A stretch of DNA of 64,000 nucleotides from Bacillota bacterium. GTDB lineage: Bacteria > Bacillota_I > Bacilli_A > RF39 > UBA660. Under the pieces are notes generated by a model that was given only the letters and a program-made list of their open reading frames with translations, searched no databases and had not been told where the DNA came from. The stretch is taken from positions 7,796 through 71,795 of the forward strand of contig DOEC01000035.1 of the NCBI GenBank assembly GCA_003524085.1. Reading direction: 5' to 3'. Position numbers and translations under genes: made by a program. Below are positions 1 through 64,000 of the stretch, one piece after another. Position 1 is the first letter of the stretch. Each line of letters starts with the position of its first letter.

Positions 1-1565
1 TCTATACATCATATGATAATATTGCATCATACATAACAAAAAAACATAAAACTATATTTAAAAATATAAAAGAGATTATTAAAGAAAATTCTAGTGTTAA
101 TGAATATGACTTAAAAAGAGTTATGGAAGAAATAAAAAGCGAAGACATTAAATACGAATATTTATGTTCTATATACAGTATTATGAACCATTTCTATTTA
201 GAACAAGCAGCTATTGTTTTCAAAGATAATAAATATATTATTAAATTTTACCTAAACAAAATTAGATACTCTAAGTATAGTGTAGACTATGTAAAAAGAG
301 TATTATCTGACACTGGTAAATCTTACTTTCTTAAAGACTTTAATGATGAAGACAAAGCTAGTATCATACTATATACACAAGACAAAAACATTCTAAAAAA
401 GTATGTAGATGCTCCTTATTTATCTAAATATCGCTCTACTATCGTTGCAAGAACAGAAGATACTAATTTAATATTAGATAAATTCATACAAATAGATAGT
501 CTTACATTTAAATTAAACTTGATAAACAAAGTTAAAGATAATGATTTAAAAAAGATGTTAATCTGTATGTTAGATGATAAAAACTTAATGGAATTTTTAA
601 TATCTAATGAAACAAACTTATCAAATAGTGACTTAGTTAAAAAACAATGTGAAACTACTTTAATAGACCAAAATATTACTATAGGTGTAGAATTAGAAGC
701 TTGTAATGAAGATATTAAAAACTTTAATAAAACAAAAACTGTATTTAATGATTTCAATATAAAACAAGATTTATCAGTTAAAAGTGGTTTTGAAATAGTA
801 AGCCCAATATTACATTACAACTTAACAGATATGAATAAACTATATCAAGTTTGTGAACTATTAAAAAGATGTAACTTTTATACTGATCAAAGTTGTGGTG
901 GTCATATTCATATAGGTGCATCTTACTTTACCAGTAAAGAAGATTATTATATGTTAGTTTATCTTTATAGTAATGTTGAAAACATACTTTATTATATAAC
1001 AGACAAAGAAGGAACTATTAAAAGGAGTAGTGTAGAAAGATTTGCAATAAAAAGCAAAGAACAATACCTAAAAGCAATAGATGAAGGATTATTTGACAAA
1101 GAACACTTAGATGATGGAATAAAAGATACATTTGATGAAATAAATAAAGACAGGTATAAAGGTTTAAACTTCAAAAATGTAGGTAGTGAATACAAAAATA
1201 CAATTGAATTTAGAATGCCTAACGGAGAAATAGAGTTCACTGAACTTTTATCAAACATCAAATTATTTGCTAGACTTATAGAAATGAGCCATAAATTAGT
1301 ACAAATGGATAAAACAGATATAATAAAACAAAAAGCATTAAAATTAAGCTCTACTAAAGATGAACTAGAAAAACTAAACCTTCTTTTAGAAATACTTTTT
1401 CCTAATCCAAGTGATAGAATAATATACTTAAAAAGATACAAAACAAACTACTCTTTAACACAAAAAGAAACTGAACAAATAACTTCTTCTTTAAGAGATA
1501 AACTATTTTATGAAGTAGTAGCTTACGATGAAGAAAATCATTCTTTAGTTAAAAAAATAATATAG
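1..1565 (+). CDS. 5'-partial ORF (reading frame open to window start); amidoligase-like / glutamine-synthetase-fold carboxylate-amine ligase family protein
   Basis: Frame of ORF 123..1565 has no stop back to nt 3. Motifs IGVELEACNED (ExE metal site), CGGHIHIG, TIEFRMPNGE (E-x-R) resemble GCS2/Amidoligase_2 active-site motifs. Confidence 0.5.
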   Translation, partial: YTSYDNIASYITKKHKTIFKNIKEIIKENSSVNEYDLKRVMEEIKSEDIKYEYLCSIYSIMNHFYLEQAAIVFKDNKYIIKFYLNKIRYSKYSVDYVKRVLSDTGKSYFLKDFNDEDKASIILYTQDKNILKKYVDAPYLSKYRSTIVARTEDTNLILDKFIQIDSLTFKLNLINKVKDNDLKKMLICMLDDKNLMEFLISNETNLSNSDLVKKQCETTLIDQNITIGVELEACNEDIKNFNKTKTVFNDFNIKQDLSVKSGFEIVSPILHYNLTDMNKLYQVCELLKRCNFYTDQSCGGHIHIGASYFTSKEDYYMLVYLYSNVENILYYITDKEGTIKRSSVERFAIKSKEQYLKAIDEGLFDKEHLDDGIKDTFDEINKDRYKGLNFKNVGSEYKNTIEFRMPNGEIEFTELLSNIKLFARLIEMSHKLVQMDKTDIIKQKALKLSSTKDELEKLNLLLEILFPNPSDRIIYLKRYKTNYSLTQKETEQITSSLRDKLFYEVVAYDEENHSLVKKII

Positions 1566-1622
1566 AACTAATACTATATTATTTTTTATTGCCGTGATAT
1601 AATATACATGAAAGGTAAACAT

Positions 1623-2699
1623 ATGAAAAAAAGAAGATTAAAGAAAAAATATAGAATACTACTAAATAAACTAGAAATCCTATTGTTTCTACTATTCATA
1701 TTTTTAGTATTTAAGTCACTATTAACAAAAGAAGAACGTGCTAAAAAACAAATATTAAAGATTAATACTGATACTATATACTTAACTATAGATGAAACTT
1801 ACACCCTTACACCAAAAGTTAAAGTAGTTTATAATGTTACTAACCCAGAAATAATTAGCATTAAAAACAATACTGTAACAGCTTTAAAAGACGGAAATAC
1901 TAAAATTGAAGTAACTTACAAAGAAGAAAAAGAAGTGATAGATGTAGTAGTAACTAATTTATACACATTACCAAAAATAAATAATAAAAAACCATATCTT
2001 ACTTGTAATTTGTATACAGCTGAAGAAGAAAGTATCCTTGACTCTTCACTAAAATTCAAAATTAATTCTAGTGGATACAAAACTAGGGCAGGCGTTGTAA
2101 CTTCCGCCAGATTTTTAACCTTACAATTTAAAAATAGAATATCATACTTTTATGAAAATGGAAGACTAGTTAACTATGGGGACCAAGACTATGCTGATGG
2201 AGAAGGCAGGTACTACCACGAAGGATTATATCTAACTGAAAACAAGTTTAAAACTATTAAAGCCAGTGTTAACGGCCCCGCTGCTTGGGGTTGCCCTTTA
2301 TACGTTGATTTATTTGAAAGGGAAGAAAAAAATGGCCTAGACTGCAGTGGATTTGTATCATGGGCTTTACTAAATGGTGGCTTTGATGTAGGGGATGTGG
2401 GCGCTGGAATTGACCCAGAAAGAACTGACGACCTAGACGATTTAGGAGAAAAAATGAAAGTAAATGAAAGTGACTTCGACCCATCAAAAATAAAAGTTGG
2501 AGACCTATTTAGTAGGTATGGCCACATAGGAATACTTATCGGAAAAGATAATGATACATTCTATATAGCTGAAGCATTAGACTACGACTTACACGTATTA
2601 ACTATGACTTCTAAAGAAATACTAGAAAGTGAGTGGCTATATGTAATATTAATGGATGACCTTTACAAAAAAGATGGTAACTTAAAAGAAATGTGGTAA
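1623..2699 (+). CDS. cell-wall hydrolase: N-terminal TM/signal, Big_2 Ig-like domain, C-terminal NlpC/P60 peptidase
   Basis: RBS GAAAGG before ATG at 1623 (M6 of ORF 1608). NlpC/P60 Cys motif DCSGFVSWAL and His motif GHIGILIG; Big_2-like stretch VTALKDGNTKIEVTY. Confidence 0.8.
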   Translation: MKKRRLKKKYRILLNKLEILLFLLFIFLVFKSLLTKEERAKKQILKINTDTIYLTIDETYTLTPKVKVVYNVTNPEIISIKNNTVTALKDGNTKIEVTYKEEKEVIDVVVTNLYTLPKINNKKPYLTCNLYTAEEESILDSSLKFKINSSGYKTRAGVVTSARFLTLQFKNRISYFYENGRLVNYGDQDYADGEGRYYHEGLYLTENKFKTIKASVNGPAAWGCPLYVDLFEREEKNGLDCSGFVSWALLNGGFDVGDVGAGIDPERTDDLDDLGEKMKVNESDFDPSKIKVGDLFSRYGHIGILIGKDNDTFYIAEALDYDLHVLTMTSKEILESEWLYVILMDDLYKKDGNLKEMW

Positions 2700-2700
2700 A

Positions 2701-3222
2701 CTAAATACCATATTTCTTTTTATTTGTATCATAAAATAGAAAATACTTAGGTGGTTTATATGTTAACAAACCAAAAGATACATAAGTAACAATTATAACT
2801 ATAATTAAGAATACCTTATTAATATTGAGTTCTCTTTCGCTCAGAATCTTATAACTAACATATGCCATAAGAATGTAGTCAAGTAGCATTAACCCTATAG
2901 AAATAAACATGGTTTCTCCAAATATTTTATAAAGTGGTAAATATATAATTAAATACAAGGCAATACTTAAAATACTAGTTAGCACAGTACTAAAAAAGTG
3001 ATTATTGTAATAAATGTTAAACTTATCTAATAAAAACTTATCAACTAATCCCCAAACTAAAATAGCTGATACAAATATCTTCATATGTTCCCATATACTT
3101 TCATTAACTGGAAAAAATATACTTGTAACTACATTAGGCCACCACTCATACATAAAATGAAATAAAAAACTTAATGCAAAAACACCAATAACATTAATAA
3201 TTTTAATCTTTTTTAAATTCAT
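2701..3222 (-). CDS. integral membrane protein (5-6 TM), unknown function
   Basis: 173-aa ORF, hydrophobic helices throughout, starts MNLKKIKI. Confidence 0.55.
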   Translation of the reverse strand: MNLKKIKIINVIGVFALSFLFHFMYEWWPNVVTSIFFPVNESIWEHMKIFVSAILVWGLVDKFLLDKFNIYYNNHFFSTVLTSILSIALYLIIYLPLYKIFGETMFISIGLMLLDYILMAYVSYKILSERELNINKVFLIIVIIVTYVSFGLLTYKPPKYFLFYDTNKKKYGI

Positions 3223-3304
3223 GAATCCACCTCATACTAATATTATATTCAAATAAGCCTTTAAAATAATAGAAACTTTTGGTATAATTAACTTGTGAAA
3301 AAAT

Positions 3305-3679
3305 ATGTATGTTTTAATGAGTATAAAGCCAAAATATGTAGAAAAAATACTAAGTGGAGAAAAGAAGTATGAATACAGAAAAACACTTTTAAAGAAAGAT
3401 GTAGAAAGTATACTTGTGTATTCAACCTCTCCAGTTAAAAAAGTAGTCTGTGAAATAAAACTACTTGAAGTAGTAAAAGGAACACTTGAGTATGTATACA
3501 GTAAAACCAATATAGAAGGTGGTATTACTTTAGAAGAATTTAATAGCTACTTCAAAAACAAAAATGTCGCCTATGCATACAAACTAGGAAGTATAAAAAA
3601 ATTAGACTTAACACTAAAAGAAATAGGCGTTCCAACTGCGCCTCAGTCATACCAATACATAGAAAGGATAGAATTATGA
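3305..3679 (+). CDS. ASCH (PUA-like) domain protein
   Basis: N-terminus MSIKPKYVEKILSGEKKYEYR matches the canonical ASCH start; TATAAT about 22 nt upstream; 4-nt ATGA overlap with next gene. Confidence 0.75.
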   Translation: MYVLMSIKPKYVEKILSGEKKYEYRKTLLKKDVESILVYSTSPVKKVVCEIKLLEVVKGTLEYVYSKTNIEGGITLEEFNSYFKNKNVAYAYKLGSIKKLDLTLKEIGVPTAPQSYQYIERIEL

Positions 3680-4113
3680 AAGTAATATTTTTAGATGTAG
3701 ATGGAGTACTAAACAATGATGGATATTTTGAAAGAACGAAAAAAGAAAAACAAAATAGAATAGAATTAGACGATGAAAACATAAAATGCTTAAAAGAAAT
3801 AATTGATTTAACAGGTGCAAAAGTAGTAGTCACTTCAACTTGGAAAGAACTTCGTATATATAGCAAGTTAATTAGTTATCTAAAAAACTTTGGAATAGAA
3901 GTATATGATAAAACTGTTCACATGTCTTATAACAGGGGAGACGAAATACGTGAGTATCTATCTACTCATGAAATAGATAACTTTATTATATTAGATGACG
4001 AAATATTTAAAGACTTTAACGAACTAATTTTACATCTAGTAAAAACAGATTTTTATAACGGTGGACTAACAGAACAACATAAAACATTAGCCCTCAAGTT
4101 AATGAATAATTAA
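3676..4113 (+). CDS. HAD-superfamily phosphatase-like protein (HAD_SAK-type)
   Basis: MKVIFLDVDGVLNN has the HAD motif I DxDGxL; small 145-aa stand-alone HAD; translationally coupled to ASCH gene. Confidence 0.65.
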   Translation: MKVIFLDVDGVLNNDGYFERTKKEKQNRIELDDENIKCLKEIIDLTGAKVVVTSTWKELRIYSKLISYLKNFGIEVYDKTVHMSYNRGDEIREYLSTHEIDNFIILDDEIFKDFNELILHLVKTDFYNGGLTEQHKTLALKLMNN

Positions 4114-4123
4114 TCTATTCATC

Positions 4124-4151
4124 TTGAATGAGTTAAAAAATGTAATACAAT
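4124..4151 (+). promoter_or_regulatory. candidate sigma-A promoter (TTGAAT-16nt-TACAAT) driving a short plus-strand RNA
   Basis: -35/-10 match by eye; no CDS follows; transcript would end at hairpin 4210-4247. Confidence 0.3.
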
Positions 4152-4157
4152 ATAAAT

Positions 4158-4247
4158 GCATGGTACATAAAGTACAATTGGTAACTGAATGTCTACCTAT
4201 GTTTTTGTGGACATTGCCCTAAAAGGCGATGTCATTTCTTTATTTCT
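4158..4247 (+). ncRNA. candidate ~90-nt antisense sRNA (type I antitoxin candidate) overlapping 3' end of minus-strand small-peptide mRNA
   Basis: promoter at 4124-4151, intrinsic terminator 4210-4247, no ORF. Confidence 0.3.
4210..4247 (+). terminator. rho-independent terminator (GACATTGCC-loop-GGCGATGTC + ATTTCTTTATTTCT)
   Basis: 9-bp stem with one mismatch followed by T-rich run. Confidence 0.5.
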
Positions 4248-4324
4248 ATCACTAATAATAGCAATAAAAACAAAGCAATATTCACTAGAATCAACACGCA
4301 TATTCTATACGGTCTCTTCTTCAT
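4232..4324 (-). CDS. 30-aa hydrophobic peptide MKKRPYRICVLILVNIALFLLLLLVIEIKK; candidate type I toxin
   Basis: strong SD AAAGGAAAGGAGG 7 nt upstream of ATG; single TM helix with charged ends; GC-rich structured 5' leader; strong promoter upstream. Confidence 0.35.
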   Translation of the reverse strand: MKKRPYRICVLILVNIALFLLLLLVIEIKK

Positions 4325-4412
4325 GGATATTGAACCTCCTTTCCTTTTCAACCAAGTTCCCCTGATTTACTTAAGGTCGGTACGCGCGCTGCACTTCCTG
4401 CTCCATATTAAC

Positions 4413-4441
4413 ATTATAACGTAATTAGTAAGGTAAGTCAA
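4413..4441 (-). promoter_or_regulatory. near-consensus sigma-A promoter on minus strand (TTGACT-17nt-TATAAT) for the small-peptide mRNA
   Basis: read directly from the sequence. Confidence 0.5.
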
Positions 4442-4581
4442 TACTAAAAACAAATAAATTTTCGCTACAATTTTTAAAATCTGCAATAATTGTGGATAAC
4501 TTAAAACTTATTAACAAAAATTCCTAAAACCAGTAGAAAAAAATAAGTTTTTGATGTAAAATCATATTAGGAGGTTTGATT

Positions 4582-5256
4582 ATGGGAAAGATAATTGTTA
4601 TTGAAGGAACAGACTGTTCTGGAAAAGAAACTCAGTCAAAATTATTAAAAGGTTACTTAGAACAAAATGGCATTAAGGTGGCAACATTCAGTTATCCACA
4701 ATATAACACACCAACTGGCAAAATAATAGGTGGTCCACTTTTGGGAAAACCAAGCATATGCCCATCATGGTTTAATAACTATGTAGAAGTTGATAGCAAA
4801 GTTGCAAGTCTTTACTTTGCAGCCGATAGACGCGCATCACTTCCAGTACTAAAAGAATTAATAAACAATAACGAAATTGTAATAATTGATAGATACATCT
4901 ACTCAAACATGGGACACCAAGGTTCTAAAATAGAAGACAAAGAAGAAAGACTAAAAATGTATAAATTCTTAGAAACTCTAGAATTTGACTTACTAGAACT
5001 TCCTCGTCCAGACTTAGTAATCTTCCTTTATTTACCATACTCTTATGGAGAAGAATTAAAGAAAAATCGTGTTGAAACACTAGACGAAGCAGAAAAAAGT
5101 CAAACACACTAAATAAAAAGTGAAAGAACATATCTAGAACTAACCGAGCTTTATGGCTTTGAAAAAATTGACTGCTTTACAAACGGCACAGTAAAAACAA
5201 GAGAAGAAATAAATAAAGAAGTAATCTCGCATGTTAAAAAACTAACTTTAAAATAA
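4582..5256 (+). pseudogene. tmk: thymidylate kinase (tmk) interrupted by an in-frame TAA at 5110-5112
   Basis: P-loop IVIEGTDCSGKETQ; RBS AGGAGG before ATG 4582; ORF stops at 5112 but the same frame continues IKSERTYLELTELYGF...KKLTLK* to 5256, giving a ~225-aa Tmk-length product. Confidence 0.6.
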
Positions 5257-5314
5257 CAAAAATTGGTAGATTAATAATTAACATTTAATAAATACTATAA
5301 CTAGGTGAATACAA

Positions 5315-5713
5315 ATGAAAAAAATATTATTAACTCTATCAATTTTTTTAATGATTTTTATATCTCCAAACACCAGCGCAATAGAAGATTATAGTCTATA
5401 TAAAGAAAGTGTATATGTTTTAAAATATAACACTCTAAACTCTAAAGACTTGCCTTCTTTATTAAAAGACACTAATAGCCTAGTCTTAGAAATAGACGCA
5501 AACATCAAAGGAAAAACCTACACTTATAGAATACTTTCAAGTGACATAAGTGTAACTACTGAAAAACTAATAAAGAAAATAACTAAAGACATAACAGATA
5601 AAGAAACCATAACCGATATAGAAATCAACGGAGTAAAAATAACAAAACTCACTCTAAAAATCACTAATGAAGACTATAACACACTAAAAGAAAGAAGTAA
5701 AATCTATGAGTGA
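5315..5713 (+). CDS. secreted protein with signal peptide, unknown function
   Basis: MKKILLTLSIFLMIFISPNTSA signal-like N-terminus. Confidence 0.6.
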   Translation: MKKILLTLSIFLMIFISPNTSAIEDYSLYKESVYVLKYNTLNSKDLPSLLKDTNSLVLEIDANIKGKTYTYRILSSDISVTTEKLIKKITKDITDKETITDIEINGVKITKLTLKITNEDYNTLKERSKIYE

Positions 5714-6830
5714 TTTAAAAAAGTACAATATATTTATATTCATAACAAGCTTTGCTAAATTACTAGTTGAAATCTTTATTCCACTTATACTTTATAATAT
5801 GTCCTTCACTATAAAAGAAATAATTCTATTTTTAATACTTAAATATTCTTTTTGTCTACTCTTCATCCCAGTAGGTTACTTTATAGGAAAAAAATATTCA
5901 GTCTCAACACTAATGATACTAAGTTCCATAATTTTTAGTATAACCTATATATACTTATCACAAATAAACAAAAACTTAACATCCCTTATAATACTAAGCA
6001 TCCTTTACTCAAGTTACTTAATGTTCTATTGGCTTGGAAGACACACGTATGGCCTAAGTATAATTGAAGACAAAAAAACAACAGATAACGTTAGCTTATA
6101 CAATATATTCACTATTCTAGGTGGATTATTTTCTCCGTTCATCGGTTCATACATTATTGAAAAAACAAGCACACTTACTCTTTCAACAATCGTACTAGTA
6201 CTTATGATAATCAGCATAATTCCCCTTACCAAAATTAAAAAAATCAAACTTAACCCTAACACTCAAATAAAACATATTATAAAGTCTTTCCCAAAAACAA
6301 ACTACATATTTAATACTCTTGACCAATTAAGATACATCTTATACACAGTACTACCTTTATGGATATACATTAACATAAAAAGCAAATATTCATATATAGG
6401 AATTCTAAACATCATAACTGGTCTAGGTAGCATTATCTACATATACTTACTATCTAAAAAGATGGACAAAAACAAAAAAGACTACCTAAGTTTATCACTA
6501 CTTATAATGGGTATAATCTACTTATTAAAAATAACCATCACATCTAATCTAGCATACCTAATAATAACATTATTTGAAGGAATTACAAAGTCTAGTTTAG
6601 ACACTATTACACTGAGAAACACATACGTATACCAAAAAAACTATTGTATTACTTCATACATAATATTTACAGAAATAATAAACAACATTGCAAGAACACT
6701 ATTTCTAATAATTTTCTATATATTTAACGTACCACTAACAACAATGTTACTAATATGTATTCTAGGAATATTCTTAAACGTATTTGTAAAATATGATGAT
6801 GGAAAATATGGTTACTCTCTTGTTAAATAA
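5706..6830 (+). CDS. polytopic membrane protein (10-12 TM), possibly MFS-type transporter
   Basis: 374 aa, almost entirely hydrophobic helices; start overlaps previous stop. Confidence 0.55.
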   Translation: MSDLKKYNIFIFITSFAKLLVEIFIPLILYNMSFTIKEIILFLILKYSFCLLFIPVGYFIGKKYSVSTLMILSSIIFSITYIYLSQINKNLTSLIILSILYSSYLMFYWLGRHTYGLSIIEDKKTTDNVSLYNIFTILGGLFSPFIGSYIIEKTSTLTLSTIVLVLMIISIIPLTKIKKIKLNPNTQIKHIIKSFPKTNYIFNTLDQLRYILYTVLPLWIYINIKSKYSYIGILNIITGLGSIIYIYLLSKKMDKNKKDYLSLSLLIMGIIYLLKITITSNLAYLIITLFEGITKSSLDTITLRNTYVYQKNYCITSYIIFTEIINNIARTLFLIIFYIFNVPLTTMLLICILGIFLNVFVKYDDGKYGYSLVK

Positions 6831-6873
6831 TGAAATTTATGATATTATATTAATATAATAAAGAGGGATAAAG

Positions 6874-9270
6874 ATGGGTAGTTTAAAAGATTATTTTAAA
6901 ATTGATACAACACTAGGTTTTGCAAGACCTGACTGCATATTTAAAGGAGAGAAATACAGAATTACTATACTTTCTGATGTTTTATTGCGCCTAGAATATA
7001 ACGAAAACGGAATATTTAACGATTATCCTACACTATTTGCTATAAATAGAAAATTCACTAAAATGCCAACTTTCACTAAAAAAGAAGACGAAAAATTCCT
7101 AAATATTACAAACGACTACTTTATCTTAGAATACAATAAAGAAAAACCTTTTGCTGCATCCAAACTAATTCCAGACTCAAACCTTAGAATAAGTATTCAA
7201 GGTACAGATAAAATTTGGTATGTAAACCATCCTGAAGTAAAAAATTTAAAAGGCGCAACTTATAGCTTTGACACAAAAAACTTCACTTTAGAAAGAGGAC
7301 TATATAGTCTAGACGGAGTAGCAAGTTTTAACGACTCATGTCGTCCTGTATTTGTAAGTGACGGTACAGTTAAAAAGAATCCAAGTGATGGAATGGATAT
7401 ATACTTATTTGTATACAAAAGTAACTTTGATGAAGCACTAAATAGCTATTACGAACTAACTGGAAAACCAAGCTTAATACCAAGATATGCTTTAGGTGTA
7501 TGGTGGAACAAAAACGAAGATTATACATCTGACGACATCACTTCCTTAATAAACAATTTTAAAAAATCAGACATTCCAATAAGCACCCTTTTACTAGGTA
7601 ACAAATGGAATAAAACAGAAGGAAAATTGTCCCCTACATTTAACTATAACGATAAGAAATTCCCTAACTTTATAGAAACCGCAAATAATATACACAGAAA
7701 TGGCATATATTTTGGTTTAACAGTAAATCCACAAAACGGAATAACACCACTAGATCCAGGATACCAAAATTTAAAAACAAAGCTAAACGAAACAAAAGAA
7801 ATAATACCAATAAATGTTTATAACAACACTATATTAGAGTTTTTGTATACTTATTTAATAGAATATTTAAATCAAAGAGGAGTAGACTTTATAAACTTTG
7901 ACATAAAAGCAGAAGATAAAATAGCACAGTTTATGCTAATGCATTACACTTACATGAACTTCAAAAAAGACGCATCACGTCGTGGACTAATTATGAGTAG
8001 AAACCCAGGCATAGCATCACATAGATACCCAATTATGTATTCAGGAGTTACTGAAGTTTCATGGAAAACTTTAAAATACTTACCATTTTATAACATTAGT
8101 TCTTCGAATATAGGCCTTACTTGGTGGTCACATGATATAGGTGGATACGAAAATGGAACAGAAGATGCTGAGTTATATACTAGATACGTTCAACTAGGTG
8201 TATATAGTCCAATATTTAGGTTTTCTTCAAAAGAAGGAAGATACTATAAACGTGAACCATGGAAATGGGATGTAAAAACACAAGGTATCGTAAAAGACTA
8301 CACTAGAGTAAGACATAGACTAATTCCTTATATATATAGCGAGGCATATAAATATTCAAAACATGGAATAAACTTAATCAAACCATTATACTATGACTAC
8401 AAAGAAACAATAGATGAGCCACTATACAAAAATGAATACCATTTTGGTAGTGAACTATTTGTCTGCCCAATAACTGAACCAAAAGACAAAGTCATGAATA
8501 GGGTACTTCATAGAATATACCTTCCTGAAGGAACATGGTATGACTTTAAAACTGGTAAAAAATTCCCAGGCGGAAAAAGATACGTTACATTCTATAAAGA
8601 CGAAGACTACCCAGTATACGCTAAAAGCGGCTCTATCATACCTTTAGCAATCATTGACGAAAACAACATAAATAGTGTTTTACCACCTAAAAAAATGGAA
8701 ATTCAAGTCTTCCCTGGTGTAAGCAATAACATTAATTTATACGAAGACGATGGAATTAGTAGTTTATACAAAGAAGGATACTATATTCTTACAAATATAG
8801 ACTATAACTATAGAAAAAATAACTACACATTGATTTTAAGGCCAATTGAAGGTAAAACAGGTATAGTTCCAGACAAACGTGACTACAAAATAAAATTTAG
8901 AAACACAAAAAGACCAGAATACGTAAAAGTAAACGTTGGAAGATTTGAAGTAGAGTTTACTACTAGATGTGACGAAAGTGACTTCATTATAGAAATACCT
9001 AACGTACCAACAAACCAACAACTAACAGTAAACTGTGGTGGAGAAGCAATAGAAATAGATGCAGTTAGACTTATAAACGAAGACATAGACGAAATAATAA
9101 GTGATTTACAAATAGAAACAAACTTAAAAGAACAAGTAGCAAGCATTTTATTTAGTGATTTATCTATAAGAAAGAAAAGAATAGAGATAAGAAAAATGAA
9201 AAGAAAAGGCTTAAATAAACTTTTTATAAAAATGTTTATAAAACTACTTGAATATATTAGTGAGATATGA
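6874..9270 (+). CDS. glycoside hydrolase family 31 (alpha-glucosidase / alpha-xylosidase-like)
   Basis: GLTWWSHDIGGY motif as in YicI-type GH31; 798 aa; RBS AGAGGGA. Confidence 0.8.
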   Translation: MGSLKDYFKIDTTLGFARPDCIFKGEKYRITILSDVLLRLEYNENGIFNDYPTLFAINRKFTKMPTFTKKEDEKFLNITNDYFILEYNKEKPFAASKLIPDSNLRISIQGTDKIWYVNHPEVKNLKGATYSFDTKNFTLERGLYSLDGVASFNDSCRPVFVSDGTVKKNPSDGMDIYLFVYKSNFDEALNSYYELTGKPSLIPRYALGVWWNKNEDYTSDDITSLINNFKKSDIPISTLLLGNKWNKTEGKLSPTFNYNDKKFPNFIETANNIHRNGIYFGLTVNPQNGITPLDPGYQNLKTKLNETKEIIPINVYNNTILEFLYTYLIEYLNQRGVDFINFDIKAEDKIAQFMLMHYTYMNFKKDASRRGLIMSRNPGIASHRYPIMYSGVTEVSWKTLKYLPFYNISSSNIGLTWWSHDIGGYENGTEDAELYTRYVQLGVYSPIFRFSSKEGRYYKREPWKWDVKTQGIVKDYTRVRHRLIPYIYSEAYKYSKHGINLIKPLYYDYKETIDEPLYKNEYHFGSELFVCPITEPKDKVMNRVLHRIYLPEGTWYDFKTGKKFPGGKRYVTFYKDEDYPVYAKSGSIIPLAIIDENNINSVLPPKKMEIQVFPGVSNNINLYEDDGISSLYKEGYYILTNIDYNYRKNNYTLILRPIEGKTGIVPDKRDYKIKFRNTKRPEYVKVNVGRFEVEFTTRCDESDFIIEIPNVPTNQQLTVNCGGEAIEIDAVRLINEDIDEIISDLQIETNLKEQVASILFSDLSIRKKRIEIRKMKRKGLNKLFIKMFIKLLEYISEI

Positions 9271-9334
9271 TATACTTATAGTGGGTTATCGATTAATTTA
9301 TATTTTTTGATACCCACCTAATATATTTTTATAC

Positions 9335-9368
9335 GACATCCTTAACCCAGGATGTCACTTTTTTTATA
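9335..9368 (+). terminator. rho-independent terminator after GH31 gene
   Basis: GACATCC-TTAACCCA-GGATGTC + ACTTTTTTT. Confidence 0.6.
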
Positions 9369-9377
9369 ATGAACTAC

Positions 9378-9406
9378 TTGAAATTAAATAAATATACTGC
9401 TATAAT
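9378..9406 (+). promoter_or_regulatory. sigma-A promoter TTGAAA-17nt-TATAAT for leuS leader
   Basis: read directly from the sequence. Confidence 0.5.
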
Positions 9407-9414
9407 ACTAATAT

Positions 9415-9620
9415 AAGTTTTGTTGACAAAAGAGTAGTAATTAACATTTCTTTTATAGAGAGTTAGTGTTAGGTGCAAACTAACAAAGAAAGTTAATGAA
9501 CTTGCTTTTAGAAAAACTTCGCTAGTAAGCGTTATAACTATAAAGATGCATAATACTTTATGAATTAAGGTGGTACCGCTGTAGTTTGCAGTCCTTAAGT
9601 CATAAAGTTTATTTTTTTGA
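9415..9620 (+). promoter_or_regulatory. T-box riboswitch leader (Leu-tRNA sensing) upstream of leuS operon
   Basis: Stem I AGAGA element near 9466; conserved T-box sequence AATTAAGGTGGTACCGC at ~9563-9580; T-run terminator 9607-9617; CUU/CUC codons in the specifier region. Confidence 0.6.
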
Positions 9621-9630
9621 AAGGAGTACT

Positions 9631-9999
9631 ATGAAAGAAAAAATAATAATTAACACGATATACTTTTTAGCCTCATACCTGATTATATTCTTAGTCTATG
9701 TTTTCATTGTCAATAGAAAAAAGAAAACATACGCTGATGCTAAAAAAATGACAGACGTAACATACCTGACTACAAAGTTTAAAATAGATAAAAGAAAAAC
9801 AGACTATAATACCCTGAAGTGGTACATAAACTTTATAAACCCACTCATAATATCAACAACATTTGTAGTAATATCAAATATAAAATCATTCACTATGAGC
9901 TTACTTGTAGGTTTCATAGTAATGTTAGTATTAATTTATTCATTATATGAAATAATAGGAAGAATATTAAAAAAGAAGGAGTTTGATAAAAATGTATAA
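9631..9999 (+). CDS. small membrane protein (3 TM) between T-box leader and leuS
   Basis: RBS GAAAGGAG before ATG 9631 (M16 of ORF 9586); overlaps leuS start. Confidence 0.5.
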   Translation: MKEKIIINTIYFLASYLIIFLVYVFIVNRKKKTYADAKKMTDVTYLTTKFKIDKRKTDYNTLKWYINFINPLIISTTFVVISNIKSFTMSLLVGFIVMLVLIYSLYEIIGRILKKKEFDKNV

Positions 10000-12403
10000 T
10001 TTTGAAGAAATAGAAAAGAAATGGCAAAGTTTTTGGGAAAAAAACCATACTTTTGAAGTGAAAAATGAAGGGGCTAATCCATACTACATACTAGTAGAGT
10101 TCCCATACCCTAGTGGAGAAGGACTTCACGTTGGACACGTAAGAAGCTATACTGCACATGATATAATGGCAAGAATGAAAAGAATGCAAGGATATAACGT
10201 ATTATTTCCAATGGGTTTTGACGCTTTCGGTGCCCCAGCTGAACAATACGCAATTAAAACACACACACATCCAAAAGATGTAACAAACAAAGCTATCTCT
10301 CATTTTAGAAGTCAAATGAAAAGAATAGGTTTTAGTTTTGACTGGAGTAGAGAATTCTCGACAACTGACCCAGAATACTATAAATGGACACAATGGCAAT
10401 TCATACAATTTTTTAAACACAACATGGCCTATAAAGACACAATACCTGTTAACTGGTGTCCAAACTGTAAAATGGTACTTTCAAATGAAGACGCAGCAGG
10501 TGGAGTTTGCGAAAGATGTGGAAGTGCTGTAGAACAAAAAGAAAAAAGTCAGTGGATGCTAAAAATGAGCGAGTACGCAGAAGACTTACTTACTGGACTA
10601 AACGATACTCACTTTGCTGAAAAAGTAAAACTAGGTCAAATAAACTGGATAGGTAAATCTACTGGTGTAGAAGTAGACATAAATATTGTAGGCGGAGGAA
10701 AATTTAGCATATTCACAACTTGTATAGAAACAATATATGGAATAACTTTCTTTGTAATCGCACCAGATGGTAAACTTATTAAAGAACTTATGCCTAGAAT
10801 AGAAAACAAAAATGAAGTAAATGAATACATCAAAGAAACACTAAAAAAATCAAATATGGATAGAACAGAACTAAATAAAGGAAAATCAGGTGTAGAACTA
10901 AAAGGCTTAAAAGCTATAAATCCAGTTAATGGAAAAGAAGTTCCAATATTTATTGGAGACTTTGTATTAGGTTCATATGGTACAGGTGCTGTAATGGCTG
11001 TTCCTAGTCACGATCAAAGAGACTTCGAGTATTCTAAAGTTCACAATATTCCAATGATCCAAGTAATAGACGGTAGAGAAACCACTTCTTCTGCATTTGA
11101 AAAACTTGACTACTTAGGTAAGGGCTGTAAACTTATAAACTCAGAAGAATTTACTGGCTTAACTGTAGAAGAAGCAAAAGAAAAAATCACTAAAAAACTA
11201 GAAAACATGGGTATCGCAAGACGTGTAAACAACTACAAAATGAGAGACTGGATTTTCAGTAGACAAAGATTCTGGGGTGAACCAATTCCAATGATAAACT
11301 GTCCTAAATGCGGATGGGTTCCAATGAAAGAAGAAGATTTACCACTTTTACTTCCAGATGTAGCAGAATATGAGCCTACTGATACAGGAGAAAGTCCACT
11401 TGCAAAAATAACTGACTGGGTTAACACTACATGTCCAGTGTGTGGCACTCCTGCAAAAAGAGAAACAGACACAATGCCACAATGGGCTGGATCTTCTTGG
11501 TATTTCCTAAGATTCATGGATGCACATAACAATAAAGAATTTGCAAGCATGGAAGCAATGAAATACTGGGGAAAAGTAAATTGGTACAACGGTGGAATGG
11601 AACACACAGCAAGACACTTACTTTATGCAAGATTCTGGGTACAAATGCTATACAATTTTGGTCTTGTTCCAAATAAAGAAATGATAGATGTAAGAGTTTC
11701 CCATGGTATGATACTAGGTTCAAACCATGAAAAAATGTCCAAGAGTAAAGGTAACGTAATAAACCCTGATACAGTAGTAAATGAAGTAGGCGCAGACGCT
11801 TTAAGAGTTTATGAAATGTTTATAGGTGACTATCAACAAGATGTATCTTGGTCAACAGACTCGCTAAGAGGTTGCAAACGTTTCTTAGATAGAATATACA
11901 AGTTAGGAGAAAAACTAAGTGATAAAGAAGGTTACACTAACGAAACACTAGTACATCAAACAATTAAAAAAGTAACAGATGACTTAAGTAATCTTAAATT
12001 TAACACAGCAGTATCTCAACTTATGATACTAACAAACGACTTAGATAAAAATGAAACAATAACAAAGAATGACTACAAAATACTTTTAACTTTACTAAAC
12101 CCAATTGCACCACACATTACTGAAGAACTAAACGAAAAATATGCTTTAGGAAAACCAATCTGTGAAAGCTCTTGGCCTACATTCGATGAAGAAAAAACAA
12201 AAGAAAGCACAGTAAATATTGCAGTACAAGTAAATGGTAAATTAAGAGGTACTATGAACGTACCTTCAAAAACAGACAAAGAAGAAACTTTAAGACTTGC
12301 AAAAGAATTAGACAATGTTAAAAAACACTTAGAAAATATTACTATCCTAAAAGAAATAGTAGTACCTAATAAAATAGTAAATATAGTAACAAAACAGAGC
12401 TAA
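9992..12403 (+). CDS. leuS: leucyl-tRNA synthetase
   Basis: HIGH-type motif PYPSGEGLHVGHVRSY; KMSKS; ~800 aa class I LeuRS; start at M4 of ORF 9983 with AAGGAG RBS. Confidence 0.95.
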   Translation: MYNFEEIEKKWQSFWEKNHTFEVKNEGANPYYILVEFPYPSGEGLHVGHVRSYTAHDIMARMKRMQGYNVLFPMGFDAFGAPAEQYAIKTHTHPKDVTNKAISHFRSQMKRIGFSFDWSREFSTTDPEYYKWTQWQFIQFFKHNMAYKDTIPVNWCPNCKMVLSNEDAAGGVCERCGSAVEQKEKSQWMLKMSEYAEDLLTGLNDTHFAEKVKLGQINWIGKSTGVEVDINIVGGGKFSIFTTCIETIYGITFFVIAPDGKLIKELMPRIENKNEVNEYIKETLKKSNMDRTELNKGKSGVELKGLKAINPVNGKEVPIFIGDFVLGSYGTGAVMAVPSHDQRDFEYSKVHNIPMIQVIDGRETTSSAFEKLDYLGKGCKLINSEEFTGLTVEEAKEKITKKLENMGIARRVNNYKMRDWIFSRQRFWGEPIPMINCPKCGWVPMKEEDLPLLLPDVAEYEPTDTGESPLAKITDWVNTTCPVCGTPAKRETDTMPQWAGSSWYFLRFMDAHNNKEFASMEAMKYWGKVNWYNGGMEHTARHLLYARFWVQMLYNFGLVPNKEMIDVRVSHGMILGSNHEKMSKSKGNVINPDTVVNEVGADALRVYEMFIGDYQQDVSWSTDSLRGCKRFLDRIYKLGEKLSDKEGYTNETLVHQTIKKVTDDLSNLKFNTAVSQLMILTNDLDKNETITKNDYKILLTLLNPIAPHITEELNEKYALGKPICESSWPTFDEEKTKESTVNIAVQVNGKLRGTMNVPSKTDKEETLRLAKELDNVKKHLENITILKEIVVPNKIVNIVTKQS

Positions 12404-12426
12404 ATAATTAACTCTGTTTTACTTTT
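12392..12426. terminator. bidirectional hairpin between leuS and convergent RHH gene
   Basis: AAACAGAG-loop-CTCTGTTT, T-rich flank. Confidence 0.45.
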
Positions 12427-12599
12427 GCATTTTCTTCCATATTAGAAAGTGCGTAACTAATACACTGCGATATAAACTCATTACGACTAATCTTAGCTTT
12501 ATAAGACTCTCTATCTATAGTTTCTAATAATTTAGTATCAATTCTCATGCTTATAACAACTTTATCATTACTTCCCTTAGAAGGCACAAATTTTTTCAT
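12408..12599 (-). CDS. ribbon-helix-helix (CopG/Arc-like) DNA-binding protein
   Basis: MKKFVPSKG...VVISMRIDTKLLETIDRES...SRNEFI has an RHH beta-strand/helix pattern; RBS GAGGTG 6 nt before ATG at 12599. Confidence 0.5.
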   Translation of the reverse strand: MKKFVPSKGSNDKVVISMRIDTKLLETIDRESYKAKISRNEFISQCISYALSNMEENAKVKQS

Positions 12600-12673
12600 T
12601 CTATACACCTCTATAACAATTATATTAATAAACCATAATTAAATATATATTCACTTTTGAATACAAAATGTAT

Positions 12674-12702
12674 TTACTTTTTGAATGTATTAAGTTATAA
12701 TT
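12674..12702 (+). promoter_or_regulatory. promoter TTTACT-17nt-TATAAT
   Basis: read directly from the sequence. Confidence 0.4.
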
Positions 12703-12734
12703 TATGTAGATAATATAAGAGAGAGGTAAGATGT

Positions 12735-14222
12735 ATGAAAAACAAACAATTAACATTAGTTGTAGTAAGCCTTTTAGTAGTAGTACTAAGTGTATCACTA
12801 GCATGGTTTACAACTCAAATAATAGGAAAGGGAAAAGATGTAAGTGTAACAAGTGCTAACTTACAAATAGTATTTACAGATAGTGATGGAGCTTTAACAG
12901 AAACTGATATAGAACCAGGCTGGCAAAAAACTAAAACATTTACTATTAAAAATGATACTAAGACAGAATACAAATATAATATAGTAATAAAAGACTTATT
13001 AAATACTTTTGTAACAGAAGGATACTTACAATACAAGATAACTAGTACAAACGATGGATACAATATGACTGAGTTTAAAGATATACCAAAGTCAAGTACA
13101 CCTAAAGATACAATACTAGCTTATAGTGTAGTAATACCTAATGGAGTAACACAAAGTTACACTATTGAATTTAAGTATGCAAACGATGAAAGTGTAGACC
13201 AAAGTGTAGACATGAATAAAAAACTAAGTGGAACACTATTTATAACTGAGGGAACAGAACAACCTACGCTTTTAATTCAATTGCTTGCTGACAAATCAAC
13301 AGTATTAACAAGAACAGACTTTAGTACAGTTTTAACAGATAATAATACAAACACATTATATACTTCTACTGAAGACAGTAAAACAGTATATTATTTTGCA
13401 GGGAATGCAACAGATAACTGGGTAAAGTTTGGAAAGAATGCAAGTAATCAAGACTTATACTGGAGAATAATAAGAACAAACTCAGATGGAAGTGTAAGAT
13501 TACTATATCACGGTACAAGTACAACAGCAACAGACGCATATATAGGAACATCACAATTTAATAGTAGTTATAATAATATAGCATATGTAAGTTATATGTA
13601 TGGAAATTTAGGAAGTGTTGCAAATGCTAGAACTAACCAAACAAACTCTAGTACAATAAAAACAACAATAGATAACTGGTATACAAGCAACTTAGAAGCA
13701 AAAGGTTATACAAAATACTTAAGTACAACAGCAGTATATTGTAATGATAGAACATATACAGTATCTGGAAATGACACATACTTTGGAGCATACACAAGAC
13801 TAAAAACAAATAAAACACCAACATACGACTGTGCAACAACAGAAGACAAATTCACAGCAGATAGTAGTACTGGAAACGGGAAACTAACATATCCAATAGC
13901 ATTAATGACAGCAGACGAAGTAAGTTTTGCAGGTGGACTATACGGTACAAATGCACCAACATGGTATTATAATAGTGCAAACGGAAGCTCTACAGGTAAA
14001 ACTACTTGGTGGTTGTTGTCTCCTAACTATTGGGGTGGCAGCTACACTTACGTGTTCAGCGTGTACGGTTCCTCCGATCCTGGCAACTTGGGCGGCAACG
14101 ACATCCACGACACTTACGGGGTGCGTCCAGCCCTATCATTAAAATCATGTGTGAAATACTCTAGTGGAGATGGCTCAGCAAGTGACCCATACACAATAAA
14201 AGAAACTACAAGTGGATGCTAA
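12735..14222 (+). CDS. secreted Ser/Thr/Asn-rich protein; N-terminal region weakly TasA/camelysin-like; contains a compositionally foreign GC-rich C-terminal segment
   Basis: signal/anchor MKNKQLTLVVVSLLVVVLSVSLAWF; RBS GAGAGGT; 495 aa. Confidence 0.6.
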   Translation: MKNKQLTLVVVSLLVVVLSVSLAWFTTQIIGKGKDVSVTSANLQIVFTDSDGALTETDIEPGWQKTKTFTIKNDTKTEYKYNIVIKDLLNTFVTEGYLQYKITSTNDGYNMTEFKDIPKSSTPKDTILAYSVVIPNGVTQSYTIEFKYANDESVDQSVDMNKKLSGTLFITEGTEQPTLLIQLLADKSTVLTRTDFSTVLTDNNTNTLYTSTEDSKTVYYFAGNATDNWVKFGKNASNQDLYWRIIRTNSDGSVRLLYHGTSTTATDAYIGTSQFNSSYNNIAYVSYMYGNLGSVANARTNQTNSSTIKTTIDNWYTSNLEAKGYTKYLSTTAVYCNDRTYTVSGNDTYFGAYTRLKTNKTPTYDCATTEDKFTADSSTGNGKLTYPIALMTADEVSFAGGLYGTNAPTWYYNSANGSSTGKTTWWLLSPNYWGGSYTYVFSVYGSSDPGNLGGNDIHDTYGVRPALSLKSCVKYSSGDGSASDPYTIKETTSGC

Positions 14223-14328
14223 GATCCCATTAACTTAACTGTGTCTAATGATTAATTTACTAATATAATTACTATAAAGTAACTTAATATTTAATTGATA
14301 ATGTATATAATAAGAAAAACTAGTAAAA

Positions 14329-14365
14329 TACTTTAGCAAAAAGACTAAAGTATTTTTCATTTTTC
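14329..14365 (+). terminator. rho-independent terminator TACTTTAG-loop-CTAAAGTA + TTTTTCATTTTTC
   Basis: read directly from the sequence. Confidence 0.55.
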
Positions 14366-14435
14366 ATGATTCTTTTCTCTGTATCTATATTTTTTTAGCA
14401 AAATATGGTATACTAACAAAATGAGGTGAAATAGT

Positions 14436-17400
14436 ATGTTCGAAAAAGAAAATGATTATGTAACTAATAGAAAAATGTATCTTGATAATAAAGATTACAT
14501 TCTTAAAAGATTTGCTTACTCTGATATCATACGTGGTGAATTAATAACTAGCTATAGTATAGAAGTTACTGATGAACATGACTATCCTGATAAAGGTTAC
14601 ACGGACTACTGTTTTGAAACTAATTCATACTATTATGATGTTGGTAAATATAGACAAGTAATAAGAAAAAATGATGCTGGAGAAATATTATCCTACTCTT
14701 GTAACTGTAGTAACTTTAGAGATACTAATTCATGTGTTCACTTAGTAGGATGTTTTCATAACTATGCATTTTTAATTTTCTATGCTAAACCAGATCCATT
14801 AAAAATATCAAACAATATTTTAGACATACTTTCAAAATCAAATAAACCTGTAGTTAAAAAAGAAGTATTCTTATCAGTTGACATACTATCCTCTTCAATA
14901 GACTTTTATTATGATGTTAAAATAAAAGTAGGTATTAATAAGATGTACTCATACAATAACAAACAAAACCAATTCTTACAGGCGTCAAATAGAAAAGATG
15001 ACGAGTTCACTTTTGGTAAAGATTTTACTTTTGATTTTAACAGCAATTACTTTAGTGAAAAAGCTACAAAAGTATTAAAATACATAAATAGATTTCATCC
15101 TGACTTAAATAAAAACAATTTTGATGATAAAGAAATAAATAATTTTCTAGATTTATTAAAAGAACAAGATTACCCTTTCACATATAATAATCATAACATA
15201 ACTAAAATACTAGAAGAATTTCCTCTTGAAAGTACAGTAGAAGAAATGGATCAAGATAACTACATAGTTAACTTTGATTTAAAAGACTACAAACTAATTA
15301 GTTATAACTATGCATACAATAATTCTAATATTTACTATTTATCTAACAAAGACATATCACTATTATTTTTATTATATAAACAAAATATGTCTAGTTTAAT
15401 CATACCCAAAAATAGATTAAAAGACTTCTCTAGTGGTGTACTTCCAATAATAAAAAAACATGTAGAAGTAAATGAAAACCTAAAAGATAAAATACAAATA
15501 ATTAATGAACCAGATGTATCTTTATACTTTGACTTAAATAAAGATAATGTTATATGTAATATAAAACTAAAATATAATGAAGAAATAGATTACTTTGATA
15601 ACAAAGCTAATGTACTAAGAGATGTGGAATTTGAAACCAATTTAATTAGTTACTTACAAACTTTTGGTTTTATCATAAATAATAAAAAGATTATAATGAA
15701 TGATTTAGATAAAATAGTATATTTAATAGATGAAGGACTAAACTTAATAAGTAAAAAATATCCTGTATACACTACTGAAAACTTTAAAAAACTAGGTTTA
15801 AAGAAAACTAAAGTATCTAGTACATTCTCGATAGGAAAAGATAACATATTAAGTTATGATTTTAATTTAGATGGAATAAGTAATGATGATATAGTAAATA
15901 TATTTAAAAGCATTAAAGAAAAAAAGAAATACTATAAGTTAAGTAATAATCAAATAGTAGATCTAGAAGACAGTGATTTAAATGAATTAATGAATCTAAC
16001 TGAAGAACTAGATATTACTGACGAAGACATAATAAATGCTAAAGGTTCAGTTATGAAATACAGGGCTATTTATTTAGACAGTATTAAAGATAGCAAGTAT
16101 TCTATTATTAAAACAGACAACTTATTTAAAGAGTTTATTAATAACTTTCATCAATATAAAGATGCTAATTTAACTCTTACAGCTGATGAGTTAAAAACAC
16201 TCAGAGACTACCAAATAACCGGTGTAAAATGGCTTTATAACTTAGATAAATGTTCTTTTGGTGGAATACTAGCTGATGAAATGGGTCTTGGTAAAACAAT
16301 ACAACTAATCTACTACATAAAACAAATGTTAAAAGAAGATAATACTTACAAATTCCTAATAGTAGTACCAACTAGCTTACTTTATAACTGGGATAGAGAG
16401 TTTGAAAAATTTGCACCTGATATTCCAGTAAAAATAGTAAATGGTATAAAAACCAAAAGACAAGACTTAATAGAAAATACAAACAAAAATGTCTACATTA
16501 CAACCTATGGTCTATTAAGAGAAGACTTAGAGTACTATGAAAAAATGCACTATCATGCTGTTATATTAGATGAAGCTCAAAACATAAAAAATCCACTAGC
16601 TGGCACAACAAAAGCATGTAAAAGCATGAAAGCAGATGTTAAGTTTGCATTAACAGGAACTCCTATAGAAAACTCAGCTGTTGAATTATGGAGTATATTT
16701 GACTATATCATGCCAGGATACTTATCTAAATATGATAAATTCACTAGTAAATACAAAGTAAAAGAATTTGATGAAGACACAAACAAACTACTTGATAGTT
16801 TATCTAAACAAATAAGTCCATTTATATTAAGAAGAAAAAAGAAAGACGTTATAAAAGAACTTCCTGAAAAAATAGAAACAAATATATTTATAGAGTTAGG
16901 TGATGAACAAAAGAAAATCTATGTAGCAGAACTAAACAAAGTAAAAGAAGCTATTGAAGAAGCCCTAAATGATGGTGGAATGTCTAAAGTTAGATTTATG
17001 ATACTTCCCCTTCTTACGAAACTAAGGCAAATTTGTATAGATCCTAAAATAGTATATAGTGATTATACTAGTGGGTCTAATAAAATAGATAGATTCTTAA
17101 GTGTAATAGAAGAAGTAACAAATAATGGCCATAAAGTACTAGTGTTCACTTCATTTAGAACAGCACTTAACTTAGTAAAAGATAAGCTTGATAGTATTGG
17201 TATAAAGTCATACCAAATAGATGGGTCAGTATCTAGTAAAGAAAGACAAACTAGAGTAGATAACTTTAATAATAATGATGACGTTAAAGTATTCTTAATA
17301 ATGCTAAAAAGTGGTGGAACTGGACTTAACTTAGCTTCTGCTGATATAGTTATTCACCTAGATTTATGGTGGAATCCACAAGCTGAAAACCAAGCAACAG

Positions 17401-17612
17401 ACCGTGCACATAGAATTGGACAAAAAAACACTGTTGAAGTAATAAAATTAGTTTCAAAAGGGACAATTGAAGAAAAAGTACTTGATTTACAAGAAAAGAA
17501 AAAAGAACTAAGTAATAGACTAATAGACTCAAATAACATGGATCAAAACATCATCAGTGAACTAACAGAAAAAGACATCAAAAACTTACTTGCTTTTGAA
17601 AACAAAGACTAA
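14436..17612 (+). CDS. SNF2/SWI2-family helicase with N-terminal SWIM zinc finger
   Basis: SWIM CNCSNFRDTNSCVHLVGCFH; SNF2 motifs LRDYQITGVKWL, ADEMGLGKT, DEAQNIKN; helicase C motifs GGTGLNLASADIV and TDRAHRIGQ. Confidence 0.9.
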   Translation: MFEKENDYVTNRKMYLDNKDYILKRFAYSDIIRGELITSYSIEVTDEHDYPDKGYTDYCFETNSYYYDVGKYRQVIRKNDAGEILSYSCNCSNFRDTNSCVHLVGCFHNYAFLIFYAKPDPLKISNNILDILSKSNKPVVKKEVFLSVDILSSSIDFYYDVKIKVGINKMYSYNNKQNQFLQASNRKDDEFTFGKDFTFDFNSNYFSEKATKVLKYINRFHPDLNKNNFDDKEINNFLDLLKEQDYPFTYNNHNITKILEEFPLESTVEEMDQDNYIVNFDLKDYKLISYNYAYNNSNIYYLSNKDISLLFLLYKQNMSSLIIPKNRLKDFSSGVLPIIKKHVEVNENLKDKIQIINEPDVSLYFDLNKDNVICNIKLKYNEEIDYFDNKANVLRDVEFETNLISYLQTFGFIINNKKIIMNDLDKIVYLIDEGLNLISKKYPVYTTENFKKLGLKKTKVSSTFSIGKDNILSYDFNLDGISNDDIVNIFKSIKEKKKYYKLSNNQIVDLEDSDLNELMNLTEELDITDEDIINAKGSVMKYRAIYLDSIKDSKYSIIKTDNLFKEFINNFHQYKDANLTLTADELKTLRDYQITGVKWLYNLDKCSFGGILADEMGLGKTIQLIYYIKQMLKEDNTYKFLIVVPTSLLYNWDREFEKFAPDIPVKIVNGIKTKRQDLIENTNKNVYITTYGLLREDLEYYEKMHYHAVILDEAQNIKNPLAGTTKACKSMKADVKFALTGTPIENSAVELWSIFDYIMPGYLSKYDKFTSKYKVKEFDEDTNKLLDSLSKQISPFILRRKKKDVIKELPEKIETNIFIELGDEQKKIYVAELNKVKEAIEEALNDGGMSKVRFMILPLLTKLRQICIDPKIVYSDYTSGSNKIDRFLSVIEEVTNNGHKVLVFTSFRTALNLVKDKLDSIGIKSYQIDGSVSSKERQTRVDNFNNNDDVKVFLIMLKSGGTGLNLASADIVIHLDLWWNPQAENQATDRAHRIGQKNTVEVIKLVSKGTIEEKVLDLQEKKKELSNRLIDSNNMDQNIISELTEKDIKNLLAFENKD

Positions 17613-17640
17613 ACTACGCAGAGATGCGTAGTTTTTATTT
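17613..17640 (+). terminator. rho-independent terminator ACTACGCA-GAGA-TGCGTAGT + TTTTTATTT
   Basis: read directly from the sequence. Confidence 0.7.
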
Positions 17641-17879
17641 AAATTTAACTAAATTAGTAAATATTTCACCATTGAAATAATTTATTATCTATGGTAGAAT
17701 AAGTAAAAAAATGATAATGAAAGGAAAAATAAATGAGTGAAAAAGAAATATTAGAGTAAATTAGTTTTATTGAGAGAAAAGGATAATCAACAATTTTTAG
17801 AAATAACAAAAGAAGAACAACAAGTTTTAAGTAGAGATGAAAAAGTAAAAATATCTCGGTATTAACTGAAAGACTAAAC

Positions 17880-18308
17880 TTGATGGATTATATATATGAT
17901 AAACTAATAACGTATACAACTAATGTGTTTAAATATTATGGTGGTATTGGTAAAAAAATACTTAAAAATTATGAAACTCAAACAAAAGATATAATTGAAA
18001 AAGGCGAAAATAAGATTATAGCAGCAACTGGATCTTACATAGGAGAGGGGTTTGATGACTCAAAACTTGATGTGTTATTTCTAACCATGCCTATATCTGA
18101 TCAAACGAGAGTTACACAGTATGCTGGAAGATTACATAGAAGAGATGATAACAAAAAAGAGATTTTAATTTATGATTATGTAGACGACAACTTTGAAAAA
18201 ACTAGAAATATGTTTTTTAAAAGGAAAAAGACATATGAAAAATTAGGATACGAAATATTGAATGAAGAGGAGCAAGTTAGACATATCATAAACATAAAAG
18301 TAAGATAA
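17880..18308 (+). pseudogene. C-terminal helicase-domain fragment of an SF2 (DEAD/DEAH, res-subunit-like) helicase; upstream part degraded
   Basis: motifs ATGSYIGEGFD, DVLFLTMP, QYAGRLHR (helicase motifs V/VI) in a 142-aa ORF; 240 bp upstream contains only short stop-interrupted fragments. Confidence 0.5.
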
Positions 18309-18398
18309 ATTGTCACAACTAGGAAGTTGTTACTATTCTCTTTCTAAGTGACTATTGATAATTTTTTTGATAAAATATCTTTAGGTGATGTGAAATAT

Positions 18399-19307
18399 AT
18401 GAAATGTTTATTATTAGGTAATGGTCTTAACATAGCTAATCATAATGATTATTTAATGATAGATAATGTTAGAACAAGATTCTTATCTATCTTAAAATCA
18501 AAATATAAGCTATTTGAGAAATGTTTATACATAGATAGTTTAAACTATGAAGATTTAAAAGATAGTATTTTAAAAGATAATAATGGAATTGAACAATTAT
18601 CCGGAAACTTGTTTGATTACTTTTACAACTTATTAAAAATAAATAATAAATTTTGTTGGAATGATTGTTTTCGATTAATTGAACTTATCGCTTCTATTTC
18701 AATCGAATCCTTATTCATTGTTGATGGAAAATATAAAAAACCAATAATTTCGATTGATTACGAGAATAAAATAAAAAAATATGATAAAGTTTTTACGCTT
18801 AATTACGTTGAAGATTGGGATAAAGAAAATAAATGCATTTATTTACATGGTAACATTAATAATTACTTATCTAACTATAGAGGACAAAATATTATTTCAA
18901 ATATTTTAAAATATTCATTACATTTGGAAGCAATCCCTACAAATTATTTAGAATTAGATTTTAGTGACATTATATTTATTCCGGATAATAAAATTGTTGA
19001 TAAACATAGTTATGTGGGTGAAGGATTATTTTGTGGTAAGTGTGGATTACCTGTTTATCCTTCAGATGACCTTTTTCTTGATAGTGGTAAAGGTGATATA
19101 TATGAAAAACTCAACCATGTTGAATATATAGACATTTTCGGAATGTCTCCATATGGTGATAAATCTCTAATAGATAAAATATCGTATATTAAAAACGTTA
19201 CTATTTATGTTCATAATATGAATAGTGACGAAATAAAAGAATGGAAAAAATATTTGTCAAATGCAAAATTTAAAGATTCAAAAGAATTTATAACTGCAAA
19301 TAATTAA
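18399..19307 (+). CDS. hypothetical protein, possibly AbiH-like abortive-infection family
   Basis: N-terminus MKCLLLGNGLNIANHNDY resembles the AbiH signature (hh-GNG-F/L-D/N-hA); RBS AGGTGATG 8 nt before ATG 18399. Confidence 0.4.
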   Translation: MKCLLLGNGLNIANHNDYLMIDNVRTRFLSILKSKYKLFEKCLYIDSLNYEDLKDSILKDNNGIEQLSGNLFDYFYNLLKINNKFCWNDCFRLIELIASISIESLFIVDGKYKKPIISIDYENKIKKYDKVFTLNYVEDWDKENKCIYLHGNINNYLSNYRGQNIISNILKYSLHLEAIPTNYLELDFSDIIFIPDNKIVDKHSYVGEGLFCGKCGLPVYPSDDLFLDSGKGDIYEKLNHVEYIDIFGMSPYGDKSLIDKISYIKNVTIYVHNMNSDEIKEWKKYLSNAKFKDSKEFITANN

Positions 19308-19414
19308 AAACAGTGTTTTGTATTTGTATGAAAAATAATACTATAATACATAAAAAAGAAAATATTTCATTTATTAAAATGAAATGCACTAACTTTTTGA
19401 ACGGAGGAAATAAA

Positions 19415-21388
19415 ATGGATTTAATAAATATAATAGATGATTATTTAAAAAATAAATTAATTAACTATGCAATTTTAATTAAAGGAGAATGGGGAACAGG
19501 CAAAACATTTTTTGTTAAAAAAAATATAATTAAAAGATATAACAACGCATTATATATATCTTTATATGGTATTTCTTCTATAGACAAATTAAGTGAAAAA
19601 ATATATTTAGAAATAATAAAATCTAAGGCAACCACAAATTTTATAAGTAAGTTTTTTCGAAAATTGCATGAAAAAATACTTTTTAAAGTATTGTTCTTTA
19701 TACCTATTCTGATTTTTAAATTACTCAAATTCTTATATGAACTATTATTTAAACTAATTTGGATTGTTACATATAATTTAGTGTATTTAAAGTTTAATAT
19801 TAATATTTCATCACTAAATAAAAAAGATTTTTATGGAATCTTAAAACTATATGAAAAATTAGATAAATTTATTTTGGTAATAGATGATTTAGAAAGATGC
19901 AATATACCAATAGAGGAAATTATGGGATTTATTAATGATTTTGTTGAACACAATAATGTAAAATGTATATTAGTTGCTAATGAAAATGAAATTTATAAAA
20001 CTCAATCTGAAAACCTTGAATTAAAAATATTAACTGTTGCTAATGATAAAATAGAATTCTACGACAATGATAGACGTAGTAATAAAACAAATGAAAAGTT
20101 AAATAGTAATGATTTGAAAAATAGAATAGATTATTTGTACAATGCAAATAACAAATATAAAATAATTAAAGAAAAAGTTATTGGTAAAGAATTTGTATTT
20201 ATTCCAAAATTGGAAAATATATATGATAATCTCGCATTTAAATACAAAGACGAAGAACAATTCTATGATATATTGAATAATACAAAATTATCAGTTATTG
20301 ATACAATGAGTTTAAATAATTTTAATAATATTAGGACATTAGATTTTTATTTTGATAATTTTTATCATATATATAAATATATAAATAATTTTGTAAAAGA
20401 ATGCAGGATATCAGAACAATTCATTTATAGTAATATATGTAAAAGCATTATAAATGGATGCATTTGTATGAAAAAAGGATATGAATTACGATGCCTGCCA
20501 AGTGGTAAGAGATTTGATTATGTATCATATGATGAGAATAAAACTTCAGTATTTCAATCAGATATGTTTTTAAGTTTTGATTTTGTTAATGAATATCTAA
20601 TATATAATTACATAGAAAAAAGTAATATAGAAGAAACCTTAAAGTTATTCGCTAATTCAAATTGTGATAAATTATCAGAAGATGATCCATTTAATCTTTT
20701 AAATGAATATTGGTATTATTCATCTGATGAGATTAATAAAATTTTATGTGATATATATAACAATATTGATTCTAACAAGTATAATCCATCACTATATAGA
20801 CTAATAATAAAAAAAATATCATCTTTAGAGGCTATGGATTATAATGACCCAATTATAAATCGAATAATTGAAATAATAAGATTAAAAGTTTCATTGGAAG
20901 ATAATATTGAAATTGATGATTATGAATTATTTCCAAATGATTTAGCATCACATATTTATTCAAACCATATTCAACAGATTAATAATAATACTAAAAATAA
21001 TTTAAAAATTAAAAACAATAACATTTTTGACAAGATTTTTGAAAAAGACGATTGGGCAGTCGAATTACATAAATATGTTGAAAAATCAAAATCACAAATA
21101 CTAACAGAAAATAATTTTTTTTCGTTAATAGGTTATAAGAAAATAATAGAAAAATTACTTAATTTAAACATTAAAAATGTATATTATTTTAAGTATACAC
21201 TAGACCATATATATGGGGTTGTAAAATTAAAAGATTCTAATACTGCTGAATTAGATTGTTTAAAAAGATTTAAAAAAGAACTGAATAAACAATTAAAGAA
21301 TATGAATATAAAAGATCCTATGGTAAAATGTCCATTTAAAATACTTTTAGAAAAAATTGATAGTATGTTATCAGTATCAAAAGACTAA
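19415..21388 (+). CDS. KAP-family P-loop NTPase with TM helices inserted in the NTPase domain
   Basis: Walker A GEWGTGKTFF; Walker B/KAP signature LVIDDLERC; hydrophobic helices ILFKVLFFIPILIFKLL / LFKLIWIVTYNLVYL between A and B; RBS GGAGGA before ATG 19415. Confidence 0.85.
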   Translation: MDLINIIDDYLKNKLINYAILIKGEWGTGKTFFVKKNIIKRYNNALYISLYGISSIDKLSEKIYLEIIKSKATTNFISKFFRKLHEKILFKVLFFIPILIFKLLKFLYELLFKLIWIVTYNLVYLKFNINISSLNKKDFYGILKLYEKLDKFILVIDDLERCNIPIEEIMGFINDFVEHNNVKCILVANENEIYKTQSENLELKILTVANDKIEFYDNDRRSNKTNEKLNSNDLKNRIDYLYNANNKYKIIKEKVIGKEFVFIPKLENIYDNLAFKYKDEEQFYDILNNTKLSVIDTMSLNNFNNIRTLDFYFDNFYHIYKYINNFVKECRISEQFIYSNICKSIINGCICMKKGYELRCLPSGKRFDYVSYDENKTSVFQSDMFLSFDFVNEYLIYNYIEKSNIEETLKLFANSNCDKLSEDDPFNLLNEYWYYSSDEINKILCDIYNNIDSNKYNPSLYRLIIKKISSLEAMDYNDPIINRIIEIIRLKVSLEDNIEIDDYELFPNDLASHIYSNHIQQINNNTKNNLKIKNNNIFDKIFEKDDWAVELHKYVEKSKSQILTENNFFSLIGYKKIIEKLLNLNIKNVYYFKYTLDHIYGVVKLKDSNTAELDCLKRFKKELNKQLKNMNIKDPMVKCPFKILLEKIDSMLSVSKD

Positions 21389-21826
21389 TCATAGATTTTG
21401 TTAAATATATAAATAATAAAAATAACGGAAACTAATGTGGACAAAATTCTGCTTTTATATAAATGGTTTAACATAATTCTGTGCTTTATAATAAAAATAG
21501 CTATCAAATCAGTATGCTTATTTATAAATCTACTTATAATATTTCTATCTTCAATAGATGTTACATTTTTCACAAACAGTCCAATTTATCACAAATGCCA
21601 TCATATTTATTATATTCGGCTTAATTTGTTGCTTCAGAACAATTACACGTTGATTCTAAAAAAGTATATTTAACCTTATATTGTTTAAAAATAATTTTTT
21701 CAAATCTTAAATGCTTTATACTATTACTCCAACATATATTAAAACAGAATAGAATGACAATTACATAAAAGAGTAGAATGTACCCAAATTTTAAATTAGA
21801 TATTTAGAATAATACAATCTTATATC

Positions 21827-21855
21827 TTGTAAATCTTTAATTTCTAAGGTATAAT
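21827..21855 (+). promoter_or_regulatory. sigma-A promoter TTGTAA-17nt-TATAAT for the 21889-23294 operon
   Basis: read directly from the sequence; preceded by 500 bp of AT-rich non-coding DNA. Confidence 0.5.
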
Positions 21856-21888
21856 ATCGTACAAATAAAATTTAAGGAGTGATTAGTT

Positions 21889-22506
21889 TTGAGAAAAGAA
21901 ACCAAAAATATTGTAGATAATTATTATATGAAAGAAGAAAAAATGTTATTTTTAAAGTTTGCCGAAATAATTGATAATAATATTAAAGATATTGAAAAGC
22001 ATAAAATAATCTGGGAATACGATCAGAAACTTGGAGGATTGGGTGGCTATGCTGCACCACTAAATGTAATAATTAATCCCTTTAAAACTTATGGAGACTA
22101 CAGAAATGTATTTAGAAGCTTACAATATTCCAGAAATGGTATGTTTCTTCATGCTAGACCAAGATTTATCATAATTGATGCAGCACTTAGTTTAGAAACT
22201 TTAGTTAAACTCCTTTTATCAAAAAATATTTTTTTAAAATATTCAGCTAACAAAAAGGAATTAGGAAAAAACGTTGAAGAATTACACAACAGAAAAATTA
22301 TTGACGAAGATTTTTATAAAAGATTAAATATTTGGAAAAAAATATTAAATTATGCTAAGCATGATACAGATCCGGAGTGTGATTATACCTTTGATTACGA
22401 GGATGCAGTTATATTTTATTTTGAAACCAGAGTGCTAGGTAACAAAATATTAAAAATACTAAATCATTATACAAGTGGAAAATTTTATAAGATTAAAATA
22501 GATTAA
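21889..22506 (+). CDS. hypothetical 205-aa protein, first gene of TIR operon
   Basis: TTG start 9 nt after AAGGAG; no recognizable domain; an R-x5-H (RNGMFLH) motif is present, but assigning it to HEPN is speculative. Confidence 0.55.
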   Translation: MRKETKNIVDNYYMKEEKMLFLKFAEIIDNNIKDIEKHKIIWEYDQKLGGLGGYAAPLNVIINPFKTYGDYRNVFRSLQYSRNGMFLHARPRFIIIDAALSLETLVKLLLSKNIFLKYSANKKELGKNVEELHNRKIIDEDFYKRLNIWKKILNYAKHDTDPECDYTFDYEDAVIFYFETRVLGNKILKILNHYTSGKFYKIKID

Positions 22507-22532
22507 ATATTAATATGAAAAGGAGTCTAAAA

Positions 22533-23294
22533 ATGAAAGATAAATATTCTTATATGGGCAATTATGGTATTGTAAAAATAATAGGAGGTAAATTCAAAGG
22601 TAAATTTGGATATTACGACGATGATGACGTTGATTTTGATAATGTTAGTAAATCTGTAGTTTATTTCGGAGAAATGTTTGATAATTCGGTATATCACTAT
22701 ATCAAACATGAATATATTACAAACGATTTCACGATTGAAGATTTGAAAAAGAGACAAATGTTTCTTCAACACAAATTATGTAGTAAGATTTCTATTTCAA
22801 AAAGATTAGAATTATTAGAAGAGAAAAATTTGATTGAATCTGAAATTAACTTAAGAACTTTAAATTATATTAATTCAAACAAGTTAGAAAATAAAAAGGT
22901 ATTTCTATCACATTCTTCAATTGATAAAAATATTGTGACTTCCATTGCTTTGGATTTACAAGAACGTGGAGTTACAACTTGGCTAGATGCGTATGATATT
23001 TTACCAGGAGAATCAATAATGTCAAAAATTAACAAAGGTTTAGAAGAATGTAAATATGTACTATTATTTTTATCAAAAAATTCTGTGAATTCTAATTGGG
23101 TTACAAAGGAATGGGAAACAGTATTATGGGACGAGATTAATTCAGGAAAGGTAAAAGTTATTCCAGTTAAACTCGAAGAATGTGAGATACCCAAAATATT
23201 ACAAACAAAAAAATATATCGATTTTACTGAAGGTTATAATATAGGACTTTATGAAATTACAAAAACTATTAAAGCATATGAAAAAATACAATAA
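22533..23294 (+). CDS. TIR-domain protein (unknown ~125-aa N-terminal domain + C-terminal TIR)
   Basis: C-terminal KVFLSHSSIDKN...WLDAYDILPG...SKNSVNSNWVTKEWE is a canonical bacterial TIR with conserved Glu; RBS AGGAG 7 nt before ATG 22533. Confidence 0.85.
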   Translation: MKDKYSYMGNYGIVKIIGGKFKGKFGYYDDDDVDFDNVSKSVVYFGEMFDNSVYHYIKHEYITNDFTIEDLKKRQMFLQHKLCSKISISKRLELLEEKNLIESEINLRTLNYINSNKLENKKVFLSHSSIDKNIVTSIALDLQERGVTTWLDAYDILPGESIMSKINKGLEECKYVLLFLSKNSVNSNWVTKEWETVLWDEINSGKVKVIPVKLEECEIPKILQTKKYIDFTEGYNIGLYEITKTIKAYEKIQ

Positions 23295-23300
23295 TTAAAT

Positions 23301-23328
23301 AAGGTACCATTAATAAGACTGGTACCTT
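23301..23328. terminator. perfect 9-bp hairpin AAGGTACCA-loop-TGGTACCTT after TIR gene (bidirectional)
   Basis: read directly from the sequence. Confidence 0.55.
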
Positions 23329-23795
23329 AAAATAAAAGATTATTTTAGTATATTTTAAATGGCGATTTTCAATTTATCAATTATCTGGTTTAACTCACCT
23401 AAAGCAATGGCAAGTAGTACAACTCTAATTACCAACGGAATTACAATCGTTAATAAAAATATATAAAAAATTTTTGTTATCTTTCCAATTTCTAACCTTA
23501 TGTAATAAAGATTTTCTTCAATTGTGCTATCTTCAGCCTTCACTTGATTAATTTTGTCTTCTATTCTAGAATATTCCTGGTATCAATGCCACTAACATTA
23601 TAATTGATATTATACCTATTATTTCACCTAATCCTATATTTATACCTACTTTCTATTGTTAGTTTAACATAAAAAAGATTAGTTTTATTAATAAACTGAA
23701 ATCATTAACTCTAACTTTACAGAAAAACACTTTTTATAAAATTGACATCTATGTTTTCACATGCTACAATTAACATAGATAGCAGGTGAAGTAAA

Positions 23796-24497
23796 TTGAA
23801 AAAATTAAAAAGATTATTAATAATTATTATAGTAACTGCATTTTTATATTTCTATTACAATGAAGAGACCACTAATTTATTAAAAAAAATCTTTCCAGAT
23901 AGTTATTCAACTGAAGTAACTGAAGTAGGAGAGGACAAGGGTAGTTACATAATTATAAACAATAACGAGCCAGATTTTAACGATGAAGATAAGACTACAG
24001 ACACATTTGAAAAGTATAGTAAACTTGATTCTCTAGGACGTGCAGGCGTTGCCTATGCAAATATAAGTGTTGACTTAATGCCTACAACTGAAAGAGAAAG
24101 TATAGGTATGATTAAACCAACTGGCTGGCACACTATAAAATATGACATAGTACCAGGAAAATACTTATATAATCGTTGCCACTTAATTGGTTACCAACTA
24201 ACCGGGGAAAATAAAAATGAACTAAACTTAATAACTTGCACTAGACAAATGAATACAGTAGGAATGCTGGACTGGGAGAGTATGGTAGCAAACTATATCA
24301 AGGAAACAAACAACAACGTCCTTTATAGGGTAACTCCAAAATATGAAAGTGATAACTTACTTGCAAGTGGCGTTCAAATAGAAGCGTACTCTATCCAAGA
24401 TAACGGAAAAGGCATAAAGTTCAATATATTTGTTAAAAATATACAAGACGGAATAGAAATAGACTATAAAACTGGTGATAGTAAATTAAAAGAATAA
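23796..24497 (+). CDS. membrane-anchored DNA/RNA non-specific endonuclease (EndA/NucA-like)
   Basis: N-terminal TM; active-site region NRCHLIGYQLTGEN matches the (D/N)RGHLI..QL.G motif; promoter TTGACA-17-TACAAT upstream; TTG start. Confidence 0.75.
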   Translation: MKKLKRLLIIIIVTAFLYFYYNEETTNLLKKIFPDSYSTEVTEVGEDKGSYIIINNNEPDFNDEDKTTDTFEKYSKLDSLGRAGVAYANISVDLMPTTERESIGMIKPTGWHTIKYDIVPGKYLYNRCHLIGYQLTGENKNELNLITCTRQMNTVGMLDWESMVANYIKETNNNVLYRVTPKYESDNLLASGVQIEAYSIQDNGKGIKFNIFVKNIQDGIEIDYKTGDSKLKE

Positions 24498-24548
24498 AAG
24501 AATATTTTTAAATTAAAGTTTTCCTTTAACTAAAAATACTCTTTTTTA

Positions 24549-25184
24549 TTACTTTAATATTGTTTTTAAGTAACTTACAATTTCATGAACATCTAAATTA
24601 ACAAACTCAATATCATAAAATATGTCATTATAAGTAAATCTAACCATCATCGCAGGTACACTATAACTATCACTAAAATATTCTAGAATTTTAACATCAT
24701 GTTCAGCAATAATAGAAGATTTCATTTCTTCCTTTGGGACAGCAATACATCTAGGCCTTCCGTTGCTATTTAAATTACTTGTATAATAAATATCTATTAT
24801 CTTTTCTCCATTTTTAAATATTACTTGATTAGCAAATTTTTCATTATTAACCATGTCAGATAACTCGTAATTGTGTTCTAAAACATAATCGTTAGGCATT
24901 GGGGTTGCCTTAACATTTAGAGTTTCCAAGTTTTCTCTATTATACCCAACGTCATAGGCAGTGTAGTTTAACTTTGCTTTCTCACTTAATTCATTGATAA
25001 CTATAATATCATTTTCATACTTATACACAACATCACTAGTCTTCTTGTTAAGAACTAACATCACTGATAAAATAACAACCAGCGTAGATGGCACCAAAAA
25101 CAAATAACTAACCTTCTTTCTAACAATATTATCGTATATCTTATCTTTGCTTATCTTCCCCGTAAACATACTCTTCAAATTCAT
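24549..25184 (-). CDS. putative anti-sigma factor (single-TM protein co-transcribed with ECF sigma)
   Basis: immediately downstream of sigma gene; N-terminal cytoplasmic segment then TM YLFLVPSTLVVILSVMLVL. Confidence 0.55.
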   Translation of the reverse strand: MNLKSMFTGKISKDKIYDNIVRKKVSYLFLVPSTLVVILSVMLVLNKKTSDVVYKYENDIIVINELSEKAKLNYTAYDVGYNRENLETLNVKATPMPNDYVLEHNYELSDMVNNEKFANQVIFKNGEKIIDIYYTSNLNSNGRPRCIAVPKEEMKSSIIAEHDVKILEYFSDSYSVPAMMVRFTYNDIFYDIEFVNLDVHEIVSYLKTILK

Positions 25185-25187
25185 AAA

Positions 25188-25703
25188 TCATTCCTCCTTT
25201 AAGTATTTATTAAGTTCCTTTAATGTCCTATAAAGATAGTGTTTCACATTGCTTTCCGTGATATTTAAAAACTCACTTATCTCTTTAAGTGTTAACTCTT
25301 CATAATAATATAAATAGAATATCTTTGATATAACACTCTTCTTCTTTTTTAAATAATTCCACACCTTATCAGTATCATATCTATTAGAAACTGTCTCTTC
25401 TAAGTTAAACTCATCACGTATATTCTCTATACCCGAGTCTTCTTCATTCTTAAAATAATCAACTATCTTATCTTTAAACTTAAATCTATAATAGTCATTA
25501 ATCTTATGATTAGCTATTCCAAATATATAAGATTTATCAACACTCACATTCTTTTTTAACTTCTTATACGCATCAGTATATATATTTTGTAAAATATCTT
25601 CCACATCAGCAATATTTCTGCATTTTAATATAACATACCTTTTAATCTCATTAAAAGTCTCATTATAAATACTATCAAATTCTTTTAGTGCTTGACTAGT
25701 CAT
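25188..25703 (-). CDS. ECF-type sigma-70 family sigma factor
   Basis: region 2-like DILQNIYTDAYKK and region 4 HTH LTLKEISEFLNITESNVKHYLYRTLKELN. Confidence 0.8.
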   Translation of the reverse strand: MTSQALKEFDSIYNETFNEIKRYVILKCRNIADVEDILQNIYTDAYKKLKKNVSVDKSYIFGIANHKINDYYRFKFKDKIVDYFKNEEDSGIENIRDEFNLEETVSNRYDTDKVWNYLKKKKSVISKIFYLYYYEELTLKEISEFLNITESNVKHYLYRTLKELNKYLKEE

Positions 25704-25888
25704 TTTATCACACCCACTTATACAGTCGTAAATTATTACTATTTAGTTCCATTTTTATATTTTTTATTATACTAAAGAATAACTTTTAATACAACTTAAC
25801 TATAACTTAAAGTAATAACACCCATAAATAATTACTTCTTTTCTTGTATTCATTTTTATTATATAATGTAACTAGAGGAAGTGATTAT

Positions 25889-26854
25889 ATGTATAAATCT
25901 AATGATAGTGTAGAAATTGCAAAGTTAATGAGTAGATTTAATTATGACGAAAGTAGAACTAGTGAAGTGCTAGAAAAATATGATAAGCTAACTAAATTAG
26001 TAGACTTACATACCCATACATCTTATAGTGATGGAATATTTAGTCCTATTGAAGTATTAGACTTAGCCAAAAAAGAAAATGTTGGCCTTTTATCCATAAC
26101 AGATCATGATACAGTTGAAGGAATTAGAAAGTACAAAAGTGTTTTACATAACGATAAAGACATAAAATTTGTTGACGGAATAGAGCTATCTATAAAAGTG
26201 AACCACGGTAGAATGCATATACTTGGTTACGGAATTGACATAGAAAATAAACTATTAAATGACAAGCTAGCATGGATTAAAGAAAACAAAATCAATTCAT
26301 TTTTAACAATTTATGAAGAAGTCAAAAGAGAGTACAATCTAGTATTCAGTAATAAAAAGTTAGCTGATTTAATAAAAAGCGTTTACACTGAAGGCCACAC
26401 AATTAACAGAGTAGACATTGCAAAAATGTGTGTGGAAGAATCTTATGCCCTTGACATAAAAGATGCGTTTAACAAATACCTAATAAGTGCCTACGAAAAT
26501 ACTAGAAAATATAGAAAAGGCATAAACTATGAAGAAGCGATAAACTTAATTAACAACTCTGGCGGAATAAGCGTACTTGCCCATCCAAAAAGCCTAGAAC
26601 TTAGCCAAAAAGAATTTTTAATTTTATTAAAAGACCTAATTAAATGTGGACTAAACGGCATTGAAGTATATCATTCTAGTCACACAAAAGAAGAAATGAT
26701 GTTTTATAAAGGTATATGCTTAGAAAATGGCTTATTCATGACTGGTGGAAGTGACTTTCACGGAAAAAATAAACCCGATGTGTTACTAGCTCATGGCATT
26801 AACGACAACCTTAACATTAGAAGGCATCAGTTAAAACTACCAGATAAAATGTAA
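25889..26854 (+). CDS. PHP-domain metal-dependent phosphoesterase
   Basis: VDLHTHTSYSDG ... SITDHDT ... AHP motifs; RBS GAGGAAGTGA before ATG 25889. Confidence 0.8.
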   Translation: MYKSNDSVEIAKLMSRFNYDESRTSEVLEKYDKLTKLVDLHTHTSYSDGIFSPIEVLDLAKKENVGLLSITDHDTVEGIRKYKSVLHNDKDIKFVDGIELSIKVNHGRMHILGYGIDIENKLLNDKLAWIKENKINSFLTIYEEVKREYNLVFSNKKLADLIKSVYTEGHTINRVDIAKMCVEESYALDIKDAFNKYLISAYENTRKYRKGINYEEAINLINNSGGISVLAHPKSLELSQKEFLILLKDLIKCGLNGIEVYHSSHTKEEMMFYKGICLENGLFMTGGSDFHGKNKPDVLLAHGINDNLNIRRHQLKLPDKM

Positions 26855-26936
26855 ATGCAAAAGAAATTTTACAAATTTCTACATAAAGTTTATAGTAAAT
26901 AATTAAAAAATGTAGTATATTTATAATGAGGTGTTA

Positions 26937-28100
26937 ATGGTGGAAAAACGAAAACTAAAAATTGGACTTTTTATTGATAATTATTATCCAAATATAGACG
27001 GAGTAACACTTGTGGTTGATAACTTAGCAAGGTGTTTGTCAAAATATAACGATGTAGTAGTAGTCTGTCCATACATTGATGGGTGTAATGATTCTTCACT
27101 TCCCTATAAAGTAATTAGATTAAAAAGCATTAAAGTTCCACTTACTTCTTATAAAGTTGTTAATATGTTTTGTAATAAAATAGAACTTGTTAATGAAAAG
27201 TTTGACATAATACACATTCATTCACCATTTATTTTAGGTAAAATTGGAATGAAACTTGCGAAGAAACTAGATATTCCATGTATTTCAACCGTGCACACCA
27301 GATTCGATTTTGAATTCAAAAGATTTGCCAAAAGTGAAGTTGTATCACAATTCGCGACTAAAGTTTTAATTACTTCTTTAAACAAAAGTACCCTATGTAC
27401 AGTTGTAAATGACCCATTAGTTAGCGAAGTTAAGAGTTATGGATACAAAGGGAAACTAAAAGTAGTTTATAACGGGACAGACTTAAAGCCCGCTATCTTT
27501 AAAGGTAGAAAAAGAAATATGATAAATGAAATGTTTAACTTATCTAATGAAGAGGCTGTTTTCTTGTTTGTTGGTAGAATTATTGATATAAAAAATATTT
27601 TCTTCATACTAGATGCTTTAAAACTTCTAAAAGAAGAAAATTATAAATTCAAAATGATTTACGTAGGAGAAGGTCCAGACTTTGAAAAATTAAAAAACAA
27701 AGTTATTGAGTACCAATTAGAAGACTACATTATACTAACTGGAAAAATTACTGATAGAGAACTTTTATCATTCATATATAGAAGAAGTGATTTACTTTTA
27801 TTCCCATCTTTATTTGATACGTCTAGTTTAGTTAGAATAGAAGCTGCAGTTAACATGACACCAGGACTTTTCATAAAAGGTAGCATGGTTGGCTCTACTA
27901 TAAAGGATAACGTTGATGGTTACCTTAGCAAACTAGATACAGTAAAATATAAAAATAGAATTATAGAAATAATAAATGATAAAAAACTACTTAACAAAGT
28001 ATCAATAAACGCTAAAAAGAACTTAGGCGTTTCTTGGAAAAATGTTGCAAAAATATATTATGATATCTATTTAGAAGAGGTTAACAATAAATTGATTTAA
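26937..28100 (+). CDS. GT4-family glycosyltransferase (diacylglycerol glycosyltransferase-like)
   Basis: GT-B C-terminal motif YVGEGPDFEKLK...LFPS..D.SSLVRIEAAV (E-x7-E-like). Confidence 0.75.
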   Translation: MVEKRKLKIGLFIDNYYPNIDGVTLVVDNLARCLSKYNDVVVVCPYIDGCNDSSLPYKVIRLKSIKVPLTSYKVVNMFCNKIELVNEKFDIIHIHSPFILGKIGMKLAKKLDIPCISTVHTRFDFEFKRFAKSEVVSQFATKVLITSLNKSTLCTVVNDPLVSEVKSYGYKGKLKVVYNGTDLKPAIFKGRKRNMINEMFNLSNEEAVFLFVGRIIDIKNIFFILDALKLLKEENYKFKMIYVGEGPDFEKLKNKVIEYQLEDYIILTGKITDRELLSFIYRRSDLLLFPSLFDTSSLVRIEAAVNMTPGLFIKGSMVGSTIKDNVDGYLSKLDTVKYKNRIIEIINDKKLLNKVSINAKKNLGVSWKNVAKIYYDIYLEEVNNKLI

Positions 28101-28145
28101 CCTCTTTTTAATGATATAATTAGAAAGACGAAAGGTGAAATAAGT

Positions 28146-29180
28146 ATGTATACAATTTTTGATTATTTAGAATATTATAAAGATACAAATTTAAATGAAA
28201 TAAACATTAATGAAATAGATAATCTACTATTTAGTATCTTGGTCTATCTTCCAATATCAAGTTTTGATAAAAAAATGAATTTCTCTGAATTTGCTAACTA
28301 TGCTTTAAAATTCAAAAACGTTAAAACTTCTAGCAGCATGGCACGTGTTGCATTTGAAATAATAAGTATTTTAAAAAGCTCCAAAAGATTTAAGGACTTC
28401 TATGTTAGCAATTTTGTTAACATAAAAAATGAAGAAATGCAGTTTGGTGGAGCTAAATTTAGTAACAAAGACACAACTATTATAAGCTTTAAAGGTACAG
28501 ATGGTTCATGTATTGGCTGGTATGAAAACTTAAGATTATCCTATATGTATCCAACTAAAACTCAAAGTTATGCTTTAGATTACATAAAAAACACTATTGA
28601 TAACAAAGACAAAAATATCTATATATGTGGACACAGTAAAGGGGGAAATTTAGCTTTAGTGTCCTTAATAGAAGCAAGTAAAAGCCTATTTAAAAGAATT
28701 AACAAAGTCTATAATTTTGACGGGCCTGGAGTATTAAACGAAGTATTTTATAGCGACAAATACAAAAATGCAAAGACAAAACTAATTAATATTGTTCCAA
28801 CTGGGTCAGTAGTAGGTATGCTTTTATATAATGACTTATATGATGTGTGTGAAAGCACTGAATACGCTTTTAATGAACACTATCCAAATTCATTCAAAGT
28901 ATTTGGTACAAAATTCGTTAAAGGTAACCTTAGTTTAGTAAGTAAAAAAATACACCAGTCTACAACTGAAGAGTTAAGTAGTTTAGACAAAGAAAGCGTT
29001 AAAGATGCAGTTGAAAGTTTGATAAAAACTTTGGGAAAAGACGGAGTAGAAGACTTTAACTTTAGCTTAACAGACATAACAGAAATAGTTAAAAACATGA
29101 AAAACATTCCAGCTTCTACTAGAAGTTACTTAGTTAAAATGTTAACAACTCTAATAAGTGTAATAGGTAAAAACAAATAA
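28146..29180 (+). CDS. alpha/beta-hydrolase, DUF2974/Mbeg1-like putative lipase
   Basis: nucleophile elbow ICGHSKGGNLALVS. Confidence 0.65.
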   Translation: MYTIFDYLEYYKDTNLNEININEIDNLLFSILVYLPISSFDKKMNFSEFANYALKFKNVKTSSSMARVAFEIISILKSSKRFKDFYVSNFVNIKNEEMQFGGAKFSNKDTTIISFKGTDGSCIGWYENLRLSYMYPTKTQSYALDYIKNTIDNKDKNIYICGHSKGGNLALVSLIEASKSLFKRINKVYNFDGPGVLNEVFYSDKYKNAKTKLINIVPTGSVVGMLLYNDLYDVCESTEYAFNEHYPNSFKVFGTKFVKGNLSLVSKKIHQSTTEELSSLDKESVKDAVESLIKTLGKDGVEDFNFSLTDITEIVKNMKNIPASTRSYLVKMLTTLISVIGKNK

Positions 29181-29207
29181 AAAAGCCACAGTTAATCTGT
29201 GGCTTTA
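29181..29207 (+). terminator. rho-independent terminator AAAGCCACAG-TTAAT-CTGTGGCTTT
   Basis: perfect 10-bp stem. Confidence 0.7.
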
Positions 29208-29214
29208 GTCTATA

Positions 29215-29600
29215 TTAATTAATTCGTACTTATTACTTCCAAGCTCTAAATCCACCCATCATATGACATTTATATGTGCTAGATTTATAATCGAGTCGTA
29301 TTTAGTAAAACAGTTTCCCACTAGGTCATACTCTAAATGCTTTCCTTTATTAACTGGCAGTTTTATTTCATCTTCACTATCCATTATACTAGCATTAGCT
29401 ATCTTAGTAAAACCATGACTTTCTATAACTTTCATATGGTCTAAACTTGCCTGTCTTTATCTTATATAAGCTGTATTACATTTAACAATTGTAGCATTAA
29501 CTTATTGTACAAGCCCCTATATTAATTCAGACTTCAAATATTCTAACTAATAATTTACTGCTTATCTCTTTTGTAAAATATACTTTACTCATAAAATGCT
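29215..29600 (-). pseudogene. frameshift- and stop-riddled gene remnant
   Basis: minus-strand frames give MSKVYFTKEISSKLL.. then MKVIESHGFTKIANASIMDSEDEIKLPVNKG.. in different frames, broken by stops. Confidence 0.3.
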
Positions 29601-29604
29601 CTAT

Positions 29605-29973
29605 TTAATATAATTTACTTCCTGGAATTACTCCATCATCTATAAACGATAGTTTAACTATTTCCTTTCCATCAACCTTGCACTCAAAAGACAAAAGCAT
29701 ACCATTAGATTCCATCCCCATCATATTTCTTGGTGGTAAATTTAAAATAGCAATTACATTCTTACCAATTAACTCTTCTGGTCTATAAAACTCCTTAATT
29801 CCACTTAATATAATTCTTTCGTCATTAGTCCCATCATCAAGTGTAAACTTTAATAACTTGCTACTCTTTGGAACTTCTTCACAATTAACTATCTTTACTG
29901 CTCTTAAGTCACTTTTACTAAAAGTATCAAAATCAACCCTCTCAGTAAAAAGTGGTTCAATTTCTATATTCAT
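29605..29973 (-). CDS. tRNA-binding domain protein (CsaA/Trbp111-like)
   Basis: DLRAVKIVNCEEVPKSSKLLKFTLDDG...SGIKEFY.PEELIGKNVIAILNLPPRNMMGMESNGMLL matches the tRNA_bind fold signature. Confidence 0.75.
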   Translation of the reverse strand: MNIEIEPLFTERVDFDTFSKSDLRAVKIVNCEEVPKSSKLLKFTLDDGTNDERIILSGIKEFYRPEELIGKNVIAILNLPPRNMMGMESNGMLLSFECKVDGKEIVKLSFIDDGVIPGSKLY

Positions 29974-30169
29974 ATTCTACCTTCTTTCTATATTTATTAT
30001 AAACTAAATACGAAAAAAATACAAATGATAATTTTGTGAAAACCGTTGATTAAGTTTATTTAATATGTTACTATTAAATCGTGTTAGATTTCTTGCTGGT
30101 AATTTAACACAATATACAATTTAGTCGATAATTTATATTTTCAGGCAAGAGAAAATATATCTATTCGGG

Positions 30170-30198
30170 GGATACTTCTTAGGGAGTATCCTCTTTTT
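30170..30198 (+). terminator. orphan intrinsic terminator GGATACT-loop-AGTATCC + TCTTTTTCG with no upstream plus-strand gene
   Basis: read directly from the sequence. Confidence 0.45.
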
Positions 30199-30215
30199 CG
30201 AAAGGAGGTGAAAAA

Positions 30216-30263
30216 ATGAATTATGGATATCATAACAAGATTTTAGTTTATAATAATTTTTAA
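30216..30263 (+). CDS. 15-codon ORF MNYGYHNKILVYNNF with consensus SD, immediately after orphan terminator
   Basis: GAAAGGAGGTGA 6 nt before ATG. Confidence 0.25.
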   Translation: MNYGYHNKILVYNNF

Positions 30264-30644
30264 AAGATGTATGACTTTTAAAGTTAATTAAAAAATAGAT
30301 ATCTAGTTACAATCAGATGGAATTCTCTTAGAAAATATATTATTAATTTTAATCAGGACCAAAGTCTAAGGTTAGGATTTAAACAAATAAAAAACATCAA
30401 ATATATGGTGTAAACTTCATATGGAGTGAATTACGTAGATATCAATAACTCTTTACTTATTATCGATTAATATACAAATATCACCAATAGCAATATTTAC
30501 TAAAACTTTAACAGAAATTATAAAAAATAGTTCAAAAAACTAATAAAATAGCTATAATTTCTTTATATTTCAATGAAAGTATGATAAAATTAAAATAGTT
30601 GAGTATTTTAAATGATACTTTTTTCTTTTAGAAAGAAGGTATAT

Positions 30645-32066
30645 ATGAAGAAAAAGAGATTTAGTGAATATAATAACTATAAATATGACTTATCTAAAGA
30701 TACATGGTTTAATCCTGTTGTAGAATGGGATTCAAAACTATTTATCGATCCCTTACTGTTAAAAAGAACCAATATTAAAGAGTTAAAAAATTGCTATCAA
30801 GAATTAATTGAATTCTTTAAAAATGCTTGTGTTACATTAAAAACAAAATCAATACCAAAAACATTAGTAGAAAATATGTTGAATTTTAGAGAAGTAGAAG
30901 AAGCGCAATTAGGATACTCCTATGATAGCAATAAAGGTAGCGGATTTTCTGGGCTAACTGCTTTAAAATTTTTTGAAAACTTTTCTAAATATATAGATTC
31001 AAAAATATTTGATTATGATGAATTGGAAGAGATTACTTTATTTGAAGAAAATGTTGATCTTGATAGAATAACTGATATGATACTATCTATAACTAAACGC
31101 TATTTTATTACTTATAGTTGTAGTATCGCTGAAAAAGAGGGATTTCCTTTAGATAAATTTAATATATTAACTCATTTTAATTTTGATGAAATGAGTTGGA
31201 TAACTGAGATAGTTGAAATGCCTTATATAATTAACAGTGAGAACAAAAAAATTCCTGTATTATTAGTTCCACATTCTATCTTAGTTGGAAAATTACATTA
31301 TAATTCTGAAAACTTTATTACTTGGTTGTGGAATAACGAAACAGACTACGTAAAAGCTACATTTGAATATAATATAAAAAAAGAATTAGAATCCAACAAA
31401 AAGGAAATTATAGAAAAAATTATAGAAAATAATGATACCGACCTTTTTAAAAGATTTGGTAATGAACCAGCTGAGCCATATGATTTACAAAAAGATAAAG
31501 ATATAATTAATAAAGTTTATGATTTTGTTAAAAATATAAAAATAACAAATAAAAATAGTGAAATTCCTGTGCTAGAAATGGCTGATGATTTAATAAGGGA
31601 TATAGAACATGCTGTACAAGATGAAAGGGGATGGACTTTACTATTAAATGATGCAAGTATTAAGTTTAGAGCAGAACCAATTATTTCAAAGTTTTCACAT
31701 TTAATTATGGAAAGACAATCTGAAAGTTTAGGATTCAATCTAGATATTTCTCCTGAGACGAACAAAGGTAGAGGCCCTGTTGATTTTAAATTATCAAGAG
31801 GTAGAGAAAAAGTTTTAATTGAAATTAAAACTTCTACACATCCAGACTTAATGACATGTATAGAAGATCATAAACAATTACATCAATATATGAAACAAGA
31901 AAGTTGCAAAGATGCTATTTTATTAGTTTTTTATAATAAGGAAAGTGATTTAGAAAAAATAAGTGAATTACATACTAAAGTAGCAGAGTCTAATATAAGA
32001 AATAATCACAATATGATGATAAGGACAATAAATTGTATACCAGGACTATCTGCTTCAAATTTATAA
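30645..32066 (+). CDS. large hypothetical protein with C-terminal PD-(D/E)xK nuclease-fold domain
   Basis: C-terminal GRGPVDFKLSRGREKVLIEIKTS fits the D...(E/D)xK motif; RBS AGAAGG before ATG 30645. Confidence 0.6.
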   Translation: MKKKRFSEYNNYKYDLSKDTWFNPVVEWDSKLFIDPLLLKRTNIKELKNCYQELIEFFKNACVTLKTKSIPKTLVENMLNFREVEEAQLGYSYDSNKGSGFSGLTALKFFENFSKYIDSKIFDYDELEEITLFEENVDLDRITDMILSITKRYFITYSCSIAEKEGFPLDKFNILTHFNFDEMSWITEIVEMPYIINSENKKIPVLLVPHSILVGKLHYNSENFITWLWNNETDYVKATFEYNIKKELESNKKEIIEKIIENNDTDLFKRFGNEPAEPYDLQKDKDIINKVYDFVKNIKITNKNSEIPVLEMADDLIRDIEHAVQDERGWTLLLNDASIKFRAEPIISKFSHLIMERQSESLGFNLDISPETNKGRGPVDFKLSRGREKVLIEIKTSTHPDLMTCIEDHKQLHQYMKQESCKDAILLVFYNKESDLEKISELHTKVAESNIRNNHNMMIRTINCIPGLSASNL

Positions 32067-32339
32067 CAATTAAACCTTTTGAAAAAATATAGATTAAATT
32101 TATCAATGTATTTTGTTTAATAATATTAATACATCATTTTTCTAGGATAATTTCTTCGTAAGACAAAAAAATCAAACTCTCGATTGATATCACATATTAA
32201 GTTCAACTAAATAGTTTGAACGGATTCGCCAATGAAACGATAATAAAGATTATCTGAAACTCCTAAAGTAAAACTAGCAAACAACCAATTTCTAATAATA
32301 TTCTAACATTAAAACTATTGTTATGTCTCGAAAAAATTC

Positions 32340-33420
32340 CAGTTTCTTAATAAAAGTATATTGATTAGGAAGTGTTTGTATGTTAAAAATGAAAATTAAA
32401 TTATTTTTATTGGAATATAAGAGAATATTTTATGTAATTCTATTTATATCACCATTGCTAGTTTAGATAAAAATACCAAAATATCAATCCAGATGATCCA
32501 ACAAAAATTGGAGTGCTGGGGGACCTTATTGGGAACGGTTGTTGGTGGAGTTTTCTCTTTAATTGGATCTATATATGTAAAATAATAAACAAATAGTTAG
32601 TGAATCAGAAATAAAGAAAAAATATAATATATAAACCTTTATATGATAAATTATTAGATACGAAAAAAATAATTGAAGAAGAAAATCGTTATCCTACATA
32701 TATTAGTTATAAGAAAGATCAGCAAACAATAAGAAGACATCCACAAATTATTGCATGAGGCAGGGTATGTAATGATAGTAGAATTTTAGATTCTCCTAAA
32801 ATTTTAAAGACACAAAATCAAAAGTATATTAAATCTATTGAAGACTATTTTTTGATAAGAAATAGTGCAAATGATATTATTCAAAATATAATTAATAAAA
32901 CTTTACGAAGCGAACTAGGTAAAGAAAATACAATTGCAAATTTAGAAGTTGTCTATCTGATGAAATATTAGAAGATACACTTAATGGAAGTAGATTGAAG
33001 GAATATTGTGATACGAAAGCCAAGATGAAACTCTAAATGAAAAATATAATATTGCTGCGAGTATAGTATTAGATAAATGCAAAAACATTGAAAAAATAGA
33101 AAACATTAGAAATGCGTATTATAATTGGGCAAAAATGCAAAATGAGACAATAGAATTATTAATTTTAGAAGTCAATTTAAAATATGAGAAACAAAGAAGG
33201 GAAGAAAATTAATACTTATGGAATGGATAAAAATGAAGTAATAAGAGAATTGAAATTGGAAATAGAGAAAGACCCTGATTTAAAATATTACTTAAATAAT
33301 GAATATGTTGAAAAAATGTTTGAACTGTTGATAGAAGTCATTGAAAATGTTATTGAAAAAAATAATAAGAAAGTAGAAGAAGATAAAAAAGGATTATTTT
33401 GCAAGAGGATTTAAATATTA
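32340..33420 (+). pseudogene. region of degenerate gene fragments (multiple short ORFs in alternating frames)
   Basis: examples: MLKMKIKLFLLEYKRIFYVILFISPLLV*, MIQQKLECWGTLLGTVVGGVFSLIGSIYVK*, and a longer stretch broken by stops; ORF 33184-33414 may be an intact 76-aa remnant. Confidence 0.3.
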
Positions 33421-33784
33421 AAAAGTAGCATACTGATCACACTAAGCCGTAATCATAGGTTTTTTTACATAAAACCTCGTGTAACTCAAGTAACACTTAT
33501 TTAAGTTTTCAGTAATAGACTAAATCTATTTCTTCTAATTTAACACGCTTTTACTCACTTGTTTTAAAGACTTTTTAAGCCCATTTGAAGCACTTTTCTT
33601 GTATTCTTTATAAAATATGATTTGCACTGATTTAAATCAACATCCTTATTCATTTTTTTTACAGAAATAGTATTAATTATATTGTTTACTTCTTAATCTT
33701 AAATTAATATATTTATTATTCATATTATAAATGCAAGAATTTAGATAAATATATTTCAGTGTACTTTCCAGAGTATAAAATATA

Positions 33785-33815
33785 AAAAAGCCCTTGTTAC
33801 AAGGACTTATTAACA
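33785..33815 (-). terminator. hairpin + U-run downstream of tRNA-Gly
   Basis: minus strand GTCCTTGTAACAAGGGC followed by TTTTTTATATTTT. Confidence 0.4.
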
Positions 33816-33820
33816 TTATT

Positions 33821-33895
33821 TGGAGCAAGCGATGGGAATCGAACCCACGTCTCAGCCTTGGCAAGGCCGCGTACTAGCCGTTGTACTACGCCTGC
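33821..33895 (-). tRNA. tRNA-Gly (anticodon GCC), CCA encoded
   Basis: minus-strand GCAGGCG-TA-GTAC..GTAC-G-CGGCC-TTGCCAA-GGCTG-AGAC-GTGGG-TTCGATT-CCCAT-CGCTTGC-T-CCA folds as cloverleaf; anticodon loop TTGCCAA. Confidence 0.9.
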
Positions 33896-34031
33896 ACTTG
33901 TTTTTTCAAAATGCATAAATATCATATCATAAATTATTAGAAAAAACAAGTGTAAAATTTGTGTAAAAATCTAATATTTTGTTTGACTATTTTACTTTTT
34001 TATTATACACTTTCTATAGAGGGTAGGAAAT

Positions 34032-34802
34032 ATGAAAGATAAAATAAGTAATGAAGAATTTGCAAGCATAGAAAGCATATTTAAAAATAGAGACATGGCA
34101 CCTTATGAAGATGCAATAATAAATGCTTGTAATGCTTCAGTTGACAGAAAAAGAAGAGAAAGAAATGTAAAAAGCGAAAAAAGACGTAAAGAAGAAATGA
34201 AATCAAAAATAGTTTCTGCTGTTCTTGCAGCTTTAGTACTTGTTGGTGGAGTAACTATCACAAAAGGTGTAGTAGACAAAGCTAATGAAATTGCAAATGA
34301 AATAACTGAAAACAAAGAAAACTATGACAAACAAAAAGTCATGGACGAAATTAGTAAGAAGATTGGCTCTTTAGTCTTTGTAAAAGATGAAGATTTTAAC
34401 GAAAAATATGACACACCAGAAGTTAGCATATTAAGCCAGTGCACCAAAAGAACACAAGATAACACAGGCTACATGTATTTGCACCAAAAAATAGCAGACA
34501 AAATTAATGAGTTACCACCTGAATTACAAGAATACGCTATATGCGCAACTCTAGAAGGCATGGGAAGTAATAGAAGTGTTTTATTTGATGGAGTTACTAC
34601 AAACGCAGACTATCTAATTAAGTGTCTTGGATTAAACGACGCTAAAGATTTAGAAGAATATTTAAGCCATGTTAACAAAGATGGAAGTTCTGATTTTTCT
34701 GAATTTCTAAATAGCCAATATGAACAAAATGACTTTATAATGGCTGTAGTAAATGCAGAATTAAACGAAATAGGTAGAGGTGTTTCTAGTGGAAGAAATT
34801 AA
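34032..34802 (+). CDS. membrane-anchored hypothetical protein
   Basis: charged N-terminal region then TM IVSAVLAALVLVGGVTI. Confidence 0.55.
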   Translation: MKDKISNEEFASIESIFKNRDMAPYEDAIINACNASVDRKRRERNVKSEKRRKEEMKSKIVSAVLAALVLVGGVTITKGVVDKANEIANEITENKENYDKQKVMDEISKKIGSLVFVKDEDFNEKYDTPEVSILSQCTKRTQDNTGYMYLHQKIADKINELPPELQEYAICATLEGMGSNRSVLFDGVTTNADYLIKCLGLNDAKDLEEYLSHVNKDGSSDFSEFLNSQYEQNDFIMAVVNAELNEIGRGVSSGRN

Positions 34803-35037
34803 TGTAAATGTAACAGATATTGATGGTAAAGAATATATAGAACTAGATACAGTAGAAGTTAAGGGTAGTAAATATGTTTATCTAGTTAGTACAAATGACG
34901 ACAAAGACTTTCTAATCAATAAAATAGTTCTTGATAATGGAAAAGAATATTATGAAAGCTTAGAAAGTAACGAAGAATTTCAAATAGTACTTTTAAACTT
35001 TATCAAAAAGAACAAAAGTGTTATAAATGAGTTATAG
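34780..35037 (+). CDS. DUF1292-family small acidic protein
   Basis: EEINVNVTDIDGKEYIELDTVEVKGSKYVYLVSTNDDKDFLI pattern typical of DUF1292; true start may be an internal GTG near 34789. Confidence 0.6.
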   Translation: MFLVEEINVNVTDIDGKEYIELDTVEVKGSKYVYLVSTNDDKDFLINKIVLDNGKEYYESLESNEEFQIVLLNFIKKNKSVINEL

Positions 35038-35124
35038 TAAAGTAGCCTTTTTATAGGTTGCTTTTTTCTTTATCTTTGTATATAATATTTACAGAAGATA
35101 TGAAACGAAAGGAGTATTTTATTC

Positions 35125-35270
35125 ATATTTAGCGCCAGAACCATAAGTGGTTGACGAGGTTAACAGTTATCGATTTTTCGGCGGATGCTGTTACGGATAA
35201 GTAGTTCGTTAGAAGTATTACAAAAAGTAAAATCAATATTACAACAAAATATACTTCATGCTAAATTTTT
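35125..35270 (+). ncRNA. glmS ribozyme (GlcN6P-sensing self-cleaving riboswitch)
   Basis: core AGCGCCAGAAC...GGTTGACGAGG...CGGCGGATG immediately upstream of glmS. Confidence 0.75.
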
Positions 35271-35288
35271 TAGTATGGAGGGATTTTT

Positions 35289-37034
35289 ATGTGTGGTATC
35301 ATTGGATACGTAGGAGAAAAGAGATGTAGTATAGATGTAATTATAGATGGGCTTAAGCACCTAGAATACAGGGGTTATGACAGTGCAGGTATAGCTTATG
35401 TTAAAGATAATAATGTTGTAATAGAAAGGGAAGTAGGTAGAATTAGTAATCTAGAGAGTGTTCTTAAAAAAGACACTTCTCATATAGGAATCGGGCATAC
35501 TAGATGGGCAACTCATGGTAAACCAACAAAAGAAAATGCTCATCCTCATAAGGTAGGCAATATTACTTTAGTACATAATGGAATTATTGATAATTTTATG
35601 GAGTTAAAAAGCACTCTAATGAGTGAAGGCTACACTTTCAAAAGTGACACAGATACTGAAGTAGCTGCTGCTTACATTGATTCTTTATATAAAGAAAATA
35701 ACGATATGATTAAGAGTTTAAGTATATGTGTTAATAAGTTTTTAGGTAGTTATGCTTTTGGCATTATTAATGAGTTAGAAACAGATGTATTATATGCTTT
35801 AAGAAAAGATAGTCCATTAATTATTGGTGTAGGAGAAAATGAAAACTTTATTGCAAGTGATGTGCCATCTATTTTAAAGTATACTAATAAGTATATTGAT
35901 ATAGAGAATGACGAAATAGTTAAAATAACAAAAGATAAAGTTACTGTATATGATAAGAATTGCAATATCATTAATAAAGAAATAAGCGTGTTTGAAGGGG
36001 ATGCTAATTTAGTAGAGAAGAATGGTTATGAGACATACATGCTTAAAGAAATACATGAAGAAGCAGAAGTTATAAAGAAGACTAGTGAAGCAAGTATTGA
36101 CTTTGATATAACAAAGTATGATGAAATAGATATAGTCGCTTGTGGAAGTGCTTATCACGCTGGACTAGTTGGTAAATACATGATAGAAAAACTATGTAAC
36201 ATAAAAGTGAATGTATGTATTGCAAGTGAATACCAATACGATAAACATTTTTATAAAGGTAAAACTTTAGTTATAGCAATAAGTCAAAGTGGGGAAACTG
36301 CAGACACAAAAAAATGTGTTAATATTGCAAATGATATGGGTGTTGATACTTTAGGAATTGTTAACGTTAAAGGAAGCAGTATTGCTAGAATATGTAAACA
36401 TGTTATATATACTTTAGCAGGTCCTGAAATAGCAGTGGCAACAACAAAAGCTTATCTAGCACAAATCACAACACTTATACTACTTGCAGTTAAAAATAGT
36501 AAAGAAAAAATAAATACTGAAGACTTGCAAAAACTACCTTATTATATAGAAACTCTAATTAACAAAGATTATACTTCTCTTGCAAATATGCTTTATACAA
36601 AAGACGACATCTACTTTATTGGTAGAGGAATAGATTATGCTCTTTGTATGGAAGGAAGTTTAAAACTAAAAGAAATTAGTTACATTCATAGTGAAGCTTA
36701 TGCAGCAGGAGAGTTAAAACACGGGACAATTTCATTAATTAGTGAAGGAACACCTGTTATAGTATTTGCAACAAGTGATGAGTTATACTTAAAAACAATA
36801 AGTAATGCTAAAGAAGTTAAAGCAAGAGGTGCTTATGTAATACTAGTAACTGATAAAGAAGTTATTAATGAAGGAGTTTATGACGAGTTAATTAGTATTC
36901 CTAAAGTAACTGAAGAATTAAGACCAATCTTAACAATTATACCTTTACAATTAATAAGTTATGAAGTTGCTAAGTTAAGAGATAATGATATTGATAAACC
37001 TAAGAATTTGGCTAAGAGTGTAACAGTGGAGTAA
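35289..37034 (+). CDS. glmS: glutamine--fructose-6-phosphate aminotransferase
   Basis: N-terminal MCGIIGYVG (Ntn Cys1), two SIS domains. Confidence 0.95.
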   Translation: MCGIIGYVGEKRCSIDVIIDGLKHLEYRGYDSAGIAYVKDNNVVIEREVGRISNLESVLKKDTSHIGIGHTRWATHGKPTKENAHPHKVGNITLVHNGIIDNFMELKSTLMSEGYTFKSDTDTEVAAAYIDSLYKENNDMIKSLSICVNKFLGSYAFGIINELETDVLYALRKDSPLIIGVGENENFIASDVPSILKYTNKYIDIENDEIVKITKDKVTVYDKNCNIINKEISVFEGDANLVEKNGYETYMLKEIHEEAEVIKKTSEASIDFDITKYDEIDIVACGSAYHAGLVGKYMIEKLCNIKVNVCIASEYQYDKHFYKGKTLVIAISQSGETADTKKCVNIANDMGVDTLGIVNVKGSSIARICKHVIYTLAGPEIAVATTKAYLAQITTLILLAVKNSKEKINTEDLQKLPYYIETLINKDYTSLANMLYTKDDIYFIGRGIDYALCMEGSLKLKEISYIHSEAYAAGELKHGTISLISEGTPVIVFATSDELYLKTISNAKEVKARGAYVILVTDKEVINEGVYDELISIPKVTEELRPILTIIPLQLISYEVAKLRDNDIDKPKNLAKSVTVE

Positions 37035-37037
37035 GCA

Positions 37038-37766
37038 ATGCTTAAACTCCTATTTAGTAAAGAATATATATTTTTATGGCTAATAGTTATCTTAATACCA
37101 ATTATCCAAAAGAAAGTAATAGGTTTCTTTGGTGAATTTTGGGTTAAACTAGAACTTAAAAAATTAAAGAAAGACTACAAAGTTTTAAATAACGTAATTA
37201 TAAGAACTATAGACAATTCCACTCATCAAATAGATCATATAGTAGTTTCTAAATATAGCATATTTGTAATAGAAACTAAGCAGATAAATGGGTATATTAA
37301 AGGTAACGATTACGACAAAAACTGGACTGTCAAAAGAGGAAAAAACACTTACTATATCAATAACCCAGTTCATCAAAACTATGGACATATAAAAGCTTTG
37401 TCTGAAGTCTTAGGAATAAACACAGATAAATTCATTTCAATTGTATGCATTTCTAGTCAAGCTAAAGTTAGAGTTAACTCAAAGTTTGTAGTTAGAATTT
37501 ATATGCTCGTTAAATATATTAAAAGTTATACAAACGAATTACTTTCAAATTATATAGAAGTGTATAACACTTTAGTTAGTAGAAATATTAAAGGCTACAC
37601 TAATTCTAGAATGCATGTTAAAAGCGTAAAAGAAATAAAGAAAGTAACAGCTAATGACCTAATTAAAAAATGCCCACTTTGCGGCGGAGAACTTGTTAAC
37701 AGACAAAGCAAGTATGGTAGTTTCATAGGCTGTTCTAATTACCCTAGATGCAAGTTCAAAAAGTAA
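37038..37766 (+). CDS. NERD-domain protein with C-terminal topoisomerase-type zinc ribbon
   Basis: NERD core HQIDHIVVSKYSIFVIETKQINGYIKG; CPLCGGELVNRQSKYGSFIGCSNYPRCKF. Confidence 0.75.
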   Translation: MLKLLFSKEYIFLWLIVILIPIIQKKVIGFFGEFWVKLELKKLKKDYKVLNNVIIRTIDNSTHQIDHIVVSKYSIFVIETKQINGYIKGNDYDKNWTVKRGKNTYYINNPVHQNYGHIKALSEVLGINTDKFISIVCISSQAKVRVNSKFVVRIYMLVKYIKSYTNELLSNYIEVYNTLVSRNIKGYTNSRMHVKSVKEIKKVTANDLIKKCPLCGGELVNRQSKYGSFIGCSNYPRCKFKK

Positions 37767-37770
37767 CCAG

Positions 37771-37796
37771 AAGTCTCTTTTCTTAGAGACTTTTTT
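37771..37796 (+). terminator. rho-independent terminator AAGTCTCT-loop-AGAGACTT + TTTT
   Basis: read directly from the sequence. Confidence 0.6.
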
Positions 37797-37863
37797 GAAT
37801 TAACTATAGGATTTTTAAGAAAAGTATAGTATAATATTAGACAAGAGAAGGTGGTTTATATTT

Positions 37864-38130
37864 ATGACTGCTATTATTTTTATAGGTTTCTTAATATTCT
37901 GTTATATTTTTAGAGACTCATATAAAAACAAGCAAGAACCAAAAGAAGAAAAGCCTAAAAAGAAAAACATATCTCCTTATTCTGAAGAAGAAATGGACAA
38001 GTACAACCTAGAAGAATGGCAAAAAGATTTAGTAAGAGAAGGAAGATTTGCACCTTGGAGTTTTAAAAAAAAATCAACTTATAGTGGAAAGTTAAGTGAC
38101 GGACAATATTATAAAGATGACGATGTTTAA
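37864..38130 (+). CDS. small protein with N-terminal TM and charged C-terminal tail
   Basis: RBS AAGGTGG; MTAIIFIGFLIFCYIF. Confidence 0.5.
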   Translation: MTAIIFIGFLIFCYIFRDSYKNKQEPKEEKPKKKNISPYSEEEMDKYNLEEWQKDLVREGRFAPWSFKKKSTYSGKLSDGQYYKDDDV

Positions 38131-38160
38131 TAGATAATTATATATGTGAGGTAAGTTAAA

Positions 38161-39054
38161 ATGATTATTAAAGATAATAGAAAATTAAGACAAAAAGATT
38201 TTAAAAATGAAAAAGAATTACAAACATACTTTGAAGAAAATCTAAATAAAATTTTAGGATACAAATTTGTAAAAACTGAATTTATAGTTGGAAATTATAG
38301 AATAGATTCTTTGGCATTTGATGAAGAAACTAAGGCATTCAGAATTATTGAGTATAAAAATGTTAAAAATCATAGTTTAGTAGATCAGGGCTATACTTAT
38401 TTAAAATTATTGTTAGAAAGAAAAGCCGATTTTGTGCTTAAATTTAATGAAGTATATAATTTAAATTATAAATTATCTGATATTGACTGGAGTCAGTCTA
38501 GAATAATATTCGTTTCGCCAACTTATACTGACTACCAGTTGAATGCTACTGATTTTAAAAATATACCTGTTGACTTAGTTAAAGTCACTAGATATGAAGA
38601 AAATATAGTTGACATAGAATTTATAAAAAAGACAAGTAATGTTAAGATAGATGAAATTAATGATAAACCCGCTCAAAAAGATGTTAATAAAGAAATTAAA
38701 GTATATACTGAAGAAGATCATTTATGTAACTTATCTGAAGAAATTAAAGCGATTTATGAAAATTTGAAAAATAAAATATTAGAACTTGATGACATTGATG
38801 TAGATGTGAAAAAATATTATATTGCATTCAAGGGAAGAAGAAATATAGTTGATATAGAATTCACTCAAAGCAAAATTAGAGTAGATATTAATATGAAAAA
38901 AGGGACTTTGAACGATCCTTTAAATATAACCAAAGATATTTCTAGTATTGGACATTGGGGTAATGGAGACTATAGAGTGGAGATAACAAAAGAAGAGGAA
39001 ATAGATAATGTTATTCCATTAATTAGACAGTCGCTAAAAGTAAATAAAAAATAA
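38161..39054 (+). CDS. NucS/DUF91-like PD-(D/E)xK nuclease-fold protein with C-terminal extension
   Basis: GNYRIDSLAFDEETKAFRIIEYK (D..E.K) preceded by the ELQTYFEENLNKILG pattern typical of RecB-like NucS C-terminal domain. Confidence 0.6.
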   Translation: MIIKDNRKLRQKDFKNEKELQTYFEENLNKILGYKFVKTEFIVGNYRIDSLAFDEETKAFRIIEYKNVKNHSLVDQGYTYLKLLLERKADFVLKFNEVYNLNYKLSDIDWSQSRIIFVSPTYTDYQLNATDFKNIPVDLVKVTRYEENIVDIEFIKKTSNVKIDEINDKPAQKDVNKEIKVYTEEDHLCNLSEEIKAIYENLKNKILELDDIDVDVKKYYIAFKGRRNIVDIEFTQSKIRVDINMKKGTLNDPLNITKDISSIGHWGNGDYRVEITKEEEIDNVIPLIRQSLKVNKK

Positions 39055-39070
39055 GGAAGGAATGATTAAA

Positions 39071-39220
39071 ATGAATAAGAAAAACGTACTAAATAAAATA
39101 CATGGGGGGGGGGTATTTAAATATATAAATATATCTAGTTTTTGTGTACCCTTTTTTGGAGTTAATAGGCAAAGCTGTGAAAATCTTTGTCTTTTTTGTG
39201 AGTTAAATGGAGAGATATAA
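39071..39220 (+). CDS. 49-codon upstream ORF whose TAA stop abuts the hsdM ATG (TAAATG); contains G10 tract and CxxxCxxC
   Basis: RBS AAGGAAGG; reading through GGGGGGGGGG as GGG run; ends ..SCENLCLFCELNGEI*. Confidence 0.3.
   Translation: MNKKNVLNKIHGGGVFKYINISSFCVPFFGVNRQSCENLCLFCELNGEI
39104..39113 (+). repeat. G10 homopolymeric tract (candidate slipped-strand phase-variation site)
   Basis: only long G/C homopolymer in the window, in a ~28% GC background. Confidence 0.6.
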
Positions 39221-40792
39221 ATGAATAATCAAAAAGAATTGGAAAGAAATGAGTTACATAAAACAATATGGAAGATGGCAGATGACTTACGTGGTTCTGT
39301 AGATGGATGGGATTTTAAACAATATGTTTTAGGTTTATTATTCTATAGATTTATATCCGAAAATTTAACTAGTTATTTAAATGAAGAAGAAAGAAAAGCA
39401 GGTAACCCTGATTTTGACTATACAAAACTAAGTGATGAAGAAGCTGAATATGGTAGAGAAGATACTCTAGCAGATAAAGGTTTTTATATATTACCTAGTG
39501 AATTATTCTGTAACTTAAGGAAAAGAGCAAGTGAAGATAAAGACTTAAATATTACATTAGGTAAAATACTTGATAACATAGAAAACTCGGCAAAAGGTAC
39601 GGCTTCTGAAGATGACATGAAAGGTTTATTTGATGACTTAGATTTTAATAGTAATAAACTTGGTAACATTGTTGATGATAGAAACACTAAAATTATTAAA
39701 ATGTTAAATGCAATAGGAGATTTAAAACTAGGAGACTATAAAGATAACACAATAGATACATTTGGAGATGCTTACGAATTTTTAATGACTATGTATGCTT
39801 CAAATGCTGGTAAATCAGGTGGAGAATTCTTTACTCCTCAAGAAGTAGGAGAATTACTTGCCAAAATAACTGTCATGGGTAAAACTGAAATAAATAAAGT
39901 ATATGATCCAGCATGTGGTTCAGGTTCACTACTACTTAAATTTGCTAAAGTACTTGGTAAAGACAATATAAAACAAGGTTTCTTTGGACAAGAAATAAAT
40001 ATAACAACATATAACCTTTGTAGAATAAATATGTTTTTACATGATATAAACTATAATAAATTTAGTATAGAACTAGGAGATACTTTACTTCATCCAGCAC
40101 ATGAAGAAGAGGAACCGTTTGACGCGATAGTATCAAATCCACCATATTCAATTAAATGGGCTGGTAAATCAAACCCACTTCTTATAAATGACCATAGATT
40201 TGCACCAGCAGGAATACTTGCGCCAGAGTCTAAAGCAGACCTTGCATTTACTATGCATATGCTATCTTATTTAAGTTCTAAAGGAACAGCAGCAATAGTT
40301 GAATTTCCAGGAGTACTTTATAGAGGTGGAGCAGAAGAAAAAATAAGAAAATACTTAGTTGATAACAACTTTATAGATACAGTCATACAACTACCTAGCG
40401 ACTTATTTTTTGGTACTTCAATAGCAACTTGCATAATAGTACTTAAAAAGAATAAACAAGATAATAACATTTTATTTATAGATGCTTCTAATGAATTTGT
40501 AAGAGGAAGTAATAAGAATAAACTATCCGATGAAAACATAGAAAACATACTAACACTTATTAAAAATAGAACTAATGAAGAAAATAAATCAGTACTAGTA
40601 ACATATGAAGAAATAAGTAACAATAGTTATAACTTGTCAGTTAACTCATATTTAAAAGTTACCTCTGATGAAGAAGAAATAGATATAGTAGAGTTAAATA
40701 AAAAGATAAAAGAAATAGTAGAAAAACAAGATAAAGTTAGGAAAGAATTAGACCAAATTATAGAAGAATTGGAGTCTGATAGTAATGAGTAA
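39221..40792 (+). CDS. hsdM: type I restriction-modification system, N6-adenine DNA methyltransferase subunit
   Basis: HsdM N-terminal domain (LRGSVDGWDFKQYVLGLLFYRFISE), SAM motif DPACGSGS, catalytic NPPY (SNPPYS). Confidence 0.9.
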   Translation: MNNQKELERNELHKTIWKMADDLRGSVDGWDFKQYVLGLLFYRFISENLTSYLNEEERKAGNPDFDYTKLSDEEAEYGREDTLADKGFYILPSELFCNLRKRASEDKDLNITLGKILDNIENSAKGTASEDDMKGLFDDLDFNSNKLGNIVDDRNTKIIKMLNAIGDLKLGDYKDNTIDTFGDAYEFLMTMYASNAGKSGGEFFTPQEVGELLAKITVMGKTEINKVYDPACGSGSLLLKFAKVLGKDNIKQGFFGQEINITTYNLCRINMFLHDINYNKFSIELGDTLLHPAHEEEEPFDAIVSNPPYSIKWAGKSNPLLINDHRFAPAGILAPESKADLAFTMHMLSYLSSKGTAAIVEFPGVLYRGGAEEKIRKYLVDNNFIDTVIQLPSDLFFGTSIATCIIVLKKNKQDNNILFIDASNEFVRGSNKNKLSDENIENILTLIKNRTNEENKSVLVTYEEISNNSYNLSVNSYLKVTSDEEEIDIVELNKKIKEIVEKQDKVRKELDQIIEELESDSNE

Positions 40793-42029
40793 GATAGAAG
40801 AGTTGATAAAAAAGTTATGTCCTAATGGAGTAGAGTATAAAGATTTAAATAGTGTTTTTAAACTTTTTTCTGGAATGAGAGACGTTTCAAATAAATGGAA
40901 AGAAACAGGAAATTGTCAATTTATAGATTATATGAATGCCTATAAAAACCAAAAAATTGATGTAACTAAATTACCTTATGCAACTGTAAAATCGTTAAAT
41001 CAAAACATATTAAAAAGAGGAGATTTGTTATTGACAAGTGCTTCTGAAGTAAGGGAAGAATGTGCAATATGTTCTGTAATAGAAAATGATATTGAAGACA
41101 ACATATTTATGGATGATCATTTATTCGGTTTAAGATTAAAAGATATGTATATAGACAAAATCAATACAACTTTTATAAGCTATTACTTGAATTCTGAACC
41201 ATTCAGATGTAATTTAAAGAAAGCAATACGAGGGGTTACTAGATTTTACATATCAAATGATAATTACTTAAAATTAAAAGTTCCAGTACCACCATTAGAA
41301 GTACAAGAAGAAATAGTAAGAATACTAGATAAGTTTGGAGAGTTGGAGACAGAGTTAGAGGCAGAGTTAGAGGCAAGGAAGAGTCAGTATGAGTTTTGGC
41401 GTGGCAAATTATTAAATAACAATGCGAGTAAAATAGTAAAGCTTGGAGAAGTTTGCCTTGTTAGTTCAGGTGGTACACCTTCTAAAAAAAAGACAGAGTA
41501 TTGGGAAAATGGAGATATAAAATGGCTTGGATCTTCAGTATGTTGTAACAAAAAAACAGTAGAAGAGGTAACAGATAAAATTACAGAGGTAGGATTAAAA
41601 AATTCATCAGCAAAAATTTTAACTCCTAAAACTACCCTTATAGCGATGGTTGGCGCAACAATAGGAAAAGTTGCTTTTCTTGAATTTGAAGCATGTACAA
41701 ACCAAAATGTTGCCAGCTTAATTCCAAAAGATACATCATTTCTTAATTCGGACTATTTATTTTATGCATGTAGAAACCTATATTCACAATTTGTTGAATA
41801 TTCAAAAGGAAAATTTTCAATTGCTAGTCTTGGATATATTAAAAATTTAGAAATAAAAGTACCTTCATTACAAGAACAAGAAAGAATAGTTAACATACTT
41901 GATAAATTTGATAAACTAGTTAATGATATTTCAGAAGGTTTACCTGCTGAAATAGAAGCAAGAAGAAAACAATACGAGTATTATAGAAATAAACTTTTAA
42001 GTTTTGAGGAGTTGGTTGTTAATGAGTAA
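40785..42029 (+). CDS. hsdS: type I R-M specificity subunit
   Basis: two TRDs separated by conserved central helix LEVQEEIVRILDKF..ELEAELEARKSQYEFWRGKLL and C-terminal repeat of same. Confidence 0.9.
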   Translation: MSKIEELIKKLCPNGVEYKDLNSVFKLFSGMRDVSNKWKETGNCQFIDYMNAYKNQKIDVTKLPYATVKSLNQNILKRGDLLLTSASEVREECAICSVIENDIEDNIFMDDHLFGLRLKDMYIDKINTTFISYYLNSEPFRCNLKKAIRGVTRFYISNDNYLKLKVPVPPLEVQEEIVRILDKFGELETELEAELEARKSQYEFWRGKLLNNNASKIVKLGEVCLVSSGGTPSKKKTEYWENGDIKWLGSSVCCNKKTVEEVTDKITEVGLKNSSAKILTPKTTLIAMVGATIGKVAFLEFEACTNQNVASLIPKDTSFLNSDYLFYACRNLYSQFVEYSKGKFSIASLGYIKNLEIKVPSLQEQERIVNILDKFDKLVNDISEGLPAEIEARRKQYEYYRNKLLSFEELVVNE

Positions 42030-43164
42030 ATTCAACTCAGTTGAAGAAGTAAAGAATGAATTAATAAGAATACTTAACAAGGTTGTTAAAGATAAGAAAA
42101 GTGGAAAAGAAAAAATTAATGTTGTGTTACTTTATGCCTTTAATGGAACAGGCAAAACTAGAATTTCCGAATTAATAACTGAAGAGGAAGAAAATAAGTG
42201 TTTATTTTATAACGCATATGTTGAAGACTACTTTACTTGGAATAATAGAGAAAAAGAATTTCTAATTGATATGAATGCTGATTTATTTAGAATAATAAGA
42301 ACTCAAGAATTAGAAAATGATATTATAGATAATTTTAAAAGCTTAGTTGAAACTAAACTAGAGCCTGTATTTGATATACCAGACGCAAAAATCACATTTC
42401 AACTAGCAACAGGAGACTCTAATTCTACACAAAATGTAAAGATATCTAAAGGCGAAGAAAGTATGTTTATATGGTCTGTATTTTACTCAATATTAAACTT
42501 ATCTTTAGAAATGTTAGATGAAGAGTTGGAAAATAGAAGTTGCGAAGATTTTAATTTACTAAGATATATAATTGTTGATGACCCAGTATCTTCAATAGAT
42601 GATACTAAAATCATTGCAATTGTTGATCAATTTACAGAATACTTAAATAGATTAAAAAATGTTGATATTAAAAATGATAATAAGTTAAGTATTTTAATTA
42701 CCACACATCATCCATTATTTTTTAATATAATGCAAAATTACTTTAAAAATAAATCAAATGATAAGTTTAATGCAGAATATTATGTACTAATGAGAGGTGA
42801 AAATAATACTTTAGAACTTAATGAACAAAGAGGGGACTCCCCATTCGCTTATCATTTATCACTTATAGAAGAACTTGTTACAGTAGTCAATGAAGATAAT
42901 ATAAAGAAGTATCATTATAATATTTTAAGAAGTTTATTTGAAAAGACTTCAAACTACTTAGGTTATACCAACTGGGCTGACTGTATTAGTGATGAAGAAG
43001 ATAAGAGTTTAATTATTAAAGAGGTTAATCAAAATAGTCATAATAGATTATCTGACATTGAATATTGTGAGTTATCAGAAGAAGATAAAGAGTTATTTAA
43101 GAGAGTGTTTAAAAGATTTTTAGAGGATTTTAACTGGAAGTCAAAAGAAAAAGTTAAGGAGTAA
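42022..43164 (+). CDS. prrC: PrrC-like anticodon nuclease (ABC-type ATPase head + C-terminal ACNase motif) embedded in the type I R-M operon
   Basis: Walker A AFNGTGKT; ABC signature ISKGEESMF; Walker B/D-loop IIVDDPVSSIDD; H-loop ITTHH; C-terminal R-x3-E...(33 aa)...H (LRSLFE ... QNSHN) matching PrrC R320/E324/H356 spacing; position between hsdS and hsdR. Confidence 0.65.
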   Translation: MSKFNSVEEVKNELIRILNKVVKDKKSGKEKINVVLLYAFNGTGKTRISELITEEEENKCLFYNAYVEDYFTWNNREKEFLIDMNADLFRIIRTQELENDIIDNFKSLVETKLEPVFDIPDAKITFQLATGDSNSTQNVKISKGEESMFIWSVFYSILNLSLEMLDEELENRSCEDFNLLRYIIVDDPVSSIDDTKIIAIVDQFTEYLNRLKNVDIKNDNKLSILITTHHPLFFNIMQNYFKNKSNDKFNAEYYVLMRGENNTLELNEQRGDSPFAYHLSLIEELVTVVNEDNIKKYHYNILRSLFEKTSNYLGYTNWADCISDEEDKSLIIKEVNQNSHNRLSDIEYCELSEEDKELFKRVFKRFLEDFNWKSKEKVKE

Positions 43165-43170
43165 TGTGTA

Positions 43171-43803
43171 ATGAAAAAAAGTAAAATAATGATATTTTGT
43201 TTGTTAGTTTTTTCTATAATTTGTTTAATAATCTATGTAATATTAGCGTTATGTGTTTCTTGTCCAATTGTTGAAACTATAGTTCTAGGCCTTTTAACTA
43301 GTGCAGTAGTTACACTTTTTGTATCTGTTTTAGACTATTGTTGTTTCAGAGATGAAGAGATACAAAAGTTTAAATTAGAAATAAGTAAATACTTTTGTTA
43401 TTTGATGGACTTTAAAAAAGACATTAATGATATATTAGTTATGTTTGATAAAAGACAACATATTAAAGTCGAAGATTATGTAAAAAGTAACATTAACACT
43501 TTAAAATATTTGTGTGTAGGTAAACCACAATTCTTATCTTTTGATTTTATACTCAAAGATAAGAACTTTACAAAGACAACTAATTACTTATATGATTTAA
43601 CATTTGGAACTAAACTAATTGAAATTTATAATAAGAAAAAAATTATAACATTAGAAGGGTATAAAAGTTATCTAAACGATTTATTAAAAGAAATTAATAA
43701 AGAAGTAGATACAATTAATAATGAGATGAAGAATATTAAGAAGTTTAAGATCGCTAAGGAATGGGAAAAATTTACTGAAAGAGAAAATGTATTTGGGAGT
43801 TGA
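43171..43803 (+). CDS. 2-TM membrane protein of unknown function between prrC-like gene and hsdR
   Basis: MKKSKIMIFCLLVFSIICLIIYVILAL and second helix; no recognizable domain. Confidence 0.55.
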   Translation: MKKSKIMIFCLLVFSIICLIIYVILALCVSCPIVETIVLGLLTSAVVTLFVSVLDYCCFRDEEIQKFKLEISKYFCYLMDFKKDINDILVMFDKRQHIKVEDYVKSNINTLKYLCVGKPQFLSFDFILKDKNFTKTTNYLYDLTFGTKLIEIYNKKKIITLEGYKSYLNDLLKEINKEVDTINNEMKNIKKFKIAKEWEKFTERENVFGS

Positions 43804-43809
43804 TAATTA

Positions 43810-46800
43810 ATGGTTAATATAATAAGTGAAAGTGATAACTATACAGTAGTTACTGAGTATAAAGGTTTAGAAAAGAAAAGTGGTACTTATCAAAGTGAAG
43901 ATGCTTTAGAAAAAGAATTAATTAAAACATTAATGGAACAAGGTTATGAGTATTTAACTTTTAATAGTGAAAGTGAATTAATTAGTAATTTAAGAGATAA
44001 ACTTGGTAAACTTAATAATCATGTGTTTAGCGATAATGAGTGGAATAATTTATTTAATAATGTAATAGCTAATAAGAATAATCATATACTTGAGAAAACT
44101 AAGATAATTCAAGAAGATTATAAACAGCCTTTAAGACTTGATAATGGAGAGTTAATTAATGTTTATTTAATAGATAAAGATAATATACATAATAATTGTC
44201 TACAAGTAATTAATCAGTATGAAAATAATGATGGTAATCATGAAAATAGGTATGATGTAACTATACTAGTAAATGGTTTACCTTTAGTACATATTGAACT
44301 TAAAAGAAGAGGAATAGACTTAAGAGAAGCATTTAATCAAATAGATAGATATCAAAGAGACTCATTCTGGGCTGGAAGTGGTTTATATGAATATATTCAA
44401 ATATTTATTATAAGTAATGGAACATATACTAAGTATTATTCTAATACTACAAGAGATTTACACTTGAAAACAGGTACTAAGAAAACTTCTAATACATTTG
44501 AATTTACTTCTTATTGGTCAGACCAAAATAATAATTCAATTATTGATTTAATAGATTTTGCTAAAACTTTCTTAGCAAAACATACTATCTTAAATGTACT
44601 TTGTAAGTACTGTGTATTTTCAACTGATGGCACTCTTTTAGTTATGAGACCTTATCAAATAGTTGCTACTGAAAAGATTATTAATAAAATAGAAATATCT
44701 CATAATTATAAATTATATGGAAGTATTAAATCAGGTGGATATATTTGGCATACTACAGGTAGTGGTAAAACACTTACAAGTTTTAAAACAAGTCAACTTG
44801 CTAGTAAGTTAAGTTTTATTGATAAAGTTGTATTTGTTGTTGATAGAAAAGACTTAGACTATCAAACAATGAAAGAGTATGATAAATTTAAAGAAGGATG
44901 CGCTAATAGTAACTCTAATACTAAAATACTAGAGTCTCAACTAGCTGATAATGATTCTAAAATAATAATAACTACTATACAAAAATTAACTAATTATATA
45001 AAGAAATTTCCTAAACATAATGCATTTGATAAACAAGTAGTATTTATATTTGATGAATGTCATAGAAGTCAATTTGGAGATATGCACAAAGCTATTATAT
45101 CTAAGTTTAAGTATTACTATATATTTGGTTTTACTGGTACTCCTATATTTAAAGAAAACGCTATAACTAGAAAAAGTATAGTCTTAACAACTGAGCAAGT
45201 ATTTGGAGAAAAACTACATACTTATACTATTGTAAATGCTATAAATGATAAAAATGTATTACCTTTTAGATATGAGTTTGTAGAAAATATTGGTAGAAAA
45301 AGTGATATAGAAGATGAAATGGGTTTTAAAATTGATAAAAATAGAGTATTTAATAACCCAGTTAGAATAGAACAAATAACTAAGTATATTATCAATAACT
45401 TTGCTAGAAAAACTAAAAATAATGAAACTTATTTATTTAGTACTTTAGATAATGTTAAAGAAGTTGCTAAAGATAATAACGCTGTTGAAGTTAAGAAAAA
45501 GTATTATGTAAATGGATTTAATTCAATATTTGCTACTTCTTCAATTGAAGCTGCTAAAAAGTACTATGAATGTTTTAAAAATATACCTAACAATTTGAAA
45601 GTCGCTTTAATATATAGTTATGGTGTTAATGATGAAGTTATCACTTGCTTTGATGATGAAAACTCTGAGTCTGCGGAAAATCTAAGTAAAAGTGATAGAG
45701 ATTATTTAGACTATGCCATTAAAGACTATAATAAAATGTTTGGAACTACTTATGATACATCTAATGAAAAATTTCAAAACTATTATAAAGATGTTTCTCT
45801 TAGAATGAAGAATAGAGAAATAGACATTTTAATTGTTGCTAATATGTTTTTAACTGGTTTTGACGCTAAGACATTAAATACTTTATGGGTTGATAAAAAT
45901 CTTAATTATCACGGACTTATTCAAGCATTCTCTAGAACTAATAGAATACTTAATTCTGTTAAAACATTTGGTAATATAGTATGTTTTAGAGATTTGGAAA
46001 AGGAACTTAATGATGCATTAGGTTTATTTGGAGATGCTGAAGCGTCTAGCATCGTTTTGTTAAAACCGTATGAAGACTATTTAAATGGCTATGATGATGG
46101 TAAACATAGTTTTGTAGGTTATATAACTTTAGTTAATGAACTTAAAAGTAAGTTTAATCCAGGTGAACTAATAGTTGGAGAGAGTAAACAAATTGAGTTT
46201 ATCAAGTTATTTGGACAAATATTAAAAGCTAGAAATATTCTTTCTACTTTTGATAAGTTTAGTAATGATGATATATTAGACGCTAGAGACGAACAAAATT
46301 ATAGAAGTACATATATTGAACTAAATAGTCAGTATAAACAGAGAATGAAAGCAGATAAACTTGATGTTAGTAATGATATAGTCTTTGAAATGGAATTAGT
46401 TAAACAAATAGAAGTTAATGTTGACTATATTTTAAATTTAATTAAAGAGTATCATGATGGTAATATGGAAAATAAAGAGTTATTGATTACTATTAATAGA
46501 ATGGTTATGTCCAGTCCTGACTTAAGAAATAAGGTTGACTTAATTGATGAGTTTATTAGAAGTTTGAATAAAGATAGTAATGTATATAATGACTTTAATT
46601 CTTTTATGAATAGTAAAAAGAAAGAAGAGTTAGACAAAATAATTTCAGAAGAGAACTTGGATAAAGAGAAAACTTATGTCTTCGTAAAAAGAAGTTTTGA
46701 AAACGGAAGAGTAGAAACTAATGGTACAGAACTATCATCTATATTACCAGCAATGAGTAGGTTTGAAGCAGATAAAAAAAGAACAAAGAAGAAAGAGAGT

Positions 46801-46863
46801 GTTGTTGAGAAGCTAATTGGTTTCTTTGATAAATTCTTTAGTATTAGTAATTCAGAATTTTAG
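43810..46863 (+). CDS. hsdR: type I restriction enzyme R subunit
   Basis: N-terminal nuclease ILVNGLPLVHIELK; SF2 motifs HTTGSGKT, DECHRSQ; 1017 aa. Confidence 0.9.
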   Translation: MVNIISESDNYTVVTEYKGLEKKSGTYQSEDALEKELIKTLMEQGYEYLTFNSESELISNLRDKLGKLNNHVFSDNEWNNLFNNVIANKNNHILEKTKIIQEDYKQPLRLDNGELINVYLIDKDNIHNNCLQVINQYENNDGNHENRYDVTILVNGLPLVHIELKRRGIDLREAFNQIDRYQRDSFWAGSGLYEYIQIFIISNGTYTKYYSNTTRDLHLKTGTKKTSNTFEFTSYWSDQNNNSIIDLIDFAKTFLAKHTILNVLCKYCVFSTDGTLLVMRPYQIVATEKIINKIEISHNYKLYGSIKSGGYIWHTTGSGKTLTSFKTSQLASKLSFIDKVVFVVDRKDLDYQTMKEYDKFKEGCANSNSNTKILESQLADNDSKIIITTIQKLTNYIKKFPKHNAFDKQVVFIFDECHRSQFGDMHKAIISKFKYYYIFGFTGTPIFKENAITRKSIVLTTEQVFGEKLHTYTIVNAINDKNVLPFRYEFVENIGRKSDIEDEMGFKIDKNRVFNNPVRIEQITKYIINNFARKTKNNETYLFSTLDNVKEVAKDNNAVEVKKKYYVNGFNSIFATSSIEAAKKYYECFKNIPNNLKVALIYSYGVNDEVITCFDDENSESAENLSKSDRDYLDYAIKDYNKMFGTTYDTSNEKFQNYYKDVSLRMKNREIDILIVANMFLTGFDAKTLNTLWVDKNLNYHGLIQAFSRTNRILNSVKTFGNIVCFRDLEKELNDALGLFGDAEASSIVLLKPYEDYLNGYDDGKHSFVGYITLVNELKSKFNPGELIVGESKQIEFIKLFGQILKARNILSTFDKFSNDDILDARDEQNYRSTYIELNSQYKQRMKADKLDVSNDIVFEMELVKQIEVNVDYILNLIKEYHDGNMENKELLITINRMVMSSPDLRNKVDLIDEFIRSLNKDSNVYNDFNSFMNSKKKEELDKIISEENLDKEKTYVFVKRSFENGRVETNGTELSSILPAMSRFEADKKRTKKKESVVEKLIGFFDKFFSISNSEF

Positions 46864-47172
46864 TAATGTGAGAAGTCTATTGTTTAATAGATTTCTTTTT
46901 TTATACTTTAACAAAAATTTTATAATCTTCAGTAGATAATTGACACAAGTTTATCATCTTGTTATAATTTAGTTGCTATGGATAGTATACTATGAAGAAA
47001 AACACCGTTGTTGGTAAGGCATTGTGCCAATTGTAAAAGAAGAAAATAGTGAATATTTTACAAAAGGAGAAAAAGAGGGTGTTCTTGAAACATTATCTTT
47101 CTGTCCAGTTTATGATAATGAAATTGATGATGAACGTATGGATAAATTTTTCTATATAAAGGAGTGATTTAA

Positions 47173-47811
47173 ATGTCAAAGTATAAGTTATTATTAGATG
47201 AGTCAGGTTCTTTTGAAAATAAAGACGAAAAATATGTAATAATAGGTGGGGTTCTCTTTAAAGAAGAATATCAACCTGAACTTGAAAAGATTTTTGTTCC
47301 ATTGCATACTCACTTACGTAATGTTTTAAAATGCACTGAGTTACATGCTACTAGAAATAAAGAACTTTTTGATTATTTGGCTCCTATTTTGGGAGCTTGT
47401 GAATACATAACTCCTATCGTTTTTGTTATTGACAAAAAGAGTAGCTTTATTTTTGATAATTATGATCATAAAAGTTTTAAATATAATAAAGCAATTCAAC
47501 ATTTAATTAAAAAAATGATTAAGAATGGATTAGTCAATAATGATGATGAACTATATATAAAAATAGATAACATTAATCTAAATAGAGATGAAACTGATAA
47601 TTTAACAAATTGGTTGCCAAAAAATATGAGTATTGTTAAAGAGGTAAAACAAGGTGACTCTAGAGATTATATTGCTTTGCAGCTTGCTGATATAATTGTT
47701 AATAATTTTAGTAAAAAAACAACTTGTAAACTAAATTCAGTAAGAGTAAAAATGTTATCTCCAAAGATTTATTGTTTTTTAAATAAAACTGTAAAAGAGT
47801 ATTTTATATAA
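47173..47811 (+). CDS. DUF3800-family protein
   Basis: N-terminal LLLDESGSF...GGVLF and C-terminal QLADI motifs. Confidence 0.65.
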   Translation: MSKYKLLLDESGSFENKDEKYVIIGGVLFKEEYQPELEKIFVPLHTHLRNVLKCTELHATRNKELFDYLAPILGACEYITPIVFVIDKKSSFIFDNYDHKSFKYNKAIQHLIKKMIKNGLVNNDDELYIKIDNINLNRDETDNLTNWLPKNMSIVKEVKQGDSRDYIALQLADIIVNNFSKKTTCKLNSVRVKMLSPKIYCFLNKTVKEYFI

Positions 47812-47869
47812 CTATTGCTTTGTTTTTGATGAATTAAGTGTTATAATTATCTTACATTCAGGAGGTTAT

Positions 47870-48592
47870 ATGAGAAATGAAGTGCAAGAAATATATATAA
47901 ATTTAGATGATTCTGGTAAATTAAGTTCTAAAGAAGACATTAGTGTGTATGGCGGTGTCGTATTTTTAAGTAAAAAAGAGAAAGATAAATTTATAACTCA
48001 GTATAAAAAGATTATAAATGAGGTCAAGTGTGAATACTGCAAGATATGTAATCACGCCTGTCCTGAGATTAAAAATACAAATATTAAGCCAGAACATAAG
48101 CGTTGGTTAATGAATTACATTAAAAATTATTTTGTAGTTGGGTTAATAATTGAAAATAAAAAGGTGTATGAAGAAATATTACAAAGTAAGGCATCAAAAG
48201 GAAGATTTACTGATTATGCTATTCGTAGGCTTATTAAAGAAATATTAAAGTCACTAATTAAAGAAGGCAAAATCGATCCATATAAGCCTGTTAAGATTGT
48301 ATTAAATATAGACCAACAAAGTACAAAAAGTAATGGATATTATAATTTACGTGATGGTATATTAGAAGAGCTTAAATATGGAATATCTGCCTACAATTAT
48401 TCTGTTAAGAGAAAGAAAATAGTTTACTCTGATTTAGATATTTTAGTTACTTATCAAGTATCTGCTAAGAGTTATGTTATTCAAGCAGCTGATTTACTAG
48501 CAGGTACAATAAGAAGAACTGTACTTGACAACATTGAAAACTATGGAAGAGCTTTATCAAAATTTGTGGACTTAAAAATAAAACTTCCATAA
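47870..48592 (+). CDS. DUF3800-family protein (paralog of preceding gene)
   Basis: LDDSGKL...GGVVF and IQAADLLAG motifs. Confidence 0.65.
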   Translation: MRNEVQEIYINLDDSGKLSSKEDISVYGGVVFLSKKEKDKFITQYKKIINEVKCEYCKICNHACPEIKNTNIKPEHKRWLMNYIKNYFVVGLIIENKKVYEEILQSKASKGRFTDYAIRRLIKEILKSLIKEGKIDPYKPVKIVLNIDQQSTKSNGYYNLRDGILEELKYGISAYNYSVKRKKIVYSDLDILVTYQVSAKSYVIQAADLLAGTIRRTVLDNIENYGRALSKFVDLKIKLP

Positions 48593-48595
48593 AAG

Positions 48596-48620
48596 AAAAA
48601 AAGCCATTACTGGCTTTTTC
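48596..48620 (+). terminator. rho-independent terminator AAAAAGCCA-TTAC-TGGCTTTTT
   Basis: read directly from the sequence. Confidence 0.6.
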
Positions 48621-48862
48621 CCAATTAGGGCGGCGTACTTAGAATTACGCTTAAATATAAATATTCGCGACCTAACTATCGACCTGACGAGATTTCTCTC
48701 CGGTAATACAATAATACACTATTTTTATTAAAATGTCAAACATAATTTGACATTGTGTCAAGAAAACAGTTACATTTTGTATTATTGTATATAAATATTA
48801 TATGCGTTATATGCCTAATTATACTTTATTAAAAAAGTAAATATATAATGTTTATATCAATA

Positions 48863-48896
48863 AAAAAAAGAAGACCTAACAACAAAATTGTTAGGC
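48863..48896 (-). terminator. cysS terminator (CCTAACAA-loop-TTGTTAGG then U-run on minus strand)
   Basis: read directly from the sequence. Confidence 0.6.
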
Positions 48897-48903
48897 TTTT
48901 TCT

Positions 48904-50307
48904 TTATCTTCTATCATTTAAAGTAATACCAATTTCCTTTAATTCATCTCTAATCTTGTCAGACTCAGCATAATTTTTTTCTTCTCTATACTTATTTCTA
49001 ATACTTTGTATAATGTTAATTAACTCAGCTTCCTTATTAGAACTTGTCTCTGTAAAAGATAGACCCAAAATATCTTCAGCATACTCACTAATGAAGTTAT
49101 TATAACTTATTAGTTTATCAATATTCTTACTTGTTTGAAGTTCAGTATTCGCAAGCTTAATTATCTCATACAAATAAGTAATTGCAAGTCCTGTGTTAAA
49201 GTCGTCATCCATTGCTTCAGTAAACTTCTTTTTTAAGTTACTAACAGTTTCATCATCACTTATATATTCATCCACATCTTTAATAGCATTTCTTAAATTA
49301 TTAACAGTTTCACTAACTTTCTTAAATTGTTTTTCAGTATCAAGTAGTTGTTCATCATTAAAATCTGTTGGCTTTCTATAATGGTTTTGTAGTATATAGA
49401 AACGTACTACCATTGGGTTATACTTTTTAAATAAGTCATCAAGAGTTATAAAGTTTCCTAAACTCTTTCCCATCTTTTGCCCGTTTACTGTTACTAAATT
49501 ATTATGTATAAAGTAGTTAACAAAAGTTTTTCCAGTTAATGCTTCACTCTGCGCGATTTCACACTCGTGATGAGGAAATATGTTGTCCATTCCTCCTCCA
49601 TGAATATCAAAAGTATCGCCTAAATATTTTCTACTCATTACTGAACACTCAATATGCCATCCAGGATAACCTTCTCCCCATGGACTAGGCCACTTCATAA
49701 TGTGCCCGTTTTCAGCCTTTTTCCAAAGTGCAAAATCAGCAGGATTTTCTTTGTCAGTTGCAACTTCAATTCGCTCACCACTCAAAGTATTATCAAGTGT
49801 TCTATTAGATAAACTTCCATACTTAGTAAACTTGTTTATTCTGTAGTACACATTGCCTTCTTTAGTCGCATAAGCATATCCTTTATCAATAAGTGTTTGC
49901 ACGTCTTTTATAATCTCAATAATATGTCCAGTAGCTCTACAACTAATACTTGGCTTTAAAACATTTAACTTTCTCATATCTTCAAAGTAAATATTCTCAA
50001 ACTTGTATGCAATTTCAACTGGGTCAATACTCTCAAGTTTTGCAATTCTCTCAATTTTATCTTCTCCACTTTCAGCATCTCCTACTAAATGTCCTACATC
50101 TGTTATATTTTGTACATACTTAACTTTATATCCTAAATGCATTAAATATCTATAAATAACATCAAAACTAACATAACTTTTAGCATGCCCTAAATGTGGA
50201 TAACCATATACAGTAGGTCCACATACATACATTCCAACTAGCCCTTCATGAATACTTTTAAATTCTTCTTTTCTTCTAGTAATAGTGTTGTAAACTACTA
50301 AACTCAT
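48904..50307 (-). CDS. cysS: cysteinyl-tRNA synthetase
   Basis: HIGH region GYPHLGHAKSYVSFD; KMSKS as KMGKSLGN; start at M20 (MSLVVYNTITRRKEEF) with GAGGTG RBS. Confidence 0.9.
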   Translation of the reverse strand: MSLVVYNTITRRKEEFKSIHEGLVGMYVCGPTVYGYPHLGHAKSYVSFDVIYRYLMHLGYKVKYVQNITDVGHLVGDAESGEDKIERIAKLESIDPVEIAYKFENIYFEDMRKLNVLKPSISCRATGHIIEIIKDVQTLIDKGYAYATKEGNVYYRINKFTKYGSLSNRTLDNTLSGERIEVATDKENPADFALWKKAENGHIMKWPSPWGEGYPGWHIECSVMSRKYLGDTFDIHGGGMDNIFPHHECEIAQSEALTGKTFVNYFIHNNLVTVNGQKMGKSLGNFITLDDLFKKYNPMVVRFYILQNHYRKPTDFNDEQLLDTEKQFKKVSETVNNLRNAIKDVDEYISDDETVSNLKKKFTEAMDDDFNTGLAITYLYEIIKLANTELQTSKNIDKLISYNNFISEYAEDILGLSFTETSSNKEAELINIIQSIRNKYREEKNYAESDKIRDELKEIGITLNDRR

Positions 50308-50434
50308 AAATCCACCTCTTTCGTATGTAAATATTATATCACATAAATCTAAAATGTAGTACATAAATTATAATGGAAGTGGACAATAACACAAAAAAAT
50401 GGTAAAATTTAAATAGTAAACTGAAGGTGAAAAA

Positions 50435-52414
50435 ATGAAAAGGAAGTTACCGTTATTAATTTTTTATAGTTTTTTAATTATATATTTAGAACTAGTTTAC
50501 AAAAGTGCTGTTCTAAACAACGTATTTAGTATAAACACGCTTACTGTTATAGTGTTTAGTATTCCATTTATACTTATAAATACACTTATTAGTAGCTTAT
50601 TTAAAGAAAAAATTAACAGAATTATTTCAGTAGTCTTAAGCATATTTATCACACTTATCTATATTAGCCAGTACATTTACTTTGAATTTTATGACTCAAT
50701 CTTCTCAATTTATAGCATTAAAGAAGGAACAGGCCAAGTATTTGGAGAATTCTTTAGTGCAATACTAAAGATGGTATTAGATAACATTTGGGTAACCTTA
50801 TTATTCTTACTACCATTCTTACTCTTTATCATATTTGGTAAAAAAATCTTTAACTTTGAAAGAAACAAAAAAGCAAGCCTTATAACCAGTGGATTATCCA
50901 TAGTAAGCATTGCCATTTGCATACTATTTGTACAGTTCTATGGTAGTGGAATGTACAGCTTAAAAAGACTTTATAAAGAAACTCATGCTCCAATGATAAC
51001 AATAAATAAAGTAGGACTTTTATCAATGGAAGTCTTAGATTTAGATAGATTTATCTTTGGCTTTGAAGAAAAACTATATAACATTAACAAGCCAATCGAC
51101 AATAAAGAAGAAACAAAAAAGCCAGAAGAAACAGAAGAAATAAAATATAATGTTCTAGATATAGATTTTGATAAACTTATTAATGAAGAAGAAAATTCTA
51201 TGGTTAAATCTATGCATGAATACTTTAAAAACGTAACCCCTACAAAACAAAACGAGTACACTGGCATGTTTAAAGGAAAAAATTTAATATACATCACTGC
51301 TGAGGGGTTTGACAAAATCGCAATAGATGAAAGTCTTACTCCAACTTTATACAAACTAGCTAATAACGGCTTTGTCTTTGAAAACTACTACCAACCTTTA
51401 TTTACAGTTAGCACAAGTGATGGTGAATACATGTTTTTAAATAGTCTTATTCCAAAAGAAGGAGTATGGTCTTTCTATAGAAGTAGTAACATTTATATGC
51501 CTTTTGGAATAGGAAATGTTTTCAAAAGAGAAGGCTATAGCACGGTAAACGCATACCACGACCACACATACACTTATTATAATAGAGATGAGTCACACCC
51601 AAATTTAGGCTTTGACAAATACATTGGATGTGGTAATGGACTTGAAGAGTTAATAAACTGTAAAACATGGCCTGAAAGTGACGTTGAAATGATTAATGCT
51701 ACAGTAGACGACTACATAAATAGCGACAAATTTATGACATACTACATGACAGTAAGTGGACACCTAAACTACACTTTCACAGGTAACTATATATCATATA
51801 AAAATAAAGACTTAGTTAAAGACTTACCTTACACCGATCATGTAAAAGCTTATCTTGCAGCCAACATTGAACTAGACCGTGCAATTGAAAGTTTGATTAA
51901 CAAGCTTAAAGAAAAAGGAAAACTAGACGATACTGTAATTGTAATTAGTCCAGATCATTATCCATATGGACTTAAAACAAGTGAATTAAATGAGATAAGC
52001 AAAACTGATAGAAGTGACAAATTTGAAATGTTTCACACAAGTTTAATACTTTATAATAGTGAAATAAAAGAAAATGTTAAAGTAACTAAATATGTAAGCA
52101 GTATTGATGTTCTACCTACAATTTATAACTTATTTGGAATAAAATATGACTCTAGATTACTAATGGGAAGAGACGCATTAAGTGATGCTGAAGGACTAGT
52201 TATTCTAAGCGATAGAAGCTTTATTAACGAATTTGGTAGTTACAACTCAATTACAGGAAAATACACTAAATTTAAAGAAGATGTAAGTAATGACTACATA
52301 GAAAAACTAAACCACGAAGTATATCAAAGATTCACAATGAGTAGCTTACTTTTATATGAAAAAAATGGTGTATATTTAGATTACTATAGGAAGTTGGGAT
52401 TATATGAAGATTAA
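50435..52414 (+). CDS. LtaS-family lipoteichoic acid synthase / sulfatase-domain membrane protein
   Basis: 5 N-terminal TM helices + extracellular alkaline-phosphatase-superfamily domain (ITAEGFD...WSFYRSSNIYMP...DHY). Confidence 0.75.
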   Translation: MKRKLPLLIFYSFLIIYLELVYKSAVLNNVFSINTLTVIVFSIPFILINTLISSLFKEKINRIISVVLSIFITLIYISQYIYFEFYDSIFSIYSIKEGTGQVFGEFFSAILKMVLDNIWVTLLFLLPFLLFIIFGKKIFNFERNKKASLITSGLSIVSIAICILFVQFYGSGMYSLKRLYKETHAPMITINKVGLLSMEVLDLDRFIFGFEEKLYNINKPIDNKEETKKPEETEEIKYNVLDIDFDKLINEEENSMVKSMHEYFKNVTPTKQNEYTGMFKGKNLIYITAEGFDKIAIDESLTPTLYKLANNGFVFENYYQPLFTVSTSDGEYMFLNSLIPKEGVWSFYRSSNIYMPFGIGNVFKREGYSTVNAYHDHTYTYYNRDESHPNLGFDKYIGCGNGLEELINCKTWPESDVEMINATVDDYINSDKFMTYYMTVSGHLNYTFTGNYISYKNKDLVKDLPYTDHVKAYLAANIELDRAIESLINKLKEKGKLDDTVIVISPDHYPYGLKTSELNEISKTDRSDKFEMFHTSLILYNSEIKENVKVTKYVSSIDVLPTIYNLFGIKYDSRLLMGRDALSDAEGLVILSDRSFINEFGSYNSITGKYTKFKEDVSNDYIEKLNHEVYQRFTMSSLLLYEKNGVYLDYYRKLGLYED

Positions 52415-53231
52415 GAAAAATGATATAGATTTAAATTCTACACTAATGAGTGGACAAGCTTTTAGAATAACTAAAGAACTAGATAACTCATATACTTGCA
52501 TCTTAACCGATAGGGTAGTTAACATCAAAGAAGATAATGACTTCTTAATAGTTAACTCTAATAAAGAAGAAAATCTAGAAATGGTAGTCAAACACTATTT
52601 AGACTACGGAAGAGACTATTCTTTAATTAATGAAAAATTATCTACTAGTGATGTATTCTATGGTGGAGTACCATCTGGTTATAAAGTGCTTAAACAAGAC
52701 AAATTTGAAATGTATATAAGTTATATTATAAGTCAAAACAATAACGTAAAAAGAATAAGCAGTACAATTAATAAAATAAGTGAAAAGTATGGCGAAAAAG
52801 TAGAGTTTAACAATAAAACGTATTACTTATTTCCAAAAATGAGTGACATGATTAACTTAACTAAAGACAACTTAAAAGAATTCAACCTAGGCTTTAGAGA
52901 TGAATATATATATAACGCTCTTAATGTATTAAAAGAAAATCCATTTTACCTAGAAGAGTTAGATATGTTAAATACTGACGTTGCGTTAAAAAGTCTTATG
53001 AAAATAAAAGGAATAGGCCTAAAAGTAGCAAGCTGTATATTGATGTTTGGATACTCTAGATTTGATACATTCCCAATTGATACATGGGTTAAAAAATACG
53101 TCAGTGAAAAACTTGGAATAAAAGATGATATCAAAGTAATAAGTAAGTATATGAAAGAAATTTTTAATGAATATTCAGGTCTTGCTATACAGTATATGTA
53201 CCATATAAATAGAAACAGGAAACTAGATTAA
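52404..53231 (+). CDS. 8-oxoguanine DNA glycosylase (HhH-GPD superfamily, Ogg-type)
   Basis: helix-hairpin-helix IKGIGLKVASCILMFG followed by catalytic Asp in FPIDTWV. Confidence 0.7.
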   Translation: MKIKKNDIDLNSTLMSGQAFRITKELDNSYTCILTDRVVNIKEDNDFLIVNSNKEENLEMVVKHYLDYGRDYSLINEKLSTSDVFYGGVPSGYKVLKQDKFEMYISYIISQNNNVKRISSTINKISEKYGEKVEFNNKTYYLFPKMSDMINLTKDNLKEFNLGFRDEYIYNALNVLKENPFYLEELDMLNTDVALKSLMKIKGIGLKVASCILMFGYSRFDTFPIDTWVKKYVSEKLGIKDDIKVISKYMKEIFNEYSGLAIQYMYHINRNRKLD

Positions 53232-53414
53232 ACTATTTCCCGTTCTTTTTTTGTATATTAAATTTGTTGCTTGATAAGCCCTCTTTGCAAAATCATCAGT
53301 TAAATAAGGTAAAATACTTTCATTATCACTTGAGTGGTAGATTTTTTCCTGGTTCAAATTTTTTAAGTTTTTCAAAAGCTGATTTCGATAGAGTAGCTGT
53401 ATACATAACATCAT
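53223..53414 (-). CDS. small hypothetical protein (62-63 aa)
   Basis: ORF with GGGGGA SD but very short spacing; divergent from plus-strand promoter. Confidence 0.25.
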   Translation of the reverse strand: MMLCIQLLYRNQLLKNLKNLNQEKIYHSSDNESILPYLTDDFAKRAYQATNLIYKKRTGNSLI

Positions 53415-53487
53415 CCCCCTTAATTACTATAATTATACCATATTTGGTACACAAAGTTAATTTCCACATAAATAAGCAAACATTTTG

Positions 53488-53516
53488 TTGACAAACAAAT
53501 ATACATATTTTATAAT
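53488..53516 (+). promoter_or_regulatory. consensus sigma-A promoter TTGACA-17nt-TATAAT
   Basis: followed by AGGAGG and ATG 53536. Confidence 0.65.
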
Positions 53517-53535
53517 AGTATCAGGAGGCATAAAG

Positions 53536-54111
53536 ATGATAGAAAATTTTATAATTACATATATTACTGATTATAATCCATATTTAATGGAAGAAGCAAC
53601 TGCTGTTTTTAATCAAGATGGCACGTTTAACAGGCTTAGAATAGAAGAGGAGGAATATAGAAGTTTAGAAGTAAAAGAGGCACAGAAAAGAGCAAAAGCG
53701 CATATAAAAGAACAAAAAGGGATATCGTATAAAAATATATTAACTTCTAATACAATATTAATAGACGACAAAACTGCAAATGAGTATATATATTCATGTT
53801 ATACAAGATGGTCAAAAACAGACATGAAATATGTCAAATGTATTCTTGCCAATTATATTAAGGAACTATTTATGAATGCTAATAGCAAAAGTTATGAAGC
53901 AAATAGAAAAAATAAACATAATTTAGACGCAATGTATGGTTTCTATAAATATGGAGCTAAGTTTTCTATTGTTGATAATGGTAAAGAAACAATTTATACT
54001 TGTTCACTTTTAGTAAGAAACGATGCGAATGGTAAAAAATATTTATATGATATTTTAGATATTAAAAAAATTAACCAAGTAAGCTTAGAAAAGTATTTTC
54101 AAACTACTTAG
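53536..54111 (+). CDS. hypothetical protein (192 aa)
   Basis: start MIENFIITYITDY at M18 of ORF 53485, perfect RBS. Confidence 0.6.
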   Translation: MIENFIITYITDYNPYLMEEATAVFNQDGTFNRLRIEEEEYRSLEVKEAQKRAKAHIKEQKGISYKNILTSNTILIDDKTANEYIYSCYTRWSKTDMKYVKCILANYIKELFMNANSKSYEANRKNKHNLDAMYGFYKYGAKFSIVDNGKETIYTCSLLVRNDANGKKYLYDILDIKKINQVSLEKYFQTT

Positions 54112-54140
54112 TTAATTAGAGACTATTATTATGAACAAGA

Positions 54141-54716
54141 ACCTCCATACGAGCCTTCCGTTTAAAATAAACCAGGCATATCTATGCTCCAGCACCTTGC
54201 TCATGAATAAATTATAGCATATCATTTACTAAAAGTAAACACTATATAAAAATTGTTAACATAAACATAATTAAATATGCAATAAAAAAGACGAGTTACC
54301 TCCATACGAGCCTTCTGTTTAAAATAAACTAGGCAAAGCTATGCTCCAGCAACCTGTCATGTATAAATTGTAGCATATCATTTACTAAAAGTAAACAACT
54401 AAAAAGTATCTTTTTAAGCATATAATTGTGAAAGTAAAATAAAAAAAGGAACGAGCTACCTCCATGCGAGCCTTCCGTTTAAAATAAACCAGGCAAATCC
54501 ATGCTCCAGCAACCTGTCCATGTACAAATTATAACATATCATTTACAAAAAGTAAACAAATAAAAAGTATCTTTTAAGTGCTAAAATAGTAGAATAAAAT
54601 AAAAAAGAACGAGTTACCTCCATACGAGCCTTCCGTTTATGATAAACCAGGCATAGCTATGCTCCAGAAACTTGTTCATGAATAAATTATAACATATCAT
54701 TTACTAAAAGTAAACA
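54141..54716 (-). repeat. array of four tandem ~160-bp repeats (conserved ~100-bp cores at 54141-54241, 54298-54397, 54458-54558, 54616-54716), each with a minus-strand TTTACT-17nt-TATAAT promoter and short leaderless ORF
   Basis: direct visual alignment of four copies; periods 157/160/158 bp. Confidence 0.8.
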
Positions 54717-54738
54717 AATAAATTTTTGAAAAATATAC

Positions 54739-54767
54739 TTGACAAGTGTAATAAATACGCATATAAT
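54739..54767 (+). promoter_or_regulatory. sigma-A promoter TTGACA-17nt-TATAAT for Nudix-regulator gene
   Basis: read directly from the sequence. Confidence 0.55.
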
Positions 54768-54790
54768 TATAATGTAGTGAGGTGATGCGT

Positions 54791-55462
54791 ATGCAGTTAA
54801 CAAACCCTTTATATAAAAATATTGGAGTACATGTTATTACTAGTATTTTTACAGTTGACAAAGGTGTAGTTAAAGTACTACTTGTTAAAAGAACTAATGA
54901 ACCATTTAAAGAAAAGTGGAGTTTAGTAGGAGGTGCACTTTACAACAACGAAAGACTAGAAGACGGAGTTAAAAGAGAAATATTTGAAAAAAGTGGCTTA
55001 ACTGATGTAAATGTTTATTTTTCAGGAGTGTTTGATGAAATTGATAGAAGTCCTGTTAGAAGAATGATAGCTTTAACTTATGTTGGACTAATAGACGCAA
55101 ATAAAGTTCAAGTACTAAAGAAAACTCTTAAAACTGATAATTCTGACTGGGTCCCAATTGATAAAGTTCAAAATTTGGCAGGTGACCATAACAAGATTTT
55201 ATTAAAAGGCCTAGATACTTTAAAAGAGCTAATTGTAACAACTGACATATTAAAAAGCTTATTTCCGAGTGGTGTAACCATTCCTGAAATACAAAAGACT
55301 TATGAAAGTATACTAAATAAGTCATTTGATAGACGTAACTTCAGAAAGAAACTTCTTAGTCTAGGTATAATAGAAGACACTAATAAATATATGGTATTTG
55401 AAGGGAAAAAACCTGCTAAGTTATATAGATTTAATAAAAAGAAAAATAAGAATGTATTATAA
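54791..55462 (+). CDS. Nudix hydrolase-domain + C-terminal winged-helix protein (NrtR-like regulator)
   Basis: Nudix box GGALYNNERLEDGVKREIFEKSGL; ~100-aa C-terminal extension typical of NrtR. Confidence 0.65.
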   Translation: MQLTNPLYKNIGVHVITSIFTVDKGVVKVLLVKRTNEPFKEKWSLVGGALYNNERLEDGVKREIFEKSGLTDVNVYFSGVFDEIDRSPVRRMIALTYVGLIDANKVQVLKKTLKTDNSDWVPIDKVQNLAGDHNKILLKGLDTLKELIVTTDILKSLFPSGVTIPEIQKTYESILNKSFDRRNFRKKLLSLGIIEDTNKYMVFEGKKPAKLYRFNKKKNKNVL

Positions 55463-55515
55463 ATACATTTTTATAAAGAAAATATAAGTGTACAAAATAC
55501 ACATAAGGAGGAAAA

Positions 55516-56034
55516 ATGAAAGATTTGTATATTGATTTTGATGGAGTAATTAAAGATACTATAAAAGTATCTTACAAAATGATGGAAGATGAAAAAATTG
55601 ATTTAAGAGATCGACCTAAAGTAATTGAATTCTATAAGCAACTTGACTGGGAATACTTACTTAAAATAAGTGCTGAAATAAAAAATGCTTATCACTTTAT
55701 AAATAAAATCTCAGAAGAAGGAACATTTAATCCTAAAATACTTACAACAGTTAATTCTCTTAATGAGATAAAAGCAAAACTAAGTGACATAAAAAAGAAT
55801 TGTAAAAACATCACTCTGGTGTCAGTGCCATCTGGAATTGAAAAGTCAGTCTTAGTAAATCCAAAGAATTCTATTTTAGTAGATGACTACCGTGGCAACT
55901 TAATCTCGTGGCAAAATTCTGGTGGAATTCCAGTGAAATTTGCAAACGAAATAAGTAGTGAATTTATAACAATCAATACATTAGAAGTATTTACAGAAAA
56001 AGAAATATGCAAAAATTTGTGTTTAAGGAGGTAA
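55516..56034 (+). CDS. HAD-superfamily 5'(3')-deoxyribonucleotidase-like protein
   Basis: DLYIDFDGVIKDT (DxDGV motif I) in a 172-aa protein. Confidence 0.6.
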   Translation: MKDLYIDFDGVIKDTIKVSYKMMEDEKIDLRDRPKVIEFYKQLDWEYLLKISAEIKNAYHFINKISEEGTFNPKILTTVNSLNEIKAKLSDIKKNCKNITLVSVPSGIEKSVLVNPKNSILVDDYRGNLISWQNSGGIPVKFANEISSEFITINTLEVFTEKEICKNLCLRR

Positions 56035-56039
56035 TTAAA

Positions 56040-56567
56040 ATGAAAGAAGATACAAGAAACATAGCGTTACAAAAATTAAAAACTCTTAAAAGCGAAAGAG
56101 AAGAACTATTGTCTTTACAAAAAGAACTAAATGATTTAAAAGAAAATGACTTAGTCAAAAGGTACTTGTTTTTAGATAGTTTTCTAAGTAAAACAAACAT
56201 AGAAAGTGATAAAAAGTTAATATTAGATTCCTTTAGTTCTCTAATTAGAAACAACGAATGCACACACGACATATGGGTATATCTAGGTAGCTTTTATTAC
56301 GTAGACGATATGTTTAGGTCATATAGTATAAAAGTCCCAAACGAAAGAGATAAAAAGTTTGAGTATAATCTGTATGGATGTTTGGAATGTGACGAAACAG
56401 TAGAAACTAGTGACTATATAAAATTTGAAAGCGAGCACATATGTTTAAAAACAAGAAAATATGTTAACATCTATGAGCTAAGAAAACAATATTTTGAATA
56501 TTTAACTGAAATGAATGTAGACGAAACAGTCAAGAAATTAACGAGTATGTTTGGAGGTGAATTATGA
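56040..56567 (+). CDS. hypothetical protein (175 aa), operon member
   Basis: AGGAGG RBS; Cys/His cluster CLECDETVETSDYIKFESEHIC. Confidence 0.55.
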   Translation: MKEDTRNIALQKLKTLKSEREELLSLQKELNDLKENDLVKRYLFLDSFLSKTNIESDKKLILDSFSSLIRNNECTHDIWVYLGSFYYVDDMFRSYSIKVPNERDKKFEYNLYGCLECDETVETSDYIKFESEHICLKTRKYVNIYELRKQYFEYLTEMNVDETVKKLTSMFGGEL

Positions 56568-57223
56568 GCTGTTTATATTATTATTCACTTAATGATGGAA
56601 ATGTAGAAAAATACAAAATTAGTATTGACGAAGAAAAACTAAGCAAGATAAAAGAAAAAAGCATTTATAAATGTGGAAAAAAGAAGAAAGTGAGCTATGA
56701 AGGCGTAAGATTTTTTAAAAATAATATGTACTATACTGATTTTAAAGAAGTTGACCTAGGATGGAGAGAATACAAAGATGGTCCAGACGAAAAACTGTAT
56801 AGATATAGTTTCACTGAATACGTTCCAACCTATTTATCACAATTAATAGATATTATCATAAGTTCAAGTAGCGAAAAAGCAATAAGAGAATTATTTCAAA
56901 TGGACCTATCTAAAGAATTTTGTGGCTTTCAAAAAGAAATAAACGATATACTTAATAAAGCTAGCAAGATAAGTGACAGCGACTACAAAAATAAGATAAA
57001 CGCTTTAAACGAATTAAAAAACATTTACGAAGAAAAAGAATTTAATAGTGACAGAGAGGACATAAGCATATACTATAAAGAAGCTTTCACTTGCTTCCAT
57101 GTTGAACTAATAGATAAGATTACATTAGAAGAATATAACAAAGTTATCAATTTTATTAACGGTATACCATTTACAAACGATAAAGTTTGTGATTTAATAT
57201 TAAGAATGAAGGAGATGTTTTAA
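56564..57223 (+). CDS. hypothetical protein (219 aa), operon member
   Basis: ATGA overlap with upstream gene. Confidence 0.55.
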   Translation: MSCLYYYSLNDGNVEKYKISIDEEKLSKIKEKSIYKCGKKKKVSYEGVRFFKNNMYYTDFKEVDLGWREYKDGPDEKLYRYSFTEYVPTYLSQLIDIIISSSSEKAIRELFQMDLSKEFCGFQKEINDILNKASKISDSDYKNKINALNELKNIYEEKEFNSDREDISIYYKEAFTCFHVELIDKITLEEYNKVINFINGIPFTNDKVCDLILRMKEMF

Positions 57224-57823
57224 ATGGATAGTTATATTAGCTTTAGATATTTAAACAAAAAATTATTAGACCAATATAAAGGTTTGGTGCCAGTTGAAAT
57301 TGAATGTTCTAGAAGACACTATAATGGAGTAGACTATGATACTTACTCATATTCAACAATTGTATATTATAAGAAAGAAAATTTTAATCCTAAAAACTAT
57401 AAAAATGTTAAAACTTTTGGTAATGAGTTAACAGTTATAGACTTTGAATACGATTTTGAAGATTATATGAACTTTATTAAAGACTGTGAATTCAAATTAA
57501 GAGACGAAATAGTAGATAAACCATTGGGTATTTACTTATTTCAAGTAAACCATCACGTAGTAAAAGACGGAAAATGCTTACTTGTTAATACCAAAGATAA
57601 CAAATATGATTTAGATAATTTTGTTATGAGTGTAGTAGAAGAACTAAACTTATTAAGTGAGTCTTCTAGAAAAAAGATTATATCACAGTATGAACTAATA
57701 AGGTATAAACTATTTAAGAGTGAAGAATTAAGTAGAAAAGAATATGATTTATTAAGTAGTTTATTAGATAAAGACATAGACGAAAAATTAGAAGAACTAA
57801 CTGTATTAAAGCTTAGCTTATAA
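57224..57823 (+). CDS. hypothetical protein (199 aa), operon member
   Basis: TAAATG junction with upstream gene. Confidence 0.55.
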   Translation: MDSYISFRYLNKKLLDQYKGLVPVEIECSRRHYNGVDYDTYSYSTIVYYKKENFNPKNYKNVKTFGNELTVIDFEYDFEDYMNFIKDCEFKLRDEIVDKPLGIYLFQVNHHVVKDGKCLLVNTKDNKYDLDNFVMSVVEELNLLSESSRKKIISQYELIRYKLFKSEELSRKEYDLLSSLLDKDIDEKLEELTVLKLSL

Positions 57824-57841
57824 TAAAGGAGGAATAAAAAA

Positions 57842-58399
57842 ATGATATATTTAATGAGACATGGGCATGAAGATGAAGGATTTATCGGTGGTTGGAGTGA
57901 TACACATTTAACTCAGAAAGGTGTAAACGAAAGTGTAAACGCTGGGAACTTTATTGTTAATAAAGGGTTAGTTATTAACAAAATATTGTCAAGCAATATA
58001 ACAAGAGCAAAAGAAACAGCAAGGATTATTAATTCAAAATTAAATGTGCCTTTGGAAATAACAAAACTTTTAAATGAACAAGATAAAGGCATTATTAATG
58101 GTATTCCTTTACAAATGGCTGAAGAGTACTATAGTGAATTTATTAATACAGAAGATATTTACAAAAGGTTTCCAGAAGGAGAAAGTTTAAGCGATTTTTA
58201 TAATAGAATACTTTACTATTATCATGATATTTTAAAAGAAGACAATACATTATTAGTAACTCATAGTGGTGTCATTAATATGATTTACTATATTCTTACT
58301 AATACAAAGTTAGGCTATAATAAGAAAGGATTTAATGTAACTCACTCTAGTATTCATGAATATGATCCAACATTAAAGAAAATAAAAAGAATATATTAG
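57842..58399 (+). CDS. histidine phosphatase (phosphoglycerate mutase family)
   Basis: LMRHGHEDEG (RHG motif); AAAGGAGG RBS. Confidence 0.75.
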   Translation: MIYLMRHGHEDEGFIGGWSDTHLTQKGVNESVNAGNFIVNKGLVINKILSSNITRAKETARIINSKLNVPLEITKLLNEQDKGIINGIPLQMAEEYYSEFINTEDIYKRFPEGESLSDFYNRILYYYHDILKEDNTLLVTHSGVINMIYYILTNTKLGYNKKGFNVTHSSIHEYDPTLKKIKRIY

Positions 58400-58443
58400 A
58401 AAAAAGTAAAAAATAAGGCGTGTGTTAAAATAAACGCCTTATT

Positions 58444-59082
58444 TTAGTTTATATAATAAAGTAGCTTTATCCTTTTACCCTTTGTTTCTATAAGCATGTC
58501 GTCTTTTAAATTTTTAATTTCTCTAGACAAGGCACTTCTATTAACTGCTAGATAGTCAGCTAGTTCAGTATAACTCATTGGCAAATAAATAACTTTTGAA
58601 CCTGTTTTTTTACTTAATATTCTAAAATAATCTAAAAGCTTATCTCTTATACTTTTATTTGATAACACTTCTATTCTCTCATTCGCTTTTGCAATTATAG
58701 TTGTTAAAATATTTATTAAGTTTTTTAAAAATTGATTATAAAAAGTAAAACGATTTTCTTTCATATTTAAAATTGAATTAAAGTCTATTATTACTATTTT
58801 TGTTTCTTCTTTAGTAATTACTTGATATTCTTCGTTTTTAAGTGGATAACTAAGACTACCAAATAACGAATTTTCTAAAAAATCTTCAAGAATAGTCCTG
58901 TTACCCTCGATATCATTTCTTACTATTTGCAAGTGCCCAGTTAAAATAATACATATAAAGTTATCATTTATCATGTTACTCAATATTTCCTTATTTTTCG
59001 GGTATTTATAACTAATCACCTCCAAATAAGCCAGCAGTTTTTCCCTGTTTTTTTGGCTAATATTATAAAATAATTCGTTCAC
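58444..59082 (-). CDS. Crp/Fnr-family transcriptional regulator
   Basis: N-terminal cNMP-binding-like beta-barrel region, C-terminal HTH YTELADYLAVNRSALSREIKNLKDD. Confidence 0.75.
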   Translation of the reverse strand: MNELFYNISQKNREKLLAYLEVISYKYPKNKEILSNMINDNFICIILTGHLQIVRNDIEGNRTILEDFLENSLFGSLSYPLKNEEYQVITKEETKIVIIDFNSILNMKENRFTFYNQFLKNLINILTTIIAKANERIEVLSNKSIRDKLLDYFRILSKKTGSKVIYLPMSYTELADYLAVNRSALSREIKNLKDDMLIETKGKRIKLLYYIN

Positions 59083-59200
59083 TTTACATCACCTAAAACT
59101 ATTTTATCAAATTTTTGTAATTGTTGCAATTGCAACATTAACTTTTATATACGATGTTGTATAATTGACTTATAAAAATGATAAGAGAGAGGTAAATGAA

Positions 59201-61384
59201 ATGAAGGTAATTAAAAGAGATGGACATATGGTAGACTACTGTCCAGAAAAAATTGAACAAGCTATAATGAAAGCTAATAAGGAAGTAGAAGAAGAAGATC
59301 AAGCAAGCAGTACTCAAATTAAAAATATTATTAAATATATAGAGAAACTTGGTAAGAAGAGAATACTAGTTGAAGATATTCAAGACATTATAGAAATGAA
59401 ACTTATGAGTCAAGGAAAGTATGAACTTGCAAAACATTATATCACTTACAGATATACTAGAGAATTAGTAAGAAAAAGTAATACAACTGACCAATCTATT
59501 AAGGAATTAATTGATGGAGAAAGTGAGTACTGGAATACAGAAAATTCAAATAAAAATGCTAAAGTAGTAACAACACAAAGAGACTACTTAGCAGGCATAA
59601 CTAGTACTGATATAACTAGAAGATTTTTACTACCTGAAGATATAGTTGAAGCTCATGATGCAGGTATAATACACTTTCATGATGCTGACTATTTTGCACA
59701 AAATGCATTACATAATTGTGACTTAGTAAACCTAGAAGACATGCTACAAAATGGAACTAGCATTAATGGAGTAATGATAGAAAAACCACATAGATTTTTA
59801 ACAGCTATGACTATTGCAACTCAAATAATTACTGCAGTTAGTAGTAGCCAATATGGAGGTGTTACAATAACTTTAACACATCTAGCACCTTTTGTTAGAG
59901 AAAGTTATAATAGATATTTAGATAAATATAAAAAGAGAAAATTAAGTAAAGAACAATGTGAAAAATTTGCAATGGAAGATACTAAAAAAGAAATAGTAGA
60001 TGGAGTACAAACTTTCCAATATCAAGTTAATTCAATGACTACAACTAATGGTCAAGCACCATTTTTAAGTGTATGTATGTATTTAGGAGAAACCAATGAA
60101 TACAAAGAAGAATTATCTTGGATTATAGAAGAGTTCTTGCACCAACGTATATTAGGTATGAAAAATGAACAAGGTGTATATATTACTCCAGCTTTTCCAA
60201 AACTTCTTTATGTGTTAGAAGAAGATAACATTAATAAAAATGGTAAATATTACTACTTAACTAAACTAGCAGCAGAATGTACTGCAAAGAGAATGGTACC
60301 AGATTATATCAGTGAAAAAATAATGAAAGAATTAAAAATTGATAAAAATGGTAATGGTAACTGCTATCCTTGTATGGGATGTAGAAGTTTCTTAACTCCA
60401 TATGTTGATGAAAATGGTAAACCTAAATACTATGGCAGATTTAATCAAGGTGTTGTTACAATTAACTTAGTTGATGCTGCTTTATCAAGTGACAAAGATA
60501 TGGATACATTCTGGCAAATATTTGAAGAAAGACTTGAGTTATGTCATAAAGCTTTACAAATTAGACATAAACGTTTAAGCAAGGCAACAAGCGACGTTGC
60601 GCCTATACTTTGGCAACATGGTGCATTAGCAAGACTTAAAAAAGGAGAAAGCATTCATGATTTATTACATAATGGTTACTCAACAATAAGTTTGGGTTAT
60701 GCTGGACTTTATGAATGTGTTAAATACATGACAGGACACTCTCACACAGACAATGGAAAGGGTAAAGAATTTGCTCTTGAAGTTATGGAAAAAATGAATG
60801 CTAAATGTAAAGAATGGAAAGAACTTGAAAACATTGACTACAGTGTTTATGGTACACCAATAGAATCAACTACTTACAAATTTGCAAAATGTTTAAAAGA
60901 CAGGTTTGGTGTTGTTAAAGGAATTACAGATAGAGACTATATCACTAATTCATATCATGTTCCTGTGTTTGAAGAAATAGATGCATTTACTAAATTAAAA
61001 CTAGAAAGTGAATTCCAAAAACTTAGTCCAGGTGGAGCAATTAGTTATATAGAAACACCTAACCTTACTAATAACTTAGATGCAGTATTAGAAGTAATAA
61101 CATTTATTTATAACAATATTATGTATGCAGAGTTAAATACAAAGAGTGACTATTGTCAAGAATGTGGATATACTGGAGAAATATTAATAGATGATAATAT
61201 GGAATGGTACTGTCCAAACTGTGGAAATAGAGATCACAACAAACTTAATGTAGCAAGACGTACTTGTGGTTATATTGGAACTAATTTCTGGAATAAAGGA
61301 AGAACTCAAGAAATTAAAGAAAGAGTTTTACATATAGACAATAAAGAAGAAAAGGATAATAAGTTAGACAAGGAAGAAAAATAA
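59201..61384 (+). CDS. nrdD: anaerobic ribonucleoside-triphosphate reductase
   Basis: ATP-cone MKVIKRDGHMVDY; C-terminal Zn ribbon CQECGYTG..CPNCGN and glycyl-radical region RRTCGYIG. Confidence 0.9.
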   Translation: MKVIKRDGHMVDYCPEKIEQAIMKANKEVEEEDQASSTQIKNIIKYIEKLGKKRILVEDIQDIIEMKLMSQGKYELAKHYITYRYTRELVRKSNTTDQSIKELIDGESEYWNTENSNKNAKVVTTQRDYLAGITSTDITRRFLLPEDIVEAHDAGIIHFHDADYFAQNALHNCDLVNLEDMLQNGTSINGVMIEKPHRFLTAMTIATQIITAVSSSQYGGVTITLTHLAPFVRESYNRYLDKYKKRKLSKEQCEKFAMEDTKKEIVDGVQTFQYQVNSMTTTNGQAPFLSVCMYLGETNEYKEELSWIIEEFLHQRILGMKNEQGVYITPAFPKLLYVLEEDNINKNGKYYYLTKLAAECTAKRMVPDYISEKIMKELKIDKNGNGNCYPCMGCRSFLTPYVDENGKPKYYGRFNQGVVTINLVDAALSSDKDMDTFWQIFEERLELCHKALQIRHKRLSKATSDVAPILWQHGALARLKKGESIHDLLHNGYSTISLGYAGLYECVKYMTGHSHTDNGKGKEFALEVMEKMNAKCKEWKELENIDYSVYGTPIESTTYKFAKCLKDRFGVVKGITDRDYITNSYHVPVFEEIDAFTKLKLESEFQKLSPGGAISYIETPNLTNNLDAVLEVITFIYNNIMYAELNTKSDYCQECGYTGEILIDDNMEWYCPNCGNRDHNKLNVARRTCGYIGTNFWNKGRTQEIKERVLHIDNKEEKDNKLDKEEK

Positions 61385-61890
61385 TGGCAAGGTATAATTT
61401 AATTAGAAAAATGGATATTTCTGATGGACCAGGTATTAGAGTTTCTATATTTATGCAGGGATGTGCTTTCCATTGTAAGAATTGTTTTAATAAAGAAACT
61501 TGGGACTTTAAGTTAGGTCATGAATTTACTGATGAAACCATTAATAAAGTTCTAGATTTGTGCGATAACGAAGTGGTAAAAGGCTTATCTATTTTAGGAG
61601 GTGAGCCACTTCATCCACTTAATATAGAAGCATCTACAAAACTTGCAAGTGCATTTAAATGGAGATTTCCTAATAAAGATTTGTGGGTTTGGACAGGATT
61701 CTTGTATGATAGAGATTTAACTGGAAAAGAAATACTAAACTATATAGATGTTTTAGTTGATGGACAATATGTAGACGAGTTACATGACTTTAATTTAAAG
61801 TGGAGAGGTTCATCTAATCAAAGAGTTATAGACGTGAAAAAAAGTTTAAAGAAAGGAAGTATTGTATTACTAGAAAGTGCTTATGAATAA
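61384..61890 (+). CDS. nrdG: anaerobic ribonucleotide reductase activating protein (radical SAM)
   Basis: CxxxCxxC GCAFHCKNCFN; overlaps nrdD stop. Confidence 0.85.
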   Translation: MARYNLIRKMDISDGPGIRVSIFMQGCAFHCKNCFNKETWDFKLGHEFTDETINKVLDLCDNEVVKGLSILGGEPLHPLNIEASTKLASAFKWRFPNKDLWVWTGFLYDRDLTGKEILNYIDVLVDGQYVDELHDFNLKWRGSSNQRVIDVKKSLKKGSIVLLESAYE

Positions 61891-62347
61891 TAGAGGGTTT
61901 GAAGTAGCTAAAGGTTACGAAAATATGGGAGTTGTTATGCCCGTTAGAAAAACCAAATATAGTGCAGGCTATGATGTTGAAGCAATAGAAGACACAGTTA
62001 TTCCACCATTTAAGCCAGGTATGAAACCAACTTTGGTTAAAACGGGACTTAAAGCATATTGTCAGAATGATGAATTCTTTATGTTAGTCAATAGGTCAAG
62101 TAATCCTGGGAAAAAAGGACTAGTTTTAGCAAATAGTGTTGGAATAATTGATGCTGACTATTATAATAATCCAGATAACGATGGACACTTTATGTATGCA
62201 TATTATAACTATTTTAACGAAGACGTAGTTATACATAAAGGTGACGTTATTGGTCAAGCAATATTTATGAAATATTTAATAACTGATACAGATAATGCAA
62301 CCGGCGAAAGACTTGGAGGTTTCGGTTCAACAAGCAAACAAAAATAG
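61883..62347 (+). CDS. dut: dUTP diphosphatase
   Basis: motif III RSSNPGKKGLVLANSVGIIDADY and motif V ERLGGFGSTSKQ. Confidence 0.8.
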   Translation: MNNRGFEVAKGYENMGVVMPVRKTKYSAGYDVEAIEDTVIPPFKPGMKPTLVKTGLKAYCQNDEFFMLVNRSSNPGKKGLVLANSVGIIDADYYNNPDNDGHFMYAYYNYFNEDVVIHKGDVIGQAIFMKYLITDTDNATGERLGGFGSTSKQK

Positions 62348-62364
62348 TGAAAAACTCACTATTT

Positions 62365-63135
62365 TTATTTATGCACTAATACTTTAGTTCCAGCACTTAC
62401 ATTATTATATATTGTTTCAGCTGCTTCATAAGGCATATTTATACATCCATGACTTCCATTTGTTAAATAAATATCACCACCATATTCACTTCTCCACCCA
62501 TCAGCATCATGTAAGCCTATTGCTTGGTCAAATGGCATCCAATAATATACGTGACTTTTATATCCAGGACCTTTTAAATAAGTATCATATGCTTTATAAG
62601 CTATTTCAAAATATCCCATTCTAGTATGAATTCCACCGTTACCTGTAACACATGGAGTAGTCATATATAATTCATTATCCATATAAAAATTCACTGTTTG
62701 ACTACTAATATCAACTTCCACAAACATATCAGGAAGAATACCTGCATCTTCATTATTGATAAAACCAACTATTCCGTTTTCGTCTTCAATAAAATAGTAA
62801 TAATCAGTTTCTTTAGTTATAACTACTTTTTGAAATTTTCCAATTTCACTGATAACATTAGTTTCTAAAGTATCATCATATACTTTTGTATCATTCTTAA
62901 TATAACCCAAGTACATTACTTCCTTTTCTTTAATTTCATTTTCCACTTCACTTATCAATTCAGTATTATCTATAACTTCAACAACATTTTCTTCTTCTAC
63001 GTAATCCTTGTTTGTATCAATAACTTCAGTATCATTTGATATATTTTGAACAAAATCATCAAGTTCTTCCTTACTACATCCAGTTAAAGTAATTAAAGCT
63101 GCTAAAACTCCTGCTAAAGTTTTCTTATAATTCAT
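62365..63135 (-). CDS. L,D-transpeptidase lipoprotein (YkuD domain)
   Basis: lipobox LTGC; catalytic HGLHDADG...SHGCINM; RBS AAAGGTGAGG before ATG 63135. Confidence 0.8.
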   Translation of the reverse strand: MNYKKTLAGVLAALITLTGCSKEELDDFVQNISNDTEVIDTNKDYVEEENVVEVIDNTELISEVENEIKEKEVMYLGYIKNDTKVYDDTLETNVISEIGKFQKVVITKETDYYYFIEDENGIVGFINNEDAGILPDMFVEVDISSQTVNFYMDNELYMTTPCVTGNGGIHTRMGYFEIAYKAYDTYLKGPGYKSHVYYWMPFDQAIGLHDADGWRSEYGGDIYLTNGSHGCINMPYEAAETIYNNVSAGTKVLVHK

Positions 63136-63286
63136 AAATATCCTCACCTTTGACTAAATATTCTACACTCTTTTAGTAAAAATGTAAAGAGATTTAAATC
63201 AATATTATGTAATTAAAACACTTAATATGTATAAAGTATTTTATGATAAAATAAAGTGGACTTTTTTCAAGAAAAAAACCGACTTA

Positions 63287-64000
63287 TTATCGGTTTAACA
63301 TCCAATTATTATATATATCAGCGTTAGAACTACTTGGCGCAGGATTTGCTTTTTCCATTTTAATTATCATAGGTATCTTTAAAATTCTACCGAAAGCAAC
63401 ACAAGTACCTGGCTGCAAACTCTTTTGTTTGTTGATAATTTCTTCGCTCATATTAGGTATCATTTTTTCAATATACTCTAAATCAAGTGGGTGAGTAATT
63501 TTAAAAATTATAAAGTTATCTAACTGACTTATTACATTACCATTTAAATCTGTTGGTCTCTGAGTAATAAGGTCTAGTATAACACCGTGTTTTCTTCCTT
63601 CTTTAGCAATTCTTTCAAATATATTATAACCAATTAATTCTTGATCTGTATCTTCTCTAACATATCTATGAGCTTCTTCAAGCATTATATGAATAGGTAT
63701 ACTTGCACGTGGTTCATTAGTTTTACCAAAAAGTAAGAACATTCTACTAAATATCTTTGTAACAGTTCTAGCAAATCTATCATCAACATCTTCTAAGTTA
63801 ATATTAATTATTTGTGCTTTTTTATTATCCTTAGTAGTAACTAAAGCCGCGATATAATCTTTAACACTATTATACTTTTTATCAGTAAAGAATACACTAT
63901 TACTTGAATTAATCAAATTATGTAGTTTTACTTTTAAACTAATTGCTTCATTATACATCTTCTCATTAAGTAAATATCTCTCACTAAATAAAGTAAAATT
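63287..64000 (-). CDS. 3'-terminal part of a HerA/FtsK-like (DUF87) ATPase gene; 5' end beyond window
   Basis: minus-strand frame open to nt 64000; motifs IMLEEAHRY (Walker B-like) and HGVILDLITQRPTDL. Confidence 0.5.
   Translation of the reverse strand, partial: NFTLFSERYLLNEKMYNEAISLKVKLHNLINSSNSVFFTDKKYNSVKDYIAALVTTKDNKKAQIININLEDVDDRFARTVTKIFSRMFLLFGKTNEPRASIPIHIMLEEAHRYVREDTDQELIGYNIFERIAKEGRKHGVILDLITQRPTDLNGNVISQLDNFIIFKITHPLDLEYIEKMIPNMSEEIINKQKSLQPGTCVAFGRILKIPMIIKMEKANPAPSSSNADIYNNWMLNR

Follow-up and report, generated by a model that had tools for sequence, protein, structure and literature searches.

A candidate 3'-overlapping family of type I toxin–antitoxin-like modules in uncultured gut Bacilli

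Results

Organization of the cassette

The window analysed here, a stretch of 64,000 nucleotides of chromosomal DNA from an uncultured human-gut bacterium, contains a self-contained cassette of ~340 bp (4124-4469) which is located between a HAD_SAK_2 gene on one side and a tmk-like gene on the other. Its edges were defined by alignment with the cassette-free loci L028-L030, and about 70 related loci (cited by L numbers where needed) served as the comparison set. The original prediction had described a near-perfect promoter, a GC-rich leader, a Shine-Dalgarno sequence and a 30-codon ORF on the minus strand, together with a TTGAAT-16-TACAAT promoter on the plus strand and a terminator overlapping the 3' end of the peptide ORF, and all of these features were found at the coordinates it had given. 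The elements of the cassette are as follows.

4413..4441, minus strand: promoter-like site of the peptide gene, TTGACT-17-TATAAT, 11/12 consensus positions
4325-4406, minus strand: 5' leader of the peptide mRNA, about 82 nt, GC 0.44 vs. 0.21-0.33 in the flanks
4345..4372, minus strand: invariant leader segment, AAGTAAATCAGGGGAACTTGGTTGAAAA, holding a small hairpin AAUCAGG/CUUGGUU (4350-4367)
4335-4339, minus strand: Shine-Dalgarno sequence GGAGG, 10 nt upstream of the ATG (4324)
4232-4324, minus strand: peptide gene, allele A, an ORF translating to MKKRPYRICVLILVNIALFLLLLLVIEIKK plus stop, ATG at 4324, 30 aa
Peptide or leader motif: AAGTAAATCAGGGGAACNTGGTTGAAAA
4276..4332, minus strand: start-codon hairpin (inverted repeat I9), in which codons ~13-17 pair with the AUG and the SD-AUG spacer
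4238..4275, minus strand: intra-ORF hairpin of 17 bp in the 3' half of the ORF
4124..4151, plus strand: promoter-like site of the small RNA, TTGAAT-16-TACAAT, 9/12 consensus positions
4158..4247, plus strand: predicted small RNA of ~90 nt, its start placed by the -10 box, with 5' stem-loop, invariant core and terminator
4184..4198, plus strand: conserved RNA core, ACTGAATGTCTACCT, forming the 3' strand of the 5' stem-loop
4210..4247, plus strand: intrinsic terminator of the small RNA, a 9-bp hairpin (4210-4233) followed by T-rich ATTTCTTTATTTCT (4234-4247)
4265..4291: left copy of the 27-nt direct repeat D1, TAAAAACAAA...
4445..4471: right copy of the 27-nt direct repeat D1, near the right edge of the cassette (about 4469)

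Promoter-like matches were not above chance in this AT-rich DNA, with 8 sites of at least 9/12 vs. 7.4 expected in 1.4 kb and 10 sites of at least 11/12 vs. 6.9 expected in the whole window, and 30-codon ORFs are also common. The locus stands above chance because the related loci keep the whole arrangement, except for the -35 box on the minus strand, which reads CCTGAT in CAG:628-type loci. The -10 box of the peptide gene is retained in nearly all copies, with TATAAA in L034 and L043. The peptide promoter matches the consensus better than the RNA promoter (11/12 vs. 9/12), which is the opposite of the usual balance between toxin and antitoxin promoters. Judged by the promoter match alone, the peptide gene may be strongly expressed.

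The peptide gene and its two alleles

The peptide gene was not called by the annotation in any of the fetched loci. It occurs as two deeply diverged alleles, A (this window, 30 aa) and B (36 aa), whose ORFs differ at about 50% of the bases. Both encode MKKR and a continuous hydrophobic core with one predicted membrane-spanning segment, and in both the strongest charged cluster is N-terminal (MKKRPYR in A, MKKRK in B), the C-termini being EIKK in A and KTDTYPLG in B. An intact allele A ORF is present in 24 loci and varies at just 3 sites, all of them synonymous. Among intact copies of the peptide gene, 7 differences are synonymous and 2 are non-synonymous but conservative (P = 6e-4, or 4e-3 with a generous expectation). 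Between the alleles, pS is 0.70 and pN 0.37, corresponding to a dN/dS of about 0.25. Among allele A cassettes, the ORF has the lowest proportion of variable columns (3/90, compared to 15/127 upstream and 70/156 downstream), and T occupies codon position 2 in 18 of the 30 codons in the peptide frame vs. 6 and 9 in the other two frames. As judged from these sequence comparisons, the ORF is coding and under purifying selection. The original prediction had named a lack of ORF conservation with synonymous-biased substitutions as evidence against itself; just this kind of conservation was found in the related loci.

Neither peptide gave a significant match in Pfam and NCBIfam (up to E = 10) or PHROGs, and an exhaustive search among 1.84 billion representatives returned no protein homologue. 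A 42-aa allele B query yielded one weak partial match among 5.8 billion clusters (E 5.5e-4, covering 24% of the query). A derivation of the peptide from the signal anchor of the neighbouring NlpC/P60 protein was considered and rejected, since the similarity is not significant. Phage and plasmid collections contained no match to the cassette by BLAST, or in the plasmids by tblastn. The RNA and leader motifs were absent from viral contigs, and a 17-mer of the leader hit only unrelated, mostly coding sequences there.

Structure of the peptide mRNA

The peptide mRNA is predicted to fold strongly over its whole length (z -4.4 to -6.5). The start-codon hairpin of allele A has a stability of -17.3 kcal/mol, which was reached by none of 1000 synonymous-codon randomisations, and allele B forms an equivalent fold from a different sequence (matched by 4-5 of 1000). 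The intra-ORF hairpin was equalled in stability by 1 (A) and 10 (B) of 1000 synonymous randomisations and is strand-specific in A, with -16.2 kcal/mol on the mRNA strand vs. -3.6 kcal/mol on the complement; in allele B an 18-bp hairpin is present at the matching ORF position, and polymorphisms preserve the pairs. Codon choice is selected to maintain both mRNA hairpins in alleles A and B. A further hairpin on the stop codon is the terminator hairpin at 4210-4233, read on the minus strand.

The leader consists of a GC-rich, variable 5' half and a nearly invariant 3' half, and the segment AAGTAAATCAGGGGAACTTGGTTGAAAA is present as a single copy in the window and identical in alleles A and B. Analysis of 16 leader variants with RNAalifold gave no consensus structure (-1.85 kcal/mol) beyond one small hairpin. 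The leader was rejected as a known riboswitch, having no Rfam match, and the Rfam searches of the window and of a tandem locus at gathering and permissive thresholds (up to E = 5-10) returned only chance microRNA-like matches. Allele B carries a purine-rich ribosome-binding site at an equal distance from the start codon. For the ribosome-binding site, the predicted pairing of 0.6-0.78 is at the level of 27 ordinary genes in the window (mean 0.60), and special masking of the Shine-Dalgarno sequence was rejected because the pairing is no higher than in these genes.

The plus-strand RNA gene

We recorded 33 copies of the small RNA in 26 loci. The predicted fold has a z of -2.9 in the window, and of -4.4 and -5.2 for the commoner short variant. 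The RNA core occurs once in the window and does not vary in L011, L012 and L013, loci identified without use of the core motif; L013, with two RNA genes between HAD and uvrB, is possibly a chimeric assembly and was excluded as independent evidence. The motif TGTAATACAAT and a TTG-type -35 box are likewise retained in L011-L013, found without using TGTAATACAAT, while its presence in L033-L054 is by construction, the metagenome search pattern having included it. L068 and L070, which were likewise recovered independently, have TATAATACAAT in place of this motif. The terminator at 4210-4247 is the only terminator-like site between 3600 and 5000. In allele B the stem of this terminator is longer and includes two pairs that are fully compensatory; they were read from the sequences directly, as the presence of two terminator lengths misled RNAalifold when run on the RNA copies. 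We found no conserved ORF within the small RNA, and a plus-strand ORF of 58 codons starting in the RNA core was rejected because it is unconserved and stops after 14 codons in allele B. On the sequence evidence, the small RNA constitutes a separate, conserved gene with a predicted promoter, 5' stem-loop and terminator; in silico, the cassette has the antisense RNA gene expected of type I systems.

Overlap of the two genes

The two genes converge and overlap at their 3' ends, with the plus-strand terminator covering the end of the minus-strand ORF at 4232-4247: the terminator hairpin contains the stop codon of the peptide gene (4232-4234), and its T-rich tail covers the last 4-5 codons. Terminator and ORF 3' end always co-vary as either allele A or allele B. 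On the minus strand, no terminator-like site at which the peptide mRNA could end was found at 3600-4232, and the shared hairpin carries its U-tract only on the plus-strand side, being followed by an A-rich tract on the minus strand. Because no terminator of the peptide mRNA was recognised, the overlap may comprise as little as ~38 nt or else the whole RNA gene.

Complementarity in trans between the RNA and the leader or Shine-Dalgarno region was not above that of shuffled controls (32-33 of 60 shuffles were equally good). Constraint folding with simulated binding of the RNA left the access to the Shine-Dalgarno sequence unchanged and, in most variants, also that to the AUG. Because unchanged Shine-Dalgarno access is predicted, decay would be the probable mode of control. 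No other sites complementary to the RNA core are present in the 64-kb window.

Distribution, duplication and gene loss

The HAD/tmk site is free of the cassette in L027-L031 and L055-L064, and in species without the cassette no terminator was found between HAD and tmk. A second cassette site adjoins uvrB and contains both the RNA gene and the peptide gene; the neighbour genes of the two sites are unrelated, and no partner gene is consistently linked. In L037, the RNA gene and the peptide gene were duplicated together as a tandem B+A pair; this tandem, the extra RNA copies and the uvrB site agree with the tendency of type I loci to occur in tandem or multiple copies. The cassette forms the precise border of a 1.4-kb DUF6512-ASCH-HAD_SAK_2 block which is 95-99% identical between species, compared to only about 70% for the flanking genes. 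A 12-nt inverted repeat (I2) near the cassette ends was rejected as a terminal repeat because most of its right arm is also present at cassette-free sites.

The peptide gene has repeatedly been lost while the RNA gene was retained: it is frameshifted in L012, L034, L065, L066 and L069, truncated in L047 and deleted in L068 and L070, where the 180 nt between the D1 copies are gone, removing the promoter, the leader and most of the ORF and leaving the RNA gene. Orphan RNA copies with promoter (including a TTG-type -35 box) and terminator also lie beside full cassettes in L036, L040, L042, L045 and L053, and all orphan RNA genes have the B-type terminator. A peptide gene without the RNA gene did not occur among the loci sampled through their neighbouring genes, an asymmetry to be read in view of the few related lineages and of a metagenome sample chosen by RNA motif. 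The patchy distribution, the duplication and the loss of the peptide with retention of the RNA are typical of type I toxin–antitoxin loci.

Discussion

Comparison with known type I systems

Type I loci typically combine a small hydrophobic peptide and an antisense RNA with tandem copies and genes missed by annotation (PMC2887945, PMC6563280, PMC6562991). The cassette matches these traits with its hydrophobic peptide, predicted antisense RNA, tandem copies and unannotated gene, and both A and B lie within the size of type I toxins (under about 60-70 aa with one membrane-spanning segment). Most Gram-positive type I toxins carry their charged cluster at the C-terminus (PMC6563280), whereas the main cluster of the cassette peptide is N-terminal (KKRPYR).

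The likeness to txpA/RatA and bsrG/SR4 claimed in the original prediction holds for the topology of convergent genes with 3' overlap, but not for sequence, prophage context or a toxin-mRNA terminator. The txpA/RatA system of the Bacillus subtilis skin element shares with the cassette the convergent genes and the proposed 3' pairing with decay as the expected outcome, but there is no sequence similarity, the cassette lacks a prophage-like context, and its peptide is charged mainly at the N-terminus. TxpA is also longer (59 aa vs. 30 aa). In the B. subtilis 3'-overlap systems, the toxin mRNA has its own terminator in or beyond the antitoxin gene, and the overlap amounts to roughly 75-120 nt; no such terminator was recognised for the cassette on the minus strand at 3600-4232, and its chromosomal HAD_SAK_2/tmk-like site is not a prophage location. 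RatA base-pairs with the toxin mRNA at its 3' end, and control is expected to proceed by decay of the duplex instead of a translational block (PMC6562991, PMC3531473). In bsrG/SR4, which is located on the SPbeta prophage of B. subtilis, the terminator loop of the 3'-overlapping RNA is the first contact point (PMC3834814, PMC6562991). This system resembles the cassette in its small membrane peptide, 3' overlap and highly structured toxin mRNA; it differs by the lack of homology, by the chromosomal, non-prophage site of the cassette, and by SR4 tightening the masking of the Shine-Dalgarno sequence from 4 to 8 bp, an effect not predicted for the cassette.

The Clostridioides difficile pairs CD2517.1-RCd8, CD2907.1-RCd9 and CD0956.2-RCd10 are likewise convergent and overlapping, and their toxins were missed by annotation and have no homology to other families (PMC6563280). 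These toxins have 34-59 aa, a hydrophobic N-terminus and a lysine-rich C-terminus and are encoded in prophages or beside CRISPR arrays, compared to 30-36 aa, a charged N-terminus and neither context for the cassette. Intergenic peptides of ~30 aa, with convergent transcription towards a shared hairpin as in the cassette, are also known from the par system (Fst, RNA I/RNA II) of Enterococcus and from Fst-Sm/srSm in Streptococcus mutans (PMC3543317, PMC6562991), but no Fst/Ldr signature or Pfam match was found here. In par, the shared hairpin is a bidirectional intrinsic terminator, and direct repeats confer complementarity on the 5' ends of the two RNAs across the toxin translation start; such repeats were not found in the cassette, and its hairpin has a U-tract on one side only. 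The Escherichia coli loci zorO-orzO, ibs-sib and ldr-rdl share tandem duplication within one intergenic region, and their presence or absence between strains alters the intergenic length (PMC2887945, PMC3919570). They belong to a different phylum and have no homology to the cassette, and in those with a reviewed mechanism, such as ldr/Rdl, the RNA acts on the 5' region of the toxin mRNA (PMC6562991), in contrast to the 3' overlap seen here.

Proposed mode of action and alternative explanations

We consider it rather probable that the cassette represents a new, 3'-overlapping family of type I toxin–antitoxin-like modules. The original assignment to this class is in part supported by the architecture, the conserved RNA gene, the patchy distribution and the loss of the peptide with retention of the RNA, and is qualified by the purely topological match to txpA and bsrG. 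The minus strand would be transcribed into a heavily structured mRNA whose 30-residue product has a single membrane-spanning segment, and the plus strand into a structured RNA of about 80-90 nt whose terminator stem-loop and U-rich tail would be antisense to the last 4-5 codons and their stop codon, the RNA body being antisense to mRNA sequence 3' of the ORF. Pairing of the RNA would take place at the 3' end of the peptide mRNA, with first contact probably made at the complementary terminator loops, and the duplex would either strip off the protective 3' hairpins or be cleaved by a double-strand RNase such as RNase III. The peptide mRNA would then be degraded before enough of a membrane-damaging peptide accumulates, as in the RatA/txpA mode. 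Within this scheme we infer the activity of both promoters, the toxicity of the peptide, the pairing of the RNAs in the cell and decay as the outcome. For toxicity, the repeated inactivation or deletion of the peptide gene beside a retained RNA gene gives indirect support.

Alternatively, the peptide may be a harmless small membrane protein, such as one that modulates a membrane complex, with its synthesis adjusted by a cis-antisense RNA and involving neither toxin nor addiction. We regard this as possible, if rather doubtful. Purifying selection and a selected mRNA structure demonstrate importance and not toxicity, a near-consensus promoter suits an expressed product, the ribosome-binding site is not specially masked, and the charged N-terminus followed by a membrane segment resembles the signal anchors of this genome, e.g., that of the NlpC/P60-like protein at 1608. 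Such a protein would, however, hardly be expected to be lost repeatedly while its RNA is kept, with the reverse absent in the neighbour-sampled loci, or to leave persisting orphan RNA copies, and a patchy, tandem-duplicated gene with two deep alleles is unusual for a small housekeeping protein. It also has no consistently linked partner gene, because the neighbours at the two sites are unrelated. The presence of the RNA gene alone in several loci and the high conservation of its 5' domain and promoter could rather suggest that the plus-strand element is the main gene, either as a trans-acting RNA or as the terminator region of the ASCH-HAD operon, which it would also end, lying about 100 nt past the HAD stop codon; the peptide gene would then be an unrelated neighbour and the overlap incidental. 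This seems quite improbable, given that the core has no further complementary site in the window, that terminator and ORF 3' end always switch together between A and B, that both genes occur together at the uvrB site and were co-duplicated in L037, and that cassette-free species do without a HAD-tmk terminator.

The short direct repeats flanking the cassette, its occurrence at two sites, the frequency of promoter-like matches in AT-rich DNA and the resemblance of the peptide to a signal anchor might even point to a non-functional remnant, such as a stranded 5' fragment of a membrane-protein gene, or to a selfish miniature mobile element with chance promoters. We regard either as highly improbable, because the substitutions are biased to synonymous ones, the ORF is the most conserved part of the allele A cassettes and the hairpins are maintained by codon choice, and because the N-terminus of NlpC/P60 shows no significant similarity, phage and plasmid collections gave no match, and the RNA and leader motifs are absent from viral contigs.

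A more far-reaching version of the toxin–antitoxin interpretation starts from the near-identical arms of the cassette (both promoters, the 3' half of the leader and the RNA core), which flank a centre consisting of the peptide coding sequence and the terminator stem-loop. The cassette might then be a balanced two-allele addiction system with a swappable peptide/terminator centre, orphan immunity and island stabilisation, which we consider speculative and unlikely as a whole. If it were true, the centre (A or B) would set which RNA neutralises which mRNA, and the orphan B-type RNA genes would confer 'anti-addiction' immunity against incoming B cassettes. The cassette may also stabilise the exchanged DUF6512-ASCH-HAD_SAK_2 island or delimit its recombination.

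Significance

The cassette would leave the general view of the mechanism of type I systems unchanged. If the peptide is toxic, it would establish a type I toxin–antitoxin family among uncultured gut Bacilli that have small genomes and are related to 'Clostridium sp. CAG:628', for which, to our knowledge, no type I system has been described. The locus provides a clean natural data set, with two deep alleles, cassettes in tandem, orphan RNA copies, exact deletions of the putative toxin gene and selection for mRNA hairpins at the codon level, and because these natural variants exist, specificity, control by mRNA structure and toxin loss could be addressed with few constructs.

Features of the Locus

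After reading both strands of the region, we found all sequence features on which the original prediction of a type I toxin-antitoxin locus had been based:

4441..4413, minus strand: promoter-like site of the peptide gene, TTGACT-17-TATAAT (11 of 12 consensus positions)
minus strand: leader of the peptide mRNA, ~82 nt, GC content 0.44 (0.21-0.33 in the surroundings)
4335-4339, minus strand: Shine-Dalgarno sequence GGAGG
4324..4232, minus strand: peptide ORF of 30 codons, translated as MKKRPYRICVLILVNIALFLLLLLVIEIKK
4124-4151, plus strand: promoter-like site of the small RNA gene, TTGAAT-16-TACAAT (9 of 12)
4210-4233, plus strand: hairpin of the small RNA terminator, which together with ATTTCTTTATTTCT forms the sole terminator-like site in 3600-5000

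The terminator includes the stop codon of the peptide ORF and spans its last 4-5 codons. Taken alone, these motifs do not exceed chance in DNA of ~27% GC: 8 promoter-like sites were found near the locus vs. 7.4 expected, those matching at least 11 of 12 positions numbered 10 in the whole window vs. 6.9 expected, and short ORFs are plentiful in the region.

Coding Evidence for the Peptide Gene and Structure of Its mRNA

The peptide ORF occurs in two deeply diverged forms, allele A of the window (intact in 24 of the related loci compared, which carry the handles L001-L070) and allele B (intact in 10), the latter translated as MKKRKFIIKVLNRLIIVLIILTIMLVIIKTDTYPLG. Conservation of the ORF had been named as the decisive test of the prediction, and it was borne out, with 7 synonymous and only 2 conservative non-synonymous differences (I8L, T22A) among the intact copies (P = 6e-4 with the synonymous fraction computed as 0.22, 4e-3 with 0.30) and a dN/dS of ~0.25 between A and B (pS 0.70, which is saturated; pN 0.37). 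The ORF is also the least variable part of the allele A cassettes. T at codon position 2, a mark of hydrophobic residues, is present in frame in 18 of 30 codons of A and 21 of 36 of B, compared to 5-9 in the other frames. By these comparisons, the peptide gene is coding.

The peptide mRNA is also predicted to carry selected structure. The whole transcript folds with z-scores of -4.4 to -6.5, and two hairpins are common to both alleles despite their differing sequences. One pairs the AUG and its spacer to the Shine-Dalgarno sequence with codons about 13-17; it reaches -17.3 kcal/mol in A, where none of 1000 synonymous randomisations was as stable, and -7.4 to -7.7 in B, matched by 4-5 of 1000. 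The other, of 17-18 bp within the ORF's 3' half, was equalled in stability by 1 of 1000 randomised sequences for A and by 10 of 1000 for B, and in A it is strand-specific (-16.2 vs. -3.6 kcal/mol). Sequence variants within B (ORF positions 63, 64 and 75) and within A (position 66) leave the pairs intact. No extra pairing of the Shine-Dalgarno sequence was found, the predicted value of 0.60 equalling the mean of 27 ordinary window genes (0.60). No consensus fold was obtained for the leader by itself, and its 3' half is near-invariant across both alleles; a 28-nt segment (4345-4372, minus strand) is identical in the two alleles (their ORFs differ at roughly half of the bases) and is not accounted for by a known RNA family, covariation or complementarity to the small RNA.

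The Small RNA Gene

Copies of the plus-strand gene have in common a promoter-like site, a 5' stem-loop, a short variable spacer and an intrinsic terminator. An invariant core, ACTGAATGTCTACCT, forms the 3' strand of the 5' stem-loop, and the RNA folds with z-scores of -4.4 and -5.2 for the commoner short variant and -2.9 for the long variant of the window. Between the terminator stems of the A-type (GACAUUGCC/GGCGAUGUC) and B-type (GACAUUUACCC/GGGUAAGUGUC), two pairs are exchanged with full compensation and two other changes are wobbles. We found no conserved ORF on this strand, no match in Rfam and no second site in the window complementary to its conserved core.

Cassette Sites and Genomic Neighbourhood

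The genes run in the order Amidoligase_2, NlpC/P60-like, DUF6512, ASCH, HAD_SAK_2 (3676-4113), cassette, thymidylate-kinase-like (tmk-like, from 4582), a 132-aa protein, MFS transporter and GH31 enzyme, and ten human-gut metagenome contigs show the same arrangement almost base-for-base. The closest named genome is 'Clostridium sp. CAG:628' (L011), with further relatives carrying the label of uncultured Bacilli or Tenericutes. In cassette-free relatives, tmk directly follows HAD, with spacers of 114 nt (L028-L030), ~40 nt (L027) or 0-4 nt (L031 and L055-L064, the latter from a very common cassette-free species). Alignment of filled and empty sites placed the cassette edges near 4130 and 4469, giving a unit of ~340 bp with a short ATAATTTnnAAAAT-like direct repeat at both ends. 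The 114-nt sites may be either deletion scars or sites never occupied.

A metagenome scan with the RNA motif added 22 loci, the majority at the HAD-tmk site and four elsewhere (L036, L037, L045, L048). In L036 and L037, the cassette lies between the uvrB 3' end and a sulfatase/LTA-synthase-like gene, and L037 contains two complete cassettes in tandem. The tandem duplication at the uvrB site (L037 6300-7400; L036 5600-6000) includes ~130 nt of the uvrB 3' end, with B-type followed by A-type, and read-through of the peptide mRNA would run into the same-strand downstream sulfatase/LTA-synthase-like gene. Locus L013 (2560-2900) is a hybrid of the two sites, where two RNA genes, the first with an A-type and the second with a B-type terminator, lie between HAD and a convergent uvrB; either the repeated cassette has mediated a true rearrangement or the metagenome bin is chimeric. 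Searches of phage, plasmid and viral collections yielded nothing resembling the cassette.

Several further observations concern the surroundings. The DUF6512-ASCH-HAD_SAK_2 block (2701-4100) is 91-99% identical (mostly 95-99%) to L011, its flanks only about 50-80%, and the block ends exactly at the left cassette edge; it looks like a recently exchanged island. ASCH is also missing from the cassette-free relatives where the region was fetched (L028, L031, L055-L063), and one strain of the common cassette-free species (L064, 1-584) has an rve-family, insertion-sequence-like integrase gene in place of DUF6512 upstream of HAD. At 5110, a T in the window stands in place of the C of reference strain L001 within the tmk-like gene (4582-5256), so that CAA becomes TAA and the product is shortened from 224 to 176 aa; full-length calls (224 aa) were made in 10 of 10 same-species loci and 68 close database variants, and the stop may reflect either a pseudogene specific to the strain or an error in sequencing. 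A T-box leader (9414-9599, plus strand, 104.5 bits) precedes a small ORF and the leucyl-tRNA synthetase gene (9983-12403), an ordinary arrangement. Above the Rfam gathering score, the window also holds a DUF3800-I RNA (48587-48711, minus strand, 66.6 bits), a glmS ribozyme (35120-35267, plus strand, 83.3 bits) and one tRNA (33824-33895, minus strand), the last within ~2 kb (32067-34031) devoid of ORFs of at least 110 codons.

Decay of the Cassette

The RNA gene is retained beside a frameshifted peptide gene in L012, L034, L065, L066 and L069, and beside one truncated by a stop codon in L047. In L068 and L070 it is retained while the peptide gene is deleted: the 180 nt between direct repeats 4265-4291 and 4445-4471 are gone, and with them the peptide promoter, the leader and the greater part of the ORF. 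Complete cassettes are also accompanied by orphan RNA genes, whose terminators are all of the B-type (L036, L040, L042, L045, L053). CAG:628-type loci have lost the -35 box of the peptide promoter, some of them also showing a weaker -10 box. No peptide gene without the RNA gene occurred among the loci sampled via neighbouring genes. The asymmetry as a whole draws on a small number of lineages that are related to one another, and since the RNA motif served to select the metagenome loci, peptide-only loci could not appear among them.

Proposed Mechanism and Comparison with Known Systems

From its sequence, the cassette is best read as a putative type I toxin-antitoxin-like pair with a 3' overlap. 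Complementarity of the small RNA to the leader or Shine-Dalgarno sequence did not exceed chance, and holding the overlap in a duplex left the predicted access to the latter unchanged; a duplex at the 3' end is therefore the likeliest mode. Pairing would probably begin, as in bsrG/SR4, between the complementary loops of the terminators, after which protective 3' hairpins would be lost or a double-strand RNase would cleave, as in txpA/RatA (PMC6562991, PMC3834814, PMC3531473). Because no terminator of the peptide mRNA was found, the overlap could be as short as ~38 nt or extend over the full 90 nt.

The main competing explanation is that the peptide is a small membrane protein that does no harm and is kept under tight control by a cis-antisense regulator. 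All of the anatomy is common to both explanations, which differ only in toxicity. Weak points of the toxin-antitoxin reading include the missing terminator of the peptide mRNA, a promoter of the peptide gene that looks stronger than that of the small RNA, and the N-terminal position of the charge cluster in the peptide.

The topology resembles txpA/RatA, bsrG/SR4 and the convergent C. difficile modules (PMC6563280). Of the proposed likeness to the first two, this topology stands, whereas sequence relationship and prophage context are lacking, and membership in a named family fails on both counts. The 5' repeats and bidirectional terminator of par/Fst are missing from the cassette, and its tandem and presence-or-absence behaviour is reminiscent of zorO-orzO, ibs-sib and ldr-rdl (PMC2887945, PMC3919570). 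The cassette is best classed as a candidate new family within an already known kind; it stems from uncultured gut Bacilli, where the peptide gene has never been annotated. Such a locus is unsurprising to the specialist, yet it is well-defined and testable, with unusually informative natural variation.

Follow-up and report, generated by a model that had tools for sequence, protein, structure and literature searches.

Positions 14010 to 14132 of the window, by which the whole 64-kb stretch of analyzed DNA is meant, very probably constitute the variable region (VR) of a target gene of a diversity-generating retroelement (DGR). The compositional anomaly that marks this region is real and far above chance. 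The interval from 14030 to 14139 is 58.2% GC, compared with a mean of 27.4% (standard deviation, 5.5) for all 110-nt intervals of the 64 kb, giving a z score of ∼5.6 and the first rank in GC among them; the second-ranked interval (33789 to 33898; 51% GC) corresponds to a tRNA. The 41 codons from 14010 to 14132 have a GC3 of 0.73 and a GC of 0.57, compared with values of 0.16 and 0.32, respectively, in the remaining 454 codons of the gene, and the GC3 of host codons is 0.19 (12,594 codons from the other open reading frames [ORFs] in the window). The sharp discontinuity in GC and codon usage that had been described in an earlier, sequence-only reading was therefore borne out, and the gene (495 amino acids, forward strand) and the peptide quoted from it (encoded at 14031 to 14135) also match their description. 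The limits then assigned to the segment, 14030 to 14150, were slightly displaced; the segment is present, but homology to a template repeat (TR) spans 14010 to 14132.

Paralogs of the gene in other AT-rich genomes use the same GC-rich scaffold codons, and the differences between them fall mainly in bases 1 and 2 of C-ending codons. These differences fit AAC template codons, and a TR with AAC at each variable codon was therefore predicted. The prediction was made from VRs alone and was scanned for as the pattern GGCAACTTGAACAACAACAACRTYAACAAC. Exact matches to GGCAACTTGAACAACAACAACRTYAACAAC were identified in five GTDB genomes (MAGs of uncultured gut Bacilli or 'Eubacteriales'), and a related TR pattern matched in 11 metagenome contigs, for a total of 16 related gut Bacilli loci. 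The matching TRs are non-coding stretches without A-to-N changes that are nearly identical between samples. They comprise 13 AAC, three AAT, one AGC, and one ACT codon together with 23 A-free scaffold codons. No stop codon can be reached by mutagenesis of A in the TR, and the theoretical diversity is ∼1e20.

In every locus with flanks examined (L004, L007, L008, L013, and L026), cassette genes were found 3′ of the TR. The TR is followed by one or two small ORFs, one of which has a MutS_I domain. L007, L004, and L026 carry a MutS_I ORF of 133 to 139 amino acids and an ORF of 118 amino acids, the latter without a Pfam match in L007; in L013 and L008, a single MutS_I ORF lies between the TR and avd. 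Matches to MutS_I were above the cutoff for ORFs of 139 amino acids (E value, 6e−7) and 120 amino acids (E value, 2e−7), corresponding to the MutS-like (MSL) class. An ORF of 114 amino acids was bAvd-like (PF22296; E value, 5e−6), with a score of 27.4 bits that lies under the curated 40-bit cutoff. Reverse transcriptases (RTs) of the RVT_1 family (365 to 371 amino acids; E values, 6e−15 and 2e−14) were encoded directly downstream of the TR in L007, L008, and L026, where the contig was long enough. The RTs of L007 and L008 carry IGN(Y/M)(S/T)SQ and YMDD motifs, of which the SQ motif is a usual mark of RTs from DGRs. Directly upstream of the TR in L013 and L026 is a gene that belongs to the family of the window gene and encodes 492 or 502 amino acids. 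GC-rich TR and VR flanks, runs of AAC, remote targets, and MSL accessory genes have previously been described in DGRs (PMC5758913).

Differences between VRs and TRs were concentrated at template adenines. Across seven VR/TR pairs located on the same contig, ∼440 nt apart, 126 of 241 template adenines differed, compared with 20 of 620 other positions (P = 5e−61), and the changed adenines were replaced by G (n = 70), T (n = 47), or C (n = 9). The VR and TR of L012 differed at 23 of 34 adenines and at none of 89 other positions. L013 and L015, which derive from different samples, differed at eight positions over 2,759 nt. Each of the eight lies within the VR and coincides with a TR adenine, and recent mutagenic retrohoming in this DGR family is thereby shown directly.

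The TRs compared with the window VR come from related genomes and not from the window's own genome. The best of these TRs is shared without any difference by L010 and L026. Relative to it, the window VR keeps 18 of 34 adenines and is altered at the other 16, with changes at four of 89 non-A positions; relative to the L007 TR, changes were found at 17 of 35 adenines and nine of 91 other positions (P = 6e−6). An ortholog, L024, occupies the same genomic slot as the window gene (LeuRS, small ORF, target, and SNF2 helicase) and has flanks that are 97 to 98.5% identical. Its VR differs from that of the window at 20 of the 34 positions that are adenine in the TR and at six of the 89 others (P = 3e−9). 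Because the difference is concentrated at TR adenines in the context of such closely related flanks, the window locus was rewritten by the DGR after the strains diverged. The VR/TR relationship, its adenine specificity, the make-up of the cassette in relatives, recent activity of the family, and adenine-specific divergence at the window locus are all matters of observation, and each testable defining feature of a DGR is present.

No TR, RT, Avd, or MSL was detected in the 64-kb window. For the cassette proteins, a six-frame scan for YxDD and tblastn with RT, Avd, MSL, and ORF118 as queries were negative. Exact and 3-mismatch pattern searches, a repeat search, blastn with a word size of 7, and an A-tolerant sliding comparison revealed no second copy of the segment, and the window contains no second paralog. 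Given that the cassette is absent from the window, the window gene would be a remote (trans) target, and any cassette in this genome would have to lie over 14 kb away on the upstream side or over 50 kb away on the downstream side. A precedent for such an arrangement is L025, a remote paralog in a slot between MurT and PolA. It shows 15 adenine and no non-adenine differences from the TR but has no cassette within 3 kb, and these adenine-only changes show that copies distant from the cassette are genuinely targeted in trans.

The features of the gene and its VR are collected in Table 1. In the VR core, A-free scaffold codons (TGG, GGC, GCT, GTG, TTC, GGT, TCG, TCC, CCT, TTG, and GTC) are interleaved with the mutagenized ones. 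An alignment of 38 homologs sharing 82 to 99% identity showed an entropy peak at amino acids 424 to 460, where variable and invariant positions are likewise interleaved, and the pattern over this region is WWLLSPxxWxGxxAxVFxVxGSSxPGxLxxxxVxxTxGVRPA. At the 3′ end of the VR, TR homology is lost beyond the GC-rich block, 90 nt before the stop codon of the target ORF; an IMH with a GC-rich start has been described (PMC5758913). In cassette-proximal VRs the flank is ATTTCTCTCAAATCTTGT and TR homology continues into it, and the divergence of the window from this flank at 14133 to 14153 may have functional meaning. No inverted repeat or hairpin was identified in the span from 14090 to 14300, which covers the 3′ end of the VR and sequence downstream.

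Table 1. Features of the probable DGR target gene, its protein, and its VR (nucleotide positions are those of the window)
Feature	Position	Strand	Description
DGR target gene (probable)	12735..14222	+	ORF, 495 aa; same family as cassette-adjacent targets in L013 and L026
Hydrophobic signal or anchor	aa 1-27		N-terminus of target protein; ...SLAWFT motif
Beta-sandwich domain (predicted)	about aa 43-172		AF2 model, pLDDT 70-88
DUF6273, carries the VR	aa 412-471		C-terminal; Pfam, E value 8.8e-6, 26.1 bits (cutoff, 23.5)
VR, GC-rich segment (very probable)	14010..14132, 123 nt	+	Matches A-masked TR; GC 0.57
VR 5' constant flank	14010..14024	+	TGGTTGTTGTCTCCT; encodes WLLSP; A-free in TR, identical to TR
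VR mutagenized core	14025..14116	+	Opposite 16 AAY codons, AGC, and ACT of TR
VR 3' constant GC-rich segment	14118..14132	+	GGGGTGCGTCCAGCC; encodes GVRPA; IMH-like; one G>A relative to TR (CCG>CCA)
Sequence directly 3' of VR	14133..14153	+	CTATCATTAAAATCATGTGTG; 'ALSLKSC' class; diverged from ATTTCTCTCAAATCTTGT

More than 7000 homologs of the target protein were recovered by protein search, many of them 82 to 99% identical. A profile search with the target protein against PDB sequences returned no match, and its N-terminal domain had no match in Pfam, NCBIfam, or PDB sequences. The AF2 model, built from 28 close homologs, was confident in the N-terminal sandwich and poor across the C-terminal half, with the DUF6273 domain reaching a pLDDT of only 50 to 75 on that alignment. 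The N-terminal domain was considered as a candidate TasA/camelysin-like fiber domain, and the LA(Y/W)FT motif that follows the hydrophobic segment resembles SipW-type signals. The target protein would act in binding, either secreted or at the cell surface. Among DGRs, DUF6273 has been published as a target domain, and it has been equated with the C-lectin fold (PMC10743442). The target-gene family occupies at least five conserved genomic slots, and at least two copies were found on one 124-kb contig. The 5′ half of the target gene contains mosaic patches common to paralogs, and ordinary short-patch conversion between paralogs seems to occur elsewhere in the gene, beyond the VR.

In the proposed mechanism, the TR would be transcribed and the TR RNA copied by the RT into cDNA, with misincorporation opposite template adenines. 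This cDNA would overwrite the VR homologous to it, which lies toward the 3′ end both in the target gene and in several paralogs elsewhere, such that mutagenic retrohoming would act in trans. The cassette responsible is expected outside the window, in the order target, TR, MutS-like ORF, small ORF, bAvd-like ORF, and RT. Approximately 18 codons of a DUF6273 domain, presumably surface exposed and ligand binding, would be randomized, and the scaffold residues would be left untouched.

The GC richness of the segment can be traced to the composition of the TR, which is 50% GC, and 69% GC at non-A positions, in a locus of 27% GC with an RT gene of 25% GC. AAC and AAT codons hold 32 of the 34 TR adenines, and the 23 scaffold codons have none. 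With adenines confined to variable codons, the scaffold is A-free and the A-ending codons preferred by the host are excluded. The scaffold GC3 was 0.74, compared with 0.28 expected from host usage of A-free synonyms (P < 1e−5). Adenine avoidance is therefore insufficient as the whole cause, which argues for extra nucleotide-level selection for G/C in the TR scaffold. Such selection is in keeping with the GC-rich constant flanks and IMH that have been described for DGRs in general (PMC5758913). The G/C preference, together with the GC-rich ends of the TR, would presumably aid homing, and pairing of the cDNA with its target, where the genome is 27% GC, and the stability of that pairing in AT-rich DNA may be the reason for the preference. 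A-to-N mutagenesis, mostly A to G and A to T, would then lift GC from ∼50% in the TR to ∼57% in the VR; the window VR is 57% GC and other VRs range from 52 to 63%. The window segment would accordingly owe its GC richness to templating by a GC-rich TR, further raised by A-to-N mutagenesis.

The window VR may be rewritten rarely or occasionally, as suggested by its four non-A mismatches to the best TR and by three copies of the same strain, recovered from other samples, in which the VR is unchanged. There is a substantial chance, although the lesser one, that it is a relic, i.e., that it was written by the DGR at an earlier time, that this copy or genome is no longer diversified, and that the GC-rich patch is slowly decaying toward AT. 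In line with decay, three of the four non-A mismatches are G to A (GCT>ACT, GTC>ATC, and CCG>CCA), the other being G to C. The 3′ flank of the window VR, CTATCATTA, belongs to the 'ALSLK' class and lacks ATTTCTCT, through which the TR homology of cassette-proximal VRs continues. The remaining VRs in the class carry four to eight non-A changes, with six to eight in L002, L028, and L023 and 3-nt indels in L002 and L028. The absence of a cassette from the 14 kb on the upstream side and the 50 kb on the downstream side would also suit a relic. However, the flanks of the three same-strain copies are 100% identical, such that little time has elapsed and their identical VRs are uninformative. L024 also falls in the ALSLK class, yet its differences from the window VR lie mainly at TR adenines while its flanks differ by just 1.5 to 3%, which argues for fairly recent rewriting. 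Nor are non-A differences and 3-nt indels peculiar to relics; they are common in active multi-target DGRs, and in cellular systems of this kind non-A changes and in-frame indels beside AAC have been reported (PMC5758913). The window genome probably still carries a cassette, and the window copy may still be an efficient target.

Three origins had been offered for the segment from its sequence: recent import from a high-GC donor, nucleotide-level selection by an embedded element, and gene conversion from a paralog. A DGR mechanism was not among these options. The first of these, by which a short stretch would recently have been imported or recombined in from a high-GC source, is refuted under the criterion set in the earlier reading itself. 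The sharp compositional discontinuity, and nothing else, speaks for it, whereas the GC-rich scaffold is shared by all examined paralogs and orthologs from equally AT-rich relatives and recurs in a non-coding TR whose neighboring genes are 25% GC. A phage or plasmid origin was rejected, as the VR/TR skeleton pattern had no matches in viral contigs and the segment matched no phage or plasmid sequence by blastn. The second option was partly right, in that a DNA element is involved (the VR is dictated by the non-coding TR), but this is not a structured RNA. A structured RNA or regulatory DNA element that sets the composition independently of a retroelement could explain nucleotide-level constraint at synonymous sites, as seen in the scaffold GC3, but the TR/VR relationship already accounts for that constraint. 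The RNA structure prediction on both strands that had been suggested gave no support, since folding of neither strand exceeded shuffled controls (z scores of −0.25 and +2.41); Rfam had no match at the segment, and the span scanned from 14090 to 14300 contained no inverted repeat. Such an element is highly improbable. Gene conversion from a paralog anticipated the one-directional overwriting correctly but not its donor, which is a non-coding TR acting via RNA/cDNA with adenine-specific errors. Ordinary, possibly GC-biased, conversion among dispersed paralogs, without reverse transcription, would suit a multi-copy family with at least five genomic slots and the paralog-shared mosaic patches in the 5′ half of the gene. 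It is nevertheless very unlikely as the source of the VR, as it cannot confine differences to the sites where a non-coding template has adenine and does not explain why the TR is linked to a cassette with RT, Avd, and MSL.

As a DGR, the system shares several features with the prototype of Bordetella phage BPP-1 (mtd VR, avd, TR, and brt). Both have a VR of ∼120 nt at the 3′ end of a gene for a ligand-binding protein, an AAC-rich TR, adenine-specific TR/VR differences, and GC-rich constant ends, and the loci related to the window encode an accessory protein of Avd type along with an RT bearing IGxxxSQ and YMDD motifs. The BPP-1 DGR is phage borne, whereas the window system is chromosomal with several remote targets. 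The gene order of BPP-1 also differs from that of the present cassettes (target, TR, MSL, ORF, Avd, and RT), no GC-rich hairpin was found downstream of the window VR, and DUF6273 takes the place of Mtd as target domain. In organization, the system resembles the Treponema denticola TvpA DGR and the 'Lineage 4' cellular DGRs with remote targets (Wu et al. 2018; PMC5758913). In these systems, as here, one cassette serves several scattered chromosomal paralog targets, there is no phage association, and some targets carry non-A substitutions and in-frame 3-nt indels beside AAC. The host here is instead an uncultured AT-rich gut Bacilli lineage, and the target architecture is different. A small MutS_I-domain ORF together with avd is also found in Legionella-type DGRs with MSL (PMC5758913), although in the present cassettes the number of small ORFs between the TR and avd varies by locus. 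The same target domain, DUF6273, is present in gut-phage targets (tentaclins and Mtd-like target2 proteins; PMC10743442). In those phage proteins it lies N-terminal to Ig domains, whereas here it is C-terminal in a cellular protein, after a signal peptide and beta-sandwich.

A known mechanism, the DGR, accounts for the GC oddity, and the current understanding of DGRs is unchanged by it. What began as a compositional anomaly becomes a specific, testable annotation, namely a remote target of a DGR in the genome of an uncultured member of the gut Bacilli. The case also offers a practical signature of VRs for genomes that are very AT rich: a short island, GC rich, poor in A, and with C-ending codons, located toward the 3′ end of a gene for a surface protein. 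This signature works even when the RT and TR are distant or on another contig. The scaffold GC3 of 0.74 against 0.28 quantifies TR composition beyond adenine avoidance and bears on the template needs of the retrohoming machinery. A broader picture can be put forward tentatively, and is on balance doubtful. A single chromosomal DGR in uncultured AT-rich gut Bacilli may diversify in trans at least five dispersed paralogs, which would combine a TasA- or pilin-like, fiber-forming beta-sandwich with a C-terminal DUF6273 domain and could act as hypervariable fiber-tip or matrix adhesins of a Gram-positive commensal. The TR would be held at high GC by selection beyond adenine avoidance, and VRs that are not rewritten (the ALSLK class, including the window VR) would decay toward AT. 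If this is true, the composition of a VR could be used as a clock of the time since its last retrohoming.

The target gene differed by 15 to 21 nt from its copies in three same-strain loci recovered from other samples (L020, L021, and L022), the 3-kb flanks of which were 100% identical. All of these differences fell in short clustered patches within the 5′ half of the gene, and some of the patch variants also occurred in paralogs at other loci. The patches look like the product of short-patch gene conversion between dispersed paralogs, which looks like a second diversification route, separate from the diversity-generating retroelement (DGR).

An SNF2 helicase gene was found downstream of the target gene in both the window and L021, where the annotation beyond it includes KAP NTPase, TIR, and endonuclease genes. 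In L020 the upstream flank was identical, but DNA polymerase I directly followed the target gene, the same arrangement as in the MurT-slot paralog locus L002. The SNF2 helicase region is apparently a defence-like island that varies between strains and has inserted beside the target gene.

In related loci that carry the DGR cassette, the order was target, template repeat (TR), MutS-like accessory ORF (MSL), ORF118 where present, accessory variability determinant (Avd), and reverse transcriptase. Two small ORFs lay between TR and avd in L007, L004, and L026; one encoded a 133- to 139-amino-acid MutS_I-domain protein of the MSL class, and the next, ORF118, a conserved 118-amino-acid protein that in L007 had no Pfam match. 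L013 and L008 carried only a single MutS_I ORF in this interval.

Among the RNAs and repeats elsewhere in the window, the DUF3800-I motif adjoins a 486-amino-acid ORF (48904 to 50364, minus strand), and the tandem array had no Rfam match at the gathering threshold.

Features of the window and, where a locus is named, of related loci
Feature	Position	Strand	Remarks
T-box leader	9414–9599	+	Upstream of LeuRS gene
Beta-sandwich, target protein N terminus	12860–13250		Amino acids 43–172; confidently modelled
Difference patches, target gene	12803–12857, 12924–12928, 13444, 13569–13572		Versus L020, L021, L022
SNF2-family helicase	14436–17612		Downstream of target gene; further ORFs follow
tRNA	33824–33895	−	Explains second-highest GC peak
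glmS ribozyme	35120–35267	+	Upstream of 581-amino-acid ORF at 35289
DUF3800-I RNA motif	48587–48711	−	Rfam, 66.6 bits (gathering score 44.2)
Non-coding tandem array	54141–54722		3.7 copies, 158-nt unit, 84% matches; between two ORFs
Small cassette ORFs, L007	4260–4616, 4613–5032	−
Small cassette ORFs, L004	740–1512
Small cassette ORFs, L026	5182–5936
Small cassette ORF, L013	1389–1790	−
Small cassette ORF, L008	2377–2739

Four homologs of 808 to 816 amino acids (P0003, P0005, P0111, and P0116) contained the entire 495-amino-acid architecture, including a segment like the variable region (VR), and ran on past that segment (...GVRPVISIKGDNLWKSGDGTASSPYEIVTD...) for ∼300 additional residues. The VR is therefore internal rather than C-terminal in some paralogs. 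The modelled beta-sandwich gave weak fold matches to donor-strand-exchange fibre subunits (the TasA fibre, Pyrobaculum bundling pili, CFA/I and CS17 pilins, and archaeal cannulae), and the signal region of the target protein carries an LA(Y/W)FT motif, which we take to resemble SipW-type signals. Together, the weak matches and the motif raise the possibility that the DGR targets of this family are fibre-forming adhesins.

Follow-up and report, generated by a model that had tools for sequence, protein, structure and literature searches.

Do the genes lying downstream of a SNF2 helicase gene in an uncultured human-gut Bacillota bacterium form a defence island and, if so, do they act as one system or as independent modules? 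A first-pass annotation had proposed such an island on the contig DOEC01000035.1, with the SNF2 gene as one of its members and with an AbiH-like gene (here termed X302, and read below as SIR2-like) and its KAP neighbour as a possible unit. We analysed this locus in a window of 64,000 nucleotides, i.e., the whole stretch of DNA considered here, to which all positions refer. The features discussed are the following.

14436..17612, + strand: SNF2 ATPase, 1058 aa, with SWIM-type motif and SNF2_assoc domain (Pfam); conserved left flank, not cargo
17611..17634, + strand: terminator-like hairpin at the SNF2 stop codon (10-bp stem with 4 GC pairs, then a T run)
17636..~23770, no strand: strain-variable slot, probable defence hotspot, ~6.1 kb (blastn, window against same-species contigs)
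17880..18308, + strand: DEAD/DEAH (type III res-like) helicase remnant, 142-aa ORF with motifs V and VI and the C-terminus only (tblastn, phrog_16)
18399..19307, + strand: X302, standalone SIR2-fold protein of 302 aa, predicted NAD+-consuming effector, unannotated family
19308..19414, + strand: KAP leader with TATAAT box and GGAGG ribosome-binding site (alignment with the L074 homolog)
19415..21388, + strand: KAP-family P-loop NTPase, 657 aa, PDC-S49 candidate family (PF07693, PDC-S49)
21889..22506, + strand: p205, 205-aa protein in the variable slot, no known domain (no significant Pfam/PADLOC match)
22515..23294, + strand: TIR-domain protein in the variable slot, 259 aa, or 253 aa from the second ATG (TIR_2 1.2e-30, PDC-S66 4.2e-21)
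23796..24497, + strand: DNA/RNA non-specific endonuclease with N-terminal hydrophobic segment (Endonuclea_NS_2 3.7e-26); conserved right flank

A strain-variable slot between conserved flanks

Homology to same-species contigs (blastn) stops on the left at position 17635, right after the SNF2 terminator, with breakpoints in contigs L064 and L066, and restarts on the right at 23762-23780, shortly 5' of the non-specific endonuclease gene. The flanks themselves are 97-99% identical among same-species contigs, and at least five cargo variants lie between the same two flanks, including Cas9 (L064, L065), Fic with a UvrD fragment (L066), a helicase fragment with HTH-M78 (L067), and UvrD with Type I restriction-modification (R-M) genes and an integrase (L045, L050). 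The endonuclease gene adjoins each alternative cargo that was seen from the right. Among the variants, the window-type cargo is the most frequent one and shows high conservation; we assume that it is presently under selection for defence. Content thus differs between strains of one species, consistent with the defence island proposed earlier downstream of SNF2, although its limits have to be redrawn: the variable segment, 17636-~23770, leaves out SNF2 and takes in the genes for p205 and the TIR protein.

No integrase, tRNA or flanking repeat beyond AT-rich noise was found at the island edges of the window, and cargo exchange therefore most likely proceeds through homologous recombination in the flanks. 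A search for non-coding RNAs returned no Rfam match at E ≤ 0.1 in 12-26 kb of the window, and a promoter scan was uninformative in this DNA of 27% GC (102 found against 110 expected).

We regard this segment as probably a defence hotspot of independent modules. As in defence hotspots bounded by core genes in general, conserved flanks enclose immune cargos that are mutually exclusive between strains, here Cas9, Type I R-M, Fic, or SIR2-like plus KAP plus TIR. The slot is in this respect an ordinary defence island, extending known categories and opening none; to our knowledge, a hotspot between a SNF2_assoc helicase and an Endonuclea_NS_2 gene has no earlier description. Being a natural swap locus in an uncultured gut species, it is useful for the study of defence turnover in the microbiome.

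Two parts of the cargo can be treated briefly. The 142-aa ORF aligns (tblastn, 43% identity, E 5e-23) with the C-terminal ~125 aa of a DEAD/DEAH helicase of 813 aa, matches the phrog_16 DNA helicase (3.7e-15), and is preceded by only 267 nt containing in-frame stops, which bears out its earlier reading as a decayed SF2 helicase with a surviving motif V/VI fragment. It would be the scar of an older helicase gene, and the fragment is also present in L067, beside different cargo. A fourth module, independent of X302 and KAP, would consist of the p205 gene followed, 8 nt downstream, by the TIR gene. Elsewhere, the genes found immediately upstream of p205 homologs (97 clusters) are Fic or REase-ARP and the partner is not TIR, and p205 and TIR are thus not supported as a conserved pair.

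X302, a small family with a predicted SIR2 fold

X302 starts at ATG 18399, the start given in the first-pass annotation, and is preceded by an AGGTGA ribosome-binding site. In its predicted structure the protein has a SIR2-type Rossmann-like fold, the SIR2 domain spanning it throughout with a helical insert at residues 21-106. G7-N8-G9 (GNG) is invariant in the family, and N135, H150 and G151 are at least 90% conserved, N135 and H150-G151 coming after strands 130-133 and 146-148, respectively. In Sir2Tm, the reference residues are the glycine-rich NAD-binding loop G21-A-G23 after strand 1 and the catalytic N99 and H116. The local X302 string KVFTLNYVEDWDKENKCIYLHGN parallels a segment of Sir2Tm (Sir2Tm sequence checked against PDB 1yc5). 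Aligning X302 with Sir2Tm by hhalign paired only the GNG/GAG loop and was not significant (probability 2%), and profile searches with X302 alignments A1 and A5 against PDB sequences returned nothing relevant, i.e., no significant match to a SIR2 structure. Because the SIR2 link rests on predicted structure, the sequence-profile matches not being significant, we infer N135 and H150 as putative catalytic residues.

AbiH of Lactococcus lactis (PF14253) is a standalone SIR2-like ('SIRim') abortive-infection protein, and the N-terminus of the ~302-aa protein had been said to resemble the AbiH signature. This resemblance did not hold in HMM searches: none of the 24 X302 family members matches Pfam PF14253 or the PADLOC AbiH models, even at E ≤ 5, the window protein has no PF14253 match at E ≤ 10, and ten remote relatives likewise lack AbiH matches and provide no bridge to it. 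Membership in AbiH is thus rejected for the protein, its 23 relatives and the ten remote ones, the two being separate sequence families. The X302 family escapes the models of Pfam, NCBIfam, PADLOC and PHROG alike, and tblastn with X302 gave no match in plasmid and phage collections.

The X302 family is small, with ~200 clusters at 50% identity among 1.8 billion representatives, its members occurring mostly in gut Clostridia and Bacilli and in one archaeal MAG. About one third of the relatives in other genomes sit in or beside Type I R-M operons. Across 30 loci of other genomes that carry a relative, 112 genes lie within two positions of it, 10 matching HsdS and 8 HsdM, and other neighbours are YhcG/PDC-S02, PDC-S15, DpnII R-M and Type III R-M.

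In known defence SIR2 NADases, the SIR2 domain comes with a sensor or ATPase domain (such as SLOG, STAND, HerA or pAgo), either by fusion or as a partner. Compared with ThsA (Thoeris), DSR1/DSR2, SIR2-HerA (Nezha), Avs5 SIR2-STAND and pAgo-associated SIR2, X302 differs in having no conserved partner gene and in comprising the SIR2 domain and helical insert only. X302 would bind NAD+ via the GNG loop, N135 and H150, and on phage infection would deplete or transfer it, leading to protection of the abortive-infection type, which has been demonstrated for other SIR2 proteins of defence and suggested for AbiH. We tentatively propose, as a possibility somewhat short of an even chance, that X302 represents a family, not described so far, of anti-phage effectors reduced to a standalone SIR2 fold, riding in Type I R-M operons and having neither a fused nor a dedicated sensor. 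If X302 is indeed a standalone effector, either the helical insert senses infection directly, or failure of the neighbouring R-M system triggers the protein. Occurring as it does within hsd operons and at defence hotspots, the X302 family is a good candidate for a new defence in which a single gene targets NAD+, and its inclusion in defence-finder databases would better the annotation of gut Firmicutes.

The KAP NTPase and its relation to X302

The KAP-family assignment made in the first-pass annotation stands, with a PF07693 score of 33.6 bits (cutoff 20) and with both Walker motifs and a hydrophobic insert between them. The true start of the gene is ATG 19415 (657 aa), not 19313. Walker A (GEWGTGKT) lies at residues 24-31 and Walker B (ILVIDDLE) at 153-160, W26, G27, G29, K30, D158, E160 and R161 being invariant in 41 homologs. 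The insert, residues 86-126, includes several Lys and contains a single 19-residue stretch above the hydropathy threshold (overlapping starts 86-100, Kyte-Doolittle up to 2.2); a second stretch, 106-124, reaches ~1.4 by hand calculation, under the threshold of 1.6, and AF2 confidence is low across the insert (pLDDT 51-66). The C-terminus is a ~400-aa all-alpha region with no assigned function. A hydrophobic hairpin in the ATPase domain would anchor KAP to the membrane, and ATP hydrolysis would drive the helical C-terminal region as effector or sensor.

Its place among defence-island genes, as claimed earlier, agrees with its profile matches to the PDC-S49 candidate family (PDLC05031 5.6e-51, PDLC05029 1.2e-37, PDLC05030 1.3e-29), and homologs at 56-78% identity lie directly behind HsdR, GmrSD or DUF6119. 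In the literature searched, no functional test of the candidate families PDC-S49, PDC-S66 and PDC-S21 was found. EF_KAP and three gut-metagenome ORFs have been described as KAP P-loop NTPase single-gene defences (PLoS Biol 2026, PMC13552941): these single-gene proteins, composed of TM, KAP and a C-terminus of unknown function, protect E. faecalis, and protection by EF_KAP requires Walker B as well as the C-terminal part. The window KAP resembles these proteins, the comparison being one of architecture. Like the EF_KAP class and PifA (F plasmid), it carries a hydrophobic or TM segment within the KAP NTPase domain followed by 300-400 aa with no recognisable domain, and all are single genes that lie in defence neighbourhoods of gut Firmicutes; EF_KAP, however, has an N-terminal TM helix that is absent from the window KAP. 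The latter, as a PDC-S49 member, offers a natural test case for this recently validated class.

Could X302 and KAP nevertheless form a two-gene system, with KAP as membrane sensor or regulator and X302 as NAD+-depleting effector, analogous to SIR2-HerA or SIR2-STAND (Avs5)? The adjacency of the two genes on the same strand, noted earlier, is real, and a second, independent one exists in Roseburia sp. AM59-24XD (L022), where the gene order is reversed: a full-length PDC-S49 KAP (E 4.6e-48) comes first and stops 2 nt short of an X302 homolog of 34% identity. The earlier suggestion of one unit nevertheless fails on co-occurrence counts, since nearly all relatives of either gene lack the other. 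With a positive control that worked, the A3 KAP profile found a KAP gene in 1 of 33 other-species X302 loci, the remaining 32 having none within 10 kb, and the A5 X302 profile found X302 in none of 80 metagenomic KAP loci; X302 is equally missing from the three contexts of close KAP homologs, and the two closest X302 relatives with examined contexts (65% and 51% identity) have no KAP. The 107-nt spacer before KAP supplies a promoter-like box and a ribosome-binding site to this gene alone and is conserved in L074 with a 78%-identical KAP behind a different upstream gene (hsdR), so that the leader appears to travel with the KAP gene. The two genes also diverge unequally in L062, X302 being 99.7% identical and the KAP allele only 81%. 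As both families insert beside R-M genes, a chance adjacency is likely. X302 and KAP are therefore not supported as coupled modules, and a two-gene system is improbable.

A different objection concerns defence itself, i.e., that the segment is accessory DNA with no part in defence, or DNA in decay, in which X302 is a sirtuin-type deacylase or regulator and KAP a membrane signalling ATPase unrelated to phage. The helicase pseudogene in the slot fits such a reading, as do the frameshifts that break KAP, TIR and X302 in some strains, the lack of a match between X302 and known defence HMMs, and the NCBI record, which lists every one of these proteins as 'hypothetical protein'. Yet Cas9 and Type I R-M alternate in the same slot, many X302 relatives are embedded in hsd operons, and the Zn-binding module found in deacylating sirtuins is missing from X302. 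KAP, for its part, matches a defence-candidate family, its relatives adjoin HsdR and GmrSD, and KAP proteins of the same architecture have been validated as defences (PMC13552941). We consider the non-defence reading unlikely, and retain that of a hotspot of independent modules.

The SNF2 helicase of the left flank

The first-pass annotation also counted the SNF2 gene among the defence genes. We place it in the flank instead, as it remains constant beside every cargo whose left flank is sequenced, has its own terminator, and finds its best full-length match in a non-defence model, NF053675 'pilus expression-regulating Snf2', the best NCBIfam match (residues 152-1053), although below that model's cutoff. 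That it is the core of a ZorD (Zorya), DpdE (Dpd) or DrmD (DISARM)-type system with the downstream genes as its partners is highly improbable, and we reject it, because its strong PADLOC matches (DpdE 7e-125, ZorD 1e-113) are, like the NCBIfam matches to such defence helicases, confined to the helicase core (residues ~460-1050) with scores far under the cutoffs (ZorD 268 bits vs 1500, DpdE 76 vs 500), because ZorABC, Dpd and Drm partner genes are absent from the neighbourhood, and because the gene, which carries a SNF2_assoc domain, ends in a terminator and is 98-100% identical beside every alternative cargo whose left flank is sequenced (Cas9, Fic and others).

The description of this gene as a 1058-aa SNF2 ATPase is otherwise confirmed, with a SWIM-type motif where an N-terminal SWIM finger had been described. 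Pfam recognises SNF2_assoc (1e-59), SNF2-rel_dom (7e-71) and Helicase_C (3.5e-23) in the ORF, and motifs I, II, III and VI of the ATPase are intact. The Pfam SWIM model itself does not match the protein; the SWIM-type motif CxCx9CxH at residues 89-103 arises in only 3 of 20000 shuffles.

A variable slot between the SNF2 and endonuclease genes

The proteins of the window (GC about 27%) are identical to HBP13502-HBP13513 of an NCBI record ('MAG TPA: Firmicutes/Bacillota bacterium'), where all genes discussed here except leuS are annotated as 'hypothetical protein', and many human-gut metagenome contigs bear identical genes. The layout, in window coordinates, is as follows:

9992-12403, forward strand, leuS (TIGR00396, 2.5e-278)
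12735-14222, forward strand, 495-aa secreted protein
14436-17612, forward strand, SNF2 protein, 1058 aa
17880-18308, forward strand, 142-aa ORF (helicase remnant)
18399-19307, forward strand, 302-aa ORF (X302)
19415-21388, forward strand, KAP NTPase, 657 aa
21889-22506, forward strand, 205-aa ORF
22515-23294, forward strand, TIR protein
23796-24497, forward strand, non-specific endonuclease

For a DNA comparison, further same-species contigs were located through conserved flanking proteins (the sigma factor, SNF2 and the product of the 122-aa gene preceding leuS). Homology among strains stops on the left at 17635, directly after a terminator hairpin of 10 bp located at the SNF2 stop codon, and restarts on the right at 23762-23780, just upstream of the endonuclease gene. 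Between these boundaries the content varies: Cas9 replaces the window cargo at two loci (L064, L065), Fic and a UvrD fragment do so at a third (L066), the same helicase fragment is followed by DUF3368 and HTH-peptidase M78 genes at L067, and L045 and L050 combine a UvrD helicase with an integrase-bearing Type I R-M system that has two hsdS genes; no tRNA, integrase or boundary repeats were found at the window island. The slot is a defence hotspot whose cargo would be exchanged among strains by recombination. Defence islands belong to the known kinds, as do SIR2 effectors, KAP NTPases and TIR proteins; the present hotspot, from a gut species not yet in culture, is newly described. The first-pass annotation had drawn a defence island at 14436-21388, of which the variable segment stands, but SNF2 falls outside and the end comes too early, since the 205-aa and TIR genes, which are further cargo, belong to it.

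SNF2 is the conserved left flank of the hotspot and not cargo, because it is 98-100% identical beside each cargo variant with that flank sequenced, the family model that it matches best over its full length is a non-defence one (NF053675 of NCBIfam, 'pilus expression-regulating Snf2 family helicase'; residues 152-1053, below cutoff), and its ZorD, DpdE and DrmD matches cover the helicase core only. The protein contains the Pfam domains SNF2_assoc (1e-59), SNF2-rel_dom (7e-71) and Helicase_C, with helicase motifs I, II, III and VI intact. The SWIM-type finger proposed for it is real as a motif (CxCx9CxH at residues 89-103, recurring in only 3 of 20000 composition-matched shuffles), with no score from the Pfam SWIM model. 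The decayed helicase proposed at 17880-18308 is borne out by the alignment of the 142-aa ORF with only the extreme C-terminus of ~810-aa DEAD/DEAH or 'type III res subunit' helicases (41-43% identity, E 5e-23) and by the gap of just 267 nt, with in-frame stops, that separates it from SNF2; the ORF also matches the phage helicase family phrog_16.

GC falls to ~21% over 19-22 kb, and two intergenic gaps inside the island (21389-21888 and 23295-23795, ~500 nt each) are without a convincing ORF or Rfam match. A second, smaller indel slot at 12698-14217, between leuS and SNF2, holds the 495-aa gene, whose secreted product has a DUF6273-like C-terminus. This gene is missing in some strains, and others have in its place a 1075-aa Flg_new protein or else an HTH gene and two large ORFs; on one contig (L056), T2SSF and prepilin-peptidase genes precede the slot content.

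X302, a predicted SIR2-fold family

X302 starts at ATG 18399, preceded by an AGGTGA ribosome-binding site, in agreement with the N-termini of its homologs. It has no match in Pfam, NCBIfam or PADLOC, and a PHROGs match of 0.0075 only, to an uncharacterised family. Homologs form only 24 clusters among 5.8 billion proteins, and 201 clusters among 1.84 billion 50%-identity representatives in a profile search; nearly all full-length members are ~300 aa, indicating a standalone protein. Its predicted structure has a SIR2 fold, making this a new, small SIR2-fold sequence family outside every model library searched; profile searches linking X302 to solved SIR2 structures gave nothing significant.

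G7-N8-G9, N11, Y136, S250 and P251 are invariant in an alignment of 67 sequences, with N135, H150, G151, K202 and D254 at least 90% conserved. The stretch KVFTLNYVEDWDKENKCIYLHGN, in which a strand is followed by Asn, a second strand and then His-Gly, parallels that of Sir2Tm with N99, D101 and H116, the catalytic residues of this enzyme. The Sir2Tm sequence is 100% identical to PDB 1yc5. Predicted fold, motif order and conservation together suggest a catalytic role for the X302 motif residues.

The N-terminus had been called AbiH-like, a resemblance that is real at the superfamily level, since published reports describe AbiH itself as sirtuin-like and place it among the antiphage SIR2 proteins (PMC13064643; bioRxiv 10.1101/2024.09.18.613514), but does not extend to family membership, as X302 matches none of the AbiH profiles, PF14253 included. 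Within the family, two or three proteins show weak matches to the PADLOC candidate PDC-S21 (best 4.5e-5), and a single one hits a SIR2 model associated with Argonaute (0.018). X302 is most likely an NAD+-consuming SIR2-type effector that would confer abortive-infection-like protection; protection of this kind has been proposed for AbiH and demonstrated for ThsA, DSR and SIR2-HerA. Infection would be sensed without a partner, and the evident candidate for the sensor is a helical insert (residues 21-106) specific to the family.

Neighbourhoods of X302 and the KAP NTPase

A scan of one genome per GTDB species yields 33 X302 loci (Lachnospiraceae, other Clostridia, Bacilli MAGs and one Methanosarcinales MAG). 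Identity reaches only 53% in the best of them, and the window species is therefore not represented by its own reference genome. Within two positions of the homologs, 10 genes match HsdS, 8 HsdM and 4 HsdR, usually in the order hsdM-hsdS-X-(small gene)-hsdR with hsdS-to-X gaps of ~10-20 nt in several loci; further neighbours are YhcG/PDC-S02, PDC-S15, AAA_21 and serine recombinases. Of the metagenomic relatives examined, the closest two adjoin SocA/Panacea, ABC-ATPase and MazG-like genes in one case (65% identity) and, in the other (51%), a DpnII R-M system carried by a mobilisable element. Neighbours of this kind fit a putative defence gene hitch-hiking in R-M operons. The archaeal homolog (L027, JAUWPM010000004.1, 9045-9902; 30% identity) suggests inter-domain transfer, or a binning error.

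The assignment of the next gene as a KAP NTPase with an insert between its Walker motifs is confirmed by PF07693, the hydrophobic insert (residues 86-126) lying between Walker A (24-31) and Walker B (153-160). Gene callers on related contigs and all homologs place its start at ATG 19415 (657 aa). It matches the PADLOC candidate PDC-S49 (5.6e-51) and, full-length, the phage-protein family phrog_4740 (3e-38), and its homologs form 89 clusters, mostly full-length. Homologs at 78%, 65% and 56% identity lie ~80-110 nt behind HsdR, GmrSD (with Fic) and DUF6119, respectively, and the leader (TATAAT box and GGAGG site) is conserved with the 78% homolog. Single-gene proteins combining TM segments, a KAP NTPase domain and a region of unknown function, three of them from human-gut metagenomes, protect E. 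faecalis from phages in a manner that requires Walker B and the C-terminal region and is not abortive-infection-like (PLoS Biology 2026, PMC13552941). By architecture the window protein resembles these, and it is most likely a membrane-associated ATPase switch that would control its C-terminal helical region in the manner of EF_KAP.

X302 and KAP, adjacent on the same strand, had been proposed to form one unit. The two also adjoin in Roseburia sp. AM59-24XD, where the order is reversed, just 2 nt separate the end of a full-length PDC-S49 KAP from the X302 homolog that follows, and a conjugative element carries the pair next to a Type III R-M system. However, of the 33 other-species X302 loci only that of Roseburia has a KAP gene by profile search, an X302 profile finds none in 80 metagenomic KAP loci with 4-kb flanks (all 39 known loci were recovered as positive control), and the partner is absent from three close KAP and two close X302 contexts examined. 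At a same-species locus (L062), identity is 99.7% for X302 but only 81% for KAP, and other genes lie downstream. We conclude from genomic context that the two genes are uncoupled, independent modules, a facultative pairing being unlikely; occasional adjacency is explained by the preference of both families for sites beside restriction genes.

The Roseburia locus (L022, NZ_QUET01000031.1, 1558-12999), the only other KAP/X302 adjacency found, is a defence cluster with Type III R-M (Res, Mod), DUF4062, an integrase fragment and the KAP gene, then X302, then DUF6017 and DUF3801 genes. In L062 the KAP allele is followed by FtsK/SpoIIIE and SUF genes instead of the 205-aa, TIR and endonuclease genes, which reflects a further cargo variant or a rearrangement, unless the contig is an assembly chimera.

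The 205-aa protein and broken cargo genes

The 205-aa protein (97 homolog clusters, no known domain) is encoded 8 nt upstream of the TIR_2 protein, which matches PDC-S66. Its homologs elsewhere (L081-L087) lie 7-21 nt downstream of Fic or REase-ARP and not beside TIR, with GmrSD and a Gabija-like OLD/UvrD pair alongside the Fic-associated homolog; the protein may act as a partner or adaptor that is portable among different effectors.

Several cargo genes are broken in some strains (loci L002, L005/L054/L063; proteins P0282, P0283, P0291, P0298): KAP is split into 347 + 306 aa in L002, several contigs have a frameshift that leaves TIR at 202 aa, and 41,281-bp contigs, probably a single one, carry X302 in pieces of 127 and 193 aa. 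These copies point to ongoing decay or a fitness cost of the cargo.

Follow-up and report, generated by a model that had tools for sequence, protein, structure and literature searches.

The window, by which we mean the whole 64,000-nucleotide stretch of DNA analyzed, contains two co-oriented genes separated by 26 nt in which no terminator lies (Table 1). Gene 1 encodes a HEPN-fold protein, gene 2 a protein that ends in a TIR domain. An initial annotation had taken them for a candidate TIR-based system of two genes, with gene 1 as a possible sensor or effector partner. Are these two genes indeed partners, or do they represent separate cassettes that share a site?

Layout of the locus

Homologs of either gene fall into about 100 clusters, so both are real genes rather than chance ORFs. 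Mycoplasma/Tenericutes labels on some related MAGs prompted a look at genetic code 4, but code 11 leaves long housekeeping ORFs intact, and code 4 was rejected for this reason. The TTG start first assigned to gene 1 fits the AAGGAG motif 8 nt upstream. For gene 2 the most likely start is ATG 22533, which is preceded by AAAGGAG at a distance of 7 nt and corresponds to the methionine at which homologs of 250–257 aa begin; the alternative ATG 22515 yields a protein of 259 aa.

Table 1. Features of the two-gene locus and its neighborhood (positions in the window).
Feature	Position	Strand	Description
319-aa protein and 691-aa KAP-family P-loop NTPase (PADLOC PDC-S49)	18348–21388	+	neighboring defense candidate
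Promoter candidate	21827–21855	+	sigma-70-like, TTGTAA-17-TATAAT, 10/12 matches
Gene 1	21889–22506	+	205-aa HEPN-fold protein, unannotated family; TTG start, AAGGAG at 21875–21880
Gene 1, residues 1–68	21889–22092	+	three N-terminal helices and conserved Gly-rich loop IWEYDQxLGGLGGYAAPLNxxxNPFN
Gene 1, HEPN core, residues 69–190	22093–22458	+	
Gene 2	22533–23294	+	253 aa: KOW-like barrel, helical hairpin, TIR
Gene 2, residues 12–115	22566–22877	+	four-strand small beta-barrel (12–57) and helical hairpin (68–115)
Gene 2, TIR domain, residues 121–253	22893–23291	+	Pfam TIR_2, 107 bits (cut-off 28), 1.2e-30
Inverted repeat	23301–23328		9 bp, AAGGTACCA / TGGTACCTT, 10-nt loop; read from sequence; possible transcript-end hairpin
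Endonuclease_NS_2, non-specific DNA/RNA endonuclease	23796–24497	+	Pfam 3.7e-26; conserved right-hand neighbor of the hotspot

The 500-bp gap noted upstream of gene 1 is real: positions 21389–21888 hold no long ORFs and directly follow the KAP-NTPase gene. The promoter proposed within it is present as a sequence, but the match by itself is no evidence, because 10/12 matches of this kind abound in the AT-rich DNA of the region (33 versus 22.8 expected in shuffles); it is the position upstream of gene 1 alone that suggests a promoter function. The bidirectional terminator of the initial annotation likewise survives in part. Its perfect 9-bp repeat exists (arms at 23301–23309 and 23320–23328), but it does not represent a canonical intrinsic terminator of the operon, because a 10-nt loop separates the arms and the + strand continues with AAAATAAAAG, which lacks a T-run. 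A terminator scanner made no call at this hairpin.

That the locus is related to defense, as first supposed, is borne out by its surroundings: the PDC-S49 KAP NTPase upstream, the nuclease downstream and, beyond it, a type I R-M/NERD cluster. GC content is lower at 18–22 kb (0.205–0.244), and no RNA families were found by Rfam in 17000–26000. The Endonuclease_NS_2 gene is kept in five related loci (L058–L062).

Gene 1 encodes an atypical HEPN protein

Gene 1 belongs to a family for which Pfam, NCBIfam, PADLOC and PHROGs contain no model that scores above threshold, and these libraries give only sub-threshold matches to DUF4145 (E 0.026) or PDC-S06; a gene-1 profile run against PDB sequences identified no family above threshold either. 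The initial annotation was therefore right to see an unknown family without a recognizable domain at the level of sequence. The fold, however, is HEPN. Helix 1 (residues 69–86) is followed by helix 2 (91–113), which carries E103-x3-K107 (E103 codon 22195–22197), a helical insert (117–134), helix 3 (140–158), ending in N154-Y-A-K157-H158 (H158 codon 22360–22362), and helix 4 (170–190) with Y177 and R181. E103 is invariant in 88 of 88 family sequences and K107 among the 39 closer ones, in keeping with the HEPN rule that helix 2 carries a conserved acidic residue, usually as E-x3-[KR].

[quoted passage not shown] The HEPN R-x4-6-H motif is absent: position 153 is occupied by L, Y or M, and no conserved arginine lies 4–6 residues upstream of H158. 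Published HEPN motif-position rules thus fit gene 1 with the exception of the motif arginine (153), and PMC3710099 lists the same state, in which the histidine is kept and the arginine lost, for two other HEPN families, c2405 and Parep1/8. Since the canonical arginine is missing, RNase activity of gene 1 is not assured. The R-x5-H motif singled out initially is present in the window sequence as R82...H88, but it is not functional, as H88 is replaced by C, G, N or Y in homologs.

The Gly-rich region ahead of the core contains seven invariant residues (I41, W42, G50, G52, G53, L58 and N63), and residues 1–68 are a candidate sensor or regulatory part. No nucleotide-sensor domain of the SLOG, Macro, SAVED, CARF or STING type was recognized in gene 1, and Pfam detected no HTH or other DNA-binding domain, 88 family members included.

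Gene 2 joins a new N-terminal domain to a TIR

The TIR domain of gene 2 and its catalytic-Glu context, SNWVTKEWE, stand as initially annotated. The catalytic-type glutamate is E193 (codon 23109–23111; E199 in 259-aa numbering), and it is invariant, together with S187, W189 and V190, in 39 homologs. The SxWxxxE motif of helix alpha-C aligns with NWTEYEL and DWTNYEL of BtTir and AbTir. Profile comparison with the PDB retrieves BtTir (5e-19), Cat1 (1.6e-18), AbTir (1e-17) and SpbK (2.7e-7). Foldseek matches the TIR domains of TRR-2, MAL, AbTir and SPARTA (TM 0.77–0.84) and returned nothing significant from viral structures. The AF2 model of gene 2 has a pLDDT of 87.5. These similarities suggest NADase activity.

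The N-terminal domain, initially called novel, is indeed unannotated. Its barrel displays the motif G-x-V-K-I-x-x-G-K-x-K-G-x-x-G, and sub-threshold KOW matches occur at the barrel position in two of three diverse family members tested (E 0.1 and 0.018). None of the PDB matches returned by Foldseek covers residues 12–115. As modeled, this region is a candidate module for trigger sensing and oligomerization.

The two genes rarely occur together

By tblastn, gene-1 similarity was present in 56 fetched loci, only six of which also showed similarity to gene 2, and all six belong to the lineage of the window or to its sister lineage. The 50 gene-1 loci outside this lineage group have no TIR neighbor. 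Gene 1 in turn is found in none of the 17 loci with full-length gene-2 homologs (37–73% identity). These homologs stand alone in five unrelated contexts, which include a site behind a LysM amidase, the interval between prfA and prmC, and the position immediately behind a Fic gene that is 83–90% identical to the Fic preceding gene 1 elsewhere. Adjacency of gene 1 and a TIR gene is thus not conserved across unrelated genomes. The initial annotation had named widespread gene-1 homologs without TIR neighbors, together with the lack of a phage or NADase phenotype, as what would refute its proposal; the genomic half of this is what we found (50 of 56 loci), and the adjacency on which the proposal was built is limited to one lineage group. 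The locus sample leans towards human-gut MAGs.

The intact pair exists in the window and in two further loci, L031 and L062, all of the window's lineage; synonymous and non-synonymous counts between the window and these two loci comprise too few differences to inform. In the sister lineage (L058–L061) both genes are wrecked by nested deletions, which remove the equivalent of window 22342–22732 or 22228–23067. Homology upstream of window 21975 is lost there, no DNA matches window 18267–21974, which holds the 319-aa/KAP block, and DUF3368 and HTH-Peptidase_M78 genes are present instead. The two lineages inherited both genes together, with a gene-1 identity of 89–99%.

The gene-1 family counts about 165 representatives. 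It is absent from IMG/VR and from sequenced phages, and a plasmid search gave a single distant match. Its neighbors are shuffled. Upstream lie an HTH-Fic (SoFic-like) gene, a large serine recombinase, a PLD-helicase-DUF3427 gene, or a REase-ARP-like or caspase-family protein; downstream are unknown proteins of 256 and 424 aa, DUF4238, PDC-S13 or a type I R-M system. Gene 1 is nearly always found 7–31 bp from some effector-like gene, and the 424-aa neighbor co-diverges with it. In L004, the 256-aa protein that follows gene 1 is not a hidden TIR, and plasmids searched by tblastn yielded no match to the 256-aa or the 424-aa family. A 319-aa gene lies near gene 1 both in the window and in L001, but the two are unrelated.

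Discussion

What, then, do these genes do? Because each occurs elsewhere without the other, they look like two separate one-gene cassettes. We consider it probable that genes 1 and 2 are autonomous single-gene abortive-infection cassettes, adjacent in a fast-turnover defense hotspot in the genome of an uncultured low-GC gut member of the Bacilli, where they are probably co-transcribed and would nonetheless act independently in vivo. Our best reading of gene 1 is a solo HEPN RNase akin to HepS and RAZR, and of gene 2 a solo TIR NADase akin to SpbK. In such a scheme, the N-terminal helical and Gly-rich module of gene 1 would keep the HEPN protein, as a dimer or oligomer, in an inactive state that ends when a phage product is bound. 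Cleavage of tRNA or mRNA at the HEPN site (H158, E103, K107 and K157) would then halt translation, with the conserved R76, R92 or R181 possibly standing in for the missing motif arginine. The KOW-like barrel and helical hairpin of gene 2 may dock on a multimeric phage protein; docking would cluster the TIR domains and create composite active sites around E193 that hydrolyze NAD+.

Could gene 1 instead be a generic accessory, a HEPN-fold adaptor, co-effector or regulator for whichever defense gene adjoins it, and no autonomous killer? Its partner would be TIR here, and Fic, caspase, PLD-helicase, DUF4238 or the 256-aa or 424-aa protein elsewhere. BrxR-type regulators, which adjoin many different systems, offer an analogy, and the HEPN-fold regulator MtlR may be a second. 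However, no domain is common to all partners, and TIR, PDC-S13 and Fic cassettes are each also found without gene 1. Gene 1 itself occurs without a same-strand neighbor (L019) or with an integrase only (L097). Short gaps are weak evidence, as these genomes are compact; no DNA-binding domain was detected, and the strong conservation of E, K, H and R residues in gene 1 points to catalysis. We therefore regard an accessory role as unlikely.

A genuine two-gene system, in which TIR and HEPN proteins cooperate, strikes us as quite improbable. Here, for example, an NAD-derived signal of the TIR would activate the HEPN RNase, or gene 1 would sense phage and license the TIR. The lack of a terminator between genes 26 nt apart and the one plausible promoter that they would share make co-expression and functional cooperation possible. 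The window, L031 and L062 carry the pair, which L058–L061 also had ancestrally, and Table 1 of PMC3710099 reports fusions of DUF4145-type HEPN to TIR. Against this stand the loci without a partner (50 for gene 1, 17 for full-length gene 2) and co-occurrence in one lineage only, the solo contexts of gene-2 homologs that have the same N-terminal domain, the decay of both genes in the sister lineage, and a gene 1 in which no nucleotide-sensor domain was recognized.

In a broader version, the gene-1 family would be a universal HEPN partner that pairs with interchangeable effectors as modular two-gene immune systems, of which the window pair is the TIR variant and those with Fic, caspase, PLD-helicase, DUF4238 and the 256-aa and 424-aa families are others. 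Its histidine-only site would be the shared sensor or second effector. The packing of gene 1 near effector-like genes and its co-diverging 424-aa neighbor would also fit such a conserved partner, a reading to which we give rather little credence. A function of gene 1 in maintenance or competition of mobile elements rather than against phage, be it as an addiction toxin neutralized by Fic AMPylation (as MNT neutralizes HEPN toxins) or in connection with a serine recombinase, is very improbable: the window holds no recombinase or Fic homolog (tblastn; no such domain in 25 ORFs by Pfam), gene 1 has no conserved partner of the MNT or small-antitoxin type, and the family is missing from IMG/VR and phage collections and nearly so from plasmids.

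New here are the unannotated HEPN family and the N-terminal domain of the TIR protein. If two autonomous cassettes are the correct reading, they add two new variants of known one-gene strategies, solo HEPN RNA cleavage and solo TIR NAD+ depletion, from a poorly studied group, the uncultured low-GC gut Bacilli. Gene 1 defines a compact HEPN family with an atypical active-site motif, and the KOW-like barrel joined to a TIR may, as modeled, recognize triggers as a new kind of module. Comparison of the loci charts a cassette-shuffling hotspot, in which Fic or a serine recombinase is followed by gene 1 and then a variable gene, and which contains at least two further unannotated candidate defense families. 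The result also urges caution: in compact AT-rich genomes, tight operon-like spacing alone does not indicate a multi-gene system.

Comparison with known systems

Thoeris, CBASS and HEPN-MNT were rejected because their defining partners are absent, in agreement with the initial annotation for the first two. Gene 2 resembles Thoeris in that a TIR protein is found within a defense island, and ThsB models match it weakly (best 8.1e-11; Pfam ThsB_TIR 17.2 bits, below 21.2). Thoeris, however, combines the ThsB TIR with ThsA (SIR2/SLOG, Macro, or caspase-type effectors), whereas the 15 neighboring ORFs at 5706–26854 contain no ThsA-type partner and, as initially stated, no SIR2, SLOG, Macro or STING domain by Pfam; gene 1 moreover lacks a ligand-sensor domain, and gene-2 homologs are solitary. 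Unlike HEPN-MNT toxins, gene 1 adjoins an MNT nucleotidyltransferase in no locus, lacks the canonical RNxxxH and has about 70 extra N-terminal residues.

One-gene HEPN defense has precedents in HepS ('HEPN Solo') of the Gifsy-1 prophage (PMC13043305) and in RAZR / PD-T7-4, a ZnF-DUF4145 protein (PMC13017515). No sequence similarity of gene 1 to HepS was detected; HepS has a canonical R100-x4-H105, where gene 1 keeps N-x3-H and has L, Y or M at the arginine position. RAZR needs R146 and H154, whereas gene 1 has no conserved arginine in that helix and no zinc-finger domain. DUF4145, a divergent HEPN used in single-gene defense (PMC13017515; PMC3710099), gives the sole sequence-family signal in gene 1 (residues 117–161 versus profile 29–73), but at 15 bits this lies below the PF13643 gathering threshold of 23.1, and only two of 88 family members show such weak matches. 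DUF4145 often adjoins R-M systems, as does gene 1 in L098.

The best PADLOC match to gene 2 is PDC-S66, itself only a computational candidate (4.2e-21, residues 78–218 versus profile 97–240 of 282), and the phage family phrog_15646 matches residues 76–218 (1.4e-16). Both matches span the helical linker and TIR of gene 2 but leave out its N-terminal barrel, and each takes in roughly half of the profile. SpbK of ICEBs1 in Bacillus subtilis is a single-gene TIR abortive-infection protein that is sufficient alone (PMC12847820). The gene-2 profile finds its chain 9phb at 2.7e-7, and the PADLOC spbK model matches gene 2 at 4.5e-4. [quoted passage not shown] The likeness is one of architecture and solitary genomic occurrence: both are Firmicute mobile-element cargo of about 260 aa, in which an N-terminal sensing domain, a candidate one in gene 2, and a linker precede a C-terminal TIR with its glutamate at nearly the same position, E192 in SpbK and E193 in gene 2.

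Gene models

Roughly 100 homolog clusters were recovered for each of gene 1 and gene 2, and on this conservation both are judged to be genuine genes. The N-terminus of gene 1 (MRKETK) fits the MRxET start of its homologs. For gene 2 the 253-aa model appears the better one, since AAAGGAG lies 7 nt before ATG 22533 and all homologs are 250–257 aa long with an equivalent start; the two genes would therefore be separated by 26 nt. Co-transcription is likely. The 500-bp non-coding gap described upstream of gene 1 by the initial annotation was borne out: 21389-21888 holds short ORFs only, and no Rfam family was found in it. The proposed promoter is present, but its 10/12 matches are weak evidence taken alone, because 33 such sites occur in 2.6 kb versus 22.8 expected. 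Similarly, the inverted repeat read as a perfect 9-bp bidirectional terminator is real, yet no T-run follows it on the + strand and a terminator scan made no call there. A 62-aa ORF converges on this hairpin, and a called 84-aa gene occupies the equivalent position in L058-L061, four of the fetched comparison loci (L001-L099).

Features of the window, of the gene 2 protein (253-aa numbering) and of loci carrying homologs; distances are to gene 1 unless stated
Feature	Position or loci	Strand	Remarks
319-aa protein, then 691-aa KAP-family P-loop NTPase	18348-21388		no family match for the 319-aa protein
Promoter candidate TTGTAA-17-TATAAT	21827-21855	+	10/12 matches
Gene 1	21889-22506	+	205 aa; TTG start, AAGGAG 8 nt upstream
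Gene 2	ends 23294	+	ATG 22515 in ORF list, 259 aa; alternative ATG 22533, 253 aa
Gene 2 four-strand small beta-barrel	residues 12-57		AF2 model
Gene 2 helical hairpin	residues 68-115		AF2 model
Gene 2 TIR domain	residues 121-253		AF2 model
9-bp inverted repeat	23301-23309 / 23320-23328		10-nt loop, downstream of gene 2
62-aa ORF	23355-23543	-	hydrophobic central segment
NERD + Zn-ribbon protein	37038-37766		
DUF5655	38161-39054		
hsdM	39221-40792		type I R-M
hsdS	40785-42029		type I R-M
386-aa AAA_13-like gene	42004-43164		
210-aa gene	43171-43803		
hsdR	43810-46863		type I R-M
Gene-2 homolog, 73%	L022-25		after LysM amidase, near serine recombinases
Gene-2 homolog, 69%	L093-96		68 bp after Fic gene
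Gene-2 homolog, 60%	L089-92		after LysM-domain protein or LysM amidase
Gene-2 homolog, 42%	L026-27		variable chromosomal spot
Gene-2 homolog, 37%	L028-30 (5001-5765)		single gene between prfA (RF-1) and prmC, housekeeping operon
Upstream of gene 1: HTH-Fic (PADLOC SoFic / PDC-S04)	about 20 loci		7-9 bp
Upstream: large serine recombinase	L009:3338-4927, L014:129-1586, L097:3558-4979		73-75 bp; 21 bp in 31%-identical homolog
Upstream: PLD-helicase-DUF3427			16 bp
Upstream: REase-ARP-like protein			21 bp
Upstream: caspase-family protein	L099, locus 4375-6483		60 bp; Exiguobacterium plasmid
Downstream: unannotated 256-aa protein	15 loci, e.g. L017:877-1647		
Downstream: unannotated 424-aa protein	11 loci, e.g. 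L009:5640-6914		
Downstream: DUF4238	2 loci		
Downstream: PDC-S13 / Bro-N	1 locus (L016), directly next to gene 1		
Downstream: type I R-M operon	1 locus (L098)		
Downstream: gap >300 bp then gene, or opposite-strand genes only	several loci		

Gene 1 defines a small family with a HEPN fold

Gene 1 has no significant library match; its sole signals are DUF4145 (E 0.026, 15 bits versus a cut-off of 23.1) and the C-terminus of PDC-S06 (E 0.0019). The family is small and compact: 1.84 billion proteins include 165 representatives at E<=1e-3, the full-length ones being stand-alone proteins of about 190–280 aa. A Pfam scan of 88 members yielded just two weak DUF4145 and two weak HEPN_RiboL-PSP matches. 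Comparison with HEPN proteins scored highest for AF0298 (2hsb; 11.2), followed by sacsin HEPN (9.7), TT1696 (9.5), HEPN toxins of HEPN-MNT pairs (7.4–8.2), LsoA and RnlA (8.0 and 7.6), Csm6 and AbiA (7.7 each) and HepS (6.0).

Three signatures mark HEPN domains (PMC3710099): helix 2 carries an acidic residue, often as E-x3-[KR]; an insert separates helices 2 and 3; and helix 3 ends in R-x4-6-H, whose Arg is followed by a polar residue. Gene 1 displays E103-x3-K107 within helix 91-113 (E103 is invariant in 88/88 aligned sequences) and a helical insert at 117-134. Because its helix 140-158 ends in [L/Y/M]153-N154-x-A-K157-H158, gene 1 retains the His and a polar Asn but not the Arg, a state also listed for the c2405 and Parep1/8 families (PMC3710099). 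The R-x5-H motif singled out initially, R82-x5-H88, differs from the HEPN motif, and H88 is not conserved. R76, Y80, R92, G126, Y177 and R181 are near-invariant down to ~17% identity, as would be expected if they belong to a genuine active or binding site.

Gene 2 joins a TIR domain to an undescribed N-terminal module

Pfam assigns TIR_2 to residues 129-240 of gene 2 (1.2e-30, 259-aa numbering). The AF2 model, built from 39 homologs (pLDDT 87.5, pTM 0.86), resolves a barrel, a hairpin and the TIR domain. The barrel motif reads G-x-V-K-I-x-x-G-K-x-K-G-x-x-G; because two of three diverse members tested gave sub-threshold KOW matches there (E 0.1 and 0.018), we tentatively call it KOW-like. Foldseek against the PDB retrieved TRR-2, MAL, AbTir and SPARTA (TM on target 0.77–0.84), and no match outside the TIR part. 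The family profile matches BtTir (5e-19), Cat1 (1.6e-18) and AbTir (1e-17), and SpbK more weakly (2.7e-7). The catalytic-Glu context noted earlier holds up: S187, W189, V190 and E193 (codon 23109-23111) are invariant, and they line up with the BtTir and AbTir motifs NWTEYEL and DWTNYEL. Among PADLOC models the candidate PDC-S66 ranks first (4.2e-21, partial coverage), ahead of RT-TIR, SAVED-TIR, pAgo-TIR and ThsB; phrog_15646 covers the same part.

The two genes mostly occur apart

Do gene 1 and gene 2 form one dedicated TIR system, as the initial annotation proposed? The loci compared comprise 15 in GTDB genomes (uncultured gut Bacilli, 'Tenericutes' or 'Mycoplasma' MAGs throughout), 27 in metagenomes, look-ups of individual homologs and one plasmid; 56 show similarity to gene 1. 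Similarity to gene 2 accompanies it in six of these by tblastn, whereas 50 lack it; conversely, gene 1 is absent from all 17 loci with full-length gene-2 homologs. Such widespread occurrence of gene 1 away from TIR genes is the genomic observation that the initial annotation itself named as refuting the dedicated pair. We consider the pair unlikely, even though probable co-transcription and the existence of DUF4145-TIR fusions (PMC3710099) leave some weight to rival readings.

Two of the six co-occurring loci (L031, L062) share 95–98% DNA identity with the window, and the other four (L058-L061) represent a sister lineage. There, homology runs through a 142-aa ORF (17984-18266) and returns from 21975 inside gene 1; DUF3368 and HTH-Peptidase_M78 genes replace the 319-aa/KAP-NTPase block, and window 18267-21974 has no DNA match. 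Nested deletions affect the pair itself: L060 and L061 lack 22342-22732, and L058 and L059 lack 22228-23067, leaving a chimeric 153-aa protein (P0090). The pair, intact in three sampled relatives, is thus a block that two lineages inherited and that decayed in one.

What occupies the same positions elsewhere? The Fic of L093-96 is 83–90% identical to the Fic preceding gene 1 in L020, L033 and L035, so that the slot behind Fic holds alternative contents, either gene 1 plus another gene or a TIR gene alone. In L012 and L035 gene 1 follows Fic and the next gene comes only after a 362-bp gap. This looks like a pattern of independent cassettes in a hotspot. Upstream of the gene-2 homolog in L089 lie a serine recombinase, a 250-aa protein, a Bro-N/PDC-S13-type protein and DpnII-MboI.

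The neighbors of gene 1 are likewise shuffled (Fic-gene1-256, Fic-gene1-424, recombinase-gene1-424, recombinase-gene1-DUF4238). Could gene 1 be a conserved HEPN partner of exchangeable effectors? It is mostly packed tight against an effector-like gene, it co-diverges with the 424-aa protein across three contexts, and the 256-aa and 424-aa families were never seen without it, in a sample biased by fetching loci via gene 1. We rate this reading as improbable, on a par with the dedicated pair. The 256-aa and 424-aa families, without match in Pfam, PADLOC or a plasmid collection, are candidates for new defense genes or gene-1 partners. A role of gene 1 in mobile-element maintenance, to which its recombinase linkage and a Fic/HEPN analogy to MNT/HEPN would point, is the least probable, and we give it little credence.

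HTH-Fic (e.g. L004:5067-5993, L033, L037-L046) co-diverges with gene-1 homologs and, by analogy, the two could be an AMPylase/HEPN pair like MNT/HEPN toxin-antitoxin modules. The recombinase-linked homologs are 58–61% and 31% identical to the window protein, and their placement suggests that gene 1 is a recurrent integrase-proximal cargo of integrative elements. The small contig of L097 also encodes Multi_ubiq, DUF6791-ThiF and BubE (374-2097), a ubiquitin-like conjugation-type defense set. On Exiguobacterium mexicanum plasmid NZ_CP040675.1, the caspase-family protein WP_167491710.1 precedes WP_114167312.1 (33% identity to gene 1, E 2e-12), the sole gene-1 match in a cultured organism's annotated record.

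The surroundings fit a defense island, given the KAP NTPase (PADLOC PDC-S49, 5.6e-51; phrog_4740, 1.4e-38), a GC content of 0.205–0.244 across 18–22 kb versus roughly 0.21–0.36 in flanking kilobase windows, and the NERD, DUF5655 and type I R-M genes of a second defense cluster at 37038-46863. In the prr locus the anticodon nuclease gene prrC lies between hsdS and hsdR, and the hsdS-AAA_13-hsdR layout, with two genes inserted, recalls this arrangement.

Proposed mechanism and comparison with known systems

Transcription of gene 1 and gene 2 alike would start from the promoter region ahead of gene 1, and as independent cassettes the two would act separately. HepS ('HEPN Solo'), encoded by a prophage, forms a tetramer that a phage tail-tip protein opens to yield an anticodon nuclease (PMC13043305). 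RAZR, a ZnF-DUF4145 protein, becomes active when it assembles around the portal rings of phages (PMC13017515). Both examples show that one HEPN protein by itself can make up a complete abortive-infection system, and gene 1 may be another. The sensing or autoinhibitory part of gene 1 would be formed by its N-terminal helices (68 residues) and the strongly conserved Gly-rich loop, and the putative RNase site by H158, E103, K107 and K157 with a relocated Arg.

The closest characterized analog of gene 2 is SpbK, a 266-aa protein encoded on ICEBs1 in which a sensing domain at the N-terminus is joined to a TIR domain (catalytic E192); it is sufficient alone and is activated by the dodecameric phage portal YonE, which clusters the TIR domains (PMC12847820). 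Following this logic, barrel and hairpin of gene 2 would dock on a trigger and the TIR domains would cluster, with ADPR or cADPR isomers as possible products. Neither the HEPN nor the TIR strategy is new in kind. Three things are new: an unannotated HEPN family, mostly confined to uncultured gut Bacilli, whose motif keeps the His alone; a TIR protein, related to PADLOC candidate PDC-S66, with an undescribed N-terminal module; and a documented cassette-shuffling hotspot holding further unannotated families.
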